A stretch of DNA of 64,000 nt, from positions 25,319 to 89,318 of the forward strand of contig JASEHH010000003.1 of the NCBI GenBank assembly GCA_030017685.1, in the 5' to 3' direction. Below, piece after piece: positions 1 through 64,000 of this stretch (positions within the stretch are counted from its first letter, which is position 1; each line of letters begins with the position of its first letter). The notes beneath the pieces were generated by a model that was given only the letters and a program-made list of their open reading frames with translations, did no database searches and was not told the origin of the DNA. The translations under genes were made by a program, and so were the position numbers. Source of the stretch: Thermodesulfobacteriota bacterium (GTDB taxonomy: Bacteria > Desulfobacterota > BSN033 > UBA1163).

Positions 1-1752
1 AACATAAAGGGGAGCAGAAAGGTCCTCATGTCCAGTTTGAAGGCATTGATCCCTGTTTTAAGGGGATCGGCGCCGGCCACCCCTGCTGCTGCATAGGCAG
101 CCACACAGACCGGAGGAGTTCCGTCCGCCAGAATTCCAAAGTAGAAGACGAAAAGGTGGATGGCAATGATGGGCACATCCGGATTCATCTCTTTCAGGGC
201 AGGAGCCATGATCGTCGCCATGATCACATAGTTGGCCGTAGTGGGAACACCCATGCCAAGGATCAGACAGGTTACCATCGTGAGAAGAAGTCCTATAAAG
301 AGGTTGCCTCCGGAAAGCCCTATGATGATGTTCGTCATATTTAATCCGGCCCCGGTCAGAGTTACCACCCCTACCACGATACCGGCACAGGCGCAGGTTA
401 CACCAATGCCTGCCATCATCCTTGCGGCCTTATGCATGGCGTCGGCCATATTGATCCCGAACAAAGCGATGGGCTTCCATGAATTCACCTTTTTTTCTTC
501 AGAATTCTTTCCGGAGTGGCTCCCCAATCCGAAGCTTCCCATCACTGACTGTATGAAAAAGATCAAAATGGTTGTGACAATCCCTGCAGAAGCCGAAGTA
601 AGGGGAGTTGCTCTTTTGATAATCAGAAAGTAAAAGAGCACTCCAATGGGCACTAAAAAGTGCAACCCTCTCACCAAGATTGGAAAGAACTTTGGAAGTT
701 CTTTTCGTGGAATCCCTTTTAAACCGAATTTGACAGAAAGGAGATGAACCGCACCCAGAAGGGCAAGCTGGTCGATCACCGCAGGAAGGATAGCTGCGGT
801 CACCACCTCGAGATAAGAAATTCCTAAAAACTCCGCCATGACGAAGGCGGCCGCCCCCATGACAGGAGGCATCAACTGCCCATTTCCGCTTGCCGCAGTT
901 TCTATGGCTCCGGCAATCTCCGGTTTAAACCCCATTCGCTTCATTAAAGGGATCGTTACAGATCCGGTGGTCACTACATTGGCAACCCCGCTTCCAGAGA
1001 TCGTTCCCATAAAGGCGCTCGATACTACGGCAACCTTTGCGGGTCCTCCCTGTGTATGGCCAACCAGAGAAAACGCCATTTTCATAAAGTAGTCCATCGC
1101 CCCGGTCTTTTCGAGGATGGCTCCGAATAGGACAAAGGCAAAGACAAAGGTGGACGAAACCCATAGGGGGACGCCAAAAATGCCTTCCATGGTAAGATAG
1201 AGATGATCCACCACTCTCCGGAACCCATATCCCCGGTGGGCAAGGAGATCGGGCAAATACGGTCCGACAAAGGCGTATGTGATGAAAATGGCCGATATGA
1301 GAGGAAGGGGCAACCCAATCGCCCTTCTTGCCGCTTCCAGGACAAAAAGGATGGTGATCACCCCCATCACGACATCTAACGGAGACGGATTACCGATCCT
1401 CCTGACCAGATCGGCATAAAAGAGGGTGACATAAATGGCGCCAAACCCTCCAATGGCTGCCAGGATAAGGTCATAAACCGGAATTTCTTTCGTTCTTGAC
1501 CTTTTGGTCATGGGAAAGAATAAGAAACAGAGAACCAGGGCAAAACAGAGATGGATCGAACGTTGAAGCGTTCCGGTCAATGTCCCGAAGATGGCTGTAT
1601 AGAGTTGAAAACAGGACATCGCAATGGCGATCGTCCCGGAGATATAGAATAGGACTCCTTTGAGTCGGCGCGCTCCATAATCTGCTCCTTCGGCGATCTC
1701 CTTTGATTTTTCTAATGAAACCTGGTCCGGTGCATTTTTATCGGCTTCCATG
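1..1752 (-). CDS. TAXI-type TRAP transporter fused permease (4TM/12TM), 5'-complete, runs off the window edge
   Basis: My own translation of the reverse strand from ATG at 1752 gives a continuous hydrophobic TRAP-permease-like protein (MEADKNAPDQVSLEKSKEIAEGADYGARRLKGVLFYISGTIAIAMSCFQLYTAIFGTLTGTLQRSIHLCFALVLCFLFFPMTKRSRTKEIPVYD...) with no stop down to position 1. It is absent from the ORF track because it is edge-truncated. It sits downstream of the TAXI receptor and DUF1850 genes. Confidence 0.7.
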
Positions 1753-2163
1753 TCTGAAAATAACCTCCCGAAACAACGGATAGGACTTCACCCCGATGGT
1801 CATCACCTCTCCCTCCCTGAAGGAAGAGAACTCCAATCTCTCACCTTTAAAAATCATGGCCTGCTGGGTCATAGGAGAAACAAAAAAAGAGAAATATTCC
1901 ATCTCCAGAGCATCCGTCTTTACTTTGATCTTCCCGCCTTCAACCATCACATCCTTTTCCGTTGAGGGAAGGCCAGCCCCATAGGATTCGAATCGGGTCT
2001 CGACAGGCTTAATCTTCTTGCCGGAGGTGATGAGGAAGTATCCGGTGACAGGTGTCCTATCGACGGAATGAATGTAGTGAAATTCAAACCCCTCGCCCGG
2101 AGAAACTTTTCTTAAAAAAACGATCAGGCCATCCCTCTTATTCCTCACCTCAAGGGTGTCCAC
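1738..2163 (-). CDS. DUF1850 domain protein (TAXI-TRAP operon-associated)
   Basis: 141-aa ORF between the TAXI receptor and the fused permease. DUF1850 proteins typically occupy this position in TAXI-TRAP operons. It overlaps the permease start by 15 nt. Confidence 0.55.
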   Translation of the reverse strand: MDTLEVRNKRDGLIVFLRKVSPGEGFEFHYIHSVDRTPVTGYFLITSGKKIKPVETRFESYGAGLPSTEKDVMVEGGKIKVKTDALEMEYFSFFVSPMTQQAMIFKGERLEFSSFREGEVMTIGVKSYPLFREVIFRHGSR

Positions 2164-2275
2164 GGGATAGAAGAGGATGGCCAGAAAAAAAACGAAGAGG
2201 AGGCATCCCCACTTCCACCTGAAAGTAAGACACCTCCCCTCTTGTCTTCTATTTTTTAGAAAGTATCCCCAATTA

Positions 2276-2350
2276 TCCCCCTCTCCTCTGGTGCCTGCCC
2301 GCCGAATAAGTTCTTTGGCAGACGGGGGAGAGGGCGGGGGTGAGGGGGAG
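2276..2350. repeat. GC-rich nested palindromic intergenic element (CCCTCTCC...GGAGAGGG family)
   Basis: ccccctctcctctggtgcctgcccgccgaataagttctttggcagacgggggagagggcgggggtgagggggag. The outer arms CCCTCTCC/GGAGAGGG and the inner segment aagttctttggcagRcggg recur at 21385. The tail gagggYKggggtgaggggga recurs at 44481. Confidence 0.45.
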
Positions 2351-2360
2351 CATAAATAGT

Positions 2361-3329
2361 TTATTTCTTCAACCCTTTCTCTTTATAGAATTTGTCTGCC
2401 CCCGGATGGAGGGGAATGGGCATTCCGATGAGGGCTTTTTCCAATTTTACCTCTTTGCCTTTGGCATGGGCGCTTTCAATACGACCGATGTTCTCCCACA
2501 TCGCCTTCGTAATACGATAGACCATATCCTCTTCCATCTCAGCTTTGGCAACCAATATGGCCAGAACAGCCACAGTGGGAACATCGCCTATCCCCTTATA
2601 TATACCGGCAGGGATTCTGTCCTTCGCGTAGAAGGGATATTTCTTGACCAGTGCATCTGCCTCAGCGCCGTCAATCGGAACGATCAGGGTCTCTATCATG
2701 AGGGCTGGATCAACGATCGCAGAAGCTCCAACTCCAACGGTATAAAAGGCGGCATCAATTCGCCCGTCTTTGAGATAATCCGCAGATTCCGCGGCTGATA
2801 ATCTCTCAACTTTGCTCAGGTCTTCAAACTTCAGCCCATATGCTTCCAGAATCTGGATGGCATTCTGTTCTGTCCCGCTTCCCAACGGACCCACAGCCAC
2901 CTTTTTCCCTTTGAGGTCTCTAACCGATGCGATCTTCGCGTCTTTTCTCGCGTGAATATGGCAAGCTTCGGGATAAAGAGCGGCAACTCCGCGGATATTG
3001 GGCACTGCTTTGTCAAACATCGGTTTCGTTCCATGAAGGGCATAAAATGCGATATCATTTTGAAGAATGGCCAGATCCGCATCGCCGGAAGCAATCAACT
3101 TGGCATTGGCAACCGAGGCGCCTGAGGATTCCACCGTAATCTTGATATCCGGGAGTTTCTCATGGGCAATTCTTGAAAGTGCCCCTGCAAGCGGAAAATA
3201 AACCCCTACCACCCAACCGGATGCGATTGAGACGAATTTCCTTGAACCATACGCCAGATCAGAACGCATGGCCGAAACGAAAACGACCAGACACAAAATC
3301 ACCACTCCGACAAAAAATTTTCTTTTCAT
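2361..3329 (-). CDS. TAXI family TRAP transporter solute-binding receptor
   Basis: The translation shows TAXI-receptor-like motifs with a signal peptide (MKRKFFVGVVILCLVVFVSA). An AGGAGG RBS lies 5 nt upstream of the ATG at 3329. The track ORF starts further upstream at 3425. Confidence 0.8.
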   Translation of the reverse strand: MKRKFFVGVVILCLVVFVSAMRSDLAYGSRKFVSIASGWVVGVYFPLAGALSRIAHEKLPDIKITVESSGASVANAKLIASGDADLAILQNDIAFYALHGTKPMFDKAVPNIRGVAALYPEACHIHARKDAKIASVRDLKGKKVAVGPLGSGTEQNAIQILEAYGLKFEDLSKVERLSAAESADYLKDGRIDAAFYTVGVGASAIVDPALMIETLIVPIDGAEADALVKKYPFYAKDRIPAGIYKGIGDVPTVAVLAILVAKAEMEEDMVYRITKAMWENIGRIESAHAKGKEVKLEKALIGMPIPLHPGADKFYKEKGLKK

Positions 3330-3544
3330 CACAACCCCTCCTTTTATTATTAGAAATAGATTACAAAAACAACGGGTTATTACCCCCTGGGTTTCCTTCT
3401 CACCCCCCTTCTTCAACGATATCATTATTTATATGAATTTGGCCCACTTGTCAAATATTTTTCAAAAAATAAAAGCGACGAGAATCATTCCCAATCTTAA
3501 AAAAATATGCTATTAAAAACCTAACTCAACCGGAGGCGTATCTC

Positions 3545-4879
3545 ATGAACTTCTTCGATCTCTATCGACAAAAAACATCCCTTTCAGAAAAGCTTTTCAA
3601 AAGAGCCAAAGAGGTGATGCCAGGGGGTATCTCTCATAATGTCCATTACTTTCCTCCCTACCCCTTCTTCCTGAAGGAGGCAAAAGGTTCAAAAATTCGG
3701 GATGTGGACGGAAACGAATATATCGATCTCTGGATGGGCCACTACACCCATATCCTCGGCCATCATTCTGAAATCATCGTCGAAGCCATTGAACAGCAAT
3801 TAAAAGAGGGAATTCACTGGGGCATCCTCTTTGAAAAACAGGTCGAGTGGGCCGAACTCATCCGTGAATTGATCCCCTGTGCGGAAACGGTCCGGTTCTG
3901 CTGCTCCGGAACCGAGGCAACCATGTATGCGGTTCGCCTCGCACGGGCATTTACAAGGAAGAATACGATTTTAAAGATAGCCGGAGGCTGGCATGGTGCC
4001 AACTCAGACCTCTCTGTGGGAATCAAATTGCCCTATGAAAAAGAGGAGAGCCTCGGCCTCCTGCCTGAACTCCAGCATTACACAAAGACCATCTTTTTTA
4101 ATGATCTCCCAGGGACACTTGAAATGATCCATCAAAACAGGAATGATCTGGCAGGAGTCATTCTTGAACCTATCGTGGGTGAGGGTGGATTCATCCCCGC
4201 CACCGAAGAATATCTGAAAATGCTTCGTTCCGAGACGGAAAAATTGAGAGCTCTTCTCATCTTTGACGAGGTGATTTCTGGATTTCGGGTCGGTCTCGGA
4301 GGAGCTCAGGGACTTTTTAATATCCTCCCAGACCTTACTACCCTTGGGAAGATTATTGGCGGAGGAATGCCAGTTGGGGCGCTCGTGGGAAGAAAGGAGA
4401 TCATGGAAAAGACCTCACCTGAAAAGAAGGCAGACAAATGGGAGAAGATTTTGATTGGTGGCGGGACTTTTTCTTCCCATCCACTAACCGTTGCCGCTGG
4501 AATAACCATCCTTCGTTATTTAAGAGATTTTGAGGAGGAGATCTATCCGGTTTTAGAGGTTAAGGGAGAACGGGTGCGTAAGGGTGTTCAGGAAGCCCTT
4601 CAGCGCGAAGGAGTGGAGACCGTTGTCACAGGGACCGGCTCCCTCTTTCAGACTCACTTCCCTTTCCAGAAAGGAGTAACTCTGAACTCTCCCCATTCGA
4701 TCAATCAATTTACCGATACAGAGAAAAGAGAAGTTGAGTTTCGTATCCGGATGCTGAATCACGGAGTCCATATGATGCACGGCGGCGGAAGCCTGTCGAT
4801 GGCCCATTCTGATGAAGACATTGAAAGGATCATCCAGGCGACAAGAGAGGTAGCAAGGGAAATGGTAAATATAGTTTAG
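3545..4879 (+). CDS. hemL: glutamate-1-semialdehyde 2,1-aminomutase family aminotransferase (HemL-like, class III)
   Basis: 444 aa. The HemL-like blocks CSGTEATMYAVRLARAFT, IFDEVISGFRVGLGGAQ and LGKIIGGGMPVGA (the PLP-lysine region) are present. The N-terminal motif is divergent (GGISHNVHYF instead of GGVNSPVRAF). It is adjacent to the hemY/hemH/hemE genes. Confidence 0.65.
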   Translation: MNFFDLYRQKTSLSEKLFKRAKEVMPGGISHNVHYFPPYPFFLKEAKGSKIRDVDGNEYIDLWMGHYTHILGHHSEIIVEAIEQQLKEGIHWGILFEKQVEWAELIRELIPCAETVRFCCSGTEATMYAVRLARAFTRKNTILKIAGGWHGANSDLSVGIKLPYEKEESLGLLPELQHYTKTIFFNDLPGTLEMIHQNRNDLAGVILEPIVGEGGFIPATEEYLKMLRSETEKLRALLIFDEVISGFRVGLGGAQGLFNILPDLTTLGKIIGGGMPVGALVGRKEIMEKTSPEKKADKWEKILIGGGTFSSHPLTVAAGITILRYLRDFEEEIYPVLEVKGERVRKGVQEALQREGVETVVTGTGSLFQTHFPFQKGVTLNSPHSINQFTDTEKREVEFRIRMLNHGVHMMHGGGSLSMAHSDEDIERIIQATREVAREMVNIV

Positions 4880-5117
4880 AGAAGGTAAGGAATGGTTTAA
4901 AACCGTTCCCTTCAGGGGGATAGCCCTTCCTGCCCACCGACGGACAGGCACAAACGATGAAAATTGATTTATGTTACCTGGAAAAGGCATTCGAGTAAGG
5001 GTTACGAATCCAGTTTGGTAAGAGGGTTAAAAGATTACCACTAAAAATGCGATCGCAATTATAGTGGTAATCCTGACCTTCTAATCATTGTATTTTAATC
5101 CATCAAGGAGGTGTCTT

Positions 5118-5840
5118 ATGGGACGAAAGGGAGTAAAATTATTGGCTGAGGTATTATGTTTCACATTCGTTTTCGGAGGCTTAGCTATGGCAAAGGAGAC
5201 AGCAAAGATCGGCGTCATTGTGGTCGATGTCCAGGGTGACTTCACAAAATTTAAAAATGGTTCTCTAGCCGTGGAAGGGACGGATGAGGCCTATATCAAG
5301 GCTGTGGAGGAGAACACGAAGAAACTCAAGGTCGCAGGCTTCCCGATCTATGCCACTCAAGACTGGCACCCTAAAAACCATGCCTCTTTCTTCACCAATC
5401 ACCCCGGGAAAAAAGCCTTTGATGTGATCAAACTCCATGGAAAGGACCAGGTCCTCTGGCCTCCCCATTGCGTTCAGAAGACTCCCGGTGCGGAAATCTT
5501 ATTGGACAAGAAATTATTTAAGGCCGTTGTGAAGAAGGGAATGGATTCGCAATATGACAGCTATTCAGGCTTTCAGGACGATGGCGGAAAGAAAACAGAG
5601 ATGGATAAAATTTTAAAGAAGGAAAAAATTAAAAAGGTTGTAGTCTATGGCATTGCCACCGATTATTGTGTCAGGGCAACCGCCCTTGACGCAGTTGCCG
5701 CGGGATACAAGGTGTTCATGATCAAAAATCTGAGCAGAGGCGTTGCACCGGACACCTCTCAAAAAGCCATCGACGAGATGAAAGCCAAAGGAATCGTTGT
5801 GCTCGATGATCTGGACTTGGAAAAAGTCAAAGCCAACTAA
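5118..5840 (+). CDS. isochorismatase-family hydrolase (nicotinamidase/pyrazinamidase-like) with N-terminal signal peptide
   Basis: Translation contains VVDVQGDFT, QDWHP, the catalytic-Cys region YGIATDYCVRATALDA, and an N-terminal hydrophobic leader. An AAGGAGG RBS lies 7 nt before the ATG at 5118. The track start at 5088 lacks an RBS. Confidence 0.6.
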   Translation: MGRKGVKLLAEVLCFTFVFGGLAMAKETAKIGVIVVDVQGDFTKFKNGSLAVEGTDEAYIKAVEENTKKLKVAGFPIYATQDWHPKNHASFFTNHPGKKAFDVIKLHGKDQVLWPPHCVQKTPGAEILLDKKLFKAVVKKGMDSQYDSYSGFQDDGGKKTEMDKILKKEKIKKVVVYGIATDYCVRATALDAVAAGYKVFMIKNLSRGVAPDTSQKAIDEMKAKGIVVLDDLDLEKVKAN

Positions 5841-5965
5841 TACAAACGCATTTATTTCTTTGACATGAGGCCCCCTCTCCCTCTCCCCACTGGGGATAGG
5901 GAGAGGGGTGATTTCGTCGAATGTAACAATATTTCATGCGTTCTTATTAGTCGGTGGAGACGAGA

Positions 5966-7468
5966 TTAGTAGTACCGTTTCTCTTCGATGTGGTCCTCGG
6001 CGAGGTCGATCCCCCATTCGGTGAGGATCTTTGAAACGGCCCGCTCACCACTTTCAATGCAATTCGGGACGCCAACCCCTCTGTAGCAGCCGCCGGCGAG
6101 GGCGAGGCCTGGGATCTGAGCGCTACGGTTCTCAATCATCGTGACCCGCTCAAGGTGCCCGAGCGAATACTGCGGCATTCCGAGGTACCACCGAAAGACG
6201 CGCGTAAATAAAGGCTTCGCAAACGGGTTGAGGCTCAGGATGTCACGGAACTCAGCGATTACTATCTGTACGAGCTCCTCGTCCGGGCGTTTCAAAATCT
6301 CCTGGTTGTGCGGACCGCCGACGAAACCACGAAGCAGCACCTTGCCTGCCGGTGCCCGGCCCGGCCACTTAATGGAAGAGTAAGTGGCCGCCATGAGCGC
6401 ATGGCCCTCTACGAGGGGACACAGAACCCCGAACGCATTCAGATCGAAGCCGACCTCGTTCTCGTTGAAGGCGATCGAGATCGTCGCCGAGGAAGAGGTC
6501 GGTATGTTGGCAAGTGCATCTGCGATGGCCTGGTCGTGTGGACGGATGAGGGGCTCGGCCGCCCATGACTCGGTGGCAATGATGACAGCGTCCCCATCGA
6601 TGGTGGAGCCGTCAGAGAGTTGAGCATTCCATCGACTATTGTCAGCACATTGGAGCGATGTGACGGCCACGCCCGTGCGCATTCTCTCACGACCTGCCGC
6701 ATCGGCCATACGATCCGTCAGTTGTTGCATACCATTGACAAACGAGGTGAAAAATGTGCGAGGTTTCTCGCCCGGTTTGGGAGGGTACTTTCGCCGCATC
6801 TCTTCAACCATGCGACGGGCCGCGATAAAGCCTTTCATGAGCGACCCATATTTCTGCTCCATTTCAAGGAGGCGGGGGAAAGTCGCGGCCAGTGACATCT
6901 GCGAGGGATCGGAGGCGTGAACGCCGCCGACGAGTGGTTCCGCCAGACGATCGAGGCACTCGCGGCCCATGCGGCGAACCACGAAGCTCTCGAGCGTCTC
7001 ATCGTTTAACTCACCAGGGACAACTTTCTTCGGCGGGATCAGAAGGTCCATGGCCATCCGTATTTTCCCCGGCCATGAGAAGAGGCCAGTCGTGGCGAAC
7101 GGTATGAACTTCGTGGGTGCAAACATCATGACGCCATCTGGCATCTGATGAAGTTTGCCACGTGACAGGATCCATGTCTTCTTCCGGGAGTCGTCAGTCG
7201 GTAACTCGTCGTCGAAAATCCCTGTGAGCTTAGCAATGCGGTGACAGGCCGGCTTTTCAGTCAGAAAACAGTCCGGACCACCGTCTACGATAAACCTACC
7301 CTTCTCCGAAGGATCGGGCACGATCTCCGTCTGGATCTTGCCGCCGAGGCGACGGTCCTTCTCGATCAGAACGAACTCGATTCCGTGGCCCTCGGATGCG
7401 GCCCTGGTCACTTTGTAGGCCGCGCCAAGCCCGGCAATGCCGCCGCCAACAATGATGATGCGTTTCAT
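5966..7468 (-). CDS. hemY: protoporphyrinogen/coproporphyrinogen III oxidase, HemY family (FAD-dependent)
   Basis: 500 aa with an N-terminal FAD-binding Rossmann motif (MKRIIIVGGGIAGLGAAYK) and HemY-family length. It lies immediately downstream of hemH and hemE on the same strand. The gene has markedly higher GC than its flanks. Confidence 0.75.
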   Translation of the reverse strand: MKRIIIVGGGIAGLGAAYKVTRAASEGHGIEFVLIEKDRRLGGKIQTEIVPDPSEKGRFIVDGGPDCFLTEKPACHRIAKLTGIFDDELPTDDSRKKTWILSRGKLHQMPDGVMMFAPTKFIPFATTGLFSWPGKIRMAMDLLIPPKKVVPGELNDETLESFVVRRMGRECLDRLAEPLVGGVHASDPSQMSLAATFPRLLEMEQKYGSLMKGFIAARRMVEEMRRKYPPKPGEKPRTFFTSFVNGMQQLTDRMADAAGRERMRTGVAVTSLQCADNSRWNAQLSDGSTIDGDAVIIATESWAAEPLIRPHDQAIADALANIPTSSSATISIAFNENEVGFDLNAFGVLCPLVEGHALMAATYSSIKWPGRAPAGKVLLRGFVGGPHNQEILKRPDEELVQIVIAEFRDILSLNPFAKPLFTRVFRWYLGMPQYSLGHLERVTMIENRSAQIPGLALAGGCYRGVGVPNCIESGERAVSKILTEWGIDLAEDHIEEKRYY

Positions 7469-7607
7469 GTAATCTCCAAAACTAAGGATTCTAGGGTTCG
7501 TGGGTTCAAAGTTTCAAGTGTAACATTAAAACTCAACAAAATTCTTTTTTCCTTCATCAAACTACTTGCCCTTTAGACCATAGAACGCTTTCCTAAAAAG
7601 AACTTCC

Positions 7608-8546
7608 CTAGGCCCCTTGAACCCTTGTATCCTTAGACCCTTTTATATGATCTTCAACGATACTCGCAAGCGCTTCTATAAATCTTTCAGAAAAGTTGAG
7701 CGATGGTGTCCGCTTCAATATCATCCCCAACGATTCAGCCTTTTCCTTATAAAGGATATCGATATCGTAGAGGACCTCAATATGATCCGATACAAAACCA
7801 ATGGGTACGATGAGAACCTCTCGAACCCCTATCTTGTTAATCTCCACCAGAATGCTTTCAACATCCGGAGCGATCCACTTCCCCGGGCCGCCCCCTTTGC
7901 TCTGAAAGGCCATATGCCAGGAAAGCGGCTCGATCCTTTTCACAACCTCATCTACACTCTCCTTCATATCGTGAACATAGGGATCGTTCCCAATGACTGA
8001 CTCCGGAAGGCTATGGGCAGTAAAAATAAGGTGGACCCTCCTACTTTCTTCCGGAGTAAATTGTTTCAGCCCCTCTACCACCCTCTCTGCCACCGCTTGT
8101 AAAAAGAGCGGATGGGAATGCCATCCCTCGATAAAAGTGATTTTTAATTTTTCTCCTGAGATTTTATTGGCTCGATTCAACTCCTCCTTATAAGCGCCTG
8201 TGCTGAATCGAGACCGGAAAGGGGCCATTGGAATAGCAACAACCTCTTTGACTCCATCTTGAAGGATCTCCTTCAATGTCTCTTCAACCAACGGCTGACT
8301 GTATCGCATCCCCACATAGGATTTGAACAAATAACCCCTGGAATTCAGTTTCTCTTCCAGGGCCCTGGCCTGCCTCTCCGTGATGGTGGGAAGAGGCGAA
8401 CAACCTCCAATTAAACGATAGCGTTCCTTAACCCTTTCAAGCAGTTCAGGGGAGGGTTTCCGCCCGAAGAGACAGGTCAGCAGAAATTCAACCTCCTCCA
8501 GTGAACGGGGCCCACCAAAAGCTAAGAGAAAAAGGGCTTTCATCAT
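7608..8546 (-). CDS. hemH: ferrochelatase (HemH family)
   Basis: 312 aa with a ferrochelatase-like N-terminus (ALFLLAFGGPRSLEEVEFL...RYRLIGGCSPL). It sits between hemE and hemY. Confidence 0.8.
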   Translation of the reverse strand: MMKALFLLAFGGPRSLEEVEFLLTCLFGRKPSPELLERVKERYRLIGGCSPLPTITERQARALEEKLNSRGYLFKSYVGMRYSQPLVEETLKEILQDGVKEVVAIPMAPFRSRFSTGAYKEELNRANKISGEKLKITFIEGWHSHPLFLQAVAERVVEGLKQFTPEESRRVHLIFTAHSLPESVIGNDPYVHDMKESVDEVVKRIEPLSWHMAFQSKGGGPGKWIAPDVESILVEINKIGVREVLIVPIGFVSDHIEVLYDIDILYKEKAESLGMILKRTPSLNFSERFIEALASIVEDHIKGSKDTRVQGA

Positions 8547-8687
8547 TATATTGAGAAAATAAAAGTATTGGGTTTGGGCTAAGGTTAGGGTAAGGATGCC
8601 AGTTTAGTCTATGGGTAAAGGCAAGGGTTTAAATCATCAGCCCTAACCCATTAACCTTACACCAGACGGGCTTCGTAACCTTAACCT

Positions 8688-9746
8688 TTACCTTTTCCCC
8701 TGTTTGACCTGTGAACTATACTCATGGACCATATCGACTAAGGCAGACACATGTTCAACAGGAGTATTGGGTAAAATGCCATGGCCCAGGTTGAAGATAT
8801 GGCCGGGCCGGCCTCCTGCTTGATCGAGGATGCGCTTAACTTCTTTCTTAATTAAATCGACAGGGCCAAATAGAACCACCGGGTCGAGATTCCCCTGGAT
8901 ACCAACATCATACCCGATGCGCGCCCAGGCCTCGCCCAGATCAACTCTCCAATCCACCCCGATGACATCCCCCCCCGCTTTTTTCATCAATGGTAATAAG
9001 GCCGAAGTAGACGTCCCAAAATGAATCACCGGCACGCTTCTGTCCAGATTGCCAAGGACTTTTTGGGTATAAGGAAAGACATACTCCTCATAATCCGTCG
9101 GGTTTAGACAACCCACCCAGGAGTCAAAAATCTGGAGAGCCTGCACGCCTGCCCGGACCTGGGCGTTGAGATATCGAATCAGCACTTCTGAAACCTTCTC
9201 CATCAGGAGATTCCATGCCGGGCGATTCTGATACATCAACCCTTTTGTGAGGATATAATTCCTGGAATGACCTCCCTCGATCATATAACTCGCAAGGGTG
9301 AAAGGGGCTCCTGAAAACCCGATGAGAGGAATTTTCCCTTCCAGCTCTCTCCGGACAATGCGAATTGACTCCATGAGAAAAGGAATCTCCTCTTCCGGTT
9401 CGATGATCTTCAACCGCTCCACATCCTTCAACTCCCGAACGGGACGATGAAAAACAGGGCCTTCTCCTTTCGCAAATTCAAATTTCACTCCCATCGGTTC
9501 CAGAGGAATAAGGATATCCGAAAAGATGATGGCTGCATCGAGTTTAAACTTGTCAATAGGTTGAAGCGTAACCTGCGCTGCCACTTCAGGATTCTTACAC
9601 ATCTCCAGAAATGAAAATCTCTTTCGGAGGGCCCGGTACTCCTTCATATACCGGCCTGCCTGGCGCATCAACCAGATGGGAGTATAGGGAGTGGGCTTTC
9701 TTCGACAAGCTCTAAGAAAAGGGAACTTCTCTATTGTCTTCCCCAT
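8688..9746 (-). CDS. hemE: uroporphyrinogen decarboxylase
   Basis: 352 aa carrying the HemE signature PIWLMRQAGRYMKEYR near the N-terminus. Confidence 0.9.
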   Translation of the reverse strand: MGKTIEKFPFLRACRRKPTPYTPIWLMRQAGRYMKEYRALRKRFSFLEMCKNPEVAAQVTLQPIDKFKLDAAIIFSDILIPLEPMGVKFEFAKGEGPVFHRPVRELKDVERLKIIEPEEEIPFLMESIRIVRRELEGKIPLIGFSGAPFTLASYMIEGGHSRNYILTKGLMYQNRPAWNLLMEKVSEVLIRYLNAQVRAGVQALQIFDSWVGCLNPTDYEEYVFPYTQKVLGNLDRSVPVIHFGTSTSALLPLMKKAGGDVIGVDWRVDLGEAWARIGYDVGIQGNLDPVVLFGPVDLIKKEVKRILDQAGGRPGHIFNLGHGILPNTPVEHVSALVDMVHEYSSQVKQGKR

Positions 9747-9767
9747 TTTATGTTTCCTACCTTAAAA

Positions 9768-9881
9768 TGAAATGCCAAAATTCAAAGTTCAAATGTCAAA
9801 CCAAATCTAAGGCTCAAATACCAAAAGTCTTTTATTTCGGATTTTGACATTTATTTGGCATTTGAACTTTGACATTTGACA
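9768..9881. repeat. long imperfect palindrome (about 115 bp) in the hemE-pepA spacer
   Basis: aaatgccaaaattcaaagttcaaatgtcaaa ... tttgacatttatttggcatttgaactttgacatttgacatt. The arms are reverse complements of each other (aaatgccaaa/tttggcattt; caaagttcaaatgtcaaa/tttgacatttgaactttg). Confidence 0.45.
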
Positions 9882-11378
9882 TTATGGTTTGCTACTCCAA
9901 TCCCTCAGCATTTGGAGTAGCAACCTCACCCCAACCCCTGTTCCCCCTTTGGGAATATAGGGTCTTTCTTTTTCAATATGAGCTGGACCTGCAATATCCA
10001 GATGGACCCAGGGTGTCTTTTCAACAAACTTACTCAAAAAAATCCCTCCAATGATCGTCCCTGCAGCCCGGGTCCCAACATTTCTGAAATCCGCAGTATC
10101 ACTCTTAAGATAATCAAAGTATTCATCCCAGAGGGGCAACCGCCAAACCTTTTCTCCGCTTCTGGAGGCTTCCTCGATCTTTTTTAAGAGCGTGTCATCA
10201 TTTCCCATAATGCCGATCACATAATCTCCCAGGGCGATCACGCAAGCTCCGGTTAGGGTTGCCAGGTCGATGATAGCTTTTGGTTTATAACGAAGGCTGT
10301 AGGTCAGGGCATCTGCAAGGATGAGCCTTCCCTCTGCATCGGTGCTGATTACCTCAACGGTCTGACCTGAAAGGGTCTTCAACACATCACCCGGCTTATA
10401 GGCCTTTCCGCTCGGAAGATTTTCAGTTGCCGGAATAATCCCCACCAAATGAAGAGGAATCTGGAGCTGGGAAGCTGCCTGCAGGGTGGTCAAAACTGCC
10501 GCCGCCCCTGACATGTCGTCTTTCATCCTCTCCATATTTTCTGAAGGCTTAATCGAGATTCCACCACTGTCGAATGTGATTCCTTTCCCCACCAAAGCGA
10601 TGGTATCCAGCTTCTTCCCTTTATTATATTCCAGAACGATGAATTTCCCGGGTTCCTGGCTCCCTCGGGCCACAGCCGCAAAAGCTCCCATGCCCATGGC
10701 CTCTGCTTCGCTCACCTCCAACACCTGAATCTCCATGGAGTGATCTTTGGCAATCTGTCTGGCTTTTTCAACCAGCAACATGGGAGTGACCTGATTACTG
10801 GGTCCGTTGACCAGATTTCTTGCTGTGCAGACCGCATCTGAGATGATCGTCCCTTTCCTTGACCCCTCCCCAATGGATTGGATCTCTTTATCGGTCTCTC
10901 CGAGAAGGATCACTTCCTCAATCGTTTTGATCTTTCCCCTTTCAAGTGTCTTAAATTCATTGAACTGGTAAGTTCCAAGCAGAAGTCCTGTGACAAAAGA
11001 TTCAGTGAGCTCCTCCTCGAATAGACCTTTGAATGGTTTTATCTGAAACGCAAATTGTTTGATCCCCGAATCCCTTATAAACTGCCCGGCCTTCGAAGCC
11101 GCTCCTCTCCATTTCTCCAGATCGAACTCCTCTTTTTTGCCGAGACCTGTCAGCAAAACCCTTCTCGCAGGAATCGCCCCCTGGGTATGAATAAGCCGGC
11201 ATTGGAACAACTCCCCCTTGAAATCACCCTGGCTGATGAGTGTGGAGAGGTACCCCTTCCATTCCAGATCAACATTTTTGATTGGCCCCTCCAGGGGTTC
11301 TGGCGATTCAAAAGAAAAAAGAAGGAGAAGTTCGGAAGGATATTTCTCTGCTTTCCCTTGCTCAACCCGAATTTGCAT
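9882..11378 (-). CDS. pepA: leucyl aminopeptidase (M17 family)
   Basis: 498 aa containing the M17 signature NTDAEGRL (VISTDAEGRLILADALTY). Confidence 0.85.
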   Translation of the reverse strand: MQIRVEQGKAEKYPSELLLLFSFESPEPLEGPIKNVDLEWKGYLSTLISQGDFKGELFQCRLIHTQGAIPARRVLLTGLGKKEEFDLEKWRGAASKAGQFIRDSGIKQFAFQIKPFKGLFEEELTESFVTGLLLGTYQFNEFKTLERGKIKTIEEVILLGETDKEIQSIGEGSRKGTIISDAVCTARNLVNGPSNQVTPMLLVEKARQIAKDHSMEIQVLEVSEAEAMGMGAFAAVARGSQEPGKFIVLEYNKGKKLDTIALVGKGITFDSGGISIKPSENMERMKDDMSGAAAVLTTLQAASQLQIPLHLVGIIPATENLPSGKAYKPGDVLKTLSGQTVEVISTDAEGRLILADALTYSLRYKPKAIIDLATLTGACVIALGDYVIGIMGNDDTLLKKIEEASRSGEKVWRLPLWDEYFDYLKSDTADFRNVGTRAAGTIIGGIFLSKFVEKTPWVHLDIAGPAHIEKERPYIPKGGTGVGVRLLLQMLRDWSSKP

Positions 11379-11410
11379 AAGTTCTCCTCAGTACCCTTGT
11401 TGCTTTAGGC

Positions 11411-11951
11411 ATTTAAATTCGAAGCACTAAATCCGAAATCGCTTAAACTCTAAACACTAAACTCTAAACCCTAAACAAATCCAAAAGCTAAAACTCAAAA
11501 AGTTATTTCGATTTCTCAACAATTGAACCGAATATCTTCGTGAGCTCTGTTGCTTCCTTGATCAAGTTCTGTTTTTCCATCATTTGCTCTTCTTTTGGTT
11601 CGGTTAACTCAAGCCAGTACCCACTCTCTTTTGCCTCTTTTCTTGATATCTTTATTCTCATTACAAAATCCTTTCTACTTAATGCTTCTTCGCCCTCAAT
11701 ATAGTTGGCCCCCACTGAGCCAGAAGCCTTGATAAGCTGTCTTGCGTCTTCTATATTGCTTAAAGTCTTTGGTAAATTCTTCACGTAGTTTCTTACCATT
11801 TTGGCAAATCTAAGCGTCCTGTCCCTTAAATCATACGGTTTTGAGTTTTGTGTTTTGGATATTTGAGCTTGTTTAGAGTTTAGGATTTCGAGTTTAGGGT
11901 TTAACATCTTCGTTTCATCCCGTCTTGGCGTGATTTCAATATTCGGATTTT
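11411..11951. repeat. approximately 540-bp repeat unit, copy 1 (near-identical to 50230..50767), carrying a four-helix-bundle gene
   Basis: Direct nucleotide comparison of 11411-11951 with 50230-50767 shows near identity (a few substitutions, one N/S difference in the encoded protein). This includes about 90 bp 3' and about 45 bp 5' of the ORF. The ends are built from ctaaa(c)-type repeats that are approximately inverted relative to each other. Confidence 0.8.
11503..11907 (-). CDS. four-helix-bundle protein (TIGR02436-like, the 23S rRNA intervening-sequence protein family)
   Basis: 134 aa translating to MLNPKLEILNSKQAQISKTQNSKPYDLRDRTLRFAKMVRNYVKNLPKTLSNIEDARQLIKASGSVGANYIEGEEALSRKDFVMRIKISRKEAKESGYWLEL. 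This is the typical four-helix-bundle pattern. A second copy lies at 50320..50724. Confidence 0.75.
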   Translation of the reverse strand: MLNPKLEILNSKQAQISKTQNSKPYDLRDRTLRFAKMVRNYVKNLPKTLSNIEDARQLIKASGSVGANYIEGEEALSRKDFVMRIKISRKEAKESGYWLELTEPKEEQMMEKQNLIKEATELTKIFGSIVEKSK

Positions 11952-11960
11952 CTCATTAAG

Positions 11961-13166
11961 CTAATCTCTTTCTTTCAGTTTCGATAGGGCAATGGAGCGA
12001 TTCTTCTCGACGGTAGAAAATTCCTTTACCTTTTTTGCCAAAGTGGGAGGCCATCCCCCCCGTTCAAGAATCCTTGCCAGCATCCAGGGGTTCAAATCAG
12101 AAACTTCCATCCACTTTCCGGCGTTCTTGATGAACTCATCCAATGCCTTTCGATTCGGATCTCCCTTCAAGGGATACTTCTCTTTCATCTCGGTCTTAAT
12201 TTTGGCTACATGGTCACTCCCGTAGATAGCCTCTAACTCCTCCCGTTGAGCATAAGCAAAGAGAGCTTCCTCCACTCTGGCCAGCTCTGCATCAATCTCT
12301 CCAATTAAAATCCCCTTCTTTTCTTTCAGTTCCACATATCGGTTGACCAGATTCACCCCTTCTTCCTGAAGATATTCATTCGGGGGAAGACTCTCCGCCA
12401 CAATCCGATGCCTCCGTTTTGGACAGAGACTCTGATAATCACACCAGCTACAGAGGGGGCTCTCTTGGGGAGAAAAATCCCTGTCTGACTCGATCTTCTT
12501 GATGAGTTCCATCGTCTCCTGCCGGAGTCGTTGAAGCTCCTCAGGAGTTCTCAGAGATTGAACCTCCACATCGAAGGCAAGATAGTGCCAGATCAATTTG
12601 ATTTCCTGTATATCTTTCCATTTTCCCTCCACCCCCATTTGATAGAAGGCCAGCTGTCGGTCTGATTGGACGTCTCCCTGGGTCGGGAGTCTACTGGAGG
12701 TTTTATAATCGTGAATCTCGAGGATAGAGTGGTCCGAGAGTGCAAGACGATCAATCACTCCCCTGATCCAGTACCCCTTTTCCTCTTCGAGGGGAAAATA
12801 GATGGTCTCTTCAAGGCCCAATGTCCTTCCCTGGTCAAAGGGATAATAACGTTTGTAATAGTCTGTGATGCATTTTTCTCCCAGACGGCGATAGTCTTCC
12901 GCATGGTATTCCTTTCTGATGATCTGAACCGACTCACTCCAGTTCTTCTCCCAGCATTGATGATAAAAGGCAAGAAGTTCTTCGAGGGTATTGAGTTTGG
13001 TCATCTTCAGGTCACGGTAGAGCTTTTCCAGGGCATCGTGAACCCTCGAACCCATGAAAGCCTCAATCCCTTCCGTATCCATCTTAATTTTCTGGATGTA
13101 GTGAAGTCGATATTGATAGGGACAGGTTTGATAGGTGGAGAGCTGGGAATGGGAATACGCTGGCAT
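11961..13166 (-). CDS. PD-(D/E)XK nuclease superfamily protein, Cas4/RecB-like with Fe-S cysteine motif
   Basis: 401 aa. The N-terminal SQLSTYQTCPYQYRLHYI plus the C-proximal CSWCDYQSLC give the 1+3 cysteine pattern of Cas4/AddB-type nuclease domains. The core contains D/E..K-like residues. Confidence 0.65.
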   Translation of the reverse strand: MPAYSHSQLSTYQTCPYQYRLHYIQKIKMDTEGIEAFMGSRVHDALEKLYRDLKMTKLNTLEELLAFYHQCWEKNWSESVQIIRKEYHAEDYRRLGEKCITDYYKRYYPFDQGRTLGLEETIYFPLEEEKGYWIRGVIDRLALSDHSILEIHDYKTSSRLPTQGDVQSDRQLAFYQMGVEGKWKDIQEIKLIWHYLAFDVEVQSLRTPEELQRLRQETMELIKKIESDRDFSPQESPLCSWCDYQSLCPKRRHRIVAESLPPNEYLQEEGVNLVNRYVELKEKKGILIGEIDAELARVEEALFAYAQREELEAIYGSDHVAKIKTEMKEKYPLKGDPNRKALDEFIKNAGKWMEVSDLNPWMLARILERGGWPPTLAKKVKEFSTVEKNRSIALSKLKERD

Positions 13167-13276
13167 CCGTTACCTCATCTATGCTTTGCAGAAGGTTATA
13201 ACTATTTTTAACAAGAATTCCTCCCCCTGTCAAAAAACATTTCTCCTTGAAACATGAAGCGGGAGTGTGATACGAG

Positions 13277-14068
13277 ATGGATAGGATGGACTCAGAAAAA
13301 AAGTTGGAAAAACTACAGGAAAAAATAATTCGGTGCCGAAAATGTCCAAGGCTGGTCAATTATTTAAAAGAGGTTCAGGACCGCAGACCCAGGCGATACA
13401 GGGAATGGAACTACTGGTCTAAACCCCTTCCCAGTTTTGGAGACCCGAAGGCCCGGGTTCTTATCATCGGTCTTGCGCCTGCGGCCAATGGGGGAAACCG
13501 GACAGGAAGAATGTTTACAGGGGATCGGAGTGGAGAGTGGTTGTTTGAAGCCCTTCACCGTTTTGGCTTTGCCAATCAACCCAATTCGGCTAGACGGGAT
13601 GACGATTTTGCCTTAAAGGATTGTTACATCACAGCAACGGTCCGCTGCGCTCCTCCGGATAATAAACCCCTGCCCGAAGAGATTGAGAACTGCCGACCTT
13701 ATGTCTTAGAGGAACTCAATCTTTTAAAAAATGTGAAGGTCCTTATTCCGCTGGGACAGATCGCTTTTACACAAACCCTAAAATCTCTAAGGTTAAAAGG
13801 ATACGATATTCCCCCTTTATCTTTTGGCCATGGGAAGTTCTATTCGATTTCAAAACTCCGAACTCCTGACTCCCTGCCTTCGCCGAAACGCTACGTGCAG
13901 GCAGGCGAACTCCGAACTGTCACTCTAATTACAACCTACCACCCGAGCCAGCAGAATACCTTAACCGGCAAACTCACCAGACCGATGTTCTATAAGATCT
14001 TTAAAATGATTTGCTCCGAACTCCCCGCCTACCGGACGGGCAGGCGAGCTTATAGCTCCGAACTTTAA
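13277..14068 (+). CDS. uracil-DNA glycosylase, family 4/5 (Fe-S type), carrying two in-frame repeat-element insertions
   Basis: Translation contains CRKCPRL, GLAPAANGGNRTGRMFTGDRSG and the C-terminal HPS motif (TTYHPSQQ). Two palindromic elements with duplicated flanks are embedded in-frame at 13854-13918 and 14013-14064. Confidence 0.75.
   Translation: MDRMDSEKKLEKLQEKIIRCRKCPRLVNYLKEVQDRRPRRYREWNYWSKPLPSFGDPKARVLIIGLAPAANGGNRTGRMFTGDRSGEWLFEALHRFGFANQPNSARRDDDFALKDCYITATVRCAPPDNKPLPEEIENCRPYVLEELNLLKNVKVLIPLGQIAFTQTLKSLRLKGYDIPPLSFGHGKFYSISKLRTPDSLPSPKRYVQAGELRTVTLITTYHPSQQNTLTGKLTRPMFYKIFKMICSELPAYRTGRRAYSSEL
13854..13918. mobile_element. MITE/REP-like palindromic element (CCTGCC...GGCAGG core) with 11-bp target-site duplication AACTCCGAACT, inserted in-frame in the UDG gene
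   Basis: The sequence reads aactccgaact | cctgactccctgccttcgccgaaacgctacgtgcaggcaggcg | aactccgaact. Element plus duplication add 54 bp (18 codons) and the reading frame is preserved (adds LRTPDSLPSPKRYVQAGE). Confidence 0.55.
14013..14064. mobile_element. second palindromic element with 10-bp target-site duplication GCTCCGAACT at the UDG C-terminus
   Basis: The sequence reads gctccgaact | ccccgcctaccggacgggcaggcgagcttata | gctccgaact, then ttaa. The 42 bp added equal 14 codons in frame, and the stop lies immediately after. Confidence 0.5.
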
Positions 14069-14071
14069 TTT

Positions 14072-14338
14072 ATGATCGTTCACCTTCCCATTGAAGACTG
14101 GCTCGATCTTCACACCTTCTCGCCGAAAGAGATCCCTTCTCTTTTGGAGGAATACCTTGGGGAATGTCAGAGGAAGGGGCTTAAAGAGGTTCGGATCATC
14201 CACGGAAAAGGTAAGGGAGTGCAACGAACTATCGTCCACTCCCTTCTCGAGAAAAATCCTCTTGTCGAATCCTACAGACAGGCTCTCCCTGAGGCAGGTT
14301 CATGGGGTGCTACGATTGTCACTTTGAGAAGACAATAG
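14072..14338 (+). CDS. Smr domain protein
   Basis: 88 aa containing the Smr-like block VRIIHGKGKGVQRTIVHSLL. It starts 4 nt after the UDG stop. Confidence 0.6.
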   Translation: MIVHLPIEDWLDLHTFSPKEIPSLLEEYLGECQRKGLKEVRIIHGKGKGVQRTIVHSLLEKNPLVESYRQALPEAGSWGATIVTLRRQ

Positions 14339-14380
14339 ATTCGGATTGTAAAAAAAAGAATTTTATGGTAGCATTTTTCA

Positions 14381-14536
14381 AAATTTGATGGTCTCGTAAA
14401 AAGTCCCAAAAGTGGTCATTGCGTGCGGAGCGAAGCTATCTCGTATCTCATAAGTGCTTGATTTTATGAAATTGCTTCATCGCTACGCTCCTCTCAATGA
14501 CATGTGGTTGGACTTTTTACGATTTCATCAAATTTA
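14381..14536. repeat. approximately 155-bp extended imperfect inverted repeat upstream of the peptide ABC operon
   Basis: The left arm aaatttgatggtctcgtaaaaagtcccaaaagtggtcattg and the right arm caatgacatgtggttggactttttacgatttcatcaaattt are near reverse complements. The centre (ggagcgaagc...gcttcatcgctacgctcc) is also self-complementary. Confidence 0.45.
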
Positions 14537-14583
14537 ATAATCTTCATTTTCCCTTTTAAAAGGTGAAAAGAAAGGGGGTTTTT

Positions 14584-16128
14584 ATGAAACGACTATTCTG
14601 CTTAATGTTAATTCTCATCCCATCTCTTCTCTTCCTCCCGGTTTCCAGCCCGGCTAAAGTACCCGGAGGAACCGTTACTTATGCGGCCGGTGCAGATCCG
14701 GACCGGCTTGATCCGGCAAATGCAGAGAGCAACCCCTCAGAGGCGGTAAACCGGATGATGTACGAGAACCTCGCCAAATTTGATGAAAAACTGAAGATCG
14801 TCCCCGGGCTCGCCACCAAGTGGGAACAGTCGAAAGATGGCATGACATGGACCTTCTTTCTAAGAAAGGGAGTCAAGTTTCATGACGGCACGCCTTTCAA
14901 TGCAGAGTCGGTCAAAGTTTTTATTGAAAGGATGATTGGACCTGAGAAACCTTCCCGGGCAGGTCTTTATGTCCCCTTTGTGAATTCGGTAGAGATTGTA
15001 GATGACTTCACCATCAAGATCCATTTGAAAACTCCCTTTGCTTTTTTCCTTAACAACCTAGCCCACAGCGCATCAGGAATCATCAGCCCCACGGCTCTGA
15101 AGACTCATGGAAAGGATATTGCCCGTAAACCTGTGGGGACCGGTCCATTCAAGTTTGTCGAATGGATTCATGGCGACCACATCACCCTTGTTCGAAACGA
15201 TGATTACTGGGGAGGGAAGCCCAATCTCGACAAGATCATTATCAGGACGGTCAAGGAGGACAGCGCCCGGGTCATGATGCTCCAGTCAGGGGATGCCCAG
15301 CTGATCGTCCGAATTCCTCCGGAAGACGTTCCCAGACTTGAAAAGGATGCGAAGATTAAACTCGATTCTACGGAAACGCTCCGTGCTCTATACATCGGGA
15401 TCAACTGCTCCAAAAAACCTTTCACAGATGTTCGAGTCAGACAAGCACTCAATTATGCGGTCGATAAAGAGGCCATCGTCAAAAACATCTATCAGGGAAG
15501 GGCATTGACCAGTTCAGGAATTGTTGCTCCTTTGACCACCGGTTACTTTCCGATTCAAGGATACCCCTATGATCCGGAAAAGGCGAAAAAACTCCTCGCT
15601 GAAGCGGGGTATCCCAGTGGCTTCAAAGCAAAGCTCTGGAGCCCTCAGGGCCGTTACCCCAAAGACTTTGAGATGGCTCAAGTGGTTCAACAACAGTTAA
15701 AAAAGGTGGGAATTGACTGCACCCTCGACACAATGGAATGGGCGGCCTATTTAGCCGCAACCCGTAAAGGGCCTGAAGAAAATGAATCCGAACTCTTCCT
15801 GCTTGGATGGGCCCCCTCCACGGCAGAAGCTCGCTGGATTCTCTATCCCCTCTTTACCACCGAACAATGGGTGCCGAAGGGGAACAATCGAAGCTTCTTT
15901 TCAAATAAAGAGTTTGACGAGTTGGTCACCAAATTTACCCGGGCGACGAACAAAGCGGAAATGGATCAATATCTGAAGGCCGCCCAGGAATTGCTGGTCA
16001 AGGAAGCGCCTTCCATCTTTATCCTGGTGACCAAAGAAACCATCGGGATGAGTAAAAAACTCCAGGGCGTGATCAACTCCCCGCTGGAATTGACTTACTT
16101 TGATCATCAGACCTATCTTGAGAAATGA
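14584..16128 (+). CDS. ABC transporter substrate-binding protein, peptide/nickel family 5 (DppA/OppA-like)
   Basis: About 514 aa with a signal peptide and family-5 SBP-like composition. An AAAGGGGG RBS precedes the ATG at 14584. The track start at 14563 is a GTG. It is followed by two permeases and two ATPases. Confidence 0.8.
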   Translation: MKRLFCLMLILIPSLLFLPVSSPAKVPGGTVTYAAGADPDRLDPANAESNPSEAVNRMMYENLAKFDEKLKIVPGLATKWEQSKDGMTWTFFLRKGVKFHDGTPFNAESVKVFIERMIGPEKPSRAGLYVPFVNSVEIVDDFTIKIHLKTPFAFFLNNLAHSASGIISPTALKTHGKDIARKPVGTGPFKFVEWIHGDHITLVRNDDYWGGKPNLDKIIIRTVKEDSARVMMLQSGDAQLIVRIPPEDVPRLEKDAKIKLDSTETLRALYIGINCSKKPFTDVRVRQALNYAVDKEAIVKNIYQGRALTSSGIVAPLTTGYFPIQGYPYDPEKAKKLLAEAGYPSGFKAKLWSPQGRYPKDFEMAQVVQQQLKKVGIDCTLDTMEWAAYLAATRKGPEENESELFLLGWAPSTAEARWILYPLFTTEQWVPKGNNRSFFSNKEFDELVTKFTRATNKAEMDQYLKAAQELLVKEAPSIFILVTKETIGMSKKLQGVINSPLELTYFDHQTYLEK

Positions 16129-16160
16129 TGCCTATCCCTCAATGGGTATGAGGCTACCAG

Positions 16161-16200
16161 AGGGCGACTGAAATCGACGAGTCGCCCTTTTATTTATTTT
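16161..16200 (+). terminator. intra-operon Rho-independent terminator/attenuator after the SBP gene
   Basis: agggcgact-gaaatcgacg-agtcgccct followed by ttttatttatttt. Confidence 0.5.
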
Positions 16201-16212
16201 CCAGGGAGATGG

Positions 16213-17133
16213 ATGGGACGTTACATCTTAAAAAGATCCCTCATGCTTCTGCCTGTCCTTTTGGGAGTTTCGCTGGTCTCCTTTTCCCTGCTCCACATGG
16301 TCCCCGGAGACCCGGCGGAGTTGCTGGCAGGAGAGGAAGCCAATCCAGAATTCATCCAGGCCCTCCGGAAGGAATACGGGTTAGACCAGCCCCTTTACAT
16401 TCAATACTTTCATTTCATCTCCCATGTTGTCCGGGGGGATTTCGGAATCTCTATCCGGAATCGGGAACCTGTCATTAAGCTTCTCAAGGAACGATTCCTC
16501 TTCACCCTCCAGCTTTCTTTTCTCTCGATCCTGATTGCCTGCTTCATCGGTCTGATCGCCGGGGTGATTTCTTCAACCAAGCAGTATTCCCTTTTTGATA
16601 ACATGAGCATGGTAGGCGCCCTTTTCGGTATCTCGATGCCCATCTTCTGGTTCGGTCTGCTCCTGATGCTTGTATTCTCTGTGCATCTGAGATGGTTCCC
16701 GGCCGGTGGAAAAGGAACGATCCTGCACCTCATCCTTCCAGCCATTGCCCTCGGGGCCGCCTCGTCCGCGGTCATCGCCCGCATGACCCGGGCCTCCATG
16801 CTGGAGGTGGTGAGGCAGGATTACATCCGGACTGCCCGGGCCAACGGTCTTCGCGAATTCATCGTCATCTACAAGCATGCTCTGAAAAATGCCATGATCC
16901 CTATCATCACCGTCTTCGGCCTCGAATTCGGATACATGCTCGGCGGGGCTGTATTGACCGAAACGGTCTTTTCATTACCTGGAGTGGGAAGGCTGATGGT
17001 GGAAGGGATCTTCCAACGAGATTACCCCGTCGTTCAAGGTTCGATGCTTCTGGTCGCAACGACCTTCGTCGTGGTCAATCTTCTAACCGATATTGCTTAT
17101 GCTTTTTTTGACCCGAAAATAAGATATGAATGA
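16213..17133 (+). CDS. peptide ABC transporter permease (DppB/OppB-like)
   Basis: 306 aa polytopic membrane protein in an ABC operon context. Its stop overlaps the next gene by 8 nt. Confidence 0.8.
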   Translation: MGRYILKRSLMLLPVLLGVSLVSFSLLHMVPGDPAELLAGEEANPEFIQALRKEYGLDQPLYIQYFHFISHVVRGDFGISIRNREPVIKLLKERFLFTLQLSFLSILIACFIGLIAGVISSTKQYSLFDNMSMVGALFGISMPIFWFGLLLMLVFSVHLRWFPAGGKGTILHLILPAIALGAASSAVIARMTRASMLEVVRQDYIRTARANGLREFIVIYKHALKNAMIPIITVFGLEFGYMLGGAVLTETVFSLPGVGRLMVEGIFQRDYPVVQGSMLLVATTFVVVNLLTDIAYAFFDPKIRYE

Positions 17134-17992
17134 GGCAAAAAGAACGAAAACGATAAGCCAGACGGAAGAGGTCTGGCGGAGACTCAAACGAAACCGTACT
17201 GCCATCATCGGAGGGATGATCGTTTTTCTCTTCGTCTTTGTCGCCATTCTGGCTCCCTGGATTTCTCCTTACCCCCCCAATGAGGGAGATCTGGCGAAAC
17301 GGCTGAAACCTCCTAGCAAGGAACATCTTCTGGGGACGGATGCTCTTGGAAGGGATCAACTGAGCCGGATCATCTTTGGAGCCCGGATTTCCCTTCAGAT
17401 TCAGGTGGTCGCTGTTTTCATCGCTCTCATCATCGGAACGCTCCTTGGCATGGTCGGAGGTTACTATGGGGGAACACTCGACAACCTGATCATGAGACTG
17501 ATGGATATTCTCCTCGCCTTTCCGGGGATCTTCCTCGCCATCTCCATCATCGCCGTTCTGGGTCCCGGCCTGACCAATCTGATGCTGGCCGCGGGGATCT
17601 ACTCGATTCCCCAGTTCGCGAGAATTGCCAGGGGATCTGTCCTTTCTTTAAAAGAAAAGGAGTTCATCGAGGCAGCCCGGGCAGTGGGGGAAAACGACTT
17701 GAATATCCTCTTCCGTTATCTGCTGCCGAACTCCATGGCCCCCCTCATTATTCAGACTACCCTTCGAATGGCCACCGTTCTCCTCACTGCATCCGGCCTG
17801 AGCTTCCTTGGTCTCGGAGTTCAACCCCCCACTCCGGAATGGGGCGCCATGCTTTCTACCGCGAGAGCCTATATGATCACCGCTCCTCACGTGGCCACTG
17901 TTCCGGGGCTGGCGATCATGCTGGTGGTGATGGGCTTCAACCTCTTCGGTGACGGTCTGAGGGACTCGCTTGATCCGAGGTTAAGAGACTGA
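17126..17992 (+). CDS. peptide ABC transporter permease (DppC/OppC-like)
   Basis: 288 aa membrane protein in the same operon. Confidence 0.8.
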   Translation: MNEAKRTKTISQTEEVWRRLKRNRTAIIGGMIVFLFVFVAILAPWISPYPPNEGDLAKRLKPPSKEHLLGTDALGRDQLSRIIFGARISLQIQVVAVFIALIIGTLLGMVGGYYGGTLDNLIMRLMDILLAFPGIFLAISIIAVLGPGLTNLMLAAGIYSIPQFARIARGSVLSLKEKEFIEAARAVGENDLNILFRYLLPNSMAPLIIQTTLRMATVLLTASGLSFLGLGVQPPTPEWGAMLSTARAYMITAPHVATVPGLAIMLVVMGFNLFGDGLRDSLDPRLRD

Positions 17993-18076
17993 TTTGACTT
18001 TGGATTGTGGAATGCGGAATTCGGAATGAAATAAGAATAAAATTACAGACCATGTGTTAGGAAGGGTTTCATAAGA

Positions 18077-19060
18077 ATGGGGACACTTCTGAACATAAAT
18101 AATCTGAAGACCCACTTTTTTTCGTCGGGGCGGACCATCCGGGCTCTTGACGGCGTAAGTTTCCATATCGAGGAAGGAGAAGTCTTCGGGCTCGTGGGAG
18201 AGACAGGTTGCGGAAAATCGGTGACTGCCCTTTCGATTCTAAGGCTCATCCCATTTCCCCCCGGGAAGATCATCAATGGTGAAATCCTCTTCAGGGGAAG
18301 AAATCTTCTCTCCCTTCAGGAGGATGAAATGCGGTCCATCCGGGGGCAGGAGATCTCCATGATTTTTCAGGAGCCGATGACCTCCCTCAATCCCGTATTT
18401 CGCATCGGGGATCAAATGATGGAGGTGATCATGCTCCACCAAAAGTTGAATAGGTCCCGGGCCTTCGAAAAGGCCCTTGAGATGCTCCAGCGGGTCCATA
18501 TCCCGGATGCGGACAGAGTGGTAAAACAATATCCGCACCAATTGAGCGGTGGGATGAGGCAGAGGGTGATGATCGCCATGGAACTCTCCTGCCATCCCTT
18601 CCTCCTGATTGCGGATGAACCCACCACCGCCCTGGACGTCACCATTCAGGCACAGATTCTCAGGCTTATTAAGGAAATAAAAAAGGAATTGCAAACCTCA
18701 ATCCTTTTAATCACACACGATCTGGGGGTGATCGCCGAGATGTGCGATCGGGTGGCCGTGATGTACGCAGGCTCGATAGTCGAGGAGGCAAAGGTCGAAG
18801 AAATCTTTGAAGAACCCAAACATCCCTATACCCAAGGGCTCTGGGGAGCTATCCCGCGAGTAGATCAGGAAAAGGAAGCCCTGGTGGTCATTCCTGGGAT
18901 GGTCCCGGACCTGAGTCAACCTCCGACGGGTTGTAAATTTCATCCTCGATGTCCTTATCGATTTGACCCCTGCGATCAAAAAAAACCTCCTCTTTTTCCG
19001 TTATCCCCCGGACATCTTGTCTCCTGCTATCTCTACGAAGAGGGGAAGAGCCATGAATGA
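18077..19060 (+). CDS. peptide ABC transporter ATP-binding protein (DppD/OppD-like)
   Basis: Translation shows Walker A GETGCGKS, the signature LSGGMRQR and Walker B LLIADEPTTALD, plus a C-terminal oligopeptide-type extension. Confidence 0.85.
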   Translation: MGTLLNINNLKTHFFSSGRTIRALDGVSFHIEEGEVFGLVGETGCGKSVTALSILRLIPFPPGKIINGEILFRGRNLLSLQEDEMRSIRGQEISMIFQEPMTSLNPVFRIGDQMMEVIMLHQKLNRSRAFEKALEMLQRVHIPDADRVVKQYPHQLSGGMRQRVMIAMELSCHPFLLIADEPTTALDVTIQAQILRLIKEIKKELQTSILLITHDLGVIAEMCDRVAVMYAGSIVEEAKVEEIFEEPKHPYTQGLWGAIPRVDQEKEALVVIPGMVPDLSQPPTGCKFHPRCPYRFDPCDQKKPPLFPLSPGHLVSCYLYEEGKSHE

Positions 19061-20018
19061 ACCTCTCCTCAAGGTGAAGGAACTCAAAAAATATTTTCCA
19101 ATCATGCGTGGATGGCGAAAGGGAAAAACCTTTGTCCGTGCTGTGGACGGGATCGATTTTTCCATTCGTCCTGGGGAAACCCTGGGCATGGTGGGAGAGT
19201 CGGGATGTGGAAAAACAACGGTCGGAAGGCTCATCCTTAAGCTCATCGAACCCAGCGAGGGGAAAATTCTCTTTGAAGGGAGGGACCTTGCCCATCTGGA
19301 TAAAAAGGAAATCCATCCCCTGAGGCATGCCTTCCAGATCATCTTTCAGGATCCCTTTGCCTCTCTCAATCCCCGGATGACCGTCAGCGCAATCGTGAGA
19401 CGGCCGATGGAAATCCATGGCCTGGTGGAGCCATCTCAACGGGATGAAAAGGTCTGCCAGCTTCTCGAGTCGGTGGGGCTCATGAGAGAACATCTCAGCC
19501 GATATCCCCACGAATTTTCTGGAGGACAGCGTCAACGGATCGGAATCGCCAGGGCACTGGCCACACAACCCAGACTGATTGTGGCCGACGAACCCACTTC
19601 TGCACTCGACGTATCCGTCCAGGCCCAGATCCTTAATCTGATGAAACAACTCCAGAAGGAGCTGGGATTGACCTATCTTTTCATTTCACACAATATCAGC
19701 GTCATCCGCCACATCAGTGACCGGGTCGCTGTCATGTATTTGGGAAAGATCGTAGAGATGGCAGAAAAAAGGACCCTCTTTCAATCTCCAGCGCATCCCT
19801 ATACAAAAGCCCTGTTAGCTGCCGTCCCCTCTCTTGACCCAAGGCGAAAGAGAGCTGAAATCATCCTTGAGGGAGATGTCCCCAGTCCCATCAACCCTCC
19901 CTCAGGATGCCGGTTCCATACGAGATGCCAATATACCCTTCAAAAATGTTTTGAGGAAGAGCCTTTTCCCCGGCAGGTGGAGGATACGCGATGGGTGGCT
20001 TGTCACCTCTATCCGTGA
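19053..20018 (+). CDS. peptide ABC transporter ATP-binding protein (DppF/OppF-like)
   Basis: Translation shows GESGCGKTT, FSGGQRQR and IVADEPTSALD. The ATG at 19053 overlaps the previous stop (ATGAATGA). The track ORF begins upstream at 18963. Confidence 0.85.
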   Translation: MNEPLLKVKELKKYFPIMRGWRKGKTFVRAVDGIDFSIRPGETLGMVGESGCGKTTVGRLILKLIEPSEGKILFEGRDLAHLDKKEIHPLRHAFQIIFQDPFASLNPRMTVSAIVRRPMEIHGLVEPSQRDEKVCQLLESVGLMREHLSRYPHEFSGGQRQRIGIARALATQPRLIVADEPTSALDVSVQAQILNLMKQLQKELGLTYLFISHNISVIRHISDRVAVMYLGKIVEMAEKRTLFQSPAHPYTKALLAAVPSLDPRRKRAEIILEGDVPSPINPPSGCRFHTRCQYTLQKCFEEEPFPRQVEDTRWVACHLYP

Positions 20019-20110
20019 AATGAAATGATGTGCTCCAGCCAGGGAATAGAAAGTGCTGAGTGTTGGGTTTTGAGTTTGTCACTCCGAACCTAAAAAAGAG
20101 GAGGAAAACA

Positions 20111-21271
20111 ATGTTCACGCTGATTAAAGGGGGAACCCTTTATGGTCCCGAAAAAATGGGGGATCGGGATATCCTCATTGCCGGAAGAACGATAGCCAGA
20201 GTTTCGGAGCATATTGATCTGCCAGAGCAATTCGAGACTCGGGTGATTTCGGCTTCCGGGAAAGTCGTCACGCCTGGGATGATCGATCTGCACGTCCATC
20301 TGCTGGGAGGAGGGGGAGAAGGAGGTCCTCGAACGAGGACGCCGGAGATCACTCTTTCCAAGATCACCCGTGCGGGAGTCACTACGGTAGTGGGTTGCCT
20401 TGGCACGGATGATGTGTCTCGAAGGCCTGAAACCCTTTTAGCCAAGGCCATGCAACTGGAGGAGGAAGGCATTTCAACCTATATCTATTGTGGCTCTTAC
20501 CAGTTTCCGCTTGCCACCATCACTGGATGCGTCCGAAAGGATATCGCCCTTATTCCAAAAGTGATCGGCGTGGGAGAAATTGCAGTTTCTGACCATCGCT
20601 CCTCCCAACCTAGTTTCGAGGAACTCTGCCGGGTCGCGGCAGAGGCACGGGTGGGAGGGATGCTCGGTGGGAAAGCGGGATTAGTCCATCTCCACATGGG
20701 GAGTGGTAAAGGGATGCTCGATCCGATCATGCGGATTGTGAAAGAGACGGAGATCCCGATCGGTCAGTTTCTTCCCACCCATTTAACCCGGACCCTATCG
20801 CTTCTGGAGCAATCCATTCAGTTTGCCAGAATGGGAGGAAATATTGATTTCACTGTGAAGGGACAGGAGTTACAATTCCCGTTGACGACAGCCAGAGCTT
20901 TACAGATGGCGCTCAATGGAGGAGTCAGCATCGAACAGATCACGCTCAGTTCAGATTCAAATGGCTCGATGCCCGTCTACAATGAGAAAGGAGAGATCAT
21001 CAAGCTGGCGGTTGGAGATATTCAATATCTCCATTCGGAATGTAAGGAATTGGTAAAGGGCGGCTTCCCCCTCGATCAGGTTCTAAAAATGGTAACCGCC
21101 AATCCGGCGAAAAGGACTGGAATCGACCGCTGGAAAGGAAGCATTGAAGAAGGTAAAGATGCGGATCTGTTGATCTTAGACAAGGATCTCGAAATAGAAA
21201 CTGTCATTGCAAAAGGGCAAATGATGGTTCACCAGAAAAAAATTCTCATCAAGGGGACTTTTGAGGAGTGA
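20111..21271 (+). CDS. iadA: isoaspartyl dipeptidase (IadA-like amidohydrolase)
   Basis: Translation shows the metal-dependent amidohydrolase pattern (GMIDLHVHLLGGGGEGG..., AVSDHRS, HLHMGSG) typical of beta-aspartyl dipeptidase. A GAGGAGG RBS lies 7 nt before the ATG at 20111. The track start at 20060 is a GTG. Confidence 0.7.
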   Translation: MFTLIKGGTLYGPEKMGDRDILIAGRTIARVSEHIDLPEQFETRVISASGKVVTPGMIDLHVHLLGGGGEGGPRTRTPEITLSKITRAGVTTVVGCLGTDDVSRRPETLLAKAMQLEEEGISTYIYCGSYQFPLATITGCVRKDIALIPKVIGVGEIAVSDHRSSQPSFEELCRVAAEARVGGMLGGKAGLVHLHMGSGKGMLDPIMRIVKETEIPIGQFLPTHLTRTLSLLEQSIQFARMGGNIDFTVKGQELQFPLTTARALQMALNGGVSIEQITLSSDSNGSMPVYNEKGEIIKLAVGDIQYLHSECKELVKGGFPLDQVLKMVTANPAKRTGIDRWKGSIEEGKDADLLILDKDLEIETVIAKGQMMVHQKKILIKGTFEE

Positions 21272-21299
21272 AGCTCCCCGTGCTTCCGCAGGGAGCATT

Positions 21300-21420
21300 T
21301 TGACGACTTCGGCGAAACCCGCCGAAGCATATCCGCCTTCACTGACCCGCCCGCCGAACCTGCCTTCGCCGAAACGCTTCGTGCAGGCAGGCAAGTTCTT
21401 TGGCAGGCGGGAGCTTCGGC
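21300..21420. repeat. nested palindromic element (CCTGCCTTCGCCGAAACGCTTCGTGCAGGCAGG core) in the iadA-peptidase spacer
   Basis: cttcggcgaaacccgccgaag is a hairpin. cccgcccgccgaacctgccttcgccgaaacgcttcgtgcaggcaggcaagttctttggcaggcgggagcttcggc is nearly the same core as the element inside the UDG gene. Confidence 0.5.
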
Positions 21421-21493
21421 AGATACCTTTTCCACATTCATCCCCATTCTTCTGGACGGGGCATCCTGCGAAGGCGGGTGAGGAGAAAATCGG

Positions 21494-22243
21494 ATGAGAC
21501 CACTGATTGGAATCACCTGTTCAAGGGTGGTGGGAGGCGCCTGGGGACTTTACTCCCCGGGGCACTTCATGGATTATACCTTTGATGATTATAGCCAGGC
21601 TGTTCGTTACGGCGGAGGAGCTCCCGTGCTTCTGCCAGTGGCTCAAAATCGGGAAACCCTTCAGACCGTCCTTGAGCGACTGGATGGCCTCATCCTCAGC
21701 GGTGGACCGGATATTAACCCTAAATTCTACGGCGAACAGCCCTTAGAAGGTCTTGGAGAAATTGACGAAGGTCTTGATCAAATGGAGCTTCAGGTTGCGA
21801 AGATGGCTTTCAAAATGGGGCTTCCCATTTTCGCCATCTGTCGGGGCATCCAGATTCTAAATGTCTCCCTCGGAGGAACGCTCTATCAGGACATCGCCAG
21901 CCAGATGGAAGAAAGCATCAACCATACCCAAAAAGCAGATAAGGGAGTCAATACGCATTCGATAAGGATTCAGGGAAAGACATTGCTCCATCAAATTTTA
22001 AAAAGAAAAGTCATCTGGGTGAATGGAAAGCATCATCAGGCGATCAAGGACCTGGCAAAGGGGTTTATCGTCAGCGCTTGGGCGTATGACGGAATCATCG
22101 AGGCCATCGAATACCCGGATAGAAATTTCGTCCTTGGAGTTCAGTGGCATCCTGAAGGATCCTGGAGAGAAGATGCCTATTCAAAGAGACTTTTTCGCGC
22201 CTTTACTCATGCCGCTCGAAAGCCTTCTAAAAGACCGGGCTGA
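21494..22243 (+). CDS. peptidase C26 (gamma-glutamyl hydrolase / class I glutamine amidotransferase-like)
   Basis: 249 aa with GLILSGGPDINP, the catalytic Cys in IFAICRGIQ, and a WHPE-type His region (VQWHPEGS). Confidence 0.7.
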   Translation: MRPLIGITCSRVVGGAWGLYSPGHFMDYTFDDYSQAVRYGGGAPVLLPVAQNRETLQTVLERLDGLILSGGPDINPKFYGEQPLEGLGEIDEGLDQMELQVAKMAFKMGLPIFAICRGIQILNVSLGGTLYQDIASQMEESINHTQKADKGVNTHSIRIQGKTLLHQILKRKVIWVNGKHHQAIKDLAKGFIVSAWAYDGIIEAIEYPDRNFVLGVQWHPEGSWREDAYSKRLFRAFTHAARKPSKRPG

Positions 22244-22279
22244 AATTCCAAGGCGCCCAACTCATCCCAGGGGAAAACC

Positions 22280-22603
22280 TTATACATTCTCCTCTTTCGC
22301 CAGTCTTCCCTTTTCTTTCTGGTAGGCTTCCTTGCCAGCCTCGATAGCCGTGGCCACAATTGATTTCTTTTCTTCAATAACTTCCTTCCCCTTTTCTACA
22401 ACAGAGGTTACCTTGCCCTTTACCTGCTCGATCACTTCATCTGCCTTTCCTCTGGCTTCTCCGGCAAATTCCTTAATCTTTTCTCTTGTCTCCCTCCCTG
22501 ACTTTGGAGCCAATAAGAGCGCAACCCCTGCTCCGATCAGCCCGCCCAGAAAGAATGAAAAGATCAATGGTCCGGCGCTGCATTCACCCTCTTCATGTTT
22601 CAT
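22280..22603 (-). CDS. YtxH domain protein
   Basis: An N-terminal TM segment followed by a KE-rich coiled region (KIKEFAGEARGKADEVIEQVKGKV). An AAGGAGG RBS lies 6 nt before the ATG at 22603. Confidence 0.5.
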   Translation of the reverse strand: MKHEEGECSAGPLIFSFFLGGLIGAGVALLLAPKSGRETREKIKEFAGEARGKADEVIEQVKGKVTSVVEKGKEVIEEKKSIVATAIEAGKEAYQKEKGRLAKEENV

Positions 22604-22646
22604 GGACTGCCTCCTTTCTTTTGCCGACGGCAAAAAAGATATTCCC

Positions 22647-23063
22647 TTATTGATCGTCTTTGTGTTGTTTTAATAGGTTTTTCAAAAAAGTTTGCAAGCC
22701 TACCCTGATACCCGCCTTCATGCCTGAAGCCTCGGCCCTTGCCAATAAACTCACATCTCCAACCATTTCACTCACACGTCTTACATTCTCGCTTGTACCT
22801 TTCACGCTTTCACTGACCCCTTTTATTGAGTTTGAAAAATCTCTTACATCCTCAGCCACCTCATTGATATTGTCAGTAAAATTTCGAAGGCTTTTAAGAG
22901 TCCCCTGAAACTCAGCGAGAGTCGGTTTAATGGACTTCTCGGTCGTCCGGATCAACTCTTTTAATTCTTTGATGGCGCCCTTCAGTTCGATCATGACGAC
23001 GATAAAGATGATGACTCCAGCTATAAAACCAAGAACAATAAGACCCAAAAAGATCGTATTCAT
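22647..23063 (-). CDS. DUF948 domain membrane protein
   Basis: An N-terminal TM helix followed by a coiled-coil with repeated VxxxxxNI/SV blocks. It is paired with a YtxH gene as in ytxG/ytxH loci. Confidence 0.5.
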   Translation of the reverse strand: MNTIFLGLIVLGFIAGVIIFIVVMIELKGAIKELKELIRTTEKSIKPTLAEFQGTLKSLRNFTDNINEVAEDVRDFSNSIKGVSESVKGTSENVRRVSEMVGDVSLLARAEASGMKAGIRVGLQTFLKNLLKQHKDDQ

Positions 23064-23261
23064 CTCCCCTCCGCTTTAAGGCTATTTGGGTATATTATAC
23101 CATAAAACTTTGATCTTTGAAAAAAACTTTTTTAAGGCAGAGACGACCTCGAATACTATCAGGGGTACTTTTTAGCCCCCCTAAAGAGAGCTCTGAAAAA
23201 GTACCTTTTGCTCTCTGATTATAGAGATTTCTGGGCTTTTTCATAAATCTCTTAAAAACAC

Positions 23262-23300
23262 TTGACAATAATAATTCTAATATGATAATTATTCTATTAG
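23262..23300 (+). promoter_or_regulatory. sigma70-like promoter with overlapping Fur/PerR-box-like AT-rich inverted repeat upstream of the Fur-family gene
   Basis: TTGACA (23262-23267), a 17-nt spacer, then ATAATT (23285-23290). The embedded GATAATTATTCTATT resembles 7-1-7 Fur/PerR boxes. Confidence 0.4.
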
Positions 23301-23720
23301 ATGAGCGCAGAGGGAATGGCAAAGTATAAAGAGGCTGGACTAAAACTGACGCCCCAGCGACTGGCGATCCTGAAGTATCTTGAAGGGAATAAGGAACATC
23401 CGTCCGCAGATGAAATCTATAAGGCGGTATCAAAAAAGTTTCCTACCATGTCCTTCGCCACCGTATATAACACCCTGGAGACATTAAGAAGGCATGGTCA
23501 GATCATGGAACTCAACTTCGACCCCTATAAGAAACGCTTCGATCCTAATCCCAAACCCCATCATCACGTCATCTGTGTCAGGTGCCAGAAAATTCTCGAT
23601 GTTCAAAATCACTTTTCTCTCAAACCGCCAAAAATCGAATCTGAGGAGTTTGAAATTATCGGCAGCCACATAGAATTTTATGGGGTCTGTTCAAAGTGCA
23701 AGGATAGGTTAGGGGCTTAA
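23301..23720 (+). CDS. Fur family transcriptional regulator (PerR-like by context)
   Basis: Translation shows a Fur-family fold (LKLTPQRLAILKYL, HHHVICVRCQKI, CSKC) with two CxxC pairs. It lies upstream of rubrerythrin and peroxidases. An alternative start exists at 23316. Confidence 0.7.
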   Translation: MSAEGMAKYKEAGLKLTPQRLAILKYLEGNKEHPSADEIYKAVSKKFPTMSFATVYNTLETLRRHGQIMELNFDPYKKRFDPNPKPHHHVICVRCQKILDVQNHFSLKPPKIESEEFEIIGSHIEFYGVCSKCKDRLGA

Positions 23721-23789
23721 AAAAGCAGAAAACTCATCCCTGTCAATAAAAATTTAATCAACAAATAAAGAGAGAGGAGGAATGTCCTT

Positions 23790-24287
23790 ATGTCGAAGAC
23801 AGAACAGTTTTTAAAGGAGGCATTTGCAGGAGAATCTCAGGCAAACCGAAAATATCTTGCCTTTGCAGGAAAAGCCGATCAGGAGGGTTATCCTCAGGTG
23901 GCGCGTCTTTTCCGTGCCGCAGCCGAGGCAGAGACCGTCCATGCCCACAGTCATTTAAGGGTTCTGGGGGGGATCAAAAGCACCAAAGAGAACCTCCAGG
24001 AGGCTATAGCGGGTGAAACCCATGAGTTTAAGAGCATGTATCCGGAGATGATCGAAGCAGCTAAATCAGAAGGCCAAAAAGATGCGGTTAGAAGTTTCAA
24101 CTTTGCCAATGAGGTTGAGAAGGTCCATGCCCAGCTTTATCAGAAACTGTTAGACGGTCTGGGAAAACCTCAGGAGAATTATCCCTATTATATCTGCCCG
24201 GTCTGTGGATACACGGCTGAAAAAGAGCCTCCCGGAACCTGCCCGGTCTGTGGAGCCAAAGGAGAGATGTTCAAAAAAATAGAATAA
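23790..24287 (+). CDS. rbr: rubrerythrin (ferritin-like diiron domain plus C-terminal rubredoxin-like CxxC...CxxC)
   Basis: Translation shows E...EAETVHAHSH and a C-terminal CPVCGYT...CPVCGA. A GAGGAGG RBS lies 9 nt upstream. Confidence 0.85.
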   Translation: MSKTEQFLKEAFAGESQANRKYLAFAGKADQEGYPQVARLFRAAAEAETVHAHSHLRVLGGIKSTKENLQEAIAGETHEFKSMYPEMIEAAKSEGQKDAVRSFNFANEVEKVHAQLYQKLLDGLGKPQENYPYYICPVCGYTAEKEPPGTCPVCGAKGEMFKKIE

Positions 24288-24305
24288 CCGGAAAAGGAGG
24301 TCTTA

Positions 24306-24821
24306 ATGAAAGAACGAACAGGAATTATAACCATGAAGGGAAACCCCTTAACTCTAATCGGAAACGAGCTCAAAGTCGGTGACGTCGCACCTGACTTTGT
24401 CGCCTTGAACAATGATCTCTCCCCAATAAAATTTTCATCGTTTCGTGGCAAAATCTGCATTCTCTCGTCAGTGCCTTCCCTTGACACACCGGTCTGTGAT
24501 ATGGAGACTCGAAGATTTAATGAAGAGGCAAGCCGTCTGGGTCCGGATGTGATGATTTTAACCATCAGCATGGACCTCCCCTTTGCGCAGAAACGCTGGT
24601 GTGCGGCAAGCGGAGTGGATAAGGTTCAAACCCTGTCAGATCATCGCGATGCCTCTTTCGGCACCTCATATGGGGTGTTGATTAAAGAGCTGCGGCTCCT
24701 TGCCAGGGCTGTCTTTCTGGTGGATCGGAAAGGGACCCTTCAATATATCCAGATCGTCAAGGAGATGACGAGCGAGCCGGACTATGAAGCTATCCTGAAT
24801 GCCTTAAAAAAATTGACATGA
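24306..24821 (+). CDS. tpx: thiol peroxidase (Tpx, atypical 2-Cys peroxiredoxin)
   Basis: Translation shows GDVAPDF, the peroxidatic-Cys region VPSLDTPVCD and a resolving-Cys region RWCAA. An AAGGAGG RBS is present. Confidence 0.8.
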   Translation: MKERTGIITMKGNPLTLIGNELKVGDVAPDFVALNNDLSPIKFSSFRGKICILSSVPSLDTPVCDMETRRFNEEASRLGPDVMILTISMDLPFAQKRWCAASGVDKVQTLSDHRDASFGTSYGVLIKELRLLARAVFLVDRKGTLQYIQIVKEMTSEPDYEAILNALKKLT

Positions 24822-24833
24822 GGGGGTAAAGAT

Positions 24834-25409
24834 ATGAAGAAGATCTATTTAACAATGCCTGTCCTCACCATTCTGCTTCTCACACTGGTGTCTCCCGTTT
24901 TACCTGCCAACAAGCCGCCGGCAAAAGGTGAGACCTTACCTGTATTCAATCTTCCGATTCCTAAAAGTCCCGCTGAAAAAGGTTATCTGGGTCTCTCCGG
25001 CGATGGCCTTTTTAAAATTCCACAGATCAAAGCCAGGGTGGTGATTGTCGAAATCTATAGTATGTATTGTCCTTATTGTCAGAAGGATGCTCCCGGGATC
25101 AACGAATTCTATCAACTAATCGAGAAAAGTTCGAATCTTAAATCCAAGATTAAAATGATCGGAATCGGTGCGGGAAATACATCCTTTGAAGTGGAGGTAT
25201 TTAAGAAGACCTATCAGGTCCCGTTTCCGCTCTTTCCGGATAAGGATTTTACAATCCATAAGGCTTCCGGGGAAGTAAGGACACCCTACTTTATCGTCAT
25301 TAAGATCAATGATGACGGGACTCACCAGATCGTCCATGCCCAGTTAGGGGATTATCCAGGGGCCGAACCATTTCTGGAGATTGTCCTTAAGGCTTCGGGA
25401 CTTAAATAA
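24834..25409 (+). CDS. secreted thioredoxin-fold thiol-disulfide oxidoreductase (TlpA/ResA-like)
   Basis: Signal peptide plus the active-site region YSMYCPYCQKD. Confidence 0.6.
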   Translation: MKKIYLTMPVLTILLLTLVSPVLPANKPPAKGETLPVFNLPIPKSPAEKGYLGLSGDGLFKIPQIKARVVIVEIYSMYCPYCQKDAPGINEFYQLIEKSSNLKSKIKMIGIGAGNTSFEVEVFKKTYQVPFPLFPDKDFTIHKASGEVRTPYFIVIKINDDGTHQIVHAQLGDYPGAEPFLEIVLKASGLK

Positions 25410-25419
25410 GGAAGAGAGG

Positions 25420-26028
25420 ATGAAAAAGATAATAAGGGTTGACCTTGTCTTGATCTCAATGGCCATTTCAATCGGGGCGTTTATTCCGGCAGTTTATGGC
25501 GCATCGGACGCCTTTAAGGAGAATATTTATAAGGTGGGCGCCCTTAAACCGGTTGACAGTAAACTCAATGTGAAGGTCGGAGATCGTGCGCCTGACTTCA
25601 CCCTTCCCTCTGTATCCGGAGAGAAGGTTTCTTTGAGCCAGTATCGCGGAAAGAAGAACGTGGTCCTTTCCTTTGTCCCTGCGGCCTGGACCCCTGTCTG
25701 CTCAGATCAGTGGCCTGGTTATAATATCATAAAAGATGTTTTTCAACAGAACGATGCCATCCTCTTCGGAATTACGGTGGACAATATCCCCACCCTTTTT
25801 GCCTGGACTAACCAGATGGGAAAATTATGGTTCTCTGTGCTCTCAGATTTCTGGCCTCATGGGGCCGTGGCAAAAAAGTATGGTGTCTTGCGCTCCGATG
25901 GAGTCTCAGAGAGGGCGCTTTTTGTAATCGATAAGAAAGGAACCCTTGGATATATTGACGTCCACGACATCAACAAGCGGCCTCCCCTCGAAGACCTGGT
26001 GAGTGCATTGGAGAAACTTAAAAGATAG
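25420..26028 (+). CDS. secreted peroxiredoxin (AhpC/TSA-redoxin family)
   Basis: Signal peptide, GDRAPDFTLPS, peroxidatic-Cys region FVPAAWTPVCSDQ. An ATG at 25420 has a purine-rich RBS. The track ORF starts upstream at 25381, inside the previous gene. Confidence 0.65.
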   Translation: MKKIIRVDLVLISMAISIGAFIPAVYGASDAFKENIYKVGALKPVDSKLNVKVGDRAPDFTLPSVSGEKVSLSQYRGKKNVVLSFVPAAWTPVCSDQWPGYNIIKDVFQQNDAILFGITVDNIPTLFAWTNQMGKLWFSVLSDFWPHGAVAKKYGVLRSDGVSERALFVIDKKGTLGYIDVHDINKRPPLEDLVSALEKLKR

Positions 26029-26029
26029 A

Positions 26030-26105
26030 ACGATGAACCACATTTATTTTTCATCGTTCATCGTTCATTGTTCATGGTTCATCGTTTATCGTTCATCATT
26101 CATCG
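26030..26105. repeat. heptanucleotide tandem repeat (TCGTTCA, about 9 copies) between convergent genes
   Basis: catcgttcatcgttcattgttcatggttcatcgtttatcgttcatcattcatcgtcat. Confidence 0.7.
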
Positions 26106-26582
26106 TCATATTGTAATGATTTCCCCTTCGATCTTTTCTCCGATGTTTAGAATTCCAAGGGTGGCACCATGCCAGAAAGAGCGAGTAGGAGAGCCGGGGT
26201 TGAAAAAAAAGCTGTTCTTCACCCGGTGATTGGCAGGAGCATGGGTATGGCCATAGATGATCGCATCCACCTCATCAAATTCGTCTCTGATCCTTGACTC
26301 GATTCCGAAGGGCGCCCCGCCTCCGTGAATCAAACCTATTCGAAATCCCCCTAATTCAATGACCTGTTTCTGCGGAAAGACCTTCCGGATTTCATAAGGG
26401 TCCATATTCCCGCAAACAGCAATCAACTCTTTGATTCCAGAAAGGTATTCTGCAACAGACCAACTTACAAAGTCCCCTGCATGAACAATCTTCTCCACAT
26501 CCCCGAAATGGAATTCCATCATCTTTTTGAATTCAGAATTTGGTTCCCTTAAATGCGTATCGGAAAGGACACCAATCTTCAT
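26106..26582 (-). CDS. metallophosphoesterase, YfcE/MJ0936-like
   Basis: Translation shows MKIGVLSDTHL, GDFV, GNMD and GHTH motifs of calcineurin-like phosphoesterases. The start at 26582 is the internal Met (the track ORF begins at 26645). Confidence 0.7.
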   Translation of the reverse strand: MKIGVLSDTHLREPNSEFKKMMEFHFGDVEKIVHAGDFVSWSVAEYLSGIKELIAVCGNMDPYEIRKVFPQKQVIELGGFRIGLIHGGGAPFGIESRIRDEFDEVDAIIYGHTHAPANHRVKNSFFFNPGSPTRSFWHGATLGILNIGEKIEGEIITI

Positions 26583-26638
26583 ATTAAACTCCGGTATCGG
26601 AATAGAAATGGAATTTATGTTATTTAAAAAAGGGAGTC

Positions 26639-27136
26639 TTGTCAATTTACATGATGCATTTCCCTTTTTTTCCTAATCTGGGTTATAATAAAAATGTGGC
26701 GATTGGTCGCAAAAAGAAGGCCCTTGTCCATATTGCAAAGGAGGACCTCCACCTCGATGAGGAATCTTATCGCCAGATTCTCAAGGGAGTGGCAGGGGTG
26801 GAGAGTTCAACCCAGTTGAACAAGGAAGGGTTTGAAAAGGTGATGAGACGTTTTCAGGAGATGGGATTTAAAGGCCTCCTCCCCCATCCCTATCATCCCG
26901 CCCCAAAGGGCAGGCTCATCCCTTCAGACAGCCCCCAGGGCCTGGAATCGATCACCTTGAGCCAGAACGATTTTATTTCTTATCTTCTGGAAGGGTTAAA
27001 GTGGGAGGAGGGACATTACCACGCCTTCTGCCAGCGCATCATCAAAAGCCCCCAACCGCGGACCAAAAGGGACGGGCAGAAGATCATCATCGGTCTTATG
27101 GCCATATTGAGAAAAAAAGCAATCCAGAAAATGTAA
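26639..27136 (+). CDS. DUF1018 (phage Mu GemA/gp16-like) domain protein, start uncertain
   Basis: KKKALVHIAKEDLHLDEESYRQILKGVAGVESSTQLNKEGFEKVMRRFQEMGF matches the characteristic DUF1018/GemA block. No other phage genes are nearby. The start codon is ambiguous (TTG at 26639 or GTG at 26696). Confidence 0.5.
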   Translation: MSIYMMHFPFFPNLGYNKNVAIGRKKKALVHIAKEDLHLDEESYRQILKGVAGVESSTQLNKEGFEKVMRRFQEMGFKGLLPHPYHPAPKGRLIPSDSPQGLESITLSQNDFISYLLEGLKWEEGHYHAFCQRIIKSPQPRTKRDGQKIIIGLMAILRKKAIQKM

Positions 27137-27198
27137 CCCCCCTACCCCTCCCTCCCCCGCAAGTGGGGAGGGAAAAGGGGAGGGGGAAGGAGAGAGCT

Positions 27199-27987
27199 AT
27201 GAAAAAATATATCATGATCGGTCTGGCAGTTCTATTGATCGCTTCTCTGGGGCTTGTCACCCTCAGTAAGGAAAAAATTCCTCCCTTCATTGAAATGGAG
27301 GTGAAGGGAGTAAGGATAGATCCCGTTGGTCAGAGCCCGGTCGTCATCCTTGCTGACAGGGATGGGAAAAAAGCGCTCCCCATCTGGATCGGTCTTCTTG
27401 AAGCCAATGCCATCGATAAAGAGCTTAAACAGGTTTCCTCTCCAAGGCCAATGACCCATGATCTCCTTCATTCCATTCTGACACAGACGCATATGAAGGT
27501 GAAGGAGGTAAAGATCGTCGATCTCAAAGAACAGACCTATTATGCCACCCTCTTTCTTATTTTGAACAAAGGGCTGATCGAAGTCGATGCCCGACCGAGC
27601 GATGCCATCATCCTCGCACTGAAATCGAAAGTCCCGATTCTCGTCTCTGCCAAGATTTTGGAGCAACAGGGGCTTGCCCTTTCCAGGCAGGAAGGAATTG
27701 GGGAACGGCATGGAATTCGGATTCAGGAACTCACACCCTCCCTCGCCTCTCACTTCAACTTCAAAGGGCAAAAGGGGGTGCTGGTTTCCGAGGTGCTGAC
27801 AGGGAGCATCTCGGAGGCCTCCGGAATCAAGGCAGGAGATATCATTACCAAGATCAATTTAAAAGAGGCGGGAAGCATTCAGGAATTTGAAGAAATCTTT
27901 GACAAGGCCAAGGCGGGCGATTCGCTACGGATCTTACTTTTTAGAGATGAAAAATTCCAGGAAGTAAATCTATTCCTGAAACCCTGA
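27199..27987 (+). CDS. bifunctional nuclease (BFN/DUF151) domain protein with C-terminal PDZ domain
   Basis: A signal/TM leader, then BFN-like blocks LPIWIG...EANAI...RPMTHDL...IDARPSDAIILAL, then a PDZ-like tail (GVLVSEVLTGSISEASGIKAGDIITKIN). An ATG at 27199 has a GGAAGGAGAG RBS. Confidence 0.55.
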   Translation: MKKYIMIGLAVLLIASLGLVTLSKEKIPPFIEMEVKGVRIDPVGQSPVVILADRDGKKALPIWIGLLEANAIDKELKQVSSPRPMTHDLLHSILTQTHMKVKEVKIVDLKEQTYYATLFLILNKGLIEVDARPSDAIILALKSKVPILVSAKILEQQGLALSRQEGIGERHGIRIQELTPSLASHFNFKGQKGVLVSEVLTGSISEASGIKAGDIITKINLKEAGSIQEFEEIFDKAKAGDSLRILLFRDEKFQEVNLFLKP

Positions 27988-28500
27988 TCCAAACTGAAAA
28001 GGTATTTTGGGATGTGCCTTGAAAGAGAGGACCCCTCACCACCTTTCTCTTCCCCATCCCCGACCGCAACTCCGATTCCCCCATCCCTTCTCCTTTAACG
28101 ATTCTCCGCCAAGGTCACTAATCAGGCACTTTACCAGAAAGTCTCAGAGTTTCCTTTTCTTTAAGTTGTTTTAGAACCTACGTTTACTCCCGTTGTTGTA
28201 AGGATAGCAAAAATAATAGCTTGATTCAGGATGCCATGCAATGTATCTCTTCGAGAGTCACACACGGTTCATGGCCGAATGTCAACATTAAAGCCCCCCC
28301 ATGTTTACAAAGAAGAAGTGGTATTCTGGTTTGCAGATCTTTTCGTGCCTCATCCAACCTATCGCTTTTGATTTTCGCCCTTTCACTCCTATAATCCCCC
28401 CTTTATCGCCTTATGGATCTTTTCATCACCAAACTGTTTATAAAGCATGATTTGTCAAATAAGATGATCTCAAAACTGAAACTCTTAACAAGGAGGAACA

Positions 28501-29193
28501 ATGGATATGGCCCTAATCGAAATGCAAAACATAAAAAAGGACTACTTCTTGGGTGAAACAGTAGTGCATGCCCTCCAAGGGATTGACTTACAAATAGATA
28601 AAGGAGAGTTTGTGGCCATATGGGGACCCTCCGGCTCTGGCAAAACCACGCTTCTGAACCTTATCGGCGCCATTGATGAACCATCGACAGGGGATCTGGC
28701 GATTGCTGGCAAGGAAGTTCGGTCTTTGTCAGATAACCAAAGAAGCGAGCTTCGTAATGAAACGGTCGGTTTTATATTTCAAGGTTTTAACCTAATCCCG
28801 GTTCTCTCCGCCCTGGAGAATGTGATGCTCCCTCTTCAAATTAAAGGTGCATCTTTCGGAGAAGCTAAAGCCAAGGCCTTGAGCCGTTTAAAGCAAGTGG
28901 GCTTAAGTGAACTTATCCATAATCGCCCGGCCAAAATGTCAGGAGGGCAACAACAAAGGGTGTCGATTGCGAGGGCATTGGTAAATGATCCCTCTTTGGT
29001 GATTGCCGATGAACCGACCGCCAATCTGGACACTGAAACAGCCCGCATGATCATTTCCATCATGCGCGAGCTGAATGAAAAAGATGAGATCACTTTTATT
29101 TTTTCTACCCATGATCAACGGCTCCTGGATCAGGTCAAACGCCTGGTGCGCCTGGAGGATGGACGAATCGTCGATGGAGGGATGAAGCGATGA
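28501..29193 (+). CDS. ABC transporter ATP-binding protein (MacB/LolD/FtsE-like)
   Basis: Translation shows GPSGSGKTT, LSGGQQQRVSIARAL and VIADEPTANLD. A GGAGG RBS is present. Confidence 0.85.
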   Translation: MDMALIEMQNIKKDYFLGETVVHALQGIDLQIDKGEFVAIWGPSGSGKTTLLNLIGAIDEPSTGDLAIAGKEVRSLSDNQRSELRNETVGFIFQGFNLIPVLSALENVMLPLQIKGASFGEAKAKALSRLKQVGLSELIHNRPAKMSGGQQQRVSIARALVNDPSLVIADEPTANLDTETARMIISIMRELNEKDEITFIFSTHDQRLLDQVKRLVRLEDGRIVDGGMKR

Positions 29194-30428
29194 GAAAATG
29201 GATGAAAATAGCAATTCGCAATATTCTAAGAAATAAGCGCCGGTCCTTTGTCACTTTGCTCGCGATAGGTGTGGGCTTTTCAGCGATCAGCCTCTTTCGC
29301 GGTTATGTCAGTAATACCTATTCCGGATTAAGGGAATCAGCTATTCGAGGCGAGGGCCTGGGTCATCTAACTATCTACAAGGCTGGCTGGCTCGAGAAAG
29401 GGAAACTTGATCCTGAGCGATATATGTTTTCGAAAGCGGAAGTCGACAAAATAACGAAACTGGTCACGGAAGAAAATGAGGTCATTTTGGCTACCCCTCA
29501 GATTCAGGTTGCCGGTATTGTCTCGAATGGAACCACCTCTACCATTTTCATAGCCCAGGGAGTCGTTCCCAGGGATGATAAGACTATTAAAGGAGCCTGG
29601 GCTGCTTTTAGGCCCATTAATGGAGAGGGATTACATGAGCAGAAGACTTATGGAGTGGAGATTGCCCAGGATTTAGCCAAGTATCTCAACCTCAAACCTG
29701 GCAAGGACGGGGTTGTGATGGTCACTACCCTTAGCGGGCAGATGAATGCCATGGACATACAAGTTGCGGGTGTATATGATTCTGGGTCGGATGCCACTAA
29801 TGACAAATACATGCGTTTCACTTTTGACTTCGCACAGTCCCTTTTTGACACGAAAATGGCTGAAAGAATCGTTTTACTGCTGGAAGACTGGGGAAAGACC
29901 GAGAAGATGCGTGCGCTCCTTCTGACCAAACTAACCAAGGCAGGCATTGCCTGTGAGATAAAGACCTGGAACGAACTATCCTTATTCTATTCAAAGGTTA
30001 GAGGGATGTTTGATATGATCTTCCTATTCCTGTTCTCCATTATCTTAGTCATCGTTGTTATGAGCACTGTCAACACGATGGGTATGGCAGTTTTAGAGAG
30101 AACCAGAGAGATTGGAACCCTGAGGGCCTTGGGCTTAAAGAGAAGGGGTACATCGCTGCTCTTCGCGATGGAAGGCGGCCTGTTGGGCCTTTTCGGCAGT
30201 TTCATAGGAGTAGTATTGCATGTGAGCGTGTGGGCCATTATTCGAGCTTTCTCCCCGACCTACACACCTCCGGGTGCTTCTACACCTGTGCCATTAATTG
30301 TCAACCTTGTACCTCAAACCATGTTCGTGTTGATGCTCTTTCTGATTTTCCTTTCTTTGTTAGCTGCTATCATCCCGGCGAGGCGTGCGGCCAAACAAAA
30401 TGTTGTGGACGCCCTGGGACACGTGTAA
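29190..30428 (+). CDS. ABC transporter permease, FtsX/MacB-like (N-terminal TM, large periplasmic domain, C-terminal 3-TM bundle)
   Basis: 412 aa with FtsX-like topology. Its start overlaps the ATPase stop (ATGA). Confidence 0.75.
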   Translation: MRKWMKIAIRNILRNKRRSFVTLLAIGVGFSAISLFRGYVSNTYSGLRESAIRGEGLGHLTIYKAGWLEKGKLDPERYMFSKAEVDKITKLVTEENEVILATPQIQVAGIVSNGTTSTIFIAQGVVPRDDKTIKGAWAAFRPINGEGLHEQKTYGVEIAQDLAKYLNLKPGKDGVVMVTTLSGQMNAMDIQVAGVYDSGSDATNDKYMRFTFDFAQSLFDTKMAERIVLLLEDWGKTEKMRALLLTKLTKAGIACEIKTWNELSLFYSKVRGMFDMIFLFLFSIILVIVVMSTVNTMGMAVLERTREIGTLRALGLKRRGTSLLFAMEGGLLGLFGSFIGVVLHVSVWAIIRAFSPTYTPPGASTPVPLIVNLVPQTMFVLMLFLIFLSLLAAIIPARRAAKQNVVDALGHV

Positions 30429-30447
30429 ATATATTAGAAGGAGGAAG

Positions 30448-31215
30448 ATGATGAATTGCCAACATAAAAAACGAGATTTGATTCTTTTAGTTTTTACACT
30501 TGTTTCTTGTCTGGGCTTTTTCCTCCCTTCGCTTCATGCCGCCATGGACCCCAAGGAGATCCTCATAAAAGCGGATGGAGCTCGGGGTAACGTGGGAGGA
30601 GTAGAGTGGGAGATCGACATTGAATCCGTTGAAGGAGGGCGTCAACAACAAAGAACAATCAGGGTAACTGCTCGTGATTTCAACTCACTGGCAGACTTTC
30701 TTGCTCCAGCCAATGTGAAAGGCCAAAAGTTATTGATGCTAGACCGCAATATGTGGTTTGTGAAACCAGGTCTTTCTAAAGCAGTCCCTATCTCTCCCCG
30801 GCAAAAACTAATGGGCGGTGCTGCCAATGGCGACATAGCATCGACCAACTATGCCGGCGACTATCAAGCCATTCAAAGTTTGGAGGACACGGCGAATGGA
30901 GAGCCCTGCTATCTCTTTGATTTAAGCGCAGTGGATAAGAAGGCTACTTATGACCGGATTAAATACTGGGTATCCAAAGAGCGGCTGGTGGGCCTCAAGG
31001 CTGAATTTTACACGGTTTCAGGAAAAATGTTTAAGACCGCCACATTCGAATATGAAAACAGCATCACTGTCGATAGTAAGCCGCAACCATTCATTTCCAA
31101 AATGGTTATTACGAGCGCCGTGCTGAAAGAGGATGTCACAACCATGTACTTTCGCAAGGTATTGATCAAGAAGGTTCCTGATTCCGTTTTCAACCTAAAC
31201 CTGCTGTTAAAATAG
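30448..31215 (+). CDS. LolA-like outer-membrane lipoprotein-sorting family protein (secreted)
   Basis: Signal peptide (MMNCQHKKRDLILLVFTLVSCLGFFLPSLHA). The size and position after the ABC/FtsX pair fit the LolA-like family. AGGAGG precedes the ATG at 30448. Confidence 0.45.
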   Translation: MMNCQHKKRDLILLVFTLVSCLGFFLPSLHAAMDPKEILIKADGARGNVGGVEWEIDIESVEGGRQQQRTIRVTARDFNSLADFLAPANVKGQKLLMLDRNMWFVKPGLSKAVPISPRQKLMGGAANGDIASTNYAGDYQAIQSLEDTANGEPCYLFDLSAVDKKATYDRIKYWVSKERLVGLKAEFYTVSGKMFKTATFEYENSITVDSKPQPFISKMVITSAVLKEDVTTMYFRKVLIKKVPDSVFNLNLLLK

Positions 31216-31226
31216 TACCTTTCAAA

Positions 31227-32606
31227 ATGAGTACATGCCTTAGAATGAAGAATCGCCTTTTCACAGTTGTTGTTTTATTAATGGTTGGTTTAGGATGCTT
31301 GCCAGAGACAGGAATGGCCGGTGAGGATAGTCATACAGCCCTTGCCGTGATCCAGAAGACATTGGCCGAGCGCTTCTCGTGGGATTTGCGGATTTTGACC
31401 TATGGTATTATCCAGGAGCCTTCCAATTCAAGCCAAAATTCTGAAAACAACTTTCTGCAAATTCCGCATTACACGGCAGATCTGGAAATACGGCCGGATC
31501 TTCGTCTAAACATAGACCCTTTAGAGCTAAGCGCTAAACCCAGAATGAGACTTGAGTATAGCATCTGGCGAGAAGGGTACCGCAAGGGAGAGTCAGAATG
31601 GGATGACGATTGGTACATCAATGAGTGGTTGGCAAGATGGAAGGTGTGTAACAATCTATTTATATCCTACGGCCGCGAAAACCTGCAATGGGGGCCTTCT
31701 TTTCTTTTTTCTCCTTCAAATCCCTTTTTCCAGGATAATGGTCGTCGTAACCCCTACCTGGAAGTGCCGGGCATGGATTTCGGCCGGTTGGTCTGGATCC
31801 CGGAAAGTTCCTGGACGATATCTTTCATCGCCAATACAGATGAAGGACGTAACAAGACCGCATCCGGCTTTCCGATTGGCTTTCCTCAAGGTACACCATT
31901 TAAAAAGACTTATGCCTTGAAGATAGATTATACAGGCCGGCAGAATTATGGTTCAATCATCTTCTCGCATAGGGAGGATTCCCTGAATTCATTGGGGTTT
32001 TTTGGAGGATGGACTATTTCCGATGCCATCCTGCTCTATGGCGAGGGAGTCATTACTCAAGGTAGTAAGGCATTATACCCCAAGAGGGATAGCTCCCCTT
32101 TCGGGGCTTCAATGCAAAAACTCCATCAAGACGATTCCACTATTAAACCGGTTCTCCTCATCGGAGGCTCCTACACTTTTGCAGCGAGTGGAACCTTGTC
32201 GATGGAATACGCCTATTATAGCCCAGGGTACAGCGATGCTGATTCAGATACCTACTACTCCTTAAGGCGCAGGGCAGCAGGAGCTATCAGCTCTAACGGT
32301 TTGGTATCGGCATTGGGACAAAAAAACCTCACCGAAACGGCCAATACGGGATTAAGATTCTTGCGAAAGAATTATGCACTGTTCCAGTATACTCAGAATA
32401 ATATCAAAAACAAAATCGATCTTACCTTACGCTGGACCCAGAATTTGAATGATGGATCTGGTCAATTTACAACGGTTGTGTCATATTCTATGGGTAATCA
32501 TCTGGAGTTGTTTTCCGTCGGTACCGTAATGGCAGGTGGTAAGAATACAGAGTTTGGGAGTATCCTCGATTATCAATGGATAATCGGTTTAAAGTATAGT
32601 TTCTGA
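31227..32606 (+). CDS. hypothetical outer-membrane beta-barrel protein
   Basis: Signal peptide with alternating polar/aromatic strands. The C-terminal GLKYSF ends in an aromatic residue, typical of outer-membrane proteins. Confidence 0.4.
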   Translation: MSTCLRMKNRLFTVVVLLMVGLGCLPETGMAGEDSHTALAVIQKTLAERFSWDLRILTYGIIQEPSNSSQNSENNFLQIPHYTADLEIRPDLRLNIDPLELSAKPRMRLEYSIWREGYRKGESEWDDDWYINEWLARWKVCNNLFISYGRENLQWGPSFLFSPSNPFFQDNGRRNPYLEVPGMDFGRLVWIPESSWTISFIANTDEGRNKTASGFPIGFPQGTPFKKTYALKIDYTGRQNYGSIIFSHREDSLNSLGFFGGWTISDAILLYGEGVITQGSKALYPKRDSSPFGASMQKLHQDDSTIKPVLLIGGSYTFAASGTLSMEYAYYSPGYSDADSDTYYSLRRRAAGAISSNGLVSALGQKNLTETANTGLRFLRKNYALFQYTQNNIKNKIDLTLRWTQNLNDGSGQFTTVVSYSMGNHLELFSVGTVMAGGKNTEFGSILDYQWIIGLKYSF

Positions 32607-32632
32607 TATAGAAAGCACCGGGTAACCCGAGC

Positions 32633-33712
32633 ATGGAACAAAGCGAAATTTATATCAAGCATTATATCAATGCGAGAAATGTTCTTATTGATTTACTCTA
32701 TACAATTATCATATCCACCTTGATCGCCGCTTTCTTGACCTTTACGGGCATCACCACAAAGTCCTTTATCATTAATTTAATTGTGTCTCAATCTTTCGGG
32801 ATCTCTATTTGCTCGATTATTATGTTTTTACTCTGGATATTTAAACCAGAGAAGAGTGCGTCCCTTGCTTTCATATTCACAATAGGCGTTGGCAGTGGAA
32901 TCCTGATCGGCCTGCAAATAGGGCCTTTTGTCCTTCAGCAGATCTTTTCCATCGCCCTGAAGCCACAGGATAGAGGTCTTCTTCAGACTATCATCATTGC
33001 CATCGCCTTCGGTAGTGCTGTCAGTTATTTCTTCTACGCCAGAGCAAGATTAAGAGTGAGTGAGGAAGAGATCCAGCAGGAAAGGATCAAACGTCTTTCC
33101 AGCGAAAAAGAAGCCCTTGAGGCCAATCTGAGACTGCTCCAAGCACAGATCGAGCCCCATTTCTTGTTCAATACCCTTTCCAATATCCTGAGTCTGATAG
33201 ATACAGACCCGACCAATGGCAAGTCCATGTTAATGGATCTGATTCATTATCTGCGCACCTCTCTGTCAAGGACATTTCCTGATCCAATCACATTGGATCA
33301 GGAAATAGACATGATCAAAGCCTATCTTAATATTCAAAAAATCAGGATGGGCGAAAGGCTGCATTTCAAGATCGAGCTTTCTGATGCAGTCCGGAAACAT
33401 CCCTTCCCGCCTATGTTGCTTCAGCCTCTGGTAGAGAATGCCGTAAAACACGGGCTTGAGCCCAAAATGGAGGGAGGAGCAATCATGATAAAGGTTGGAG
33501 AAGAGGATGAAGTCATAAGAATCGAAATCAGCGATGATGGTCAAGGATTCTCCTCTTTCAACAAGACCGGGGTAGGTATCGGAAACGTGAGAGAACGCAT
33601 TAGATTGCTTTATGGAGAAAAAGGGCGTTTAATATTAGAAGAAAACAAGCCAAATGGAGTAAGGGCGATCATCGAGGTGCCCAAGCATGATCTACAAAGC
33701 TATTATTGCTGA
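32633..33712 (+). CDS. sensor histidine kinase, LytS/YehU-type (multi-TM sensor + His_kinase + HATPase_c)
   Basis: About 5 TM helices, then the HPHFLFNTL H-box and a HATPase region (PLVENAVKHGL...DDGQGF). Confidence 0.75.
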   Translation: MEQSEIYIKHYINARNVLIDLLYTIIISTLIAAFLTFTGITTKSFIINLIVSQSFGISICSIIMFLLWIFKPEKSASLAFIFTIGVGSGILIGLQIGPFVLQQIFSIALKPQDRGLLQTIIIAIAFGSAVSYFFYARARLRVSEEEIQQERIKRLSSEKEALEANLRLLQAQIEPHFLFNTLSNILSLIDTDPTNGKSMLMDLIHYLRTSLSRTFPDPITLDQEIDMIKAYLNIQKIRMGERLHFKIELSDAVRKHPFPPMLLQPLVENAVKHGLEPKMEGGAIMIKVGEEDEVIRIEISDDGQGFSSFNKTGVGIGNVRERIRLLYGEKGRLILEENKPNGVRAIIEVPKHDLQSYYC

Positions 33713-34451
33713 TGATGAAAAGGAGTTGAGGACATACCTCAAATCCATTCTATCAGAGATTTGGCCGGAGCTCTTGATTTGCGGCGAGGCCAAAAATGGT
33801 AAAGAAGCCCTTGAATTAGTGGAATCAAAACGGCCGCAGATCGCCTTCCTTGATATCAGAATGCCTGGTCTTTCAGGTATGGAGGTGGCAAAAAGAATCG
33901 CAGGTCTCTGTCGTATCGTATTTGTAACCGCCTTCGATCAGTATGCAGTAGAAGCCTTTGAGAAGGAGGCTGTTGATTATCTCCTCAAACCTGTATCGAA
34001 AGACAGACTGATTCAGACCATTCAACGCCTCAAGAACCAATTGAGTTCTTCCACTGAACCACCTGCAAGGCTGGCTGAGGTTGTAGAGCAGGTCCTTTCC
34101 AAGTTGCCGGGTAGGGGGGGGTCTGATTTCCTGCGTTGGATTAAAACGCAAAACAAAGAGAGTATCCGTCTCATACCAGTGGAGGAGGCAGACTACTTCA
34201 AGGCCGAAGATAAATACACTCTGGTCATAACGAAAGAAGGGGAGTCCCTTATTAAAAAGAGCATTAAAGAATTGGTCCAGGAACTCGATCCCGGTCAATT
34301 CTGGCAGATACACCGGGGAACCATAGTGAATGTCTCCAAAATAGACAAAGTGAGTCGTTCACTCACAGGACGGGGAATATTGAAACTTAAAGAAAGACCG
34401 GAGCTTCTCACCGTAAGCCGCAACTACCTACATTTGTTTAAACAAATGTAA
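33687..34451 (+). CDS. LytR/AlgR-family response regulator (REC + LytTR DNA-binding domain)
   Basis: Translation shows a REC domain (IADDE...FLDIRMPGLSG) and a LytTR C-terminus (YFKAEDKYTLVITKEGESLIKKSIKEL...QIHRGTIVN). Confidence 0.8.
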   Translation: MIYKAIIADDEKELRTYLKSILSEIWPELLICGEAKNGKEALELVESKRPQIAFLDIRMPGLSGMEVAKRIAGLCRIVFVTAFDQYAVEAFEKEAVDYLLKPVSKDRLIQTIQRLKNQLSSSTEPPARLAEVVEQVLSKLPGRGGSDFLRWIKTQNKESIRLIPVEEADYFKAEDKYTLVITKEGESLIKKSIKELVQELDPGQFWQIHRGTIVNVSKIDKVSRSLTGRGILKLKERPELLTVSRNYLHLFKQM

Positions 34452-34532
34452 CCGGCCCGAAACCGAATACTTTTGATGACGGCTTTATGATGAGTTCAAA
34501 AAAGGGACCGAGAGATCACAGCATTCAAAGCC

Positions 34533-34940
34533 TCAGTTCAGAAGCCGTTTGACGATCGGGACCTTGAAGAACTGGACTCCTTCTTCCTTCAGGATTACTT
34601 CCTCCTCTGTCGTGGCCGTTCCCCGGATGTTTCTCTTTTCTTCTTCTCCATGGTGGATTTTGAGCGCCTCCTGGGCAAATTTGGCTCCCACATCTTCGAA
34701 GTGTTTGTCCACATACTCATGAATTAACTGCAAGGCCTGCTGAGCAACCTCCTCTCCCTTCTTTCTCTCTCCATCGCTCTTCTTAATCATGAATGGAGAA
34801 AAGGTTTTCACCACCTGGGTATCATCGCAGATGGGGCAGTTGATGATGCCGGCAGACTGCTGCTCCTCAAAGCAGGAGCTGTCTTTAAACCAGCACTCAA
34901 AAAGATGGCCATTGGAACAGATGAGATCGTAAGCAATCAT
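34533..34940 (-). CDS. DUF1178 family zinc-ribbon protein
   Basis: MIAYDLICSNGHLFECWF...CPICDD matches the DUF1178 pattern. The start at 34940 is an internal Met of the track ORF. Confidence 0.5.
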   Translation of the reverse strand: MIAYDLICSNGHLFECWFKDSSCFEEQQSAGIINCPICDDTQVVKTFSPFMIKKSDGERKKGEEVAQQALQLIHEYVDKHFEDVGAKFAQEALKIHHGEEEKRNIRGTATTEEEVILKEEGVQFFKVPIVKRLLN

Positions 34941-35054
34941 TCTGACACCCCAATATAATTTAACACCTTCCTCCAAATTTTGGCAAACTATTTCTCGCAA
35001 TTGCAAAGGAGAAAAAAAAGGGGTAATATTTAATATAAAAGAAAGGAGGCAACC

Positions 35055-35606
35055 ATGAGAAAAAAGTTATTCCATCAGGGGATTTTCATATTTCTCTTGT
35101 TACTGCTCCTTCTCCCCCTTTCCAATGCGGAAGCGAAGAAAAAGGTGGAGTTGGTTGGGAGAGAGATACTTAATTTTACCCTACCCTCCACCCAGGATCG
35201 TGTGATCACTTACGCCGATGAGTATTATGGCAAGTACCACCTGGTCATCACCTTTTTCCCTGCGGCCTTCACACCCATCTGAACAGGCGAGATGGAGGGC
35301 CATCAGAGGAACCTCTACCTCTATGAGCGCTTCAACGCCCGGGTCCTGGGCGTCAGTAGGGACGATGTGATAACTTTAAAATACTTTGCCAATAGCCTCG
35401 ATTTAACCTTCCCTCTCCTTTCCAATGTCACCTCTTTTCTGGGTGTCAGTGTCGATGCTCAACCTGATGGTAGGCCCATCTTCAGCAGGCGGACGATTAT
35501 CATCGACAAGGCAGGTATCATTCGTTATGTGAGGGATGGTTCGCCGGATTTCAAGGATATCCTCCTCTTCCTTAAAAAACTGAACCAGAAAGGAGGAAAA
35601 CCATGA
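35055..35606 (+). CDS. secreted PrxQ/Bcp-type peroxiredoxin with in-frame TGA at the peroxidatic Cys codon (candidate selenoprotein, or otherwise a nonsense pseudogene)
   Basis: Track ORFs 35055..35282 and 35292..35606 are in the same frame, separated only by TGA at 35280-35282. The translation ...VITFFPAAFTPI[TGA]TGEM...ARVLGVSRDD...FPLLSN aligns with PrxQ FFPxxFTPVCTTE...GVSxDS...FPLLSD, placing the TGA exactly at the catalytic Cys. A hairpin gatgg-aggg-ccatc starts 9 nt downstream. Confidence 0.55.
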
Positions 35607-36214
35607 AGAGAATAAGTCTTCTGTTCCTGTGTTTGTTTTTAATGATGGCCTGGCTTTCCGGATGCGCAACCTTTGAGACAGAGAAAAAGGCTGTTCCCTA
35701 TCGGTTGACCGCCCAGGGAACGGTGATCTGGGAGGACGAGTTCGAGTTTTTACCTCCCCCTCCAGACTGGAAACTCCTCCGGGTGGAGGGAGAAGGAGGG
35801 GACATTAACTTCGGGTTTACGCGATCAGACCCCGGAACCTTCCCCTCGATGACTTCATTCGCTTACGATGAGGAACCCTTCGGCTGCTCAACCAAATTTG
35901 AAGACAGGGAAAGAGAGTTTTTCAAACGGTTTCTCTTTAATGCCATCCTCCAGTTTCAGGTATTAGAGAAAAAGAAGACTCAGGTGCTTGGTGGAGAAGG
36001 ACTGGAGGTGGTCGTTGAGGGAAAGGACCCGGTCAAAAAAGAGAAAGTGAGGGCCAAAGTCGTCTTTGGCAAACGGGGCGAACGGATCGTGGGTTTCTAT
36101 ATCACCCAGTGGAGGCATTTGGACGGGACCTATGACCTCTCAGCTTTTGAAGTCTTTGACAGATTTGTGAAGTCTTTTAAGCTTCTCAAAAAATCTTTTT
36201 ATGAAACCCTATAG
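35603..36214 (+). CDS. hypothetical lipoprotein
   Basis: Signal peptide with lipobox LSGC. Translationally coupled to the Prx gene (ATGA overlap). Confidence 0.5.
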   Translation: MKRISLLFLCLFLMMAWLSGCATFETEKKAVPYRLTAQGTVIWEDEFEFLPPPPDWKLLRVEGEGGDINFGFTRSDPGTFPSMTSFAYDEEPFGCSTKFEDREREFFKRFLFNAILQFQVLEKKKTQVLGGEGLEVVVEGKDPVKKEKVRAKVVFGKRGERIVGFYITQWRHLDGTYDLSAFEVFDRFVKSFKLLKKSFYETL

Positions 36215-36241
36215 AAAGGTTGGGTTGTTGATTTATTGAAT

Positions 36242-36280
36242 AAAAAAGGGTGAGAGAAATCTTCTCTCACCCTTTTTTAT
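36242..36280. terminator. bidirectional Rho-independent terminator between convergent genes
   Basis: aaaaa-gggtgagagaa-atc-ttctctcaccc-ttttttat. A perfect 12-bp stem with A/T tracts on both sides. Confidence 0.6.
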
Positions 36281-37457
36281 TCAGCGAAGTCACGCCCAGG
36301 CAGAGGACAAATCCGATCAACGAGACGAAAAGGGTCAACTGAAAAGAACCTGTCAAATCTCTCAGATATCCTCCGAGAATGGTCCCTAAAAACTGTCCGA
36401 TGCCATGGACCAAGGTTACCCAGCCATAGAGGGTCGCACTTTTCTCCGTCTCCTCATCACCCACGCATGCCGCAATCACTGTAACCGTTCCTAAAAAGGT
36501 CGCCCCAAAAAGAAAAGCTGAGAGGCCAAGAAGGAAGGTCTGATGAAACAGCAGGGGGATCAATACAGATAAGGAAATCAAGCCATTGTTCCAGACCAAG
36601 GCTTCCCTTCTGCCTATGCGGTCTGAAAGGAATCCCCATATCCATCCGCTCACCACGCACATCCAGCCGAAAATCGACCAGATCGCTCCCGCAACTCCCT
36701 CTGTCAGTCGGATCTCTTCGACGAGAAAAGCAACAAAATAGGTGACATAGATGTTGTAGGCCAATCCGAAAATAAAATAGATGAGAAAGATGGCCCGAAG
36801 GGTCAGACCGCTACCTTTGACCCTGTCTGGCCCTAGAGCGGTCCTTTGGTCGCCCTGGAGCAAAGGGGGGGCCTTGTGGGATGGTTTCTCCTTTAAAAGA
36901 AGGAATGAAATAAGCCCGACCAGAAGGGTAAGCAAAGCCATAAAAATCCAGCACTCCCTCCATGCCTCTCCGCCCAGAGTGGAGAGGAGATAGGGAAGCA
37001 GAAGGCCCGTGATGATGATTCCAAACCCTGTCCCTCCCGTGACAATCCCTAAGGCTCCACCCAATCTCTCTCTTTCAAACCATGTCATGGGCAGGGTGGT
37101 CATGGAAATATGAGCCCCTCCCCCAGCGCCTCCCATGGCAAAAGTGAAGAAGAGAAGGGGAATAAATTCTGACAACCTGCTGATAAAGAACATGGAGATT
37201 GTTCCGCATAGCATCGAGGTGATGACAATTCTTTTGGAACCGAACCGTGTCGCCAGAATTCCGCCAATCAAAGAAAAAAGGAGGTATCCCGCAAGGATGC
37301 CACCGCTCAGAAGCCCCATCTCGAAGTAGTTGAATCGAAGGGACTCCCTCATGCTGGGGAGCAGCATGGGATAGGCAAAACGGCCAAACCCCAGACCTGC
37401 CATCTTGACGAGAACTCCTACTCCGACAATGATCCAGCCATAGTAAACCGTTTTCAT
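36267..37457 (-). CDS. MFS transporter
   Basis: 396 aa with 12 predicted TM segments and MFS-like loop motifs. Confidence 0.7.
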   Translation of the reverse strand: MKTVYYGWIIVGVGVLVKMAGLGFGRFAYPMLLPSMRESLRFNYFEMGLLSGGILAGYLLFSLIGGILATRFGSKRIVITSMLCGTISMFFISRLSEFIPLLFFTFAMGGAGGGAHISMTTLPMTWFERERLGGALGIVTGGTGFGIIITGLLLPYLLSTLGGEAWRECWIFMALLTLLVGLISFLLLKEKPSHKAPPLLQGDQRTALGPDRVKGSGLTLRAIFLIYFIFGLAYNIYVTYFVAFLVEEIRLTEGVAGAIWSIFGWMCVVSGWIWGFLSDRIGRREALVWNNGLISLSVLIPLLFHQTFLLGLSAFLFGATFLGTVTVIAACVGDEETEKSATLYGWVTLVHGIGQFLGTILGGYLRDLTGSFQLTLFVSLIGFVLCLGVTSLNKKG

Positions 37458-37542
37458 CGCCTTAGACCATATCCTCCAATATTGACGAAGTCAACCCTTT
37501 CTGATATGGATAAATCGAGACCAGAGAAAGGAGAAAAGGTCA

Positions 37543-38082
37543 ATGAAGGAAATGGTTCATCAATCTGTTTTAGAAGTGGTTCAGGGGGATATTACCCAGC
37601 AAGATACCGAGGCCATAGGAAATGCGGCCAATTCCCGGCTGGCAGGAGGGGGTGGTGTCGATGGCGCCATCCACCGGGCTGGTGGACCTACGATTATGGC
37701 TGATCTTAGGGCGAAATATACCGGATGCCCCACGGGGTCGGCGGTCATTACGGGTGGAGGGAATTTAAAGGCAAAATATGTGCTTCATGCTGTTGGTCCC
37801 ATCTACTCCGGATCCCCAAAAGATGCTCAGCTCCTTTCGAGCGCCTATAGGACCTGCCTGGAACTCTGCACCCAGCATCAAATCTCTGCTATCGCTTTTC
37901 CCTCGATCAGCACGGGTGTGTATGGTTACCCTGTGGAGGAAGCATCCCGTGTTGCTTTAAAAACAGTGAAGGACTATTTGAAGGGCCACCCCGAAATCAA
38001 ACTGGTGAGATTCGTCCTCTTCGACTCAAAAACTTACAGCGTCTATGAGGAGGCGTTGAAGGAACTAACCAAAACGGAATAA
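37543..38082 (+). CDS. macro domain protein (O-acetyl-ADP-ribose deacetylase, YmdB-like)
   Basis: Translation shows VQGDITQQDTEAIGNAANSRLAGGGGVDGAIHRAGG and the macro-domain C-terminal GVYGYP. Confidence 0.8.
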   Translation: MKEMVHQSVLEVVQGDITQQDTEAIGNAANSRLAGGGGVDGAIHRAGGPTIMADLRAKYTGCPTGSAVITGGGNLKAKYVLHAVGPIYSGSPKDAQLLSSAYRTCLELCTQHQISAIAFPSISTGVYGYPVEEASRVALKTVKDYLKGHPEIKLVRFVLFDSKTYSVYEEALKELTKTE

Positions 38083-38177
38083 AATTCCAAATCCCCCCAA
38101 AACTTCACCTAATACTGTTTAATGGAAGGTAAACCCGAAAGTCGTGGATACCTGCTTAAAAGAGAGAATGATCAAAA

Positions 38178-38417
38178 TCAGCGGCGGCCCTTAACCGTCC
38201 GTTGGAGTGACTTAGGCAATTCTTTTTCTATCTGTTCATAAGACAAATGGGGAAGACTTGCCTGTTTGCGGGCATGCTCAATCGTCATGGCAACCAAATT
38301 GCCACCGGTATCGAGATCGATATAAATATTTTCATTTATCTCTTTGGTTTCAGCAACCTTGCGGTCGGAAAACTCAACTAAGGCTGTGTCGGTGTCTGAA
38401 AAATACTTTATCTTCAT
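38178..38417 (-). CDS. DUF2283 domain protein (putative antitoxin-like partner)
   Basis: MKIKYFSDTDTALVEFSD... is the DUF2283 pattern. It overlaps the upstream DUF4258 gene by 4 nt. Confidence 0.5.
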   Translation of the reverse strand: MKIKYFSDTDTALVEFSDRKVAETKEINENIYIDLDTGGNLVAMTIEHARKQASLPHLSYEQIEKELPKSLQRTVKGRR

Positions 38418-38656
38418 TTCGTTCCTCCCTTAAATCTCCTATCAAAAAAAACATTATGAACTGTTTCTCCGTCTGGAAGCAAGATTACTCGGAGAAACCT
38501 TCCCTCCTCCCTGATCTTTTTCCACTTTCGAATCCTCTTATCCGACTGAACCTCCATAAAGTCTGGGTTCTTAATCGCATCTTCAATCCACTCCATCTTT
38601 ATTTTAGCACGATCAGGTCTCTGCATCGTATAGAGGAAATATTGAGTAAATTTCAT
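38414..38656 (-). CDS. DUF4258 domain protein (putative toxin-like partner)
   Basis: 80-aa basic protein, co-oriented and overlapping with the DUF2283 gene. Confidence 0.5.
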   Translation of the reverse strand: MKFTQYFLYTMQRPDRAKIKMEWIEDAIKNPDFMEVQSDKRIRKWKKIREEGRFLRVILLPDGETVHNVFFDRRFKGGTK

Positions 38657-38872
38657 CTTCTGGTTTTTTCGCCTAACAATAATTATGCTGCGGCGATGTT
38701 TATCATAAAAACAAAATCTTCCAGCCCCTTGAGGGAATTCTCAGGAACAGACTTGTTAATTGTGAAACCTGGTTATTAATATACACGTTTTTAAAACTTT
38801 TGGGAAGTGAGAAAGGAATTTGCAAGCATAGGGATTAGTGGCTACGATTACAATTGGTCGCTCCTGCCAAGT

Positions 38873-40279
38873 TCAGGAGTCTGATGATGATAGGTGGGTC
38901 TGTTGAGGGTCTTCCTGGTAATCCCTGTAAGCATTTTTTAGTTGATTGAGGACACGGGTTGACTTCTTCATAAGGGAAGGGATCTCTTTTAAAGGAAATT
39001 TCTTTAAGATGTAAAGGATCTGTTTACTCATGGGAACCGCTTTTTTATAGAGATCATAATATTCTCGATAGAACTCATTGAGCGGAAGAGACGTCGGGAG
39101 CAAAGTATGAATAAAGTCGAAGTAGTCATAGTCATGGGTGATCAATTGATCCTTCACCTCTTCATAGAGGTCAGTGCCGGGCAGAGGGGTAAGTACCGCA
39201 AAGCTGGCGAAACTTAATCCCAGCTCCCGGCAATATTGCCTTAGGGCTCTGAAATCCGCTTTGTTGAATTCCTGTCTCACGATGAAAGAGGCATAGACCT
39301 CAATATCAAGATATTGAAGGATCTTTATCGCCTTCTTATTGTCACCTGCTGTGGAGCCTTTCCGAATGTAGCTGAGGTCTTCGTCTTTGAGGAATTCGAG
39401 CCCTACAAAGACCCTTTCAAGACCAATCCCTCTCCACATCTCCAGAAGTTCAGGATTTCTGCAAATGGTATCGCTTCTCCCATAAAGAAAGTATTGCTTT
39501 CTTATCCCTGCCTCTTTGATCAGCCCTGCAAGCTTTTTCATTCTTGAAGCATCGACGAGTGATTCATCGTCAGCAAAGAAGACGAATTCCTCTGCCAAGC
39601 CAGCTAACTCCTGGACAACGCTCTCCGGATTTCTCCTCAAATAACGCCCCTCCGCCAGTTTCCACTGGGCGCAAAACTTGCATCGAAATGGACATCCCTT
39701 CGAGGTCCGTATCGACGCCAAGGGCCTCATCCATTCTGAGTAGTAGTGACTCCGGTACTTCTTTGTTAACTTCCTCTCCGGAAAAGGAAAGCGATCGAGA
39801 TCGGCTATCGCCTGACCATCGGTTCTGACAAGGCGATCCCCTTTCGGAATGGCGATTCCTGGGATGCCATCTAAGCTCTCTCCTCTCTCGAATCTTGTGA
39901 TGATTTCCTGGAATGCAAAGACCCCTTCCCCAATGACAATGAGATCAACAAACGGGGAAAGGAAGTCTTCTGCCACCATGGTAGCATGATGACCACCCAC
40001 CACCGTGAGAACCTGAGGATTCCATGCCTTTATCTCTTCAAAGAGCCTTCTAACCATGTTTACATGCACAGTGTATGCGGTGATGCCAACAACGTCAGGG
40101 AAGAAGTCTGCGAAAATTCCTTGCAGGTCCTTTTCGAGCCGGAGGTCAAGGATTCTTACATCGTGGTCCTTTGCCACTCCTGCGGCGATGTATTCAAGGG
40201 CAAGTGGCTCATAGATAAACACGTCCTCTCCGCCTATGGTTAAAGGCGCTTTGGCCGGTTCGATTAATAATATTTTCAT
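38873..40279 (-). CDS. B12-binding domain-containing radical SAM protein (class B, DUF4070-type C-terminus)
   Basis: An N-terminal cobalamin-binding Rossmann region (GITAYTVHVN...VVGGHHAT), then the CX3CX2C motif GCPFRCKFC. Confidence 0.8.
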   Translation of the reverse strand: MKILLIEPAKAPLTIGGEDVFIYEPLALEYIAAGVAKDHDVRILDLRLEKDLQGIFADFFPDVVGITAYTVHVNMVRRLFEEIKAWNPQVLTVVGGHHATMVAEDFLSPFVDLIVIGEGVFAFQEIITRFERGESLDGIPGIAIPKGDRLVRTDGQAIADLDRFPFPERKLTKKYRSHYYSEWMRPLASIRTSKGCPFRCKFCAQWKLAEGRYLRRNPESVVQELAGLAEEFVFFADDESLVDASRMKKLAGLIKEAGIRKQYFLYGRSDTICRNPELLEMWRGIGLERVFVGLEFLKDEDLSYIRKGSTAGDNKKAIKILQYLDIEVYASFIVRQEFNKADFRALRQYCRELGLSFASFAVLTPLPGTDLYEEVKDQLITHDYDYFDFIHTLLPTSLPLNEFYREYYDLYKKAVPMSKQILYILKKFPLKEIPSLMKKSTRVLNQLKNAYRDYQEDPQQTHLSSSDS

Positions 40280-40295
40280 CCAGTCTTCTCTCGCT

Positions 40296-40889
40296 TTACT
40301 TTTTTGGTCTTGAAAAAGTGAATCCCTGTTCCTGTTTGGGCTCGATAAAACTATCGACTCCCTTTTTTAAAATCAATGACACCAGCTCATCCGCTCTGGA
40401 GGTCACTATGGTTTTCCATCGGGTGATGTTGCCTTTGAGTTCACCTTTGCGAATCATATCGTTAATCCTGTCAACATCAAATATCCTAAACGAGAAGCGG
40501 CCGTCGTCTGAAATTTTATAAGGGACGATGTAATAGCCCAATTCCTCCGCATCTTCCTTTTTGGCAATCATCTCCCTTTCTTTGAGACAAAGAAATTTTT
40601 CCTGCTTAATTTGGGTGGTATAACCCTCATAGATATCGAGCTTGATTTTATTCTTAGAATCTATCTCAACACTAATAATATCTATCCACCCTGATTTTCG
40701 TGGATAAATATATAGCCTCACCTTTTCATCCTTCTCGGTTATCTCCCATTCGCCCAATAACGCCGGATCCGGTTCCGATGACTTAGGCGGAGGAATCGGG
40801 TTGATAAACTCAGCCACACAGGAAGTGAGCAAAGGGATTAATCCAAACCACAGGGCCAATAGACGAACACAGCGAAACTTTCTTGGCAT
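40296..40889 (-). CDS. hypothetical lipoprotein
   Basis: Signal peptide with lipobox LLTSC. Start chosen at the Met preceding the signal peptide. Lies 16 nt downstream of the radical SAM gene on the same strand. Confidence 0.4.
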   Translation of the reverse strand: MPRKFRCVRLLALWFGLIPLLTSCVAEFINPIPPPKSSEPDPALLGEWEITEKDEKVRLYIYPRKSGWIDIISVEIDSKNKIKLDIYEGYTTQIKQEKFLCLKEREMIAKKEDAEELGYYIVPYKISDDGRFSFRIFDVDRINDMIRKGELKGNITRWKTIVTSRADELVSLILKKGVDSFIEPKQEQGFTFSRPKK

Positions 40890-41107
40890 GAATCTCCTCC
40901 TTTTTAACCAGTCATCATTAAACCTGCTGAAAATACAAACAATTTCATCACCTTGTTTCAAATCGCTTAAAATAAGCCTTATTGCTGTAAAAAGATTAAA
41001 AACTTTTAATCTTTTTTTAATCCTCCTCTAATGTGAGTGGTGTATACTTATTCTCAACGAAAGAGAAAATTCTCTTTCCTCCTCCTCCTTAAAAACCTTA
41101 ACCCAAT

Positions 41108-41147
41108 TAAATCCACCAAGCCAAAGGCTCGGTGGATTTTTTATTTT
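41108..41147. terminator. Rho-independent terminator hairpin at the 3' end of the oxidoreductase gene
   Basis: aaatccaccaagcc-aaag-gctcggtggattt flanked by T-rich sequence (ttttttatttt). Confidence 0.45.
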
Positions 41148-42346
41148 AATTGATTGAAATCGAACCCCTCTTTCAAGATGGAATTCTTGATCTCCTTGAT
41201 GTCCACCTCCTTTTCGATGGCACTGAGTAGCTCTGCCCTTCCTCTGGTCTCCCCAAGCAGGATACAACCGACGATTTTATCCTCCTTGAATGTGACCTTG
41301 CAGTAGCTGCATTTCTCACGATCACTTCTCACCACACACTCGAACTTCCCCTCTGCGTCGATTTCCCCTGCGGAGGTGAGATCAATTCCTACCACCTTAA
41401 GGGTATTGGAAACAACCGTGCCTTCATAGGACTCATTTCCTCCTGCCATATTGACTCCGGCAATCTCGCCCTGTTTCTGGGCAGCAGGCCAGATCCCATA
41501 AACTCGGCCCCGATGTTCTGCCACATCTCCAGCCGCAAAGATGTCTTTGGCCCTCGTTTCCAGCCCGTCATTGACCAGAATTCCATTCTTCATCTCCAGC
41601 CCCATCTCCTTGGCCAGTTGAATATTCGGCCTTACCCCTGCAGAGATGATCGCCATCTGGCCTTCTACCACCCTGCCATCCTTAAGGCGGACCCCCTCAA
41701 CCTTCTCTTTCCCCAGAATCTCCTCGGACTGTCCATTGAGAAAGAAGAAGAAACCCATGGTTTCCATCTTTGCCTGAAGGATCTGGGCACCCTCCGGGTC
41801 CATCTGTCTTGGAAGAATTCTGGGATTATGCTCAATCACTGCCACCTTAATGGACCGTCTCAATAAGGCTCCGCCTGTCTCCAAACCGACCAGCCCCCCT
41901 CCAATGAGGATCGCCTGGCTGATCTTCTCTGAGAATGCTTTCATTCCAATCGCATCCTTCATCGTTCGAAGGGTAAAAACTCCTTCCTTTTCTGTCCCCT
42001 TGATGGGAGGCACAAAGGCGTTCCCACCTGTGGCTATAAGCAGGCTATCATAAGAATAAGTTTTCCCCTGTTTGCTCAAGACCTCTTTTTTGTCCGGACG
42101 AACCTCAACAACCGGCTCTTCCAGATGGAGGGAGATGTTTTTCCCCTGATAAAACTCTTTGGTGTGGATGGTAATCTCCTTGATCGCCACCTCTCCTGCA
42201 ACCAGTTCCGGGAATCGAACCCGGTAGTAAAAGGGATAACCTTCCCCTGTAAAGATGTGGATTTCACCCTTTGGGTCTCTTTCTCTGATCCTGACCGCTG
42301 CCCTTGCGCCTGCCACTCCGTTTCCGATGATGAGATACCGTTTCAT
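41141..42346 (-). CDS. FAD-dependent pyridine nucleotide-disulfide oxidoreductase (NADH oxidase / rubredoxin reductase-like)
   Basis: Translation shows the N-terminal GNGVAGARAA FAD site, a second GGGLVGLE NAD site, and the C-terminal cysteines CSYC...C. Confidence 0.65.
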   Translation of the reverse strand: MKRYLIIGNGVAGARAAVRIRERDPKGEIHIFTGEGYPFYYRVRFPELVAGEVAIKEITIHTKEFYQGKNISLHLEEPVVEVRPDKKEVLSKQGKTYSYDSLLIATGGNAFVPPIKGTEKEGVFTLRTMKDAIGMKAFSEKISQAILIGGGLVGLETGGALLRRSIKVAVIEHNPRILPRQMDPEGAQILQAKMETMGFFFFLNGQSEEILGKEKVEGVRLKDGRVVEGQMAIISAGVRPNIQLAKEMGLEMKNGILVNDGLETRAKDIFAAGDVAEHRGRVYGIWPAAQKQGEIAGVNMAGGNESYEGTVVSNTLKVVGIDLTSAGEIDAEGKFECVVRSDREKCSYCKVTFKEDKIVGCILLGETRGRAELLSAIEKEVDIKEIKNSILKEGFDFNQLK

Positions 42347-42831
42347 TTACAGCCTCCTCTGAGATGGAAAGTCGAATGTGGAACGCGGAGGGTGGTTTTT
42401 AAAAAATCTGCTTCTACTTTCCACATTCCACTTTCCACACTCTGATGTTATAGATACCAAAATTTCCATGCCCAAACAAGAAGTTTTTAGAAGGAAGCAT
42501 CTCCAATATCGTGATGACAGAATGGACTCCAGAGGGGCAGGTAGGCCAGACTCCGAAATCTTTAGGATTGCGGATCATTAGAGGTTTAAGGGAAACTTTC
42601 GTAGTCAATGGAAATGAGGTTTTTATTGGTCTTGGAGCATCTTGAGTCAATCCTTAAGCGGTGCCGCCCTAAATCTTTCCCGCCTGCCCCTCTGGATTTG
42701 GCATTCCCATGGATTTCTATCACTGGAAAAGAGATGCTTACTTTTAGAAAAACACAATGGTATTTTGGACGAAAAAGAGTTAAAATTGTTGTTATGTTTA
42801 ATGGGGGGAAGAGATAAATCATGGAGGTGAA

Positions 42832-43230
42832 ATGATGAAATTATTAACCCTCATCATATCTTTTTCGATGGCTATTGGATGTTTAACCCCTGCCTTTTCT
42901 GCCGAGGCGCCAAGGATAACCAAAGAGGAGTTGAAGGCTTTGCTCGGCAATCCGGATCTCGTCATCATCGATGTCCGTTATGGCAGGGATTGGACCAACA
43001 GTGATATAAAGATCAAAAGCGCCGTAAGAGAAGACCCGGATGATTTAAAATCCTGGGCAAACAAATACTCACCGGATAAGACCATTGTCCTTTACTGAAC
43101 CTGACCCAGTGAAGGGACCAGTGCCAGTCTGGCACAGGAACTAATTGAGATGGGATTTAAGAAAGCCTTCGCCCTCAAAGGCGGCTGGAAGGAATGGTCT
43201 AAAGCAGGCTATCCGATAGAGAAGAAGTGA
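42832..43230 (+). CDS. secreted single-domain rhodanese-like protein interrupted by in-frame TGA codons at the expected active-site Cys (candidate selenoprotein or pseudogene)
   Basis: Signal peptide with lipobox-like AIGC. The translation ...DKTIVLY[TGA]T[TGA]PSEGTSASLAQELIEMGFKKAFALKGGWKEWSKAGYPIE matches the rhodanese pattern (VVLYC......AA..L...GF.......GG...W..AG.P) with a TGA at the Cys position (43096-98) and another at 43102-04. The hairpin gtgcca-gtc-tggcac (43121-43135) lies 17-23 nt downstream. Confidence 0.4.
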
Positions 43231-44042
43231 TATTCTCGCCCATCATTCTCAATGCTGGATCGTCACTAAAAGTTTCTCTGGATCAGCCCATTGATGTTGC
43301 ATTAACCCTTTCGATGGCTGACCTGAAAGCGCTGTTTATCGACCCGGAGAGGGGCCAGGTCCAATATCATGCGATCCGCAACTCTGAGAAGTTTGAAAAG
43401 TATAAAGACCTCACGAAAGGATTGCAATCCTTCGATCTCCAATCCTTAAAAGACCGCGGACAGAGACTTGCCTTCTGGGTTAATATTTATAATGCAGCCG
43501 TGATCCACGGGGTCATCGAGCTGGGGTTAAAGCATTCGGTCAAAGAAGTTTATAATTTTTTTGATCGAATCGTCTATGAGATCGGAGGATATCGTTTCTC
43601 GTTAAACGATATGGAGCATGGCATCCTTCGGGGCAACCGGAGGCCACCCTACCGGCTTTTAAGACCCTGGGGTAAAAATGATCCACGTTTAGCATTCGCC
43701 ACCCTGCCGATGGATGCAAGAATCCACTTCGCATTGGTCTGTGGCGCAAGGTCCTGTCCACCCATTGGATTTTATGAATCCGGGCAGATCGACTTTCAGC
43801 TTCAACTTGCTGCAGAGAGCTTCATCAATAGTTCCCAGGTCAGGATCCTTCCGGAGGATAATTCGATCTTGATTTCAATGATTTTCAAATGGTATAAGGC
43901 AGATTTTGGGGGAAATGATCGAGCGATTGTGGATACGATTCTCAATTTCCTCGATGAGGGGGAGAAAAAGAATTTTTTAAGAGAAAATAAGAATCGAGTT
44001 CGTATTAAGTATCAACCCTATGACTGGAATCTGAATCAATAA
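43227..44042 (+). CDS. DUF547 domain protein
   Basis: 271 aa. The block FWVNIYNAAVIHGVIE...GILRG...RIHFALVCGARSCPP is characteristic of DUF547. GTG start overlapping the rhodanese stop. Confidence 0.55.
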   Translation: MIFSPIILNAGSSLKVSLDQPIDVALTLSMADLKALFIDPERGQVQYHAIRNSEKFEKYKDLTKGLQSFDLQSLKDRGQRLAFWVNIYNAAVIHGVIELGLKHSVKEVYNFFDRIVYEIGGYRFSLNDMEHGILRGNRRPPYRLLRPWGKNDPRLAFATLPMDARIHFALVCGARSCPPIGFYESGQIDFQLQLAAESFINSSQVRILPEDNSILISMIFKWYKADFGGNDRAIVDTILNFLDEGEKKNFLRENKNRVRIKYQPYDWNLNQ

Positions 44043-44114
44043 TCAGGTCTTAATCGCCCCCTGATGGATAAACAGGATTCTTGCGTATGCGAACAGGTTC
44101 AGGAGGTCATTCCG

Positions 44115-44417
44115 ATGAGAAAAACTTCTTATCGAATCCATCGAAATCGACAGGCTAAAAAGGCGGACCCGAATAAATCCGTCGAAGAGATCGTCAGGGA
44201 ATTGCAACAGACCCCTCTTAGAAAAAGCGATTACAGGGAACAATCTCTTAATATTCATGGTTTCATCTGTGCCCGATGCGGAAGGGAGTTTGATCATAAG
44301 ACAAGCCATCTTCTCACAGTCCACCACAAAGATGGAAATCACCTGAACAATCCCCCGGATGGGTCGAACTGGGAAAACCTCTGCGTTTACTGCCACGATG
44401 AAGAGCACAACTGGTAA
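44115..44417 (+). CDS. HNH endonuclease family protein (YajD-like)
   Basis: ICARCGREF...LTVHHKDGNHLNN...NLCVYCHDEEH is the HNH motif with its Zn-binding cysteines. AGGAGG lies 8 nt before the ATG at 44115. Confidence 0.65.
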   Translation: MRKTSYRIHRNRQAKKADPNKSVEEIVRELQQTPLRKSDYREQSLNIHGFICARCGREFDHKTSHLLTVHHKDGNHLNNPPDGSNWENLCVYCHDEEHNW

Positions 44418-44439
44418 ATTCAGATTAGTTGCCCAGAAA

Positions 44440-44590
44440 ATAATCTGATTGTCTCCCTCTCCACTGGCGGGAGAGGGTTGGGGTGAGGGGGAACAGGCGA
44501 TGGTTACCCCCACCTCAATCCTCCCCCCTGCCTACCGGCCCCGGTCCCGACCGAGGGCGGGGCAGGCAGGCGTCGAGGGGGAGGATAAAG
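44440..44590. repeat. cluster of GC-rich nested palindromes (CCCTCTCC/GGAGAGGG and CCTGCCTACCGG...GGCAGG families)
   Basis: tctccctctccactggcgggagaggg (compare 5875-5910), gagggttggggtgagggggaa (compare 2321), and cctcccccctgcctaccggccccggtcccgaccgagggcggggcaggcaggcgtcgagggggagg. Confidence 0.45.
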
Positions 44591-44659
44591 CTTGGCAATT
44601 TTCATTGTTTAAGGGTGACGCATTCGTTATGAAAGATGACCCGGAAACTAAATGAGGGG

Positions 44660-45556
44660 TTATCTACGGCGGGATCGTTTCTGTCTCTCCCATCGCCGAT
44701 GGATCCAGAGCCATTGTTCAGGGTACTGGCGGATGATCGATTCGAGAACCCGGTTAAAGAGCTGAGTATTGGCTTCCACATCCTGCCTGAAAACGCCGGT
44801 ATGGATGATTTCGAGAGGGTCCCTGATGATGAGACGGTGTTTCCAGAATCCCTCCCGGACCATGAAAACGGGCAGGACAGGAGCGCGGCTTTTGATGGCC
44901 ATGACTGCCAGGCCGGAAGTGGTCGGCACCTTTCTTCCGAAAAAGTCGGCCCAGACCCCTTTGCTTCGCTTTCCCCTCTGATCAAACAGAATTGCAACAA
45001 TCTGGTTCCGGGAAAGGGCCTGCAAAACTTTCTTTGTCGCATTCACAGGAGGAATGATCTCCAGACCTATTTTATTTCTGGTTCCGATAATCCATCGATC
45101 CAACCGTGGATTCTTTTTGATGGGTTTGGCAATGGCCAGGATCGGCCTGTTGATGACCTTCGACATCAGAGCCATCAGTTCCCAGTTCCCGAAATGCCCG
45201 AGGAGAAGAAGCGCTCCTCTGTTCTCATCGAGAACCTTCAATGCCTTATCGAGCCCTTCCACGGCTACTTTTCTATCATAGGTTTCCATATCCATCTTTG
45301 GAATCTGGAAAAATTCGATGGCCATCATTCCAAGATTCTGAAAGTTCTTTCTGGCTATGGAATGCATCTCCTCTTCCGACTTCTCGTGACCGAAGGCAAG
45401 ATGAAGATTTTGAATGGCGATTTTCCGATGTTTTACGTCGAGGAGGTGCATCACATTTCCCAACTGCCTTCCGATCCAGAGGGCAAACCCCTCCGGCAGA
45501 AGATTGATGAAGAAGCCGAATAATCTGAGCGTCAGGTAGATGAGAAGAGAAGTCAT
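44660..45556 (-). CDS. lysophospholipid/lipid A biosynthesis acyltransferase (LpxL/HtrB family)
   Basis: 298 aa with an N-terminal TM anchor and LpxL-family length and composition (HLGNWE...). Sits among LPS-core genes. Confidence 0.65.
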   Translation of the reverse strand: MTSLLIYLTLRLFGFFINLLPEGFALWIGRQLGNVMHLLDVKHRKIAIQNLHLAFGHEKSEEEMHSIARKNFQNLGMMAIEFFQIPKMDMETYDRKVAVEGLDKALKVLDENRGALLLLGHFGNWELMALMSKVINRPILAIAKPIKKNPRLDRWIIGTRNKIGLEIIPPVNATKKVLQALSRNQIVAILFDQRGKRSKGVWADFFGRKVPTTSGLAVMAIKSRAPVLPVFMVREGFWKHRLIIRDPLEIIHTGVFRQDVEANTQLFNRVLESIIRQYPEQWLWIHRRWERQKRSRRR

Positions 45557-45612
45557 CTCACAATTTTAAATGATTCATTCCAGGCTTAAATTGACATTTT
45601 GATTCTGCAATC

Positions 45613-45692
45613 CCTGCCTACCGCAGGCAGGCGAATTCCGCCATGCACCACGTTGGGTGCATGGCAGCCCTAAACCTCACATGGTTTAGGGC
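45613..45692. repeat. three consecutive perfect hairpins in the trm112-lpxL spacer
   Basis: cctgcctaccgcaggcagg, gccatgcacc-acgtt-gggtgcatggc, and gccctaaacc-tcacat-ggtttagggc. Confidence 0.5.
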
Positions 45693-45700
45693 GAAATACC

Positions 45701-45883
45701 TTACCCCTCTTCCTCCTGGTAGGGCAGGGCCTCGTCAATCAGCATGACCGGGATATCGTCTTTGATCTGATAGAGCAATCGACACGATTTACAGATCAAC
45801 CCATCCCCTGCCTTGTTAAGGAAGATATCCCCCTTGCATTTCGGACAGGCTAAAATGTCGAGCAATTCCTTGCTGAGCGCCAT
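45701..45883 (-). CDS. Trm112 family protein (DUF343)
   Basis: 60 aa with DILACPKCKG...LICKSCRLLYQIKDDIPVML, the Trm112/YcaR zinc-ribbon pattern. Confidence 0.7.
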   Translation of the reverse strand: MALSKELLDILACPKCKGDIFLNKAGDGLICKSCRLLYQIKDDIPVMLIDEALPYQEEEG

Positions 45884-46155
45884 CGTTATCCTCCTTTTAA
45901 AAATTTCGTTTAACGTAACCCCTCAGTTAAAGAGAGAAAAAAGGGTCGGGAGGTTCTTCTGGAAAAACCTTGAAGCGAAACCTCTATCCGTTAAACTGCT
46001 TAGGTTCGTTTCCTAAAACCACCATGCAAAGGACAGGATGGCTGGTTCGCATAACCTCTATGATCGCTTTTCAAGGTTTTGGAAGGAGAACCTTCCGACC
46101 CTTTCTGGTCAAGTACCTCCCATAAGCGAGACATTACCGCCTGACCTACCACTTT

Positions 46156-46740
46156 CTACTTTCTACTTTCCCTGTTAAGAATCCACTGGACCGCCTCAAA
46201 AAGGTCCTGAGCTACATAATCCGGCTTTGACTTCCATTGTTCTCCGAAATATTCCCGCTCCCCTTTGCCATATCCTGTGAGGACCAGAATGGTCTTTGCC
46301 CCAATCCGATGGCCAAATTCGACATCCGCCCCCCGGTCCCCGATCATATAACTTTTAGAACAGTCGATCTCCAGATCCTTCACGGCTTCTTCGATCAGAC
46401 CCGTCTCAGGTTTTCGACACCGGCATTTCTGACGGTATGGAGGCTCTCCTGCATCGGGATGATGGGGGCAGTAATAGATTCCATCGAGATGTGCTCCTGC
46501 ATCCCTTAAATGGTCTTCCATCTTCCGGTGGACCAGGTGGATTAAGGACTCCGGGAAATATCCCCTTGCCACACCCGCCTGATTGGTGACAACAACGACC
46601 TTTATCCCATTCTGGTTCAATAACCGGATCGCCTCACCGACTCGGGGAAGTAGTCTAAACCGTTCGAGATGATTCACATACCCCATCTCTTCATTAATCG
46701 TTCCATCCCGGTCCAGAAAAACCGCCCTGTGCCTCCCCAT
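46156..46740 (-). CDS. gmhB: D-glycero-beta-D-manno-heptose 1,7-bisphosphate 7-phosphatase (HAD-IIIA)
   Basis: Translation shows AVFLDRDGTIN, VVVTNQAGVARGYF and the CRCRKPETG Zn-binding motif. Start taken at MGRHRAVFLDRDG. Confidence 0.75.
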   Translation of the reverse strand: MGRHRAVFLDRDGTINEEMGYVNHLERFRLLPRVGEAIRLLNQNGIKVVVVTNQAGVARGYFPESLIHLVHRKMEDHLRDAGAHLDGIYYCPHHPDAGEPPYRQKCRCRKPETGLIEEAVKDLEIDCSKSYMIGDRGADVEFGHRIGAKTILVLTGYGKGEREYFGEQWKSKPDYVAQDLFEAVQWILNRESRK

Positions 46741-46841
46741 CCCCCTATCTCCCTCTGACCGTGTCCCATAAGTCATCTGCTGGACACAGGGAGACGGGGT
46801 ATAATTGGTTCAATTGAGGCTCCAACATAACATATTTGTGT

Positions 46842-46915
46842 GTCATTCCCGTGAAAACGGGAATCCAGGACCAACAGGAAATACCTGGATTCCTGCTTCC
46901 GCAGGAATGACAAAC
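46842..46915. repeat. REP/MITE-like nested palindromic element (about 74 bp)
   Basis: gtcattcccgtgaaaacgggaatccaggaccaacaggaaatacctggattcctgcttccgcaggaatgacaaac. Three internal hairpins (attcccg/cgggaat, ccagg/cctgg, ttcctgc/gcaggaa) sit inside the outer gtcattcc/ggaatgac arms. Confidence 0.55.
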
Positions 46916-46997
46916 TTAAAGAATAATAATGATTTCGACTTGTTAACAACATAGAACTTAGCCCCTTGTGTCCAGCCCCCCCATTTATGGGTAAGGA

Positions 46998-47828
46998 TCA
47001 GTATCTCCCTATCTCCCCATCACCCCATCTCCCTAACTCAAACCGATCCGGAGGCGTGAACCTCAGGAAGGACCGGTGGACCATCCAGTCTCCCACATTG
47101 AAATAGAGACATCTCTTTCCGTCTATCCGCTCCTCCATCTCCTCCGGAAAGTGGGAGTGGCCAAGAATCACCCTATCAAAACCCTCTAAAAATTTTTGAT
47201 GGGCAAAGCTTTTGAATTCCGGAGGCGGGCCGGAGGAAAGGACGGCATGATTTTTATGATAACTCCTTTGACTGAGCCACTTCGCAACATGACGGGAGAA
47301 TCTGGGACCAACTCTCTCGATAAGACCGTAGGTCCACCGGTTCTTGATCATTCTCCGGAAGGTCCGGTATCTCCATAGTTTCGGATTGGATAAGTCTCCA
47401 TGAGAGATAAAAACCCTTCTTCCTCCCAGCCGCTCCTCATTCCCTTCAGGATAAACCTCCACCTCCATCCCGAATCTTTCTGAGAAGAAGGAGTGGAGGA
47501 AGAAATCGTGATTTCCCTCAAAATATTTGATTCGAATCCCCCGGCGAAATAAGTTTTGAAGACCTTCCAAAATGGGAAGGTAATCTGCAAAAGGAAAGGG
47601 CTTCCCGCGGGCAGGATTATCTTTAAAACCGAAGAGAAATTCGAACAGGTCACCCAGGATCACCAGATGGTCCATCCGCTCCTTCTCCGAATTTAAGAAT
47701 CTGAGAAAGACCTCCATCGCCTCGGGTTCTCTTCCACTAAAATGGGCATCGGAGACGAAGATCCAGTCCTTTTCAGTTTGAGTCAATATAAATCCTTCCC
47801 GTAATTCTTCAGTCTCAACTAAAACCAA
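46998..47828 (-). CDS. metallophosphoesterase, UDP-2,3-diacylglucosamine hydrolase (LpxH)-like
   Basis: Translation shows calcineurin-like motifs (DAHF, GDLFEF, GNHD, GHSH). Lies in a lipid A/LPS-core neighbourhood. Start uncertain. Confidence 0.55.
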   Translation of the reverse strand: MVLVETEELREGFILTQTEKDWIFVSDAHFSGREPEAMEVFLRFLNSEKERMDHLVILGDLFEFLFGFKDNPARGKPFPFADYLPILEGLQNLFRRGIRIKYFEGNHDFFLHSFFSERFGMEVEVYPEGNEERLGGRRVFISHGDLSNPKLWRYRTFRRMIKNRWTYGLIERVGPRFSRHVAKWLSQRSYHKNHAVLSSGPPPEFKSFAHQKFLEGFDRVILGHSHFPEEMEERIDGKRCLYFNVGDWMVHRSFLRFTPPDRFELGRWGDGEIGRY

Positions 47829-47830
47829 TG

Positions 47831-47926
47831 CTGTTCACATAAGCCGTTCGTGCTGAGCTTGTCGAAGCATGAACGGCTTCAATTACCCACCCTTCGACAG
47901 GCTCAGGGTGAACGGTTTTTCCTTAA
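47831..47926. repeat. structured palindromic element with two related hairpins
   Basis: gccgttcgtgc-tgagcttgtcgaa-gcatgaacggc followed by cttcgacaggctcag (the reverse complement of the first loop) and ggtgaacgg. Confidence 0.4.
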
Positions 47927-47980
47927 CTGAACCGTATTGCAACTAAAACCCATTAACAAAGATGGCTGACTGAGGGCTTA

Positions 47981-49285
47981 CTACCTTCCTACGCCGCAGT
48001 AACGAAAGCCCAGCCGCTTCATATGGGCGGGATCGTAAACATTTCTCAGGTCGATGAAGATAGGCTCCTTCAATAACGCTTTAATGCGAAGGAGGTCGAG
48101 TCGCCGGAATTGATTCCACTCAGTTGCCAGAACAAGGGCATCGGCTCCACTGGCCACATCGTAAGCATCCTTCCCGTACTCCACCTCAGGAAGGACCGTC
48201 TTTGCTTCCTCCATGGCTGCCGGGTCGAAGGTCTTCACCTTTGCTTCCATTTCGAGAAGCCCTTGGATGATGGCAATCGAGGAGGACTCCCGGATATCAT
48301 TCGTATTCGGTTTAAAGGAAAGTCCAAGGATGCCGATCCTTTTCCCCCTGAGATCCCCGACCATCTCCTTAATCTTATCCACCATCCTCCTCTTCTGATC
48401 CTCATTCGCCTGAATGACGGAATCGAGGACTCTAAAGGTGTATCCTTTTTCACGGGCTATTTTCGAAAGGGCACGGGTATCCTTCGGAAAGCACGAGCCT
48501 CCATAACCCGGACCCGGATGAAGAAATTTTTTACCAATCCTTCCGTCCAATCCCATGGCCTTTGCCACATGGTGAACATCCGCTCCCACCTTCTCGCAGA
48601 GATTGGCAATCTCATTGATGAAGGTCACCTTCGTGGCTAAAAAACCGTTCGTCGCATATTTGATCATCTCCGCAGATTCGAGGGAGGTAAGGATAAACGG
48701 AGTCTCGATCAGATATAAGGCGCTGTAAATATCCTTCATGATGGCCACCGCCTGCTCGCTCTCCGCGCCGATGACGACCCGATCCGGCCGCATGAAGTCC
48801 TCTATGGCAGAGCCTTCCCTCAGAAATTCCGGATTGGAAACGATGTCGAAGGGAGCAGGCTGCGGTTGATGTTTCTGAATCAATTCCTTCAGCCAGCGGG
48901 CCGTACCTACCGGGACGGTCGATTTCATCACCGCCACTTTGTAACCATCCATCCAGGGGGCAATCTCCTTGCCCACTTCTTCAACGAACCGGAGATCGGC
49001 CGAACCGTCCTCATTGGGAGGCGTTCCTACAGCGATGAAGATCACCAGGCTTGATTTTACTCCCTCTTCGATGCTTGAAGAAAAACGGAGTCTGCCTTCC
49101 CTTGTACCCTTCGCCACCAGGTTATCCAGCCCCGGTTCATAGACCGTGATTTTCCCCTGCCTGAGGAGATCGATCTTCTGGATATCGTTATCCACACAGA
49201 TCAGATTCATTCCGAACTCTGCCAGACAGGCTCCTGTCACCAGTCCCACATAACCTGTTCCGATCACGCAGATATTCATGGTCAA
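47981..49285 (-). CDS. ugd: UDP-glucose 6-dehydrogenase (nucleotide-sugar dehydrogenase family)
   Basis: NICVIGTGYVGLVTGACLAEFG is the N-terminal NAD motif. The catalytic Cys lies in GGSCFPKD. Confidence 0.8.
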   Translation of the reverse strand: MTMNICVIGTGYVGLVTGACLAEFGMNLICVDNDIQKIDLLRQGKITVYEPGLDNLVAKGTREGRLRFSSSIEEGVKSSLVIFIAVGTPPNEDGSADLRFVEEVGKEIAPWMDGYKVAVMKSTVPVGTARWLKELIQKHQPQPAPFDIVSNPEFLREGSAIEDFMRPDRVVIGAESEQAVAIMKDIYSALYLIETPFILTSLESAEMIKYATNGFLATKVTFINEIANLCEKVGADVHHVAKAMGLDGRIGKKFLHPGPGYGGSCFPKDTRALSKIAREKGYTFRVLDSVIQANEDQKRRMVDKIKEMVGDLRGKRIGILGLSFKPNTNDIRESSSIAIIQGLLEMEAKVKTFDPAAMEEAKTVLPEVEYGKDAYDVASGADALVLATEWNQFRRLDLLRIKALLKEPIFIDLRNVYDPAHMKRLGFRYCGVGR

Positions 49286-49294
49286 CTCCTTTAC

Positions 49295-50167
49295 TTAAAC
49301 GGACGCCATCTCCTTTTGAGGGATGGATAAAAAGTCCTTCAGGGCTTCAGACCAGGGCCGGAGTTTGATTCCGATCTCCTGTTTAAATTTCTCTGTGCTG
49401 AGGACCGAATAGGATGGCCGGGCCGCTTTCCGGTTCAGCTCTCCGGAGGAGATGGGAAGGACTTTCACTTCCTCCATTCCCGAAAGTCTTAGAATGGCCT
49501 GGCCAAAGTCATACCAGGAACAGATATCACTGTTGGTCACATGAAAGATTCCGCTTGCTTTTTTCCGGATCAACAGGGCGATAGCCCTGGAAAGATCAAC
49601 CGTGTAAGTGGGAGAGCCGATCTGGTCGTTCACAATCGAGAGGACTTTCTTCTCTTTTGCCTGGCGGAGAATGGTCGTGACGAAATTCCTTCCATGTCCA
49701 CCATAGAGCCACTGGGTTCGGATGATCAATCCATCTCCGGCTAATTTCAAGACAGACTGCTCCCCTTTCCATTTTGAACGGCCGTAGATGCTGAGGGGAT
49801 TGGGAGGATCGTCTTCGAGATAAGGCTTGTCCTTCTCTCCGTCGAAGACATAGTCGGTGCTCAGATAAATCACTTTTGCCCCGCATCGCCTGACACCCAT
49901 GGCGACATGCCTCATCCCATCCGCATTGACGGCAAAAGCTTCCTGCTCATTCGACTCACAACCATCCACATCGGTGTAGCCAGCCAAATTAATTACGATC
50001 GCAGGTCGAAACCCCTCGATCTTGGTGACGGTCTCCTGCTCCTTTCGGATATCGATCTCATCGATGTCCCATCCCAGGACTTCGTCGTCGGAAAAAGAGA
50101 GCTGGAGCTCCTTCATCAGATCTCTTCCCAGCATTCCTTTAGCTCCGATCACCAATATCCGGTTCAT
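49295..50167 (-). CDS. rfbD: dTDP-4-dehydrorhamnose reductase
   Basis: 290 aa with MNRILVIGAKGMLG and the RmlD-like YGRSK catalytic region. Confidence 0.85.
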   Translation of the reverse strand: MNRILVIGAKGMLGRDLMKELQLSFSDDEVLGWDIDEIDIRKEQETVTKIEGFRPAIVINLAGYTDVDGCESNEQEAFAVNADGMRHVAMGVRRCGAKVIYLSTDYVFDGEKDKPYLEDDPPNPLSIYGRSKWKGEQSVLKLAGDGLIIRTQWLYGGHGRNFVTTILRQAKEKKVLSIVNDQIGSPTYTVDLSRAIALLIRKKASGIFHVTNSDICSWYDFGQAILRLSGMEEVKVLPISSGELNRKAARPSYSVLSTEKFKQEIGIKLRPWSEALKDFLSIPQKEMASV

Positions 50168-50229
50168 CTCTTAAATGAATCTCCAACACTCTCCTGTTGA
50201 TTTCCGAATCAACCGCTATCCTAAAAGGT

Positions 50230-50767
50230 TTAAATCCGAAGCACGAAATCCGAAACCGCTTAAACTCTAAACACTAAACTCTAAACCCTAAATAAATCCA
50301 AAAGCTAAAACTCAAAAAGTTATTTCGACTTCTCAACAATTGAACCGAATATCTTCGTAAGCTCTGTTGCTTCCTTGATCAAACTCTGTTTTTCCATCAT
50401 TTGCTCTTCTTTTGGTTCGGTTAATTCAAGCCAGTACCCACTCTCTTTTGCCTCTTTTCTTGATATCTTTATTCTCATTACAAAATCCTTTCTACTTAAT
50501 GCTTCTTCGCCCTCAATATAGTTGGCCCCCACTGAGCCAGAAGCCTTGATAAGCTGTCTTGCGTCTTCTATATTGCTTAAAGTCTTTGGTAAATTCTTCA
50601 CGTAGTTTCTTACCATTTTGGCAAATCTAAGCGTCCTGTCCCTTAAATCATACGGTTTTGAGTTTTGTGTTTTGGATATTTGAGCTTGTTTAGAGTTTAG
50701 GATTTCGAGTTTAGGGTTTAACATCTTCGTTTCATCCCGTCCTGGCGTGATTTCAATATTCGGATTT
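50230..50767. repeat. approximately 540-bp repeat unit, copy 2 (near-identical to 11411..11951), inserted between rfbB and rfbD
   Basis: Nucleotide-level near identity with copy 1 across the ORF and both flanks. Confidence 0.8.
50320..50724 (-). CDS. four-helix-bundle protein (TIGR02436-like), second copy
   Basis: 134 aa. Identical to the 11503..11907 product except for one residue (N/S). Confidence 0.75.
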   Translation of the reverse strand: MLNPKLEILNSKQAQISKTQNSKPYDLRDRTLRFAKMVRNYVKNLPKTLSNIEDARQLIKASGSVGANYIEGEEALSRKDFVMRIKISRKEAKESGYWLELTEPKEEQMMEKQSLIKEATELTKIFGSIVEKSK

Positions 50768-50787
50768 CGTATTGTTGAATCTTCTCG

Positions 50788-51804
50788 TTATCGGTCCTGA
50801 TACATCCGTTTGTAATAGTCGAGATACTCCCCTGTCTTGATCTTCTTCCACCATTCCCGGTGGGTTTGATACCATTCAATCGTCTGGTTGATCCCTTGTT
50901 CAAAAGAGACCGTGGGCGTCCACCCCAGTTCCCTTTTTATCTTGGAAAAATCAATGGCATAACGCCGATCGTGACCGGGACGGTCCGCAACGAATCGGAT
51001 CAGGGAATGGGGTTTTCCCAGTCGATCCAGGATGCTCTTCGCCACATAGAGATTGGTCCTCTCACTTCCGCCCCCTATGTTGTAAACCTCCCCTTCCCTC
51101 CCCTGTCGCAGGACTTGATCCAGAGCCCGACAGTGGTCCTCCACATAGATCCAGTCCCGGATATACATCCCATCGCCGTACATGGGAAGCTCCTTATCTT
51201 CCATGGCATTGGAAACCATCAGCGGGATCAGTTTTTCGGGAAATTGGTGGGGGCCATAATTATTGGAACATCGCGTGATGACGGTGGGAAGGCCATAAGT
51301 ATGGTAATAGGCTCGGACCATCATATCCGCCGCTGTCTTGCTCGCCGAATAGGGGCTGTTGGGAGCCAGCGAAGTCTCCTCGGTAAAAGCTCCTGTCTCT
51401 CCCAGGGAGCCATAGACCTCATCGGTTGAGATATGAAGAAAACGGATCTTCTGCCCCGGGAAAACCTTTCTCACCGCCTCCAGCAGGGCAAACGTCCCGA
51501 AGATGTTCGTTCTCATAAAGGCGCCCGGATCTTCGATGGAGCGGTCCACATGCGATTCAGCCGCAAAGTTGACGATGGCATCCACCCCTTTCCGGATCAA
51601 TTCCTCCATGCGGGCCGCCTCGGCAATGTCCCCCCGGATGAAATGGTAACGGGGAGAATGGGAAAGGTCGGAAAGGTTTTCCAGATTTCCGGCATAGGTC
51701 AGTTTATCGACATTGATGATCGAGACCTTCGGATAGTTCTTCAAATAATATCGAATGAAATTGCTTCCAATAAATCCACAGCCGCCTGTCACGAGTAGTC
51801 TCAT
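50788..51804 (-). CDS. rfbB: dTDP-glucose 4,6-dehydratase
   Basis: Translation shows MRLLVTGGCGFIGSNF, the catalytic YSASK, and RmlB length. Confidence 0.9.
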   Translation of the reverse strand: MRLLVTGGCGFIGSNFIRYYLKNYPKVSIINVDKLTYAGNLENLSDLSHSPRYHFIRGDIAEAARMEELIRKGVDAIVNFAAESHVDRSIEDPGAFMRTNIFGTFALLEAVRKVFPGQKIRFLHISTDEVYGSLGETGAFTEETSLAPNSPYSASKTAADMMVRAYYHTYGLPTVITRCSNNYGPHQFPEKLIPLMVSNAMEDKELPMYGDGMYIRDWIYVEDHCRALDQVLRQGREGEVYNIGGGSERTNLYVAKSILDRLGKPHSLIRFVADRPGHDRRYAIDFSKIKRELGWTPTVSFEQGINQTIEWYQTHREWWKKIKTGEYLDYYKRMYQDR

Positions 51805-51845
51805 TATTCTCTGACCTCTTGTAATTCTCGAACGAGTTGCACCCC

Positions 51846-51992
51846 TTAAATCCGAAATCCGAATATCGGGCGAAGCTTCCCGAAGGGATCAATCCGAAAC
51901 AAATCCAAAATCCAAATGACTCAATTTTCAAAACGTTACATTAATTTCTGTTTTATGTGTGATTGGAATCTTTTTCGGATTTCGGATTTCGT
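51846..51992. repeat. long-range inverted repeat in the rfbC-rfbB spacer
   Basis: ttaaatccgaaatccgaa (51846-51863) and ttcggatttcggatttcg (51975-51992) are reverse complements. An internal hairpin cgggcgaagcttcccg is also present. Confidence 0.45.
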
Positions 51993-52012
51993 GCTTCGAA
52001 TTTCCGATTTTG

Positions 52013-52471
52013 TTAGCCATCCTTCCTCGCCCAATCGTAAGGGATATCCTTCCCGTGAGGAGGGAGACGGTATTCATCGGGTGCGTTGTAAGCATAAACG
52101 GCTGTCGGGATATTGATGATAATCGCCTCCTCCTCGCTGACGCACTTCCACCCATGATAGATCATATTGGGCACCTGGACTAACATCGGGTGATGGACAC
52201 CAATGAAAAATTGATTGATCTCCCCCCGGGTAGGAGATTTTTCCCTTGGATCGTAGAGGACGAGTTTGATCATTCCCTGGACGGCCGCTATATGATCGGT
52301 CTGGATCTTGTGGTAGTGCCAGGCCTTCACCACCTGCGGATAGGTCGTGGTGATATAGACCTGACCGAATTTTAAGAAGAAATCATCATCTGCCCGGAGG
52401 ATCTCCATCACCCTCCCCCGCTCATCCGGAATCACCTTTAAGGGTTTCGTCCTCACGCCGTGTATCATCAC
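52013..52471 (-). CDS. rfbC: dTDP-4-dehydrorhamnose 3,5-epimerase
   Basis: Translation shows RmlC cupin motifs (VIPDERG...AWHYH...AAVQG). Confidence 0.85.
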   Translation of the reverse strand: MMIHGVRTKPLKVIPDERGRVMEILRADDDFFLKFGQVYITTTYPQVVKAWHYHKIQTDHIAAVQGMIKLVLYDPREKSPTRGEINQFFIGVHHPMLVQVPNMIYHGWKCVSEEEAIIINIPTAVYAYNAPDEYRLPPHGKDIPYDWARKDG

Positions 52472-52580
52472 ATCCTCCTATTCAAATCATGTTTAAGGTT
52501 AGAGGTGAAAGGTTTTAGGCAAATGATTCTCCCTCTAACCTTTAGACTCAAACCTAACGCTAAGGTTTGGCATTCACTTG

Positions 52581-53309
52581 TCAAACCTTATTGGCTCCGG
52601 TTTGTGACACCAGCTCATTGGCCCGAAGCAGGGACTCGAAGGTTCCCGCATCGGTCCACCAGCCTTTCAGAATATCATAGGTCATCGATCCTTTTCCAAT
52701 ATATCGATTGTTCACATCGGTGATCTCCAGCTCTCCCCGATCAGAAGGCTTCAGAGTCTTAATAAAATCAAAGACGGTGGAATCATAGAAATAGATTCCG
52801 ATCACCGCATATTTTGATTTTGGCTGTTTGGGTTTCTCTTCAATCTGGGCAATTCGGTCCCCTTTCAATTCAGCAACGCCGAATCGATGCGGGTCAGGGA
52901 CCTCTTTGAGGAGGATCTTCGCCCCTTGCTTCTGCTTTCGGAAAGCCTCCGCCGCCCTTCGAATATTCTTCTCAATGATGTTATCGCCCAATACCACGCA
53001 GATTCCCTCACCGGCAGCAAAAAATTCCGCAAGACCGAGAGCCTCGGCAATCCCTCCCTCTCCCTGCTGGTAGGTATAGTTAATATGCTTAAGCCCGAAC
53101 TCTTTTCCGTTTCCAAGCAGTCTCAGAAAATCACCGGCATTATTTCCACCGGTGACGATCAGGATATCATCGATGCCCGCATTAATCAGGATCTGGATCG
53201 GGTAATAGATCATCGGTTTATCATAGACCGGAAGCAGATGTTTGTTGGTCACTTTCGTCAATGGATAGAGCCGTGTTCCCAATCCCCCCGCCAAAATCAC
53301 TCCCTTCAT
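52581..53309 (-). CDS. glucose-1-phosphate thymidylyltransferase-like sugar nucleotidyltransferase (short-form RmlA)
   Basis: Translation shows MKGVILAGGLGTRLYPLT, the nucleotidyltransferase signature. At 242 aa it is shorter than canonical RmlA. It is first in the rfb gene string. Confidence 0.7.
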   Translation of the reverse strand: MKGVILAGGLGTRLYPLTKVTNKHLLPVYDKPMIYYPIQILINAGIDDILIVTGGNNAGDFLRLLGNGKEFGLKHINYTYQQGEGGIAEALGLAEFFAAGEGICVVLGDNIIEKNIRRAAEAFRKQKQGAKILLKEVPDPHRFGVAELKGDRIAQIEEKPKQPKSKYAVIGIYFYDSTVFDFIKTLKPSDRGELEITDVNNRYIGKGSMTYDILKGWWTDAGTFESLLRANELVSQTGANKV

Positions 53310-53336
53310 CCTTTCCTCCCTTCTGTTGCCCGTTCT

Positions 53337-55490
53337 TTACAAACTCATATAAAAAGGTTTCTTCCCAAACGAACCCAGACCCAGCAGATTGAGATAGACC
53401 TGAAACTTTAATTCCTTCTTCTGGACCCCATCAGGAGATCGCCCCTTATCCTCCACCGTCAGTCCCAATGTCCAGCACTGCGCCTGGTATTCTGCCCCAT
53501 AGATATTCTCCACCTTCCAGTGATCTTTTAAATTATAGCGCATCGAGCCATAGAGATAGAGAGGAGGGATCGTCTTGATCCGGGTGCCCGCATTGACCTC
53601 TTTAATGTTGCGCTGGGCATATCGGTATTGAACCTGAAGCGCATCATTCCGGTTATCCTTGATGTTGATGGAGGCATTCCCAACTTCCAGATTTCCATGA
53701 TAGGGGCTGAACTCTCCATCTAATTTCGCAGAAAGGTGAGGGCTGAAATTCCACCAGAGTTCTCCCTGGATATTGGAAAAAAACCTCCCATTGCCCTTTG
53801 AATCCCGCGTGAAGGGGTCTCCAAGACTATAGGACTGGAAGATTTTCAGCTTTGCGTATTCCGAGGGTCCGGAACTCATCCCTTCTTTCTCGGGTTTTCC
53901 TATAAGGCGTTGTGTGAAGCCATAGGTGATCTGATTCGAATACGGGATTCGATCCAAATCGTCGAAGGTGGGAAGCTCTTTCTGGTTGACCGGGGGACTG
54001 TAATGGTAGCCGATCATGGGCTCGATGGTATGCATCCATTTCGCCACCTTATAAAGTCTGGAAATTCCCGGAACCGCTCCCGCCTCGTAGACCCGGTAAA
54101 ATTCTGTGGAGACCTCCGTGTTTGCCACAACGGTCTCACGCGACTCCCATCCTTTATATTGCCGGGCCGGATCATCAAAAGACTTATACAGGGTCTCTCT
54201 TGGCCCCACACTCGATTCCACCTTCAAGACATTGAAGAGCCTCATCGGATAGGAGAGTCTTGGAAAGAGGTCTCCCCGGTGCGCCTCCACGCCTTTCTCC
54301 CGCCAGAAATTAGTGTAAGAGGCGCTTGCATCGAAGAAGAGCGGCGTATTGAAAAGGGATTGGGGGTGGGCAGAAAAACTTATTTGCGGTAGCCTCTGAA
54401 CCGTCCCGTCATTACTCTCTCTGGTCAGATCCTGAAAAACGGATGCCTCTGCCAGGAAACTGAATTGGTCCCAGTTTTTGCCTCCGAAGAGGGTGGACCT
54501 TAACTGTCCCCTGCTTCTTGAGTCGATCTTCGCCTCTCCCGGAAGGTCTTCATCAAAATCGCTGTGGTAGCGGATGTCGCTCACGCGATTGATATTGCCC
54601 TTTAAATAGAAGTCGTATGGAAATTTCTGTTGATGCTGGCCGAAGAAGGCATAGCGATTCTTATTAAAAACTTGATCATCGATGAAATGGAAGCTGACCT
54701 GTCCCCTGGTCTCCGGAGTGAAGGCGTAGCGGTATTCCAAACCTTCTTTAAAACCCCTCTTCCCCAAATAATCCAGATAAAGAGTGGCATCCATGTCTTT
54801 GGTAATGGCCCAGAAGAAAGCGTTCTTCACCTCGGGACCGTACTTTTTCGAATACCCCACACGGGGAAGGAGAAAGCCCGTCTGTCTCTCCCTTCTCACG
54901 GGAAAGAGTCCCCAGGGAAGATAGAGAGATGGAATGCCTTCGAGATAAAAGGTTGGACCCTTGGCAATCCCATATCCTTCGACCGTGACCTCCAATTCTT
55001 TGACCGTAAATTTCCACGGAGGCCGCGCCGCATCGCAGGTGGTGAAAGAACCTTCTCGAATTCGATACCGGTTCTCTCCTAATTTCTCCCCCTCCTTGCT
55101 CGTGATATGAAAATTCTGATCCTTGAGAAAGAGTCTGGCCTGATAGATCTTACCCAGCCGGGTATCGAGGTTGATCTCCAACCGCTCGCACTCGAGAACA
55201 TCTTCTCCTTCCCTTAATACAACATTTCCCCAGGCCACCAGATCTTTCGTCGTCATATTCAGTTGAGCGTGATCTCCTTTGAGAAAGAGATCCCCTCTTT
55301 TCACTTCCACCCTTCCATGGGCCTCATAGACCTGCCTGTCCCGTTCATAAGAAAGCTCATCCGCCTCAATCTCCACGGGCCCTTCCCCCTTCTCCACCTT
55401 CACATCGGCGATCTTTCCATCGGAGACAGGGGGATGAAAGAGGGTGAGGAGGATGGATAAGGAGCTCAAAACGAACCAGCGATATCTCAT
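53337..55490 (-). CDS. lptD: LPS-assembly protein LptD (OstA family)
   Basis: 717 aa with a signal peptide, an N-terminal OstA-like region and a large C-terminal beta-barrel. Confidence 0.8.
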   Translation of the reverse strand: MRYRWFVLSSLSILLTLFHPPVSDGKIADVKVEKGEGPVEIEADELSYERDRQVYEAHGRVEVKRGDLFLKGDHAQLNMTTKDLVAWGNVVLREGEDVLECERLEINLDTRLGKIYQARLFLKDQNFHITSKEGEKLGENRYRIREGSFTTCDAARPPWKFTVKELEVTVEGYGIAKGPTFYLEGIPSLYLPWGLFPVRRERQTGFLLPRVGYSKKYGPEVKNAFFWAITKDMDATLYLDYLGKRGFKEGLEYRYAFTPETRGQVSFHFIDDQVFNKNRYAFFGQHQQKFPYDFYLKGNINRVSDIRYHSDFDEDLPGEAKIDSRSRGQLRSTLFGGKNWDQFSFLAEASVFQDLTRESNDGTVQRLPQISFSAHPQSLFNTPLFFDASASYTNFWREKGVEAHRGDLFPRLSYPMRLFNVLKVESSVGPRETLYKSFDDPARQYKGWESRETVVANTEVSTEFYRVYEAGAVPGISRLYKVAKWMHTIEPMIGYHYSPPVNQKELPTFDDLDRIPYSNQITYGFTQRLIGKPEKEGMSSGPSEYAKLKIFQSYSLGDPFTRDSKGNGRFFSNIQGELWWNFSPHLSAKLDGEFSPYHGNLEVGNASINIKDNRNDALQVQYRYAQRNIKEVNAGTRIKTIPPLYLYGSMRYNLKDHWKVENIYGAEYQAQCWTLGLTVEDKGRSPDGVQKKELKFQVYLNLLGLGSFGKKPFYMSL

Positions 55491-56785
55491 AATCCTCCCC
55501 TGGGCAGGAAGTAGTATCTGGCTTCTCCAACCGTATAGAGTGATCCGGTAATACAGAGGATATCTTCCTCGCCTGCGAGAGAGAGACCCCTGTCAATCGC
55601 CTTCCTAAAATCTTCGATGACCTCAGCCTTCTTTCCATTCCGTCCCAGGGCCTTCCTGAGCAAAGCAGGAGAGGCGGCGCGGTCCGTGCCGGGCCGGGTG
55701 AAAATGATGTGATCTGCGAGAGGAGACAGGGAATGGAGGATGGAATGGACGTCCTTGTCCTTCATGATCCCGATCAGAAGGATGAGATGGTGATACTGAA
55801 AATCTTTCTCCAGGGATTCTCTCAAAGAGAGGGCTCCTTCGGGATTATGTGCGCCATCGAGGAGAACTCGAGGGGAGGAGCTTACCATTTCCAATCTTCC
55901 AGGCCATTCAACCACCTTCAATCCTTCGACTATGGCATCGTTCGAAACACGGTATCCCAGATCGTCCAGGATTTCCATAGCTCCGAGGGCGGTCGTGGCA
56001 TTGACCATTTGATGGGATCCCCGGAGGTTGAGAGAAAGGTCCCACAGTTTTCGATGAAGGCCTTCATAGCTGAAACTCCCCTCCCCTGCTAAAACATAAT
56101 GGAATTCCTTGCCGACCCGGAAAAAAGGGGCTTTTTTCTCACGGCAGATTTTTGAAAAGAGGCGGAGCACCTTGGGCTGTGTCGCAGCCGTGATGAGGGG
56201 GCGGCTCTCTTTGATGATCCCTGCCTTTTCTCCTGCAATCCTTAAGATGCCCTTGCCGAGAACATCTTCATGGTCCTTGCCAATATTGGTAATGATGGAG
56301 AGAAGAGGATCGATCACATTGGTCGAATCGAGTCTCCCTCCCAGACCCACCTCCAGGACAGCCAGATCAACCATCTTCTGTTTGAAATAGAGAAAAACCA
56401 TCGCAGTGGTAAAATCGAAGAAGGTGAAGGGAGGGGCAATTCCGGCTGCATCAATCCTCTCCCTCATCCATTCCGTCAGGGACGCCACCTCCTCCTTCTC
56501 GATCTCCTTTTCATTCACCTTCATCCGTTCGGTGAATCGGATGAGATGTGGGGAAGTGTAGAGACCTACCCTGTAACCCTCTTTTCGCAAGATCGAAGCG
56601 ATGATGGCCGCAGTGGAACCTTTTCCGTTCGTTCCTCCGATATGGATGGCCTGAATTTCCCGGTGGGGGTTTCCGACGGCCTCGAGAATCTCCTCGATCT
56701 TCGTCAATCCGAAGATCATCCCAAACTTTTCGAGACCATAGAGATAGTCGAGCGATCGTTGATAGCCATTCTTGTTCATTTCCAA
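55487..56785 (-). CDS. folC: bifunctional folylpolyglutamate synthase/dihydrofolate synthase
   Basis: Translation shows the Mur-ligase P-loop GTNGKGS and FolC length. Confidence 0.8.
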   Translation of the reverse strand: MEMNKNGYQRSLDYLYGLEKFGMIFGLTKIEEILEAVGNPHREIQAIHIGGTNGKGSTAAIIASILRKEGYRVGLYTSPHLIRFTERMKVNEKEIEKEEVASLTEWMRERIDAAGIAPPFTFFDFTTAMVFLYFKQKMVDLAVLEVGLGGRLDSTNVIDPLLSIITNIGKDHEDVLGKGILRIAGEKAGIIKESRPLITAATQPKVLRLFSKICREKKAPFFRVGKEFHYVLAGEGSFSYEGLHRKLWDLSLNLRGSHQMVNATTALGAMEILDDLGYRVSNDAIVEGLKVVEWPGRLEMVSSSPRVLLDGAHNPEGALSLRESLEKDFQYHHLILLIGIMKDKDVHSILHSLSPLADHIIFTRPGTDRAASPALLRKALGRNGKKAEVIEDFRKAIDRGLSLAGEEDILCITGSLYTVGEARYYFLPRGGL

Positions 56786-56786
56786 T

Positions 56787-57647
56787 CTATTCCTTTAGCG
56801 ATTCTATCTTGAGCATTTTGAGGAGGGAGGAAAGGGTGTGCCGGAGATCTTTCCGTTCAACGATGAGATCGACCATCCCATGCTGGAGAAGGTATTCCGC
56901 CCGTTGGAATCCCTCCGGAAGTTCCGCTCGAATCGTATCCTTGATCACCCTTGGCCCTGCAAATCCGATCATTGCTTTTGGCTCGGCGATGATGACATCA
57001 CCCAGCATGGCAATGCTGGCCGACACCCCCCCTGTGGTCGGATCGGTCAGAACCGAGATGTAGGGAAGCCTTGCTTCCTGGAGCCTGCCAAGGGCTGCGC
57101 TGGTCTTGGCCATCTGCATCAGAGAGAGAATCCCTTCCTGCATCCTGGCTCCTCCTGAGGCGCAAAAGATGATCACGCCGACTCTCTTCTCAATCGCCCT
57201 TTCAATCAGACGGGTGATCTTTTCCCCTACGACCGAACCCATGCTTCCGCCCATAAAATTGAATTCAAAGATGCCGACCATCACCGGTTCGCCCTCGAAC
57301 TGTGCCTCTCCGCAGATGACGGCATCATTCTGACCGGTCGTTTCTTGAGATTCTTTGACCCGGTGCGGGTACTTCTTCGAATCTTTGAATTCCAGGGGAT
57401 CGAGGGAAGTAAGATCTGAGTCGTACTCAAGGAAGGTTCCCGGATCAACCAGGCACTCCATTCGTTTCCGGGCAGGTATCTGAAAGTGATAATTGCACTT
57501 TGGACAGACCTGAAGATTTCGTTCGACGACCTTCCGGTAGATCATCTCATTGCAGGACTTACACTTTAACCAGAGCTCATCGAAGAGCTTCGGGTCCTCA
57601 CGCCTCTCTTTCTTCTCTTCCTCTTCTCCCTTCTTAAACCAAGCCAT
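56787..57647 (-). CDS. accD: acetyl-CoA carboxylase carboxyltransferase subunit beta
   Basis: An N-terminal zinc ribbon ([26 protein letters not shown]) followed by a carboxyltransferase domain. Start taken at [11 protein letters not shown]. Confidence 0.85.
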
Positions 57648-57766
57648 CGAATCGATCGATCCTCTCTTTTGGATGTTTAAAGCTAACAAAATAAGGGTGA
57701 GATGTCAATGAAATGAGAACTTCCGGGACGATTGAATCTCATTCTTGGCTGTGGTATTTTAAAGCG

Positions 57767-59038
57767 ATGAACAGGAAGGTGAAGATCGAGTCCATGGCCT
57801 TTAAAGGAAATGGAGTGGGACATATCGATGGCAAAGTCATCTTCGTCCCTTACACCGTGACCGGAGATGAGGTATCGGTAGAGATCGCCGAAGATAAAAA
57901 AAGCTACTCCGTAGGCGGGCTGAAGGAAATTCTAATTCCATCTCCTTGGAGGATCAATCCTCCCTGTCCATATTTTGGCGACTGCGGGGGCTGTCAATGG
58001 CAGCACATCGACCCGTCTGTCCATGAAGCGTTGAAGAAAGAGATCCTAAAAGAGTCGCTTCAAAGATTGGCAGGACTGAAAGAGATCCCTCCTCTCTCCG
58101 CCGTTCCCTCACCCCAACCCTATGGATATCGGATCAGAATCCAGCTGAAGGCTGAGGGAAATAAGATCGGTTTCTTTGGGGAAAAATCTCATCGGGTTGT
58201 TGAGATTGACCGGTGCCCCATCGCCCATCCCATGATCAATGCAATCCTCCAACACATTCGAAAAGAGCGATTCCCTTTTTCCGGAATGGAAGGATTTGAG
58301 ATCAATGTCTCTCCCGAGGAAGGAAAAGGGATATTGATCTTCCATTTGAATCTGTCTGGGCAAAGGAGAAAAATTCCTTTTAAAGAACTCCTCCAATCCA
58401 TCCCTCTTTTAAAGGGCATCGCCGTGGTGAGGAAAAAGAGGTGGACCTATCTCGGCGATCCAACTCTGAACGTCACGGTGACATTGATAAGGCATGGTTG
58501 GGAAAAAACCTTCCGTCTGCGTGTCTCTCCGGGGAGTTTCTGCCAGGTGAACCTCGGATTGAATCAAGAACTCATTCGAGCGGTTCTCGAATTTAGTGAA
58601 TTGAAAGAAAACAAACGGGTTCTTGACCTTTATGCGGGTATTGGAAATTTTACCCTCCCATTAGCCACGGAAGCAAAATGGGTCATCGGGATTGACGAGA
58701 GTAAGAAAGCCATCGCAGATGCCCGTTTCAATGCGGAGAGGAATGGTGTCAAAAACTGCCAATTCATCTCTGGAAGTGTGGAAGAGATGCTAAACGAGTT
58801 TGGAGAAGTGTTAGACCTCATCGTTCTCGATCCCCCAAGGGCAGGCTGCAAGAAGGTCGTCGATCAAATGGTAAGATTGGAGCCTGAAAAAATCGTCTAT
58901 GTCTCCTGCGAACCGACCACCCTCTCCCGGGACCTTCGCCTCTTCTGTGAAAGAGGATACTTCCTCCGGAAACTCTGCCTCATCGATATGTTCCCGCAGA
59001 CCTATCATATGGAAGTCGTAGGGCTTCTCACGCATTAA
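57767..59038 (+). CDS. 23S rRNA (uracil-C5)-methyltransferase RlmD/RumA-like (TRAM + Fe-S + class I SAM methyltransferase)
   Basis: A TRAM-like N-terminus, then the 4-Cys cluster CPYFGDCGGCQWQH, then the SAM-binding LDLYAGIGNF and DPPRAG. Confidence 0.75.
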   Translation: MNRKVKIESMAFKGNGVGHIDGKVIFVPYTVTGDEVSVEIAEDKKSYSVGGLKEILIPSPWRINPPCPYFGDCGGCQWQHIDPSVHEALKKEILKESLQRLAGLKEIPPLSAVPSPQPYGYRIRIQLKAEGNKIGFFGEKSHRVVEIDRCPIAHPMINAILQHIRKERFPFSGMEGFEINVSPEEGKGILIFHLNLSGQRRKIPFKELLQSIPLLKGIAVVRKKRWTYLGDPTLNVTVTLIRHGWEKTFRLRVSPGSFCQVNLGLNQELIRAVLEFSELKENKRVLDLYAGIGNFTLPLATEAKWVIGIDESKKAIADARFNAERNGVKNCQFISGSVEEMLNEFGEVLDLIVLDPPRAGCKKVVDQMVRLEPEKIVYVSCEPTTLSRDLRLFCERGYFLRKLCLIDMFPQTYHMEVVGLLTH

Positions 59039-59148
59039 AACCGCAGGAGGATGGAGGAGCGGTCCTTCGGCCCTTGAGGATAGAGGCCAAATCTCTTGCC
59101 TCAAACAAAGTGCTCCTCAAGCGAAGCGATCCTCAAGCATCGAAAACC

Positions 59149-60021
59149 TTAGATAACCTTATTGAGCGGATATTCGATGATCCCCACTGCCCCCCGTTTC
59201 AACAATTTCGGGATGAGTTCCCGCACGACCTTTTCGGAGACCATCACTTCTATGGCAAACCAGTCGCTCTGAAAGAGGTTCGAAATCGTGGGTGCTGTGA
59301 TCGAGGGTAAAATTTCCATTACGCCCTTGAGGTCATTGGCTGAAACATTCATCTTCAGCCCCACCATCCCTTCGGCCCGGAGTGCCCCCTGGAGAAGAAG
59401 GGAGATCTGTTCGATCTTCTCCCTTTTCCACGGATCCTCATAGGACCGGCGATTGGCGATAAACTGGGTATTGGTCTGAAGGAGTTCTGCGACAATACGA
59501 AGTTTATTGGCCCGAAGCGTGCTTCCTGTCTCTGTCACCTCCACAATGGCATCGCACAACCCTTCGATCACCTTGCCTTCGGTGGCTCCCCAAGAGAACT
59601 CCACATCCACCTTGACACCCCTTTCGATAAAATAGCGCCGGGTAAAATTGACCAGTTCGGTAAAGATCTTCCTCCCCTCCAGATCTTTCAGGGTGCGGAT
59701 CGGCGAGTCTTCGGCAACCACCAGCACCCATCGGGCAGGAACCTGGCTTGTTTTTGAGTAAACCAGGTCTTGAACAACCACCACATCCGAGTTGTTTTCG
59801 AGGATCCAGTCCTTACCGGTCAACCCTACATCCAGAGTGCCTGCCTCCACAAACCTCGACATCTCCTGGGCCCGGGCCAGAGTACAGCGGATCTCCTCAT
59901 CATCCACCATAGGGAAGTAGCTGCGGGAACTGACCATGATCTTCCAGCCTGATTTCCTGAAGAGTTCAATCGTGGCGCTCTCAAGGCTCCCCTTTGGAAT
60001 TCCTAATTTCAGCATCTTCAC
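59149..60021 (-). CDS. hisG: ATP phosphoribosyltransferase, long form
   Basis: 290 aa with a HisG-like N-terminus ([11 protein letters not shown]) and a C-terminal regulatory domain. Confidence 0.85.
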
Positions 60022-60395
60022 TTTCCGTATACCTCCTTCGGATCAAAAATTCTCTTCCCTGAAACTTTCCATTCACCCTCTTCATGCCGGTGATGAAAAC
60101 AACTTTGAAAACCTGTATGGCAGGCCGCTCCTCCGATCTGGTCGACTTTTAGAAGAAGGGTATCTCCGTCACAGTCGAGCCAAATCTCCCTGACTTCCTG
60201 AACATGGCCCGATGTCTCCCCTTTTAACCAGAGTTTTTTGCGGGACCTTGACCAGAAGGTAGCCTTTCCTGTCTTCAGTGTCTCTTCCCACGACTTTCGG
60301 TTCATATACCCCAGCATCAGGACTTGATTGGTCGAAGCGTCCTGAATGACGACCGGGATGAGTCCATCCCCTTTTTTAAAATCGATCTCAATCAC
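60018..60395 (-). CDS. hisI: phosphoribosyl-AMP cyclohydrolase
   Basis: 125 aa with [17 protein letters not shown] and the CDGD metal site. GTG start with an AGGAG RBS. Confidence 0.85.
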
Positions 60396-60414
60396 GCTAT
60401 TTCTCCTTCCGTCG

Positions 60415-60567
60415 AAGTTCGGAGTAGTTTAGTTCGCCTGCCTTCGCCGAAGCGGCTTGCCTACATTGAAGCTTTAGCACAAGCAGGCTACGCGCAGGCA
60501 GGTAGTTCGGAGTCTTAAATCTTCTATGTCTTTTTACTCCGAACTCCCAACTCATTACTCCGAACTG
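60415..60567. mobile_element. CCTGCC...GGCAGG palindromic element flanked by TAGTTCGG duplications, plus a tandem TACTCCGAACT pair, at the hisI/DUF72 junction
   Basis: The sequence reads agttcggag tagtt tagttcg | cctgccttcgccgaagcggcttgcctacattgaagctttagcacaagcaggctacgcgcaggcagg | tagttcggag ... tactccgaactcccaactcattactccgaactg. The last motif supplies the C-terminal SSE-stop of the DUF72 gene. Confidence 0.5.
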
Positions 60568-61361
60568 TGTTTCATCAGCAACTTGGCCATCTGAGCCGCA
60601 TTCTTGGCCGCAGAACCGGCATGGCAATTATTAAAAAAGATAAACGTCTTTGCCGTTTTCTTAGAAATGTCCTCGATGTCCGGGACAAACTCCTTCAACT
60701 CTTCCTCACTGTAAAGGTAATCATACCTCACCGAAGTAGGAACATTGAACCAATTGGGGTTCCTTCCATGGAATCGAAAATAACTAATTTCGGATGTTGT
60801 TCTCGGAATGTAGGGCATCAGTTTCGGCAGTTTGGGTTCATCCACGATGCAAAAACCAACGCCGTTCTTCGACAAGAATTCAAAGGTCCCTTCCTTCATC
60901 CAGGTCTGGTTCCGAAATTCAAAGACAAGGGCAACATCCCCCATCTCCTCTTTGAACCTTTCGAGATAGCCGAAATTCTCCCGGTTGGGGAAAAACCCGT
61001 AGGGAAACTGAGCCAGGACACCCGCAAGCTTACCATCCCCGATCAGAGGATCAAGGCTGTATTTAAACTTCTTAAAGGTATCCTGATTGTCTATCATCTC
61101 TCCCGTTTCTTTGTTCCGAATCTCATGGGTCATCCCCTTGAAGGATTTGACGATGAATTCAAAACCGCCTGAGGTCTTCTGGGACATCGCCGCAAAACTC
61201 TTCTGAGAAGGAAGGGTATAATAGGTGAAGTTCACCTCCAGGGCATTAAACCCAAGCTCTTTTTCATAAAAAGATAACATCTCCCTTTCCGGAAGACCAG
61301 GAGGATAGACCGTGCCCTTCCAGTCCGCAAATGAAAATCCACTCGTCCCGATCTTGATCAT
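60555..61361 (-). CDS. DUF72 domain protein (UPF0759)
   Basis: MIKIGTSGFSFADWKGTVYP is the DUF72 N-terminal signature. Confidence 0.7.
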   Translation of the reverse strand: MIKIGTSGFSFADWKGTVYPPGLPEREMLSFYEKELGFNALEVNFTYYTLPSQKSFAAMSQKTSGGFEFIVKSFKGMTHEIRNKETGEMIDNQDTFKKFKYSLDPLIGDGKLAGVLAQFPYGFFPNRENFGYLERFKEEMGDVALVFEFRNQTWMKEGTFEFLSKNGVGFCIVDEPKLPKLMPYIPRTTSEISYFRFHGRNPNWFNVPTSVRYDYLYSEEELKEFVPDIEDISKKTAKTFIFFNNCHAGSAAKNAAQMAKLLMKHSSE

Positions 61362-61468
61362 CTATACATTTTATATTTAATCCATTTTAGACTTAAATTC
61401 AGCAAGCGCCTTCAGATAGCGTATAATCTATTCCAATGTCTTTTTCTGGTATTCTTTGAGTTCCATAA

Positions 61469-61777
61469 TTATAGGACTGCTGACTTCTCCGGCTGTTCTT
61501 CATCTATTTGGGGGGTCATCCATGAGGGCAACGGTTCACCGGTTGCCTCACTATAAAGTGTTTCAGGAGCAATATCTACATCTCCAGGCCAGCATAAAAC
61601 TCCTATCTCTTTGTTAATATAAAATTGCTTGAAATACTGGAGATCAGAAAAACGACTGAACACTCCCCCTTTTTTATCATAACCTTTGAAATCGATGACC
61701 CCTTTTTTCCCATTCTCGAAGGTAAGTTCCAGTCTATACCCCTCTATATACTTTGCTTCAATTACATCGTAGTACAT
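61469..61777 (-). CDS. DUF2442 domain protein
   Basis: 102 aa. The small beta-rich YYDVIEAKYIEGYRLELTFENG pattern is typical of DUF2442. Confidence 0.5.
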   Translation of the reverse strand: MYYDVIEAKYIEGYRLELTFENGKKGVIDFKGYDKKGGVFSRFSDLQYFKQFYINKEIGVLCWPGDVDIAPETLYSEATGEPLPSWMTPQIDEEQPEKSAVL

Positions 61778-61789
61778 AAAGTCACCTCC

Positions 61790-62050
61790 TTACTTTAACG
61801 GCTCGATCGGGAAAAGAGGTTTTTTCTCCATTGCCAATTCCCAATCCTTTAAAAGCTCAACTTTGTGTAAATCGGCCCATTCCATAACAAGCCCCAGTGC
61901 CCTTGGAGGCAGATATCCCTCCAACACTGCAAAATCTGCTATTCTTATCGATGCCTTATATTCCCCGTATCTTGCGTGAAAATGGGGTGGATAATGTTCG
62001 CTATGGAACATGGCTATTATAATGCCAAAAAATCTGCTTATCTCTGGCAT
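61790..62050 (-). CDS. DUF4160 domain protein
   Basis: MPEISRFFGIIIAMFHSEHYPPHFHARYGEYKA is the DUF4160 signature. Lies directly upstream of the DUF2442 gene (12-nt gap). Confidence 0.5.
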   Translation of the reverse strand: MPEISRFFGIIIAMFHSEHYPPHFHARYGEYKASIRIADFAVLEGYLPPRALGLVMEWADLHKVELLKDWELAMEKKPLFPIEPLK

Positions 62051-62218
62051 TCTATTCCTTCAACTTTTAAATCTCAAAATGATGAAATTATCTTCAATGA
62101 CCCGGCCCCATTTTAAAGATAGACGAACAGGAGGGTATTGTCAACTCTGATATTGGCACTCCGATATTGGGTATAATTTTGCTTGAGTCCTTCAACAAAT
62201 TAGCCTATATTGGTAGCC

Positions 62219-64000
62219 ATGAAGAACGCTACGGTAATGGAATTCCATATCTCTCGCAAGGCGCGGGACCTCTACATGTTCGACGAATCCTTTTTTACTG
62301 TAAGCGGAAATGTCATCTTCCCCAATTTCCGTGCGGTAAGATTATTCGTCCAGAGGATGAATGAGAAAAGGGACCTCGTCAGCTTTCCGGAGCAGACCAT
62401 TAAACCCGGTCAGATGAATGCGATGGGGCTGATTGATGAGATTCTCCACTACATCATCGGTCTATTCGGGAGTGAGAAAAATCCTCAGGTGATGAAACAG
62501 GCGCTTGATTGGCTCTATGAAAAATTCGGCAAATTGAGGGTGGATGAGGCCCTGCGAAATTTTGCAGAGGAATTTCCCACGGTTGCTGTCTTTCGAGGAG
62601 AGATACCTCCTGAAATTTATTTGGAGGGTGAAACAGAAGGAGTGGACAACCGCCAGATCATCTTAGAAGAGATGCTCATGCTTTGGCTGGCCAACAGGAA
62701 CCCTGCTTTCTCTCCTTTCGTCGAACTTTTTGATGACTCCGCTCTTCAAAAAGAGACCCTTTACCTCCGGATCATGGAACAACTTCTCGTCTTCTTCAAT
62801 TCACAGTCTCCTTTTGGCCCTGACCATCAAAATCTGATCGATATGCTTCGAAGTCCTGCGATTGCTGTTCCACATTCTCTCTCGGGACAACTCGAATACA
62901 TACGGGAAAGATGGGGATTTTTATTGGACAGGTACTTCTCCCTCCTTCTCAGCAGCCTGGATCTCATTAAAGAGGAAGAGATTGCGGAGATGCGAAGGAT
63001 GACATTCTGGAGCCGCGCCCCTGCTCCTGTGTATGAATTCACCGGAATGGAGGGAGAGCCGGAGGGATTCAGTCCAGACCTGGAGTGGATGCCCAGATTG
63101 GTGCTACTCGCAAAAAACATCTATGTCTGGCTCCATCAGCTCTCAAGGAAATATCAGCGCTCCATCTACCGGCTCGATCAGATCCCTGACGAAGAGCTGG
63201 ATCGATTAGCCTACTGGGGCTTCACCGGACTCTGGCTCATTGGCCTATGGGAGCGGAGTCTCGCATCAAAAAGAATTAAGGAACTTTTAGGCAGTCCTGA
63301 CGCGGTGGCTTCTGCCTACTCCCTTTTCGATTATGAGATCGCTGGCGACCTCGGCGGTGAAGAGGCCTTCCAGAATCTAAAAAACCGTGCCTGGAGTCGC
63401 GGAATTCGTCTGGCAAGCGATATGGTGCCTAACCATATGGGCATTGATTCGAGATGGGTGATTGAACATCCGGACTGGTTCATCTCGTCAGAAGAGAGCC
63501 CCTTCCCAGCCTATCGTTTCAGCGGGCCAGACCTCTCCTGGCATGGAGAGGTTGGAATCCATCTTGAGGATCACTATTTCGACCAGAGTGATGCGGCGGT
63601 GGTATTCAAGCGGGTGGATCATAGAACAGGCGGGGAACAGTATATCTATCACGGAAATGATGGCACCCGAATGCCCTGGAACGATACCGCCCAGCTCAAT
63701 TTCCTAAAGGAAGAAGTCAGGGAAGCCGTCATCCAGAACATTCTCCATGTCGCCCGTAATTTTACCGTCATCCGTTTCGATGCGGCCATGACCCTGACCA
63801 AAAAGCATTATCAGCGACTCTGGTTTCCGGAGCCGGGGACAGGCGGCGCGATCCCGTCACGGGCGGAACATGGGATGACCAGAGAAGAGTTTCATCACCA
63901 TATGCCCGAAGAATTCTGGCGTCAGGTCGTGGATCGCATTGCCCGGGAGGCGCCCGGAACCTTGCTCCTCGCTGAGGCCTTCTGGCTGCTGGAGGGATAT
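62219..64000 (+). CDS. alpha-amylase family (GH13-like) protein with a long N-terminal extension, 3'-truncated by the window edge
   Basis: My own translation from ATG 62219 (MKNATVMEFHISRKARDLYMFDESFF...) is open to the window end. It contains GH13-like region I (DMVPNHMG) and region II (IRFDAAMTL). It is not in the ORF track because it is edge-truncated. Confidence 0.6.
   Translation, partial: MKNATVMEFHISRKARDLYMFDESFFTVSGNVIFPNFRAVRLFVQRMNEKRDLVSFPEQTIKPGQMNAMGLIDEILHYIIGLFGSEKNPQVMKQALDWLYEKFGKLRVDEALRNFAEEFPTVAVFRGEIPPEIYLEGETEGVDNRQIILEEMLMLWLANRNPAFSPFVELFDDSALQKETLYLRIMEQLLVFFNSQSPFGPDHQNLIDMLRSPAIAVPHSLSGQLEYIRERWGFLLDRYFSLLLSSLDLIKEEEIAEMRRMTFWSRAPAPVYEFTGMEGEPEGFSPDLEWMPRLVLLAKNIYVWLHQLSRKYQRSIYRLDQIPDEELDRLAYWGFTGLWLIGLWERSLASKRIKELLGSPDAVASAYSLFDYEIAGDLGGEEAFQNLKNRAWSRGIRLASDMVPNHMGIDSRWVIEHPDWFISSEESPFPAYRFSGPDLSWHGEVGIHLEDHYFDQSDAAVVFKRVDHRTGGEQYIYHGNDGTRMPWNDTAQLNFLKEEVREAVIQNILHVARNFTVIRFDAAMTLTKKHYQRLWFPEPGTGGAIPSRAEHGMTREEFHHHMPEEFWRQVVDRIAREAPGTLLLAEAFWLLEGY

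Follow-up and report, generated by a model that had tools for sequence, protein, structure and literature searches.

A hemE-hemH-hemY cluster in the genome of a Thermodesulfobacteriota bacterium raises two questions: which branch of haem biosynthesis these genes serve in an organism with an outer membrane, and whether they share a common history. We analyzed the surrounding 64-kb stretch of DNA (the window) together with related loci. The cluster probably represents the coproporphyrin-dependent (CPD) haem branch in an LPS-bearing, anaerobe-like uncultured Syntrophaceae/Thermodesulfobacteriota clade, with a hemY gene that was imported once.

Organization and conservation of the cluster

The three genes are co-oriented and are transcribed from the minus strand in the order hemE, hemH, hemY. 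The gene hemE (9746..8688, 352 aa) codes for a uroporphyrinogen decarboxylase (TIGR01464, 438.7 bits with a cut-off of 303; PF01208, 451 bits), hemH (8546..7608, 312 aa) for a ferrochelatase of probable CpfC type (TIGR00109, 232.3 bits with a cut-off of 124.6; PF00762, 284.5 bits) and hemY (7468..5966, 500 aa) for an FAD oxidase of probable CgoX type (TIGR00562, 270.4 bits with a cut-off of 97.85; PF01593 and PF13450). The ORF coordinates and the family profile scores bear out the gene order given in a preliminary description of this DNA. Upstream of hemE, separated by 135 bp, lies pepA (9882..11378, minus strand), which encodes a leucyl aminopeptidase (NF002083, 498.8 bits) and is a conserved neighbour of the cluster across the clade. 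The two spacers inside the cluster measure 141 and 139 bp. No terminator-like site was found in them, so that co-transcription of the three genes is plausible, though with spacers of about 140 bp the cluster is only a putative operon. A promoter-like site in the hemH-hemY spacer, directly upstream of hemY (7488..7517, minus strand; TTGAAA-18-TAGAAT, 10/12), may be the own promoter of the putatively imported hemY, but since the five promoter-like sites observed in the region equal the 5.0 expected from shuffles, we treat it only as a lead.

The order pepA-hemE-hemH-hemY is kept at related loci (L001-L028, L042, L045 and L049). It occurs in more than 25 related MAGs or metagenome contigs labelled Syntrophaceae, Thermodesulfobacteriota or 'delta proteobacterium', and contigs of 2.2 Mb (CAVXWK010000002.1) and 0.88 Mb are among the carriers within the clade. 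As the order hemE-hemH-hemY recurs in every clade relative examined and additionally in loci of Actinomycetota, Chloroflexota, Aquicultor, Elusimicrobia and Poribacteria, the arrangement is not a matter of chance.

A HemL-family gene had been placed just upstream of the cluster. The gene in question (3545..4879) is actually on the plus strand, past the 3' end of hemY, and the two genes converge. Its product is a HemL-like class-III aminotransferase that scores below both HemL cut-offs (TIGR00713, 360.8 versus 527.3; NF000818, 370.9 versus 398), and the ORF was rejected as a validated HemL on the basis of these scores. In about 15 clade members this HemL-like gene adjoins pncA.

The outer-membrane and LPS functions ascribed to the window were recovered, two of them with scores under the profile cut-off. 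LptD, the outer-membrane LPS assembly protein (55490..53337, minus strand; PF04453, 169.5 bits with a cut-off of 22.4), and GmhB (46776..46156, minus strand; NF006506, 178.7 bits with a cut-off of 178) exceed their thresholds; the LpxL-like acyltransferase (45556..44660, minus strand; NF006270, 190.7 bits) and the LpxH-like protein (47828..46998, minus strand; NF003743, 105.5 bits) remain under theirs of 248 and 134. A LolA-like protein is encoded at 30385..31215. By its predicted gene content the host is confirmed as a diderm. It also looks anaerobic, and the window contains an oxidative-stress set of the anaerobe type with rubrerythrin, a PerR-like regulator and peroxiredoxins.

HemH resembles coproporphyrin ferrochelatases

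The best relatives of HemH with a solved structure are the CpfC proteins of B. subtilis, B. anthracis and Listeria (185-193 bits), compared with 156 bits for human PpfC. HemH shows the class II chelatase fold with the conserved catalytic pair H183 and E264 (B. subtilis numbering, Bs), contains only two Cys and has no Fe-S extension. It is also devoid of the N-terminal lid or membrane-loop insertion of PpfC: the segment Bs33-45 comprises 13 aa in HemH and in the CpfC of both Bacillus species, versus 26 aa in human PpfC and 29 aa in the E. coli enzyme. In a neighbour-joining (NJ) tree HemH joins these two Bacillus CpfC, apart from the PpfC of human and E. coli; E. coli HemH, the sole bacterial PpfC anchor, was entered with a provisional sequence.

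The ligands of propionates 2 and 4, two groups absent from protoporphyrin, are Lm Y124 (propionate 2) and Lm T14, Y46 and S53 (propionate 4) (PMC9794026), and the propionate-2 ligand Lm Y124 corresponds to Bs Y125 (PMC7340540, PMC9794026). Three of the four are present in HemH as Y119 (Lm Y124), Y43 (Y46) and S50 (S53), and T14 is exchanged for Gly; in B. subtilis numbering, Y125, R46, Y47 and S54 are retained. At the position of Lm Y124 human PpfC contains Ser and E. coli PpfC, in the provisional sequence, Val. The proximal Tyr Bs Y13 and the propionate-7 Arg Bs R30 were not found in HemH, which has Phe at Y13 and is missing R30/R31. Since almost every hemEHY-linked HemH from Actinomycetota, Chloroflexota and other loci likewise lacks both features, they appear to be Firmicute-specific. 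Tree and diagnostic residues agree on the choice between CpfC and PpfC that had been left to phylogenetic placement, and support a HemH of the CpfC type with a predicted specificity for coproporphyrin.

HemY resembles coproporphyrinogen oxidases of the CgoX type

The N-terminus of HemY carries the dinucleotide-binding motif (IIVGGGIAGLGAAY), and profile matches assign the protein to the FAD amine-oxidase fold of the HemY/PPOX family. Compared with solved structures, HemY scores higher against B. subtilis CgoX (3i6d, 270 bits) than against M. xanthus PgoX (2ivd, 201 bits). The residues that distinguish CgoX from PgoX were taken from PMC10740692 and judged on alignments. A Phe at Bs227 and an Arg at Bs364 are CgoX-specific, and Arg95 of PgoX is replaced by a small residue (PMC10740692). 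HemY is CgoX-like at Bs D65, K71, F227 (F240 in HemY) and R364, which are all identical, and at R95 and I345 of the M. xanthus enzyme (Mx), which are both Thr. It is PgoX-like only at Mx F329 and L332: instead of small residues we found Phe and Leu, two of the three residues described as strictly conserved in PgoX, and with both present the active site appears intermediate. For the CgoX branch of diderms and Chloroflexota a bulky residue is accepted at the F329 position, not explicitly at L332 (PMC10740692).

HemY groups with the CgoX of B. subtilis and Exiguobacterium, leaving M. xanthus and tobacco PgoX outside, in 182 of 200 bootstraps (91%) of a tree that is NJ, not ML, and contains only two PgoX and two CgoX as structure-backed anchors. 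This placement, which had been proposed as a check beforehand, agrees with the diagnostic residues and supports a HemY of the CgoX type; its substrate would be coproporphyrinogen III. B. subtilis CgoX also oxidises protoporphyrinogen. CgoX-type hemY genes were additionally detected in MAGs of Planctomycetes, Elusimicrobia, Poribacteria and Pseudomonadota. With a median dN of 0.085, versus 0.21 for hemH, hemY is under the strongest constraint of all genes in the cluster.

hemY has a different origin than hemE and hemH

The base composition of hemY (GC 0.582, GC3 0.687) differs from that of hemH, hemE and pepA (GC 0.48-0.49, GC3 0.51-0.54), and both hemE (GC 0.49, GC3 0.54) and hemH (GC 0.48) are compositionally native. 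The borders of this GC island coincide with the borders of the hemY ORF, and the island is also present in about 20 clade genomes. At the Actinomycetota loci (GC 0.62-0.69) the composition of hemY equals that of its neighbours.

Identity to Coriobacteriia-type loci amounts to 59-73% for HemY, 28-36% for HemH and 49-58% for HemE. In NJ analyses the HemY proteins of the clade were monophyletic and nested inside the Coriobacteriia-type clade in 200 of 200 replicates; the HemH proteins of the clade grouped with Coriobacteriia-type HemH in none of 200. The histories of HemY and HemH are incongruent. Within the diversity of Actinomycetota HemY the Syntrophaceae-type proteins form one clade, placed after a tandem duplication in Actinomycetota genomes.

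Judged by composition and phylogeny, hemY alone of the cluster is a likely xenolog from high-GC anaerobic Actinomycetota, a direction of transfer that we infer. It would have been gained once, by the ancestor of the clade, from Coriobacteriia-type organisms known as MAGs, and would now occupy the hemY slot next to the native hemE and hemH. Such a swap within a conserved cluster would be a clean case of a xenolog displacing a gene of core cofactor biosynthesis, and the actinobacterial donor shares anoxic habitats with the clade. Absent from the preliminary description, the horizontal acquisition of hemY tells more than any other feature of the locus.

Predicted pathway and alternative explanations

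With a HemY of the CgoX type and a HemH of the CpfC type the cluster most likely runs the coproporphyrin branch up to coproheme and would supply its first three steps. HemE would decarboxylate uroporphyrinogen III to coproporphyrinogen III, the FAD oxidase HemY would convert this to coproporphyrin III, and HemH, as a soluble ferrochelatase without a cluster, would insert Fe2+ to yield coproheme. The conversion of coproheme to haem would be left to an enzyme that is not encoded nearby, either ChdC/HemQ or an O2-independent AhbD-like radical SAM enzyme. ChdC was not found in the 64-kb window using Pfam on ORFs of at least 150 aa or phmmer --max with LmChdC and GsChdC on six-frame ORFs of at least 70 aa, nor was it found in the regions that extend 10 kb to either side of hemY at 64 related loci. 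AhbD, HemN and HemF are not encoded in the window either, and the clade loci showed no AhbD-like or HemN-like gene. As observed at the locus, the pathway is thus incomplete.

The strongest alternative, which we consider possible but clearly less probable, accepts the steps to coproheme and assigns the last one to an AhbD-type or other radical-SAM decarboxylase from the siroheme pathway that is widespread among Thermodesulfobacteriota, or regards coproheme as the end product; in that case the earlier prediction of a ChdC gene would fail. AhbD is a documented O2-independent alternative found in CPD organisms without other Ahb enzymes, especially in anaerobes, and coproheme is bound by the bacterioferritin of D. 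vulgaris (PMC13564367). The oxidative-stress genes of the anaerobe type in the window, the linkage of ChdC to hemEHY in 0 of 64 loci and the HemN-family radical SAM (NF006385, 498 bits) that at least 12 loci of donor-type Actinomycetota retain at a distance of 4-6 kb from hemY point in the same direction. Against it stands the failure to detect an AhbD-like or HemN-like gene in the window or at the clade loci; the sole radical SAM encoded in the window is HpnR/BchE-like and of the B12-binding type. The anaerobic look of the host weighs against a CgoX, classically an O2-using enzyme, although CgoX of S. aureus is required anaerobically too (PMC6620371). A chimeric, largely O2-independent haem route, composed of native UroD and CpfC, a captured actinomycetal CgoX and an AhbD-like finish in place of ChdC, seems unlikely; if it did exist, it would constitute a CPD/siroheme hybrid in an abundant uncultured diderm clade, in which CgoX-type oxidases use a non-O2 acceptor in strict anaerobes.

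An improbable explanation is the classical protoporphyrin-dependent pathway, with HemY as PgoX, HemH as PpfC and protoporphyrinogen IX delivered by HemN/CgdH or HemF encoded elsewhere, as in the many deltaproteobacteria that possess hemY. In a 2014 survey of delta-proteobacterial genomes 18 of 35 carried HemY and all 35 HemN/Z (PMC4231631), HemY keeps the PgoX hallmarks F329 and L332, and ChdC is missing within ±10 kb of hemY at the 64 loci. The 'protoporphyrinogen oxidase' label of HemY in the source databases also fits, but this label predates or ignores the split between CgoX and PgoX, a misannotation noted in PMC10740692. The exchange of PgoX R95 for Thr, the CgoX-specific F227 and R364, and the position of HemY within an Actinomycetota clade and with CgoX rather than M. 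xanthus PgoX (182/200) contradict this pathway, as do the missing PpfC insertion of HemH and its Tyr for propionate 2, which protoporphyrin lacks. That faulty assembly or binning produced the GC island as a chimera with an actinobacterial fragment, or that the transfer ran in reverse from Syntrophaceae to Actinomycetota, is very improbable and already contradicted: the window and all its relatives are MAG or metagenome sequences, but the hemH-hemY and hemY-pncA (or small ORF) junctions were found again in more than 25 assemblies made independently in different studies, the long-read contigs (0.88 and 2.2 Mb) among them, and hemY is foreign in composition only in Syntrophaceae-type genomes and native in Actinomycetota, in whose diversity the Syntrophaceae HemY is nested as one clade after the tandem duplication.

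Implications for the clade

Taken together, the predicted proteins point to the coproporphyrin branch, and not the classical pathway, in this clade, which is very common in metagenomes of anoxic soils, peat, groundwater and the deep subsurface. HemY homologues fall into more than 2,500 protein clusters, and since HemY is labelled 'protoporphyrinogen oxidase', pathway-prediction tools would rebuild the classical pathway for the clade. The combination of a diderm cell plan with CPD genes had been called unusual. This was overstated: either ChdC or CgoX has been described for Acidobacteria, Planctomycetota, Deinococcota and Nitrospirota (PMC10991733, PMC5095920, PMC10740692), and CgoX-type hemY genes also occur in the other MAGs named above. 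As CPD genes are already reported in Acidobacteria, Planctomycetota and Deinococcota, the present case adds to a known kind; the known coproporphyrin pathway is extended to a new lineage and no new pathway is revealed. In the literature searched we found no report of CPD in Thermodesulfobacteriota, a lineage of which would join the short list of diderms with the coproporphyrin branch. This would weaken the equation of CPD with monoderms, which underlies the proposal of CPD enzymes as Gram-positive-specific drug targets, and raises the question how the O2-type chemistry of CgoX and the H2O2-type chemistry of ChdC work in strict anaerobes.

Comparison with known systems

Gene set and order are identical to those of hemEHY in B. 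subtilis (UroD, CpfC, CgoX), and the CpfC of this organism aligns end-to-end with the window HemH (193 bits), both being free of the PpfC insertion. In contrast to B. subtilis, the window host is an anaerobe-like diderm with LPS genes, the spacers measure about 140 bp, HemH has Phe for Tyr13 and Gly for Thr15 and is missing Arg30/31, Mx F329 and L332 are matched by Phe and Leu in HemY, hemY is probably of other origin than hemE and hemH, and hemQ/chdC was not found in the window. The hemE-hemH-hemY(-hemY) clusters of Coriobacteriia/Actinomycetota (L029-L044, L052 and L062), which come from uncultured high-GC MAGs, have the same order and, beyond the clade, contain the HemY nearest to that of the window (59-73%), with a residue signature identical to that of the window HemY. 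In many of these loci hemY is present as two tandem paralogs and a HemN-family radical SAM (NF006385) is linked to the cluster, whereas the window has neither, and their genomes (62-69% GC) are monoderm by label, unlike the diderm organism of the window.

In the CgoX branch of Nitrospirota, Chloroflexota and Thermomicrobiota, as in the window HemY, a bulky residue occupies the place of Mx F329 (PMC10740692). Acidobacteria, Planctomycetota and Deinococcota are outer-membrane lineages with CPD genes, and the window HemY is likewise a probable CgoX in a diderm. The window differs from these earlier cases by its phylum label, Thermodesulfobacteriota, and by a hemY that would have come from Actinomycetota; they were defined by ChdC, whereas the present case is proposed from the types of HemY and HemH. 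M. xanthus PgoX (2IVD), the characterised 'deltaproteobacterial' HemY, belongs to the same fold family as the window HemY (201 bits), and F329 and L332 are present in both. The window HemY differs from it by Thr for R95, Asp for N63, Phe for Leu at Bs227 and Arg for Ser at Bs364, and M. xanthus PgoX branches outside the group formed by the window HemY and the Bacillus-type CgoX (182/200).

Organization and conservation of the hemE-hemH-hemY cluster

The preliminary description had proposed co-oriented hemE, hemH and hemY genes. Three such ORFs are present in this order on the minus strand, all above the curated equivalog cut-offs and with concordant Pfam assignments: hemE (9746..8688, 352 aa; TIGR01464, 438.7 bits vs a cut-off of 303), hemH (8546..7608, 312 aa; TIGR00109, 232.3 vs 124.6) and hemY (7468..5966, 500 aa; TIGR00562, 270.4 vs 97.9). 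The gene pepA (11378..9882, minus strand) precedes hemE with a 135-bp spacer, and spacers of 141 bp and 139 bp separate hemE from hemH and hemH from hemY. Terminator-like sites in the cluster region were found exclusively inside genes, with a count not above the shuffle expectation. A promoter-like site (10/12 match) is located immediately 5' of hemY, but the number of such sites equals chance. Co-transcription of hemE, hemH and hemY is therefore considered possible.

The HemL-family gene, previously placed just upstream, is in fact located on the plus strand past the 3' end of hemY, in convergent orientation, and the encoded HemL-like aminotransferase (3545-4879) is under both HemL cut-offs. 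Its partner is a PncA nicotinamidase gene (5088-5840, plus strand) whose product has a signal-peptide-like N-terminus; the gap between hemY and pncA is 125 bp. This pair, convergent on hemY, is kept in about 15 genomes of the clade, i.e. the uncultured Syntrophaceae-, Thermodesulfobacteriota- or 'delta proteobacterium'-labelled MAGs that share pepA-hemE-hemH-hemY with the window. In several relatives, hemY and pncA are separated by an ORF whose product of 182-187 aa has a signal peptide and gives no Pfam match (L001:11658-12215, L006:11704-12252, L010:11586-12149 and L018:11579-12139; L numbers denote the 64 hemY loci compared); it is missing from the window. Between pepA and a PD-(D/E)XK/Cas4-like nuclease (11961-13166) the window encodes a four-helix-bundle protein (11503-11907, minus strand; TIGR02436), whose counterpart in L001 belongs to the PF05635 '23S rRNA intervening sequence protein' family. 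At 26639-27987 (plus strand), an ORF resembling GemA of phage Mu extends into the beginning of a bifunctional-nuclease and PDZ ORF; GemA also flanks the region in the relatives L002 and L003, beside a Y1 transposase.

The pepA-hemE-hemH-hemY block was found on every related contig examined, including contigs of 260 kb, 0.88 Mb and 2.2 Mb, and is usually followed by the convergent pncA and HemL-like genes. The protein collection contained more than 2,500 homologs of the window HemY. The best 120 of these are 84-91% identical and, where a source label is given, are Syntrophaceae, Thermodesulfobacteriota or 'Deltaproteobacteria bacterium' MAG proteins. A scan of species representatives recovered no cultured Syntrophus or Smithella genome.

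HemH and HemY are probably of the coproporphyrin type

To classify HemH we used the propionate ligands of Listeria coproporphyrin ferrochelatase (CpfC; PMC7340540, PMC9794026). Of these, the window protein retains the Tyr that binds propionate 2 (Listeria Y124) and, for propionate 4, Tyr46 and Ser53; protoporphyrin has neither of the two propionates. In human protoporphyrin ferrochelatase (PpfC), verified against 2QD3, the Y124 position is occupied by Ser. The window HemH further retains Arg45 and the catalytic His and Glu, but it departs from Listeria CpfC by the exchange of Thr14 for Gly and of the proximal Tyr for Phe, and Arg29 is missing. The N-terminal loop comprises 13 residues as in CpfC, whereas PpfC has 26-29, and the protein contains two cysteines without an Fe-S extension. 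For E. coli PpfC we take the residue at the Y124 position to be Val. In the phylogeny, HemH clustered with Bacillus CpfC, away from the PpfC anchors.

The residues discriminating coproporphyrin-type (CgoX) from protoporphyrin-type (PgoX) HemY were taken from PMC10740692 and examined in HMMER alignments against solved structures and in a MAFFT alignment of 62 sequences. The window HemY has the CgoX-like residues Asp, Lys, Phe and Arg at B. subtilis positions D65, K71, F227 and R364, Thr in place of the PgoX Arg95, and Thr at M. xanthus position I345. Phe at M. xanthus F329 and Leu at L332 are PgoX-like; bulky residues at the F329 position also occur in the CgoX branch of Chloroflexota, Acidobacteria and Nitrospirota (PMC10740692). 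Among the solved structures, B. subtilis CgoX scored best (270 bits); M. xanthus PgoX reached 201 bits. Neighbor-joining bootstrap analysis placed the window HemY on the CgoX side with the two solved CgoX proteins, and M. xanthus and tobacco PgoX outside, in 182/200 replicates. As this tree contains just four structure-backed anchors, we regard HemY as a likely rather than a proven CgoX. Taken together, the residue, loop and tree results indicate that both pathway-specific enzymes are of the coproporphyrin type, with HemY graded as likely. The earlier interpretation of a coproporphyrin branch is partly supported.

hemY was probably acquired from Actinomycetota

Judged from its sequence, hemY is a xenolog. 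Its GC content is 58.2% (GC3 68.7%), that of hemH, hemE and pepA 48-49% (GC3 51-54%), and the GC step falls on the borders of the hemY ORF. About 20 clade genomes show the same island (GC of 0.50-0.62 in hemY and 0.44-0.52 in its neighbours), which is almost ameliorated in a few of them. An assembly artefact is ruled out, since the arrangement recurs in more than 25 independent assemblies. Outside the clade, the next-closest HemY proteins (59-73% identity) are encoded by Coriobacteriia-, Actinomycetota- or 'Eubacteriales'-labelled loci with 62-69% GC, in which the GC of hemY agrees with that of its neighbours; HemE of these loci is 49-58% and HemH only 28-36% identical to the window proteins. 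Clade HemY was monophyletic and nested within Coriobacteriia-type sequences, each in 200/200 replicates (neighbor-joining bootstrap), and joined one of two Coriobacteriia-type tandem paralogs in 133/200. Clade HemH grouped with Coriobacteriia-type HemH in 0/200 replicates. The simplest reading is a one-time transfer in which hemY, without the other genes, passed from an anaerobic actinobacterium of high GC to the ancestor of the clade and took the hemY position of a pre-existing cluster.

The tandem paralogs follow hemE-hemH in six Coriobacteriia/Actinomycetota-type loci (L031, L035, L036, L037, L043 and L044; for example L037:8434-9957 and L037:9779-11494). They share 57-60% and 59-70% identity with HemY of the window. 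At M. xanthus positions F329 and I345, copy 1 carries His and Ser, whereas copy 2 agrees with the window protein in carrying Phe and Thr.

Within the cluster, constraint is strongest on hemY (median dN of 0.085 vs 0.21 for hemH), and the gene is therefore functional. Dating of the transfer by dS was abandoned because the synonymous sites of the neighbours are saturated (pS ~0.72-0.75) and the lower pS of hemY (~0.62) is confounded by its own GC3 bias. Comparison of PepA, HemH and the HemL-like protein identifies L011 and L013 as the two nearest genomes to the window (pS 0.19-0.41), but their hemY differs from that of the window by a pS of 0.51-0.62, the same divergence as in distant clade members. 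Alleles of hemY may thus have been exchanged inside the clade after the original acquisition.

The step from coproheme to haem

The preliminary description predicted a ChdC gene in another part of the genome. Pfam searches of nearly all window ORFs of at least 150 aa gave no match to ChdC. Using Listeria (6FXJ-verified) and Geobacillus ChdC as queries, phmmer --max against six-frame ORFs of at least 70 aa detected no ChdC-like ORF in the window or within ±10 kb of hemY in the 64 loci (best E = 0.6). ORFs of the Chlor_dismutase family or resembling HemN, HemF or AhbD were likewise absent from the window. The sole radical SAM protein, a B12-binding HpnR/BchE-like protein (38873-40279, minus strand), was rejected as a haem enzyme as it is far under both cut-offs (HpnR 254, BchE 174 bits); a 221-aa ORF without Pfam or NCBIfam match adjoins it (38873-40961 for both, minus strand).

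Many sulfate reducers have AhbD as a native part of their siroheme pathway. It is also a documented O2-independent substitute in organisms with the coproporphyrin-dependent (CPD) branch (PMC13564367). For these two reasons a hybrid route, finished by AhbD instead of ChdC, is a live alternative.

At least 12 Coriobacteriia-type loci contain a HemN-family radical SAM gene 4-6 kb downstream of hemY (e.g. L037:15032-16387, minus strand), assigned to NF006385 'coproporphyrinogen III oxidase family protein' with 498 bits vs a cut-off of 355. This protein is a candidate for an O2-independent haem step in donor-type genomes; the Syntrophaceae-type clade loci contained no homolog.

Diderm and anaerobe context

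The diderm context described before was confirmed by LptD (169.5 bits on PF04453) and by a LolA-like protein; the score of GmhB just reaches its cut-off, and those of the LpxL-like and LpxH-like ORFs fall short. Consecutive plus-strand genes at 23301-26028 for a PerR-like regulator (134 bits, below cut-off), rubrerythrin and three AhpC/TSA-family peroxiredoxins constitute the oxidative-stress kit of an anaerobe. Genes of the Fur and AhpC families and for rubrerythrin are located just 3-5 kb away from pepA-hemEHY in the relatives L002-L004. The proximity of such genes could be related to H2O2 made by CgoX.

Comparison with known systems

CPD genes in diderms are previously on record: ChdC occurs in most Planctomycetota and Acidobacteria and also in Deinococcota (PMC10991733, PMC5095920), and a CgoX branch contains Nitrospirota, Chloroflexota and Acidobacteriota (PMC10740692). 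In Planctomycetes-, Wallbacteria- and Pseudomonadota-labelled MAGs (L057, L059, L061 and L063) we found a CgoX-signature hemY straight after hemE with no hemH between, by sequence the same enzyme type in a different cluster layout in other diderms. HemY is common in delta-proteobacteria (18/35 genomes; PMC4231631), in which it is taken as PgoX. The literature searched contained no report tying Desulfobacterota or Syntrophales to the CPD pathway. The gene order of the window cluster is identical to that of the B. subtilis hemEHY operon; new are the assignment of a CPD-type enzyme pair to a Thermodesulfobacteriota-labelled clade and the proposed actinobacterial origin of its hemY.

Follow-up and report, generated by a model that had tools for sequence, protein, structure and literature searches.

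Intervening sequences (IVSs) in the 23S rRNA genes of bacteria such as Leptospira and Coxiella burnetii are elements of ~430-760 nt that carry a gene of the PF05635 'S23p' family in a loop, and whose complementary termini form a long stem (PMC4990558). RNase III excises this stem-bordered element together with its gene, and the protein of the Coxiella IVS is reported to be, in all probability, not produced in vivo (PMC4990558). IVSs have long been suspected of being mobile, and their patchy distribution suggests horizontal transfer (PMC4990558). PF05635 proteins have also been described as resembling Avd of diversity-generating retroelements (DGRs) (PMC10053308). The mobility of IVSs carrying such genes has been debated since the early 1990s. 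Genes of this family are widely annotated as "four helix bundle protein" or "23S rRNA intervening sequence protein", and their function is not known.

Several classes of small, repeated elements provide further points of reference. Correia/NEMIS elements of Neisseria, ERIC and REP/BIME are short palindromic elements that lie in the spacers of transcription units and are co-transcribed with them; they occur in many copies per genome, their presence varies between strains, and the Correia hairpin is cut by RNase III. The STRR sequences of cyanobacteria are intergenic tandem 7-nt repeats that can occur in both orientations. In DGRs, the RNA on which Avd acts has pairing segments on both sides of its template. 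Here, we describe a duplicated unit that encodes a PF05635 protein between protein-coding genes, and compare it with these systems.

Results and Discussion

Two near-identical copies of a four-helix-bundle gene unit

The window (i.e., the whole 64-kb stretch of DNA that was analyzed) contains two direct repeats of ~540 nt, both on the minus strand. Using MAFFT and global alignment, we delimited copy A at 11412-11951 and copy B at 50229-50770, and found 10 substitutions plus an ambiguous 2-nt difference at the end (97.8% identity). A repeat search showed that this unit is the sole long repeat within the window. Each copy encodes a 134-aa protein (gene A, 11503-11907; gene B, 50320-50724), the two differing by a single residue (N114S), and identity between the copies continues for 91 nt beyond the stop codon and 44 nt beyond the start codon. 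Copy A lies in a spacer whose upstream neighbour, in the sense of transcription, is a PD-(D/E)XK/Cas4-like nuclease gene and whose downstream neighbour is pepA (site A), while copy B is flanked by rmlB and rmlD (site B). These results bear out the original prediction of near-identical direct repeats in these two contexts, with products one residue apart and identity reaching ~90 bp past the stop and ~45 bp past the start. The same prediction held that the repeats could mediate deletion or inversion of the 38.8-kb segment between them; deletion is possible, but the claim of inversion is wrong.

The source organism is probably uncultured, and MAGs and metagenome contigs gave the best matches, so a repeat misplaced twice in a metagenome-assembled contig has to be considered. 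We regard such an artifact as extremely improbable: each copy is placed precisely between two genes that are intact and syntenic, the copies differ at 10 positions, and the same cassette type is found at site A in independent assemblies.

The encoded protein belongs to PF05635 (E 7.6e-13; 49 bits against a cut-off of 33.8) and TIGR02436 (E 1.8e-18; 66.7 bits against a cut-off of 24). It is also a homologue of PDB 2RLD, an entry with five chains, over residues 23-133 (E 1.7e-14 with a single sequence and 1.8e-17 with a profile), and homology to this solved structure suggests a four-helix-bundle fold. The protein is under purifying selection (dN/dS 0.08-0.24) and its conservation across phyla is very high; it is likely to be a nucleic-acid-binding oligomer. 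Searches with the protein gave no match among PADLOC defence profiles and nothing useful in PHROGs, and the plasmid and phage collections contained only relatives of <41% identity, among which no transfer vector was recognized. The adjoining nuclease gave weak Cas4 matches (NCBIfam cas4, 39 bits against a cut-off of 65; PADLOC Cas4, E 8e-12), and the ORF lists for the surrounding region showed no cas genes.

Heptamer arms frame the gene

In each copy, the gene is framed by inverted arms that are arrays of 7-nt units. The tandem pattern CTAAACN was matched 13 times, against 0.22 matches expected by chance. In copy A, 11443-11485 and 11862-11904 are 79% complementary over 43 nt, and an outermost pair, AAATCCGAA (11429-11437) and TTCGGATTT (11942-11950), lies beyond them. 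Profiles of the family's arms placed the 5' inner arm of copy A, made of CTAAAC-type heptamers, at 11839-11904, within codons 2-23 (E 4.7e-17), and its 3' inner arm, made of heptamers that are GTTTAG-type in the sense orientation, at 11443-11502, beginning right after the stop codon. The corresponding inner arms of copy B lie at 50656-50721 and 50260-50319.

The unit in the window is composite, its CTAAAC-type inner arms being nested in CGAAAT-type outer arms that resemble hairpins resident at both sites in relatives. In copy A, the 3' outer arm (ATTTCGGATTTAGTGCTTCGAATTTAAA in sense; 11412-11442) and the 5' outer segment, with the terminal AAATCCGAA and the used start codon (11908-11951), are common to copy B; the cassettes that three related loci (L094, L097, and L090) have at this site lack them. 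In copy B, the 3' outer arm (50229-50259), together with its downstream flank, aligns to the 3' arm of an ORF-less hairpin at the same site in another relative (L165), and the 5' outer segment lies at 50725-50770.

The family's usual start corresponds to codon 16 of the window ORF, where both copies have ATA (11860-11862 in copy A). Because the usual ATG has been lost, translation from an upstream in-frame ATG would read the 5' arm itself and yield the N-terminus LNPKLEILNSKQAQ. The proposal that the low-complexity N-terminus is encoded by the arm is thereby upheld, with the refinement that the usual ATG has been replaced by ATA. Folding of the whole unit was modestly better than that of shuffled sequences, and was alike on both strands (z -2.5 and -2.3). 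We found no promoter-like or terminator-like sites on the sense strand of either copy, and Rfam gave no match for the window at gathering thresholds, nor for copy A at E up to 1.

A conserved architecture across ~160 loci

Our comparison set comprised about 160 related loci drawn from many phyla of bacteria, plus a single archaeal MAG; this broad phyletic spread rests partly on MAGs, in which binning errors are possible. Bacteroides, cyanobacteria, and Planctomycetes are groups in which the family is abundant. In most of these loci, complementary heptamer arms of 55-70 nt frame the gene, the 5' arm taking in the usual start codon and the 3' arm starting at the stop codon. Pairing between the arms involved a median of about 50 matched positions, with 89% identity in aligned columns. 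The heptamer types of the two arms (CTAAA/TTTAG or CGAAA/TTTCG) matched in 113 of 123 loci (chi-square p about 1e-23), and complementarity has been kept through concerted changes of heptamer type. At the leuC-leuD site of Pirellulales, the coding sequences have diverged as much as their flanks, yet all heptamers in both arms have been swapped between CGAAA and CTAAA. The repeat-built, inverted ends that the original prediction had recognized are therefore real, and they are conserved and covarying across the whole family instead of being peculiar to the source genome. When 5' arms were ranked against their own and all other 3' arms by strict local alignment, the signal was weak because many loci share a heptamer type and heptamer-sized indels break the alignment. 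No RNA-specific signature was detected in the arms: sense-strand mismatches comprised 82 G-U and 104 A-C pairs along with 258 transversions, and strict and gap-tolerant alignments gave the same outcome. Given this lack of a G-U excess, complementarity could be maintained at the DNA level.

The placement of the cassettes follows a simple pattern. They occupy short spacers, downstream of the stop codon of a gene that reads in the same direction; the upstream neighbour was co-directional in 76 of 80 loci (95%) and the downstream neighbour in 62 of 74, and the stop codon of the upstream gene lay a median of 47 nt ahead of the usual ATG. ORF-less hairpins with the same arms fill the same kinds of spacer, including one in the window and others at both sites in relatives. 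The one in the window is a CGAAAT-type relative of the cassette in the rmlC-rmlB spacer (51846-52010, minus strand; arm profiles E 1.6e-5 and 5.6e-9), in which the 5' arm (52010-51958) is followed almost directly by the 3' arm (51944-51846). A possible ORF-less hairpin of AAATGTC/AAATGCC-type heptamers in the pepA-hemE spacer (9767-9895, no strand assigned) matched the arm profiles marginally (E about 0.05). Two other heptamer arrays, at 26050-26106 and 42365-42437, had no arm-profile match and were excluded from the family.

Inverted termini combined with numerous genomic contexts and ORF-less forms would also describe a non-autonomous, MITE-like DNA transposon, in which the arms serve as terminal inverted repeats for a transposase encoded elsewhere, the gene travels as cargo or acts as an accessory factor, and loss of the gene by deletion has given rise to the ORF-less hairpins. 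Consistent termini, (T)AAATCC...GGATTT(A), recur in many loci, the arms lack a strand-specific G-U signal, as DNA-level symmetry predicts, and sites appear to be re-used as hot spots (see below). However, neither a recombinase nor a transposase is encoded in the cassette, and no transposase lies beside any cassette, the neighbours being housekeeping operon genes. No target-site duplication was recognized as shared at the junctions of copy A or copy B, where the ends are hard to define, the arms being repeats. Transposase binding sites seldom differ as much from copy to copy as these arms do in length and in the number and type of their heptamers, and 95% co-orientation with the upstream gene would not be expected from DNA transposition alone, but would need extra selection for read-through. 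We consider a MITE-like origin possible, although on balance improbable.

Cassettes turn over at fixed sites

The original prediction favoured recent duplication, gene conversion, or mobility over old paralogy, and proposed that syntenic loci in relatives be compared. This comparison showed that sites A and B are both devoid of a four-helix-bundle gene in the nearest relatives, whose flanking genes are mostly 90-97% identical at the nucleotide level. Instead, their spacers contain ORF-less hairpins, an unrelated repeat, or nothing. The rmlB-rmlD spacer measures only 45 nt in one relative (L164), has an ORF-less CGAAA hairpin in a second (L165), and an ORF-less CCAAA hairpin in two more (L161 and L162). 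The spacer between the cas4-like gene and pepA is 152-254 nt long, with the gene absent, in L166, L167, and L169. Across related genomes, one spacer was found in five different states, and two loci (L001 and L063) have different cassettes at one orthologous site, showing that fixed sites change their content rapidly.

More distant relatives (L090, L094, L097, and L091) have the same cassette type at site A, where pS was 0.25-0.46 for the cassette versus 0.68-0.79 for pepA, hemE, and the cas4-like gene. Since the site A cassette also occurs in these distant relatives, its history appears to be in part that of a re-used hot spot and not that of one new insertion. Cassettes that are at least 79% identical in amino acid sequence occur in about 13 genomic contexts, and the context of site B is unique among 34 close cassettes. 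The dS between copies A and B is ~0.05. Their differences are unevenly spaced (P about 4e-4), and a 316-nt stretch of the alignment without any difference suggests an additional, later exchange between them. Taken together, the low dS, the many contexts, the gene-free sites in the nearest relatives, and the replacement seen between L001 and L063 support recent copying or mobility.

The uneven differences between the copies are also what conversion tracts leave, and the shared cassette type at site A in L090, L094, L097, and L091 would fit ancient paralogues at fixed positions that were homogenized by gene conversion and never moved. Such an origin is contradicted for site B by relatives whose flanking genes are 90-97% identical and which are gene-free at both sites; with the unique context of site B and a dS of the site A cassette far below that of its flanks, we judge it very unlikely.

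Could the unit instead be a module that benefits its host? The arms might act as intercistronic elements of mRNA processing or stability that tune operons, with the protein as an RNA-binding factor acting on the arms and the identity of copies A and B due to conversion between functional paralogues. Such a role is favoured by strong purifying selection, by a protein that is very highly conserved between phyla, by the strict confinement of cassettes to operon spacers, and by long persistence at some sites, e.g., leuC-leuD in Pirellulales, where divergence equals that of the flanks. It fits poorly, however, with operons that are unchanged in the nearest relatives lacking the gene at both sites, with the five states of a single spacer, and with host operons that are functionally unrelated (rml, trp, leu, and pepA). 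The age of a cassette is also decoupled from that of its flanks in both directions, cassettes at shared sites being much less diverged than the flanks in some cases and more diverged in others. We therefore find a host-beneficial role doubtful.

A proposed mechanism

We favour the explanation, with a probability of roughly 0.6, that the unit is a small, promoterless, hairpin-framed gene cassette that behaves like a mobile element, its modes of transcription and movement being those that we infer here. The gene-free sites of near relatives and the low divergence of the cassette at site A indicate that the element turns over, passes between lineages, and re-uses sites. In the window, hairpins of the superfamily to which the cassette belongs would already have been present in two spacers, each of which recently received a copy of the composite cassette (dS about 0.05). 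Because identity stops at the outermost heptamers, copying would most likely have proceeded by recombination or gene conversion, with the heptamer arms that the partners had in common serving as guides.

Once in place, the cassette would be transcribed by read-through within the host operon, and its arms may pair in the RNA, as in ORF-bearing rRNA IVSs. Pairing would draw together the host sequences on both sides and would bury the family's usual start-codon position; in the window copies, this position is occupied by ATA, the ATG in use being situated at the arm's outer end. The paired arms would constitute a double-stranded substrate of the kind cut by RNase III, and in this way the insertion would be tolerated and expression of the protein limited. 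The protein, as a likely nucleic-acid-binding oligomer, may serve the maintenance or spread of the element.

More speculatively, the four-helix-bundle (Avd-like) protein and the heptamer arms might together make up a self-contained, previously unrecognized mobile element that invades hairpin loops in operon spacers and rRNA helices. The protein would bind the duplex of its own arms and promote copying into other hairpins, possibly via an RNA intermediate with reverse transcriptase supplied in trans, like Avd in DGR retrohoming. We think this rather unlikely, but if true, it would explain both the origin of ORF-bearing rRNA IVSs and the role of thousands of stand-alone 'four helix bundle protein' genes.

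In the literature searched, we found no description of heptamer-flanked four-helix-bundle genes. Relative to that literature, what is new is the conserved anatomy, with heptamer arms that cover the usual start and abut the stop; the placement rule, i.e., short spacers and co-orientation with the upstream gene; the ORF-less derivatives; and the natural occurrence, among close relatives, of sites that are filled, empty, or replaced. Whether the element moves and what its arms do can now be tested directly. For annotation, arm-encoded, low-complexity N-termini and many intergenic heptamer hairpins can be treated as parts of one element family, whose cassettes split operons without visible disruption.

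Comparison with known systems

The ORF-less heptamer hairpins look like members of the Correia/NEMIS, ERIC, and REP/BIME class. The cassette, however, has no sequence relation to these elements and no Rfam match, its arms are tandem heptamers, and in its full-length form it has a conserved four-helix-bundle gene where they have a transposase or nothing. The 7-nt repeats of cyanobacterial STRR are unlike those of the cassette in sequence, and STRR are not known as paired arms around a conserved gene. The unit resembles an integron cassette in that it consists of one ORF with no promoter, accompanied in the same orientation by a folded, imperfect inverted repeat, and is presumably expressed by read-through. 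In an integron cassette, though, the repeat forms one attC at one end, whereas here its two halves lie on either side of the ORF; the unit is also solitary in ordinary operon spacers, with no integrase, attI, or cassette array. Avd and the cassette protein are both small, basic, four-helix-bundle proteins, but a profile search of PDB sequences reached 2RLD only and not Avd, and neither copy has a reverse transcriptase or a template/variable repeat pair beside it, as a DGR would.

The closest parallel is with the 23S rRNA IVS, a link that the original prediction had drawn from the protein family. This link rests on the family and the architecture; a copy embedded in rRNA was absent from the 10 loci scanned (those without a close co-directional upstream ORF), where only tRNAs and a riboswitch were seen. 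The window likewise has no rRNA, and both of its copies lie between protein-coding genes, whereas IVSs lie in helix 9, 25, or 45 of 23S rRNA. The cassette arms are 55-70 nt of 7-nt repeats and cover the usual start codon, in contrast to the unique, 28-bp stem of the IVS, and cutting by RNase III has been shown for the IVS and is predicted for the cassette. Both, on the other hand, have complementary termini that enclose an ORF, both bear a gene of the same family within a stem-bordered element, and the cassette, like the IVS, would form part of a host transcription unit and has no recognizable promoter. By this analogy, the element looks like a non-rRNA counterpart of the ORF-bearing rRNA IVSs.

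The two copies of the cassette

The original prediction described a ~540-bp unit, near-identical and present twice in direct orientation, and alignment bore this out. The direct repeats at 11412-11951 (copy A) and 50229-50770 (copy B), both on the minus strand, are the sole long repeat family in the window, and global alignment showed them to be 97.8% identical, with 10 substitutions and an ambiguous 2-nt difference at one end (dS = 0.05). Each carries a minus-strand, 134-aa four-helix-bundle ORF (11503-11907 and 50320-50724), the two proteins differing by one residue, and identity extends 91 nt past the stop codon and 44 nt past the start codon, in agreement with the ~90 and ~45 bp predicted. 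Both proteins exceed the curated cut-offs of PF05635 (23S_rRNA_IVP; E = 7.6e-13) and TIGR02436 (four helix bundle protein; E = 1.8e-18) and also match PDB entry 2RLD (E = 1.7e-14). In the order of transcription, a PD-(D/E)XK/Cas4-like nuclease gene precedes copy A and pepA follows it (site A), and rmlB precedes and rmlD follows copy B (site B); all of these neighbors share the strand of the cassette. The repeat-built inverted ends were likewise recovered as arms of tandem 7-nt units (heptamers); those of copy A (11443-11485 and 11862-11904) are 79% complementary over 43 nt, with alternative, shifted pairings also present. The outermost inverted pair of the unit is AAATCCGAA/TTCGGATTT, and the CTAAACNCTAAAC pattern occurs 13 times vs. 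0.22 expected by chance. Of the rearrangements envisaged across the 38.8 kb between the repeats, deletion could in principle be mediated by them, and inversion could not.

Anatomy across the family

Relatives of the window protein numbered 209 in one scan of species-representative genomes and at least 389 in one scan of metagenome contigs, and the best 80 from each were kept (55-96% protein identity to the window protein). By record title they derive from Thermodesulfobacteriota/Deltaproteobacteria, Planctomycetota, Omnitrophota, several CPR lineages, Verrucomicrobiota, Bacteroidota, Elusimicrobiota, Nitrospirota, WOR-3, KSB1, and one Methanophagales MAG. The protein is strongly conserved, its center (GSVGANYIEANEALSKKDFVMRIKICRKEAKES) being nearly invariant. 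Inspection of the flanks of all genome-scan loci and of the two window copies revealed a common arm anatomy in the majority. The 5' arm is a run of heptamers (AAATCCG, AAATTCG, AAGCACG, AATATCG, or CTAAA-type equivalents) ending in AAACAAATTCAA-ATG-ACCAAAA...CAAAAYTCAAAAC, while the 3' arm begins at the stop codon, e.g., TGA-GGTTTTGAGCATTTGGTATTTGAATTTTGATATTGTTTCGGATTTCGATATTCGAATTTCGGATTT, and reads as the reverse complement of that arm together with the ~dozen codons after it. When aligned with tolerance for heptamer-sized gaps, the arms pair over a median of ~50 matched positions with 89% identity in aligned columns (at least 40 matched positions in 61 of 78 loci), and elements are usually 460-540 nt long.

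The dominant arm units were CTAAA/TTTAG in 69 loci, CGAAA/TTTCG in 43, and CCAAA/TTTGG in one, and the types of the two arms were discordant in only 10 of 123 classifiable loci. The 5' and 3' arms covary, and part of their concordance is due to shared ancestry. At the leuC-leuD site of Pirellulales, CDS and flanks are equally diverged (73-79% identity) and every unit of both arms is CGAAA in two loci (L012 and L046) and CTAAA in two others (L013 and L014), a true concerted switch of heptamer type. In five loci (L015, L056, L065, L068, and L071), the stop codon and the 3' arm are separated by either a further 5' arm bearing a remnant start codon or a truncated additional copy of the gene; these segments look like remnants of tandem or nested cassettes. 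Within 10 kb of the first gene, L002, L022, L024, L037, L066, and L079 carry another, distantly related four-helix-bundle gene (34-44% identical to the window protein), indicating that several subfamilies coexist in one genome.

The ATG at which genes of the family usually start falls at codon 16 in the window ORF. This codon is ATA in both copies, whose ORF begins instead at an in-frame ATG farther upstream; the low-complexity N-terminus noted in the original prediction is therefore translated arm sequence, a stretch that would be 5' untranslated region in most relatives. The related locus L001 has a TAA within the corresponding stretch and an intact usual ATG.

Placement in operon spacers

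In 76 of 80 loci, the cassette shared its strand with the nearest upstream ORF; the nearest downstream ORF was co-directional in 62 of 74, and both were in 58 of 72. The median distance from the upstream stop codon to the usual ATG was 47 nt, so that the 5' arm starts at or just after the upstream stop; in many loci, the TAA stop is itself part of the first TAAATCC unit. Downstream genes typically start 75-100 nt past the cassette stop codon, just beyond the 3' arm. Since neither window copy has promoter-like or terminator-like sites on its sense strand and placement is in short, co-directional spacers, the cassette appears to rely on the host operon for its transcription, by read-through. In a WOR-3 MAG (L043; 9896-9982 and 10001-10375), what precedes the cassette is not a protein-coding gene but a tRNA gene, which ends within ~20 nt of the cassette start.

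Filled, empty, and replaced sites

Recent duplication, gene conversion, or mobility had been proposed for the unit. The nearest relatives lack the gene at both sites. Contigs encoding RmlD homologues of 97, 91, and 90% protein identity share the lptD-rmlA-rmlC-rmlB-rmlD-ugd synteny of the window, with site B flanking genes at 92-97% nucleotide identity. The rmlB-rmlD spacer is 620 nt in the window, 45 nt with no element in L164, 264 nt with an ORF-less CCAAA-type hairpin in the closest relatives (L161/L162), and 207 nt with an ORF-less CGAAA-type hairpin in L165, where the 3' arm and the flank downstream of it align to copy B's outer arm and flank. In L023, a deltaproteobacterial MAG of more distant relationship, the spacer contains yet a different ORF-less hairpin of heptamers. 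At site A, relatives with nuclease homologues of 98, 94, and 92% identity have spacers of 152, 254, and 210 nt (nucleotide identity 90-97% in the nuclease gene, 78-90% in pepA), and the four-helix-bundle gene is absent from the spacers of L166, L167, and L169. These are occupied, respectively, by a TGGAAT/ATTCCA-type heptamer hairpin (L166:1753-1904, the closest relative), an unrelated GGGAATCC-type repeat (L167:3707-3960), and an ORF-less CGAAA-type hairpin.

Four metagenome contigs (L090, L094, L097, and L091) carry a CTAAAC-type cassette at exactly site A, with flanking genes only 72-77% identical to the window at the nucleotide level. Their cassettes are without the outer segments common to copies A and B, L091 retaining one AAATCCG unit on the 5' side. 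Cassette pS was 0.25-0.46 (dS 0.31-0.71; dN/dS 0.08-0.24) vs. 0.68-0.79, i.e., saturated, for pepA, hemE, and the nuclease gene; the cassette is thus far less diverged than its surroundings. Elsewhere, the orthologous loci L001 and L063 have flanks 80-81% identical, with longer near-identical stretches beside the cassette, and hold a CTAAA cassette of the window type (its protein 90% identical to that of the window) and a CGAAA cassette (64%), respectively; the flank common to both picks up again at the outermost heptamers on the 3' side (AATTTCGGATTTCC). At a trpF-trpB site common to L011 and L021, flanks are 77-84% and CDS 94% identical. The rmlB-rmlD context is unique among the 34 cassettes whose protein is at least 79% identical to that of the window, which together are found in about 13 contexts. 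Taken together, the gene-free or filled sites A and B, these orthologous loci, and the variety of contexts show gain, loss, and replacement of cassettes, exchange between lineages, and repeated use of the same spacers.

ORF-less hairpins and other repeats

Profile HMMs built from the 5' and 3' arms of 75 cassettes, window copies excluded, matched only three things in the 64-kb window: the arms of copies A and B, an ORF-less hairpin of AAATCCG-type heptamers on the operon's sense strand in the rmlC-rmlB spacer (51846-52010), and, marginally (E about 0.05), a pepA-hemE hairpin (9767-9895). In the rmlC-rmlB element, a 5' arm (52010-51958; E = 1.6e-5) is followed almost directly by a 3' arm (51944-51846; E = 5.6e-9), and by blastn these match cassette arms of L063, L072, L057, and L086. 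In the ORF-less hairpins of relatives, the context of the start codon is retained and is followed at once by the 3' arm (...CAAATGACAGAAACTAAAAATAAGTTTGGAACATTT... in L165). We read such hairpins as likely cassettes after ORF loss; alternatively, hairpins may have come first and gained the ORF later. The rmlC-rmlB spacer holds an ORF-less CGAAA hairpin in the window and L165, an AAATGTC-type hairpin in L161 (2586-2719), and, in L164 (2852-2938), an unrelated AGAGCAT-rich repeat resembling sequence upstream of the cassette in L001/L063.

Several other repeats were seen. Eight tandem TTCATCG heptamers lie between convergent ORFs at 26040-26106, preceded by a single complementary copy (GAACGATGAAC), and did not match the cassette arm profiles. 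An almost loopless TGGAAAG/CTTTCCA-like heptamer hairpin in a divergent intergenic region (42365-42437) is similar to the hairpin at site A of L166. A different family, with core GTCATTCCCGTGAAAACGGGAATCC, forms intergenic hairpins at 46838-46915, in L167 (3707-3960), where it occupies the site of cassette A, and in the 3' flank of L055. Additional inverted repeats, long and intergenic, with arms of 22-41 nt, lie at 14381-14535, 45940-46104, 47841-47918, and 36237-36283, one being a perfect 22-nt palindrome. Intergenic hairpins are unusually abundant in this genome and belong to several kinds.

The nuclease beside copy A (401 aa; 11961-13166; PF12705, E = 1.3e-34) scored 39 bits, below the NCBIfam cas4 cut-off of 65. 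Many contigs of Thermodesulfobacteriota conserve its synteny with pepA and hemE, and no cas genes were called beside it there. Therefore, it is probably a nuclease of the RecB family with a housekeeping role, rather than a CRISPR component.

Discussion

The window copies are nested: inner CTAAAC-type arms and gene, resembling the site A cassettes of distant relatives, lie within outer CGAAAT-type segments of the kind seen as resident ORF-less hairpins in close relatives (site A of L169, site B of L165). Composite cassettes with similar outer arms occur in L083, L103, and L001. Identity between copies A and B ends at the outermost heptamers, and no target-site duplication is evident at their junctions. 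The simplest reading is that recombination or gene conversion, guided by homology between the heptamers in common, copied a composite cassette into two spacers already containing related hairpins; alternatively, a transposase may have acted in trans. A difference-free run of 316 nt (11609-11924; P about 4e-4 for 10-12 randomly placed differences) suggests further, later conversion between the copies.

In Coxiella, the rRNA intervening sequence (IVS) has a 28-bp stem at its borders and is excised by RNase III (PMC4990558). As in ORF-bearing rRNA IVSs, the cassette arms probably pair in the read-through transcript. Pairing would bring together the host sequences on both sides, bury the position at which genes of the family usually start (ATA in the window, whose ORF uses an ATG at the arm's outer end), and provide RNase III with a double-stranded substrate. 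In the predicted fold of the whole unit the arms are paired (-125 kcal/mol; z = -2.5), and the opposite strand does almost equally well (z = -2.3). Arm mismatches showed no excess of G-U over A-C (82 vs. 104) and were mostly transversions; hence, the sequences do not favor upkeep of arm symmetry at the RNA level over upkeep at the DNA level.

Earlier studies recorded genes of the four-helix-bundle family both with cas genes on either side (PMC3936711) and within the rRNA insertions of CPR bacteria (PMC11270868), and the family includes the Avd accessory proteins of diversity-generating retroelements (PMC10053308). We rejected the cassette as a component of such a retroelement because neither a reverse transcriptase nor a template repeat adjoins it. 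That family genes reside in stem-bordered rRNA IVSs and are often multi-copy is already known, and IVS mobility was proposed long ago. In the literature searched, we found no description of heptamer-built, covarying arms covering the start codon and abutting the stop, of strict co-oriented placement in operon spacers across phyla, of ORF-less derivatives of the cassette, or of filled, empty, and replaced sites in close relatives. The cassette resembles rRNA IVSs in its gene family and its bordering stem; however, it does not lie in an rRNA gene, the location that defines that class, and so is not a member of it but an intervening-sequence-like element outside rRNA.

Follow-up and report, generated by a model that had tools for sequence, protein, structure and literature searches.

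Untagged REP-like hairpins within tandem heptamer arrays of a uracil-DNA glycosylase gene from a Thermodesulfobacteriota lineage

The uracil-DNA glycosylase (UDG) gene described here contains four copies of CTCCGAACT and two GC-rich hairpins, all in frame, within the window, i.e., the whole 64-kb stretch of DNA that was analysed. We consider it probable that these hairpins are untagged REP-like selfish elements, which were inserted seamlessly into heptamer arrays and have been tolerated within permissive segments of the protein. As read from the aligned orthologues, the locus displays exact indels, the seamless gain and loss of 21-45-nt hairpins at the junction ACTCC^GA, many hairpin families at that junction, and the nesting of one hairpin in another. 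The mode of movement that this anatomy suggests would be of the HUH/Y1 type. The features of the gene, of its orthologues and of the surrounding DNA are collected in Table 1.

Table 1. Location of the UDG gene, its heptamer arrays and hairpin inserts, related hairpins elsewhere in the window, and hairpins in the UDG loops of orthologous loci
Feature	Position in window, or locus	Strand	Basis or remark
UDG gene, family-5 (UDGb)-like, 263 aa	13277-14068	+	Pfam UDG, 2D3Y, Foldseek
Loop heptamer array, left: ACTCCGA ACTCCTG ACTCC	13855-13873	+	Read directly; units also in empty-site locus L081
Hairpin insert 1, family A, 33 nt, CTGCCTTCGCCGAAACGCTACGTGCAGGCAGGC	13874-13906	+	Exact 33-nt indel relative to L081
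Loop heptamer array, right: GA ACTCCGA ACT	13907-13918	+	Window read and L081
Motif B (YHPSQQ)	13937-13954	+	Between both arrays; invariant in alignment A1
C-terminal heptamer array, left: GCTCCGA ACTCC	14013-14024	+	Window read; comparison with L092/L093
Hairpin insert 2, degenerate family D, 21 nt, CCGCCTACCGGACGGGCAGGC	14025-14045	+	21-nt indel relative to L092 and L093
C-terminal heptamer array, right: GA GCTTATA GCTCCGA ACT	14046-14064	+	Stop codon 14066-14068 next
Family-K hairpin, intergenic, nested in CCCCCTCTCC...GGGAGAGGG	2294-2325	-	Family also in L140 and L155 UDG loops
Family-A copy, intergenic, nested in loop of another hairpin (CCCGCCCGCC...GGCAGGCGGG)	21359-21391	+	z -2.8
Family-E hairpin, intergenic, nested in CCTCCCCC...GGGGGAGG	44527-44571	+	z -3.5; family also in L090 UDG loop
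Family-D hairpin, intergenic, CCCTGCCTACCGCAGGCAGGCG, junction ATCC^GAAT	45612-45633	+	z -3.2
Intergenic composite: inverted heptamers (AGTTCGG), 66-nt long family-A variant (60437-60502), direct ACTCCGA heptamers	60416-60566	.	
UDG-loop hairpin CTGCCCCGATTTTGTCGGGGC	L083, L086		
UDG-loop hairpin CCCGATAGAATCGGGGCAGGC	L085, L087		
UDG-loop hairpin CTGCCTGYCSGACAGGCAGGY	L088, L107		
UDG-loop hairpin, family E, 45 nt	L090		
UDG-loop hairpin, family K, 33 nt	L140, L155		
Further UDG-loop hairpins: GTAGGGAACGGTTTCAAACCGTTCCCTAC; GTAGGGAACGCAGATCTGCGTTCCCTAC; GTACGGGCGATTCATGAATCGCCCCTAC; plus others	Other orthologues		

The UDG reading frame is uninterrupted and matches the Pfam UDG family (E 1.2e-28). 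Its product has the UDG fold, a motif A of the GLAPA type and HPS in motif B, and its closest solved structure is 2D3Y, the family-5 UDGb of Thermus thermophilus (E 3e-51), which is also the top-ranking Foldseek hit; these features place it within UDGb, and its scores with the NCBIfam family-4 UDG models fall below their cut-offs. A protein search yielded thousands of relatives, the nearest of which (72-90% identical) come from metagenome assemblies of uncultured Deltaproteobacteria / Thermodesulfobacteriota. The ~43 ORFs of the window are housekeeping genes and are syntenic with those of two related loci, L081 and L082. In the protein alignment (A1), GLAPAANGGNRTG and YHPSQQN are invariant, and the stretch that leads from FGHGK to LITTYHPSQ is hypervariable within conserved surroundings; the segments that carry the inserts are not conserved as protein across the orthologues. 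A preliminary description of this DNA, which had been made from the sequence alone, had placed the HPS motif between two in-frame elements, and this is indeed the position of YHPSQQ in an otherwise intact ORF.

The 20-residue gap relative to 2D3Y sits exactly in the turn HYPLPGGRHLL, which precedes the strand that leads to the motif-B histidine, and in other phyla a short turn is found at the same position, e.g., FGHGRVYRLPWGVTLIGSYHPSQQN. By alignment, then, the loop insert is placed in a β-hairpin turn ahead of catalytic motif B and the second insert in the C-terminal tail. The catalytic histidine is carried by the C-terminal end of that strand and the turn adjoins its N-terminal end, so insert 1 probably points away from the active site. 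An AlphaFold model, for which 39 close homologues served as input, is of poor quality (pLDDT 59 on average, TM 0.5-0.6 to 2D3Y) and was used for secondary-structure boundaries only; it has a strand at residues 188-193, a loop at 194-213 and a strand at 214-218, with pLDDT below 50 for residues 197-210, and a tail that is unstructured from residue 249, with pLDDT below 50 for residues 252-263. The preliminary description had proposed a structural check on whether the inserted peptides fall in surface loops; because the model is poor, the surface exposure of the loop rests mainly on the 2D3Y alignment.

DNA was retrieved for 88 related UDG loci, and 85 non-identical orthologous gene sequences were compared. 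One of these loci, L081 (88% identical to the window over the core DNA), is an exact empty site for the loop. Its sequence there, AAACTCCGAACTCCTGACTCC|GAACTCCGAACTGTC, retains the full set of four heptamer units, and the difference to the window is a single block of 33 nt between identical flanks (alignment A2). Two further loci, L092 and L093, are empty at the C-terminal site, where they read CTCCGAACTCCGAACTCCTAACTCCGAACT (SELRTPNSEL-stop) without the 21-nt block. Both inserts of the window are situated at ACTCC^GA, and there is no duplication at the true junction. The boundary of insert 1, which encodes LPSPKRYVQAG, is ambiguous by 1 nt (13873-13905 is equally good). Microhomology at the indel boundaries does not exceed 1 nt, and slippage between heptamers therefore does not account for the indel. 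At the C-terminus, the window and L081 both have a 21-nt block after ACTCC, and L083 has a different 21-nt hairpin at this position (alignment A3); the middle unit of the array to its right is GCTTATA in the window and ACTCATA in L081 and L083.

These comparisons bear directly on how the locus had been read at the outset. The repeats, hairpins and palindromic core of the preliminary description are all present where it had put them, and the alignment of orthologues upholds its prediction that the segments are lineage-specific in-frame indels, as L081, L092 and L093 are without the hairpins concerned and other phyla have the short turn. The direct repeats that flank the hairpins (AACTCCGAACT at 13854-13864 and 13908-13918; GCTCCGAACT at 14013-14022 and 14055-14064) had been taken for target-site duplications. 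They are instead neighbouring units of a pre-existing array, because the empty sites keep both "copies". The figures of 54 and 42 nt given for the two additions are correct as spacings, while the inserted DNA comes to 33 and 21 nt by the empty sites, and the element boundaries drawn earlier have to be moved inward, since they include array DNA such as CTCCTGACTCC, which is still present in L081.

Among the 85 orthologous sequences, at least 11 hairpin families are found at the ACTCC^GA(ACT) junction. The site preference involving CTCCGAACT that had been suggested earlier is supported. Some of these hairpins are nested (L084, L102, L138 and L142); the loop of L084, for example, has family A with a 30-nt hairpin inside its own loop. 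Families F-I contain GTAG...CTAC palindromes, in which the tag is paired. Sequences that are at least 86% identical to the window over the core DNA already exhibit six loop states (empty, A, A plus nested, B, C and E), and the hairpin states are patchy along a neighbour-joining tree of the core DNA. The UDG genes (86 of them) hold ~50 copies of 11 families, as compared to 6 copies in the ~435 kb by which these contigs extend beyond the genes, a tally that includes copies inherited by descent and is not to be equated with the number of independent events. Families F-J were seen in UDG only, and a locus-specific process may operate for them, given that the sampled families are rare outside UDG.

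The hairpins appear to belong to dispersed families, as had been proposed, with A, D, E and K represented in intergenic DNA of the window and the family-A core in four unrelated IMG/VR contigs (51-69% G+C). The 33-nt core CCTGCC...GGCAGG of insert 1 recurs with 32 of 33 positions identical (0 expected) in the intergenic DNA that separates a gene for an amidohydrolase from one for a peptidase C26. Related hairpins that had been reported at 21361, 45613 and 60437 were all recovered, and those at 44527-44571 and 2294-2325 can be added to them. The window has two copies of family A, a long variant of it and some eight hairpins of the CTGCC type; the two copies in UDG are the only intragenic ones. 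As a rule, an intergenic copy of A, D, E or K lies inside the loop of another hairpin, and copies outside the arrays have similar junctions, ATCC^GAAT (45613) and ATCC^GAAA (L155). A 78-aa ORF that had been noted through the intergenic 21359 copy does exist; at least three stop-free reading frames cross this copy, which accounts for the spurious ORF. Rfam returned no match within the 64-kb window, and a search of six-frame family-A peptides against 5.8 billion proteins gave 8 word-sharing candidates, none with E <= 10, an uninformative outcome given that the query was too short for the word index. A hairpin census that required perfect 7-nt arms from C[CT]GCC was discarded, as it missed true stems and returned mostly chance matches.

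Insert 1 folds at -7.9 kcal/mol, with an inner stem and an outer one of 7 bp, which is weaker than the 21359 copy (-10.3 kcal/mol) because of one T-to-A change (F to Y in the peptide), and the stem of insert 2 is weak as well (z -1.06). By these measures the intragenic hairpin copies are decaying.

In this clade the UDG turn is a tandem heptamer array, (ACTCCGA)n / (CTCCGAA), of 1-4 units that translates as LRTPNSELRT, and exact-unit counts vary from 0 to 3 per loop among the 85 sequences; with its head-to-tail period of 7 and a copy number that varies between relatives, it is a heptameric tandem repeat in the usual sense. The LRT codons of the loop are CTC in 92%, CGA in 89% and ACT in 92% of cases, as compared to 14%, 20% and 12% over the remainder of the gene, and invariant residues beside the loop have mixed synonymous codons. 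Judged by this codon usage, the heptamer is conserved across species as DNA and not as protein. Slippage can maintain the likeness of units within a genome, but slippage alone does not explain a unit that is common to different species. As a separate observation, this cross-species conservation at the DNA level is not accounted for by simple neutrality.

Within the window, CTCCGAACT occurs eight times (0.65 expected; 0 of 100 shuffles reach 8), and the four copies outside UDG all lie in the composite at 60416-60566, whose direct ACTCCGA heptamers overlap the stop of a DUF72 gene. More than 15 other period-7 arrays are present, mostly at or overlapping the 3' ends of genes and some of them as inverted pairs. 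A search of IMG/VR found (ACTCCGA)3.4 in 14 contigs and two permuted control heptamers in 14 and 8; ACTCCGA therefore has no special enrichment in that collection.

The UDG gene holds two short ACTCCGA tandem arrays, one in the β-hairpin turn before motif B and one at the extreme C-terminus, and under the explanation that we favour each array would have been invaded by one very small GC-rich REP-like hairpin of a dispersed family. The hairpins would be selfish or neutral passengers, and only in-frame combinations of heptamer number and hairpin length would survive, and these only where disordered extra residues are tolerated. Movement would be scarless and site-specific, as in the HUH/Y1 transposition of single strands (IS200/IS605 or RAYT-type), which takes place 3' of a short target. 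It is the short specific 5' target, the lack of duplication, the exact empty sites and the hairpins as recognition elements that point to this mode. The ~43 ORFs of the 64-kb window, a small sample, include no transposase, RAYT or Y1_Tnp match.

A stronger form of the argument is that the conserved intragenic array serves as a dedicated landing pad, which a guild of 21-45-nt hairpins enters and leaves seamlessly at ACTCC^GA. We regard this as possible and rate it well short of probable. If it were true, the UDG loop would be a natural record of more than 10 independent mobility events and would offer a handle on the machinery that moves untagged REP-like hairpins. More speculatively still, the arrays and hairpins together might modulate UDG, e.g., as a slippage-driven on/off mutator switch.

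The main alternative to HUH/Y1 transposition is copying, in which the hairpins would spread by template switching or short-homology gene conversion between arrays, or into the loops of other hairpins, with slippage maintaining the arrays and no dedicated enzyme involved. The long family-A variant at 60437, which is flanked by an ACTCCGA heptamer, could serve as a donor, and the abundance of heptamer arrays at gene 3' ends fits with such exchanges. Among close relatives, the state of the loop and that of the tail assort independently, which suggests recombination. In 16-18 of the 85 loci, as compared to 6-7 in controls, a match of 10 nt or more links the loop to the tail or downstream region; as a test of whether the loop array and the tail or downstream array pair or co-vary, this is suggestive only. 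The closest family-A copy (21359), however, is without heptamer flanks, many unrelated families have arrived at an identical junction, and the boundaries with their microhomology of 1 nt or less include no deletion in heptamer register. On balance we consider copying of this kind unlikely.

It is also conceivable that the loop and its repeats have a function, either as a diversifying surface loop (e.g., for escape from a UDG inhibitor), as RNA hairpins that regulate a UDG-smr operon, or as a contingency mutator in which heptamer slippage shifts the frame and so switches UDG off. The conservation of heptamer DNA across species amid otherwise mixed synonymous sites would be in keeping with a role of this sort, as would the reported over-representation of intragenic REPs in repair genes (PMC3733652); a 7-nt change does shift the frame, and in L104 an array contraction alters the C-terminal frame. 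Yet the loop leaves the frame intact in all 88 assembled orthologues, the inserted peptides are wholly different between close relatives and predicted to be disordered, intergenic hairpins are stronger than those inside the gene, and the same sequences occur in non-coding DNA. These observations make a functional role improbable.

The reading with which the locus was introduced, that of two MITE-like transposons, each of which duplicated 10-11 bp at a target that contains CTCCGAACT when it inserted, draws on the perfect 11-nt and 10-nt direct repeats around the hairpins and on the palindromic termini of the elements. It seems very improbable in view of the empty sites, in which both repeat copies and the heptamers between them remain and the indel is the 33- or 21-nt hairpin alone; the repeats are units of arrays that have 1-4 copies in 85 non-identical orthologues, and the copies at 21359 and 45613 have no such duplication. 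An assembly or sequencing artefact, for which there is nothing specific beyond the general tendency of repeats to mislead assemblers, can be practically dismissed, as the family-A insert is also found in the independently assembled proteins P0001 (JGI), P0002 (NCBI) and P0003 (ENA) and dozens of independent contigs have the array plus hairpins in frame.

To our knowledge, the spread of REP-like hairpins is still poorly understood, and clean comparisons of filled and empty sites are scarce. Through its exact empty sites, its single invariant junction and the many hairpin families, nested ones included, that it has across ~85 related genomes, the UDG locus provides strong comparative evidence for the scarless, site-specific gain and loss of 21-45-nt elements. 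It also shows that a tandem heptamer array can last for a long evolutionary time within the catalytic domain of an enzyme, as DNA and not as protein, and it extends the reported bias of intragenic REPs toward DNA-repair genes to one for base-excision repair. For annotators, the locus is a reminder that such repeats yield lineage-specific loops and spurious small ORFs.

REPs are among the closest known systems. They are 20-40-nt GC-rich imperfect palindromes, dispersed and usually located just downstream of ORFs, sometimes in frame inside genes (PMC3733652). The window elements include imperfect stem-loop palindromes of this size (family A, and family D with z -3.2 at 45612; insert 2 is degenerate), but the inserts are flanked by ACTCC and GAACT and not by an unpaired GTAG/CGTC tag, so that "untagged REP-like hairpins" is the most fitting name for them. 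In several species, GTAG/CGTC REPs have been documented inside genes, many of which serve replication or repair; REPs nested in target palindromes have been described as well, and so have orthologous recB genes in which approximately one site is occupied by different REPs (Di Nocera et al. 2013, PMC3733652); the earlier remark that in-frame colonisation by palindromes is rare outside Rickettsia was thus overstated. The REP/RAYT system includes a Y1 RAYT gene flanked by REPs (PMC3116915), and no RAYT is found in the 64-kb window.

The analogy with in-frame palindromic elements as such holds. According to PMC10969869, which relays Ogata et al. (2000, 2002), the Rickettsia palindromic elements (RPEs) are in-frame palindromes in housekeeping genes with fold-compatible peptides; RPE-1 is ~100-150 bp, with a conserved peptide, and belongs to a Rickettsia lineage, whereas the elements here are 21-45 nt, belong to many unrelated families and share one hotspot. 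The host lineage here is a free-living, Thermodesulfobacteriota-like anaerobe, and the hairpins fall outside RPE-1 to RPE-10, with which in-frame behaviour alone is common. They resemble MITEs in being non-autonomous, in their inverted-repeat ends, in apparently forming dispersed families and in making occasional in-frame fusions. MITEs, however, are 70-300 bp with 15-30-bp TIRs (PMC3733652) and make target-site duplications, whereas the elements here are roughly ten-fold smaller (33 and 21 nt for the two inserts), have 5-7-bp outer stems and lack duplications, so that the MITE label cannot be retained.

The arrays are similar to the heptameric repeats of cyanobacteria (STRR) and to the SSRs of Xanthomonas and Nostoc, which have a period of 7, are over-represented and lie mostly in intergenic DNA near gene ends, sometimes as inverted pairs (PMC4692102), as is also the case in the window. 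They differ in that the UDG array lies inside a catalytic domain, is conserved as DNA across species and belongs to Thermodesulfobacteriota and not to cyanobacteria. Small dispersed repeats of Nostoc, which Elhai and colleagues described in 2008, are reportedly mobile hairpins of 21-27 nt that nest in one another. With respect to the junction, there is a parallel with IS200/IS605 elements (TnpA Y1 HUH), which insert 3' of a short specific sequence without target-site duplication, excise seamlessly and have their hairpins recognised (PMC3116915, PMC6006769). The likeness comes from junction anatomy only; the elements here are single hairpins without distinct left and right ends, and the window has no transposase gene. 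In light of the REPs of Di Nocera et al. (PMC3733652) and of the RPEs (PMC10969869), the in-frame insertion of a REP-like element in a repair gene is of a known kind. What is new in comparison with PMC3733652, which describes neither a tandem heptamer array as host site nor at least 11 families at one exact junction, is that the UDG locus has both, the array being conserved and intragenic, together with exact empty sites across dozens of genomes.

In some orthologues of the uracil-DNA glycosylase (UDG) gene, the loop array, the heptamer array that precedes motif B, has a reverse-complementary counterpart downstream. The loop array of L151 consists of a different heptamer, CCTCAGT, and the reverse complement of that heptamer, ACTGAGG, is arrayed directly 3' of the UDG stop codon. 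Several other orthologues (tails of L135, L146, L148 and L161) have AGTTCGG as their downstream array, which is likewise the loop heptamer's reverse complement. These observations hint that the two arrays are coupled, by way of recombination or pairing; a test of this coupling based on the sharing of 7-mers gave only a modest excess over the control.

In L088 and L091 the C-terminal tail of UDG is extended by 25 aa, owing to a GTAGGGGCGATTCATG...CATGAATCGCCCCTAC hairpin whose loop harbours another, nested element. The L104 tail contains an array of two units that causes a frameshift, and the UDG reading frame therefore continues into the start of the downstream Smr-domain gene (smr). The gene order of nuclease, UDG and smr is conserved, being identical in L081 and L082, and in the window smr begins 4 nt after the UDG stop.

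Features of the window discussed in the text, with positions in the window
Feature	Positions
PD-(D/E)XK (Cas4-like) nuclease gene	11961-13166
UDG gene	13277-14068 (+)
smr	14072-14338
23S rRNA-intervening-sequence/four-helix-bundle family gene (PF05635, TIGR02436; 134 aa), two copies	11412-11911; 50229-50724
Intergenic regions dense in GC-rich palindromes, nested and belonging to several further families	2276-2350; 21272-21493; 44455-44582; 46838-46915
Period-7/period-8 arrays (examples)	9853-9883; 18009-18028; 26050-26106; 42412-42439; 46151-46170; 47002-47039; 51848-52010

Many different tandem arrays of period 7, and some of period 8, occur elsewhere in the window, at or overlapping the 3' ends of genes, and several form inverted pairs, e.g., AAATCCG (51848) with TTTCGGA (51973). 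Both copies of the PF05635 gene also lie between inverted heptamer arrays, TAAACTC on one flank, GTTTTGA and GTTTAGA on the opposite flank. The two copies are 97% identical over about 300 nt; that at 50229-50724 lies between rmlD and rmlB, and that at 11412-11911 occupies a pepA-nuclease spacer whose syntenic counterparts in L081 and L082 have no such copy. Together with its bounding arrays, the gene looks like a small mobile cassette.

In the palindrome-dense intergenic regions (palindromes such as CCCCCTCTCC...GGGAGAGGG, CCTCCCCC...GGGGGAGG and TCATTCCCGTGAAAACGGGAATCC), hairpins tend to be placed within the loops of others. The CCTGCCTTCGCCGAAGCG...CGCTTCGCGCAGGCAGG hairpin was also found in four IMG/VR contigs classed as viral (L199-L202; 51-69% G+C), which were retrieved by the hairpin DNA pattern and not by UDG homology, and in one of which (L200) related hairpins are clustered. 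It therefore appears that this hairpin family extends well beyond the UDG-bearing clade of the window.
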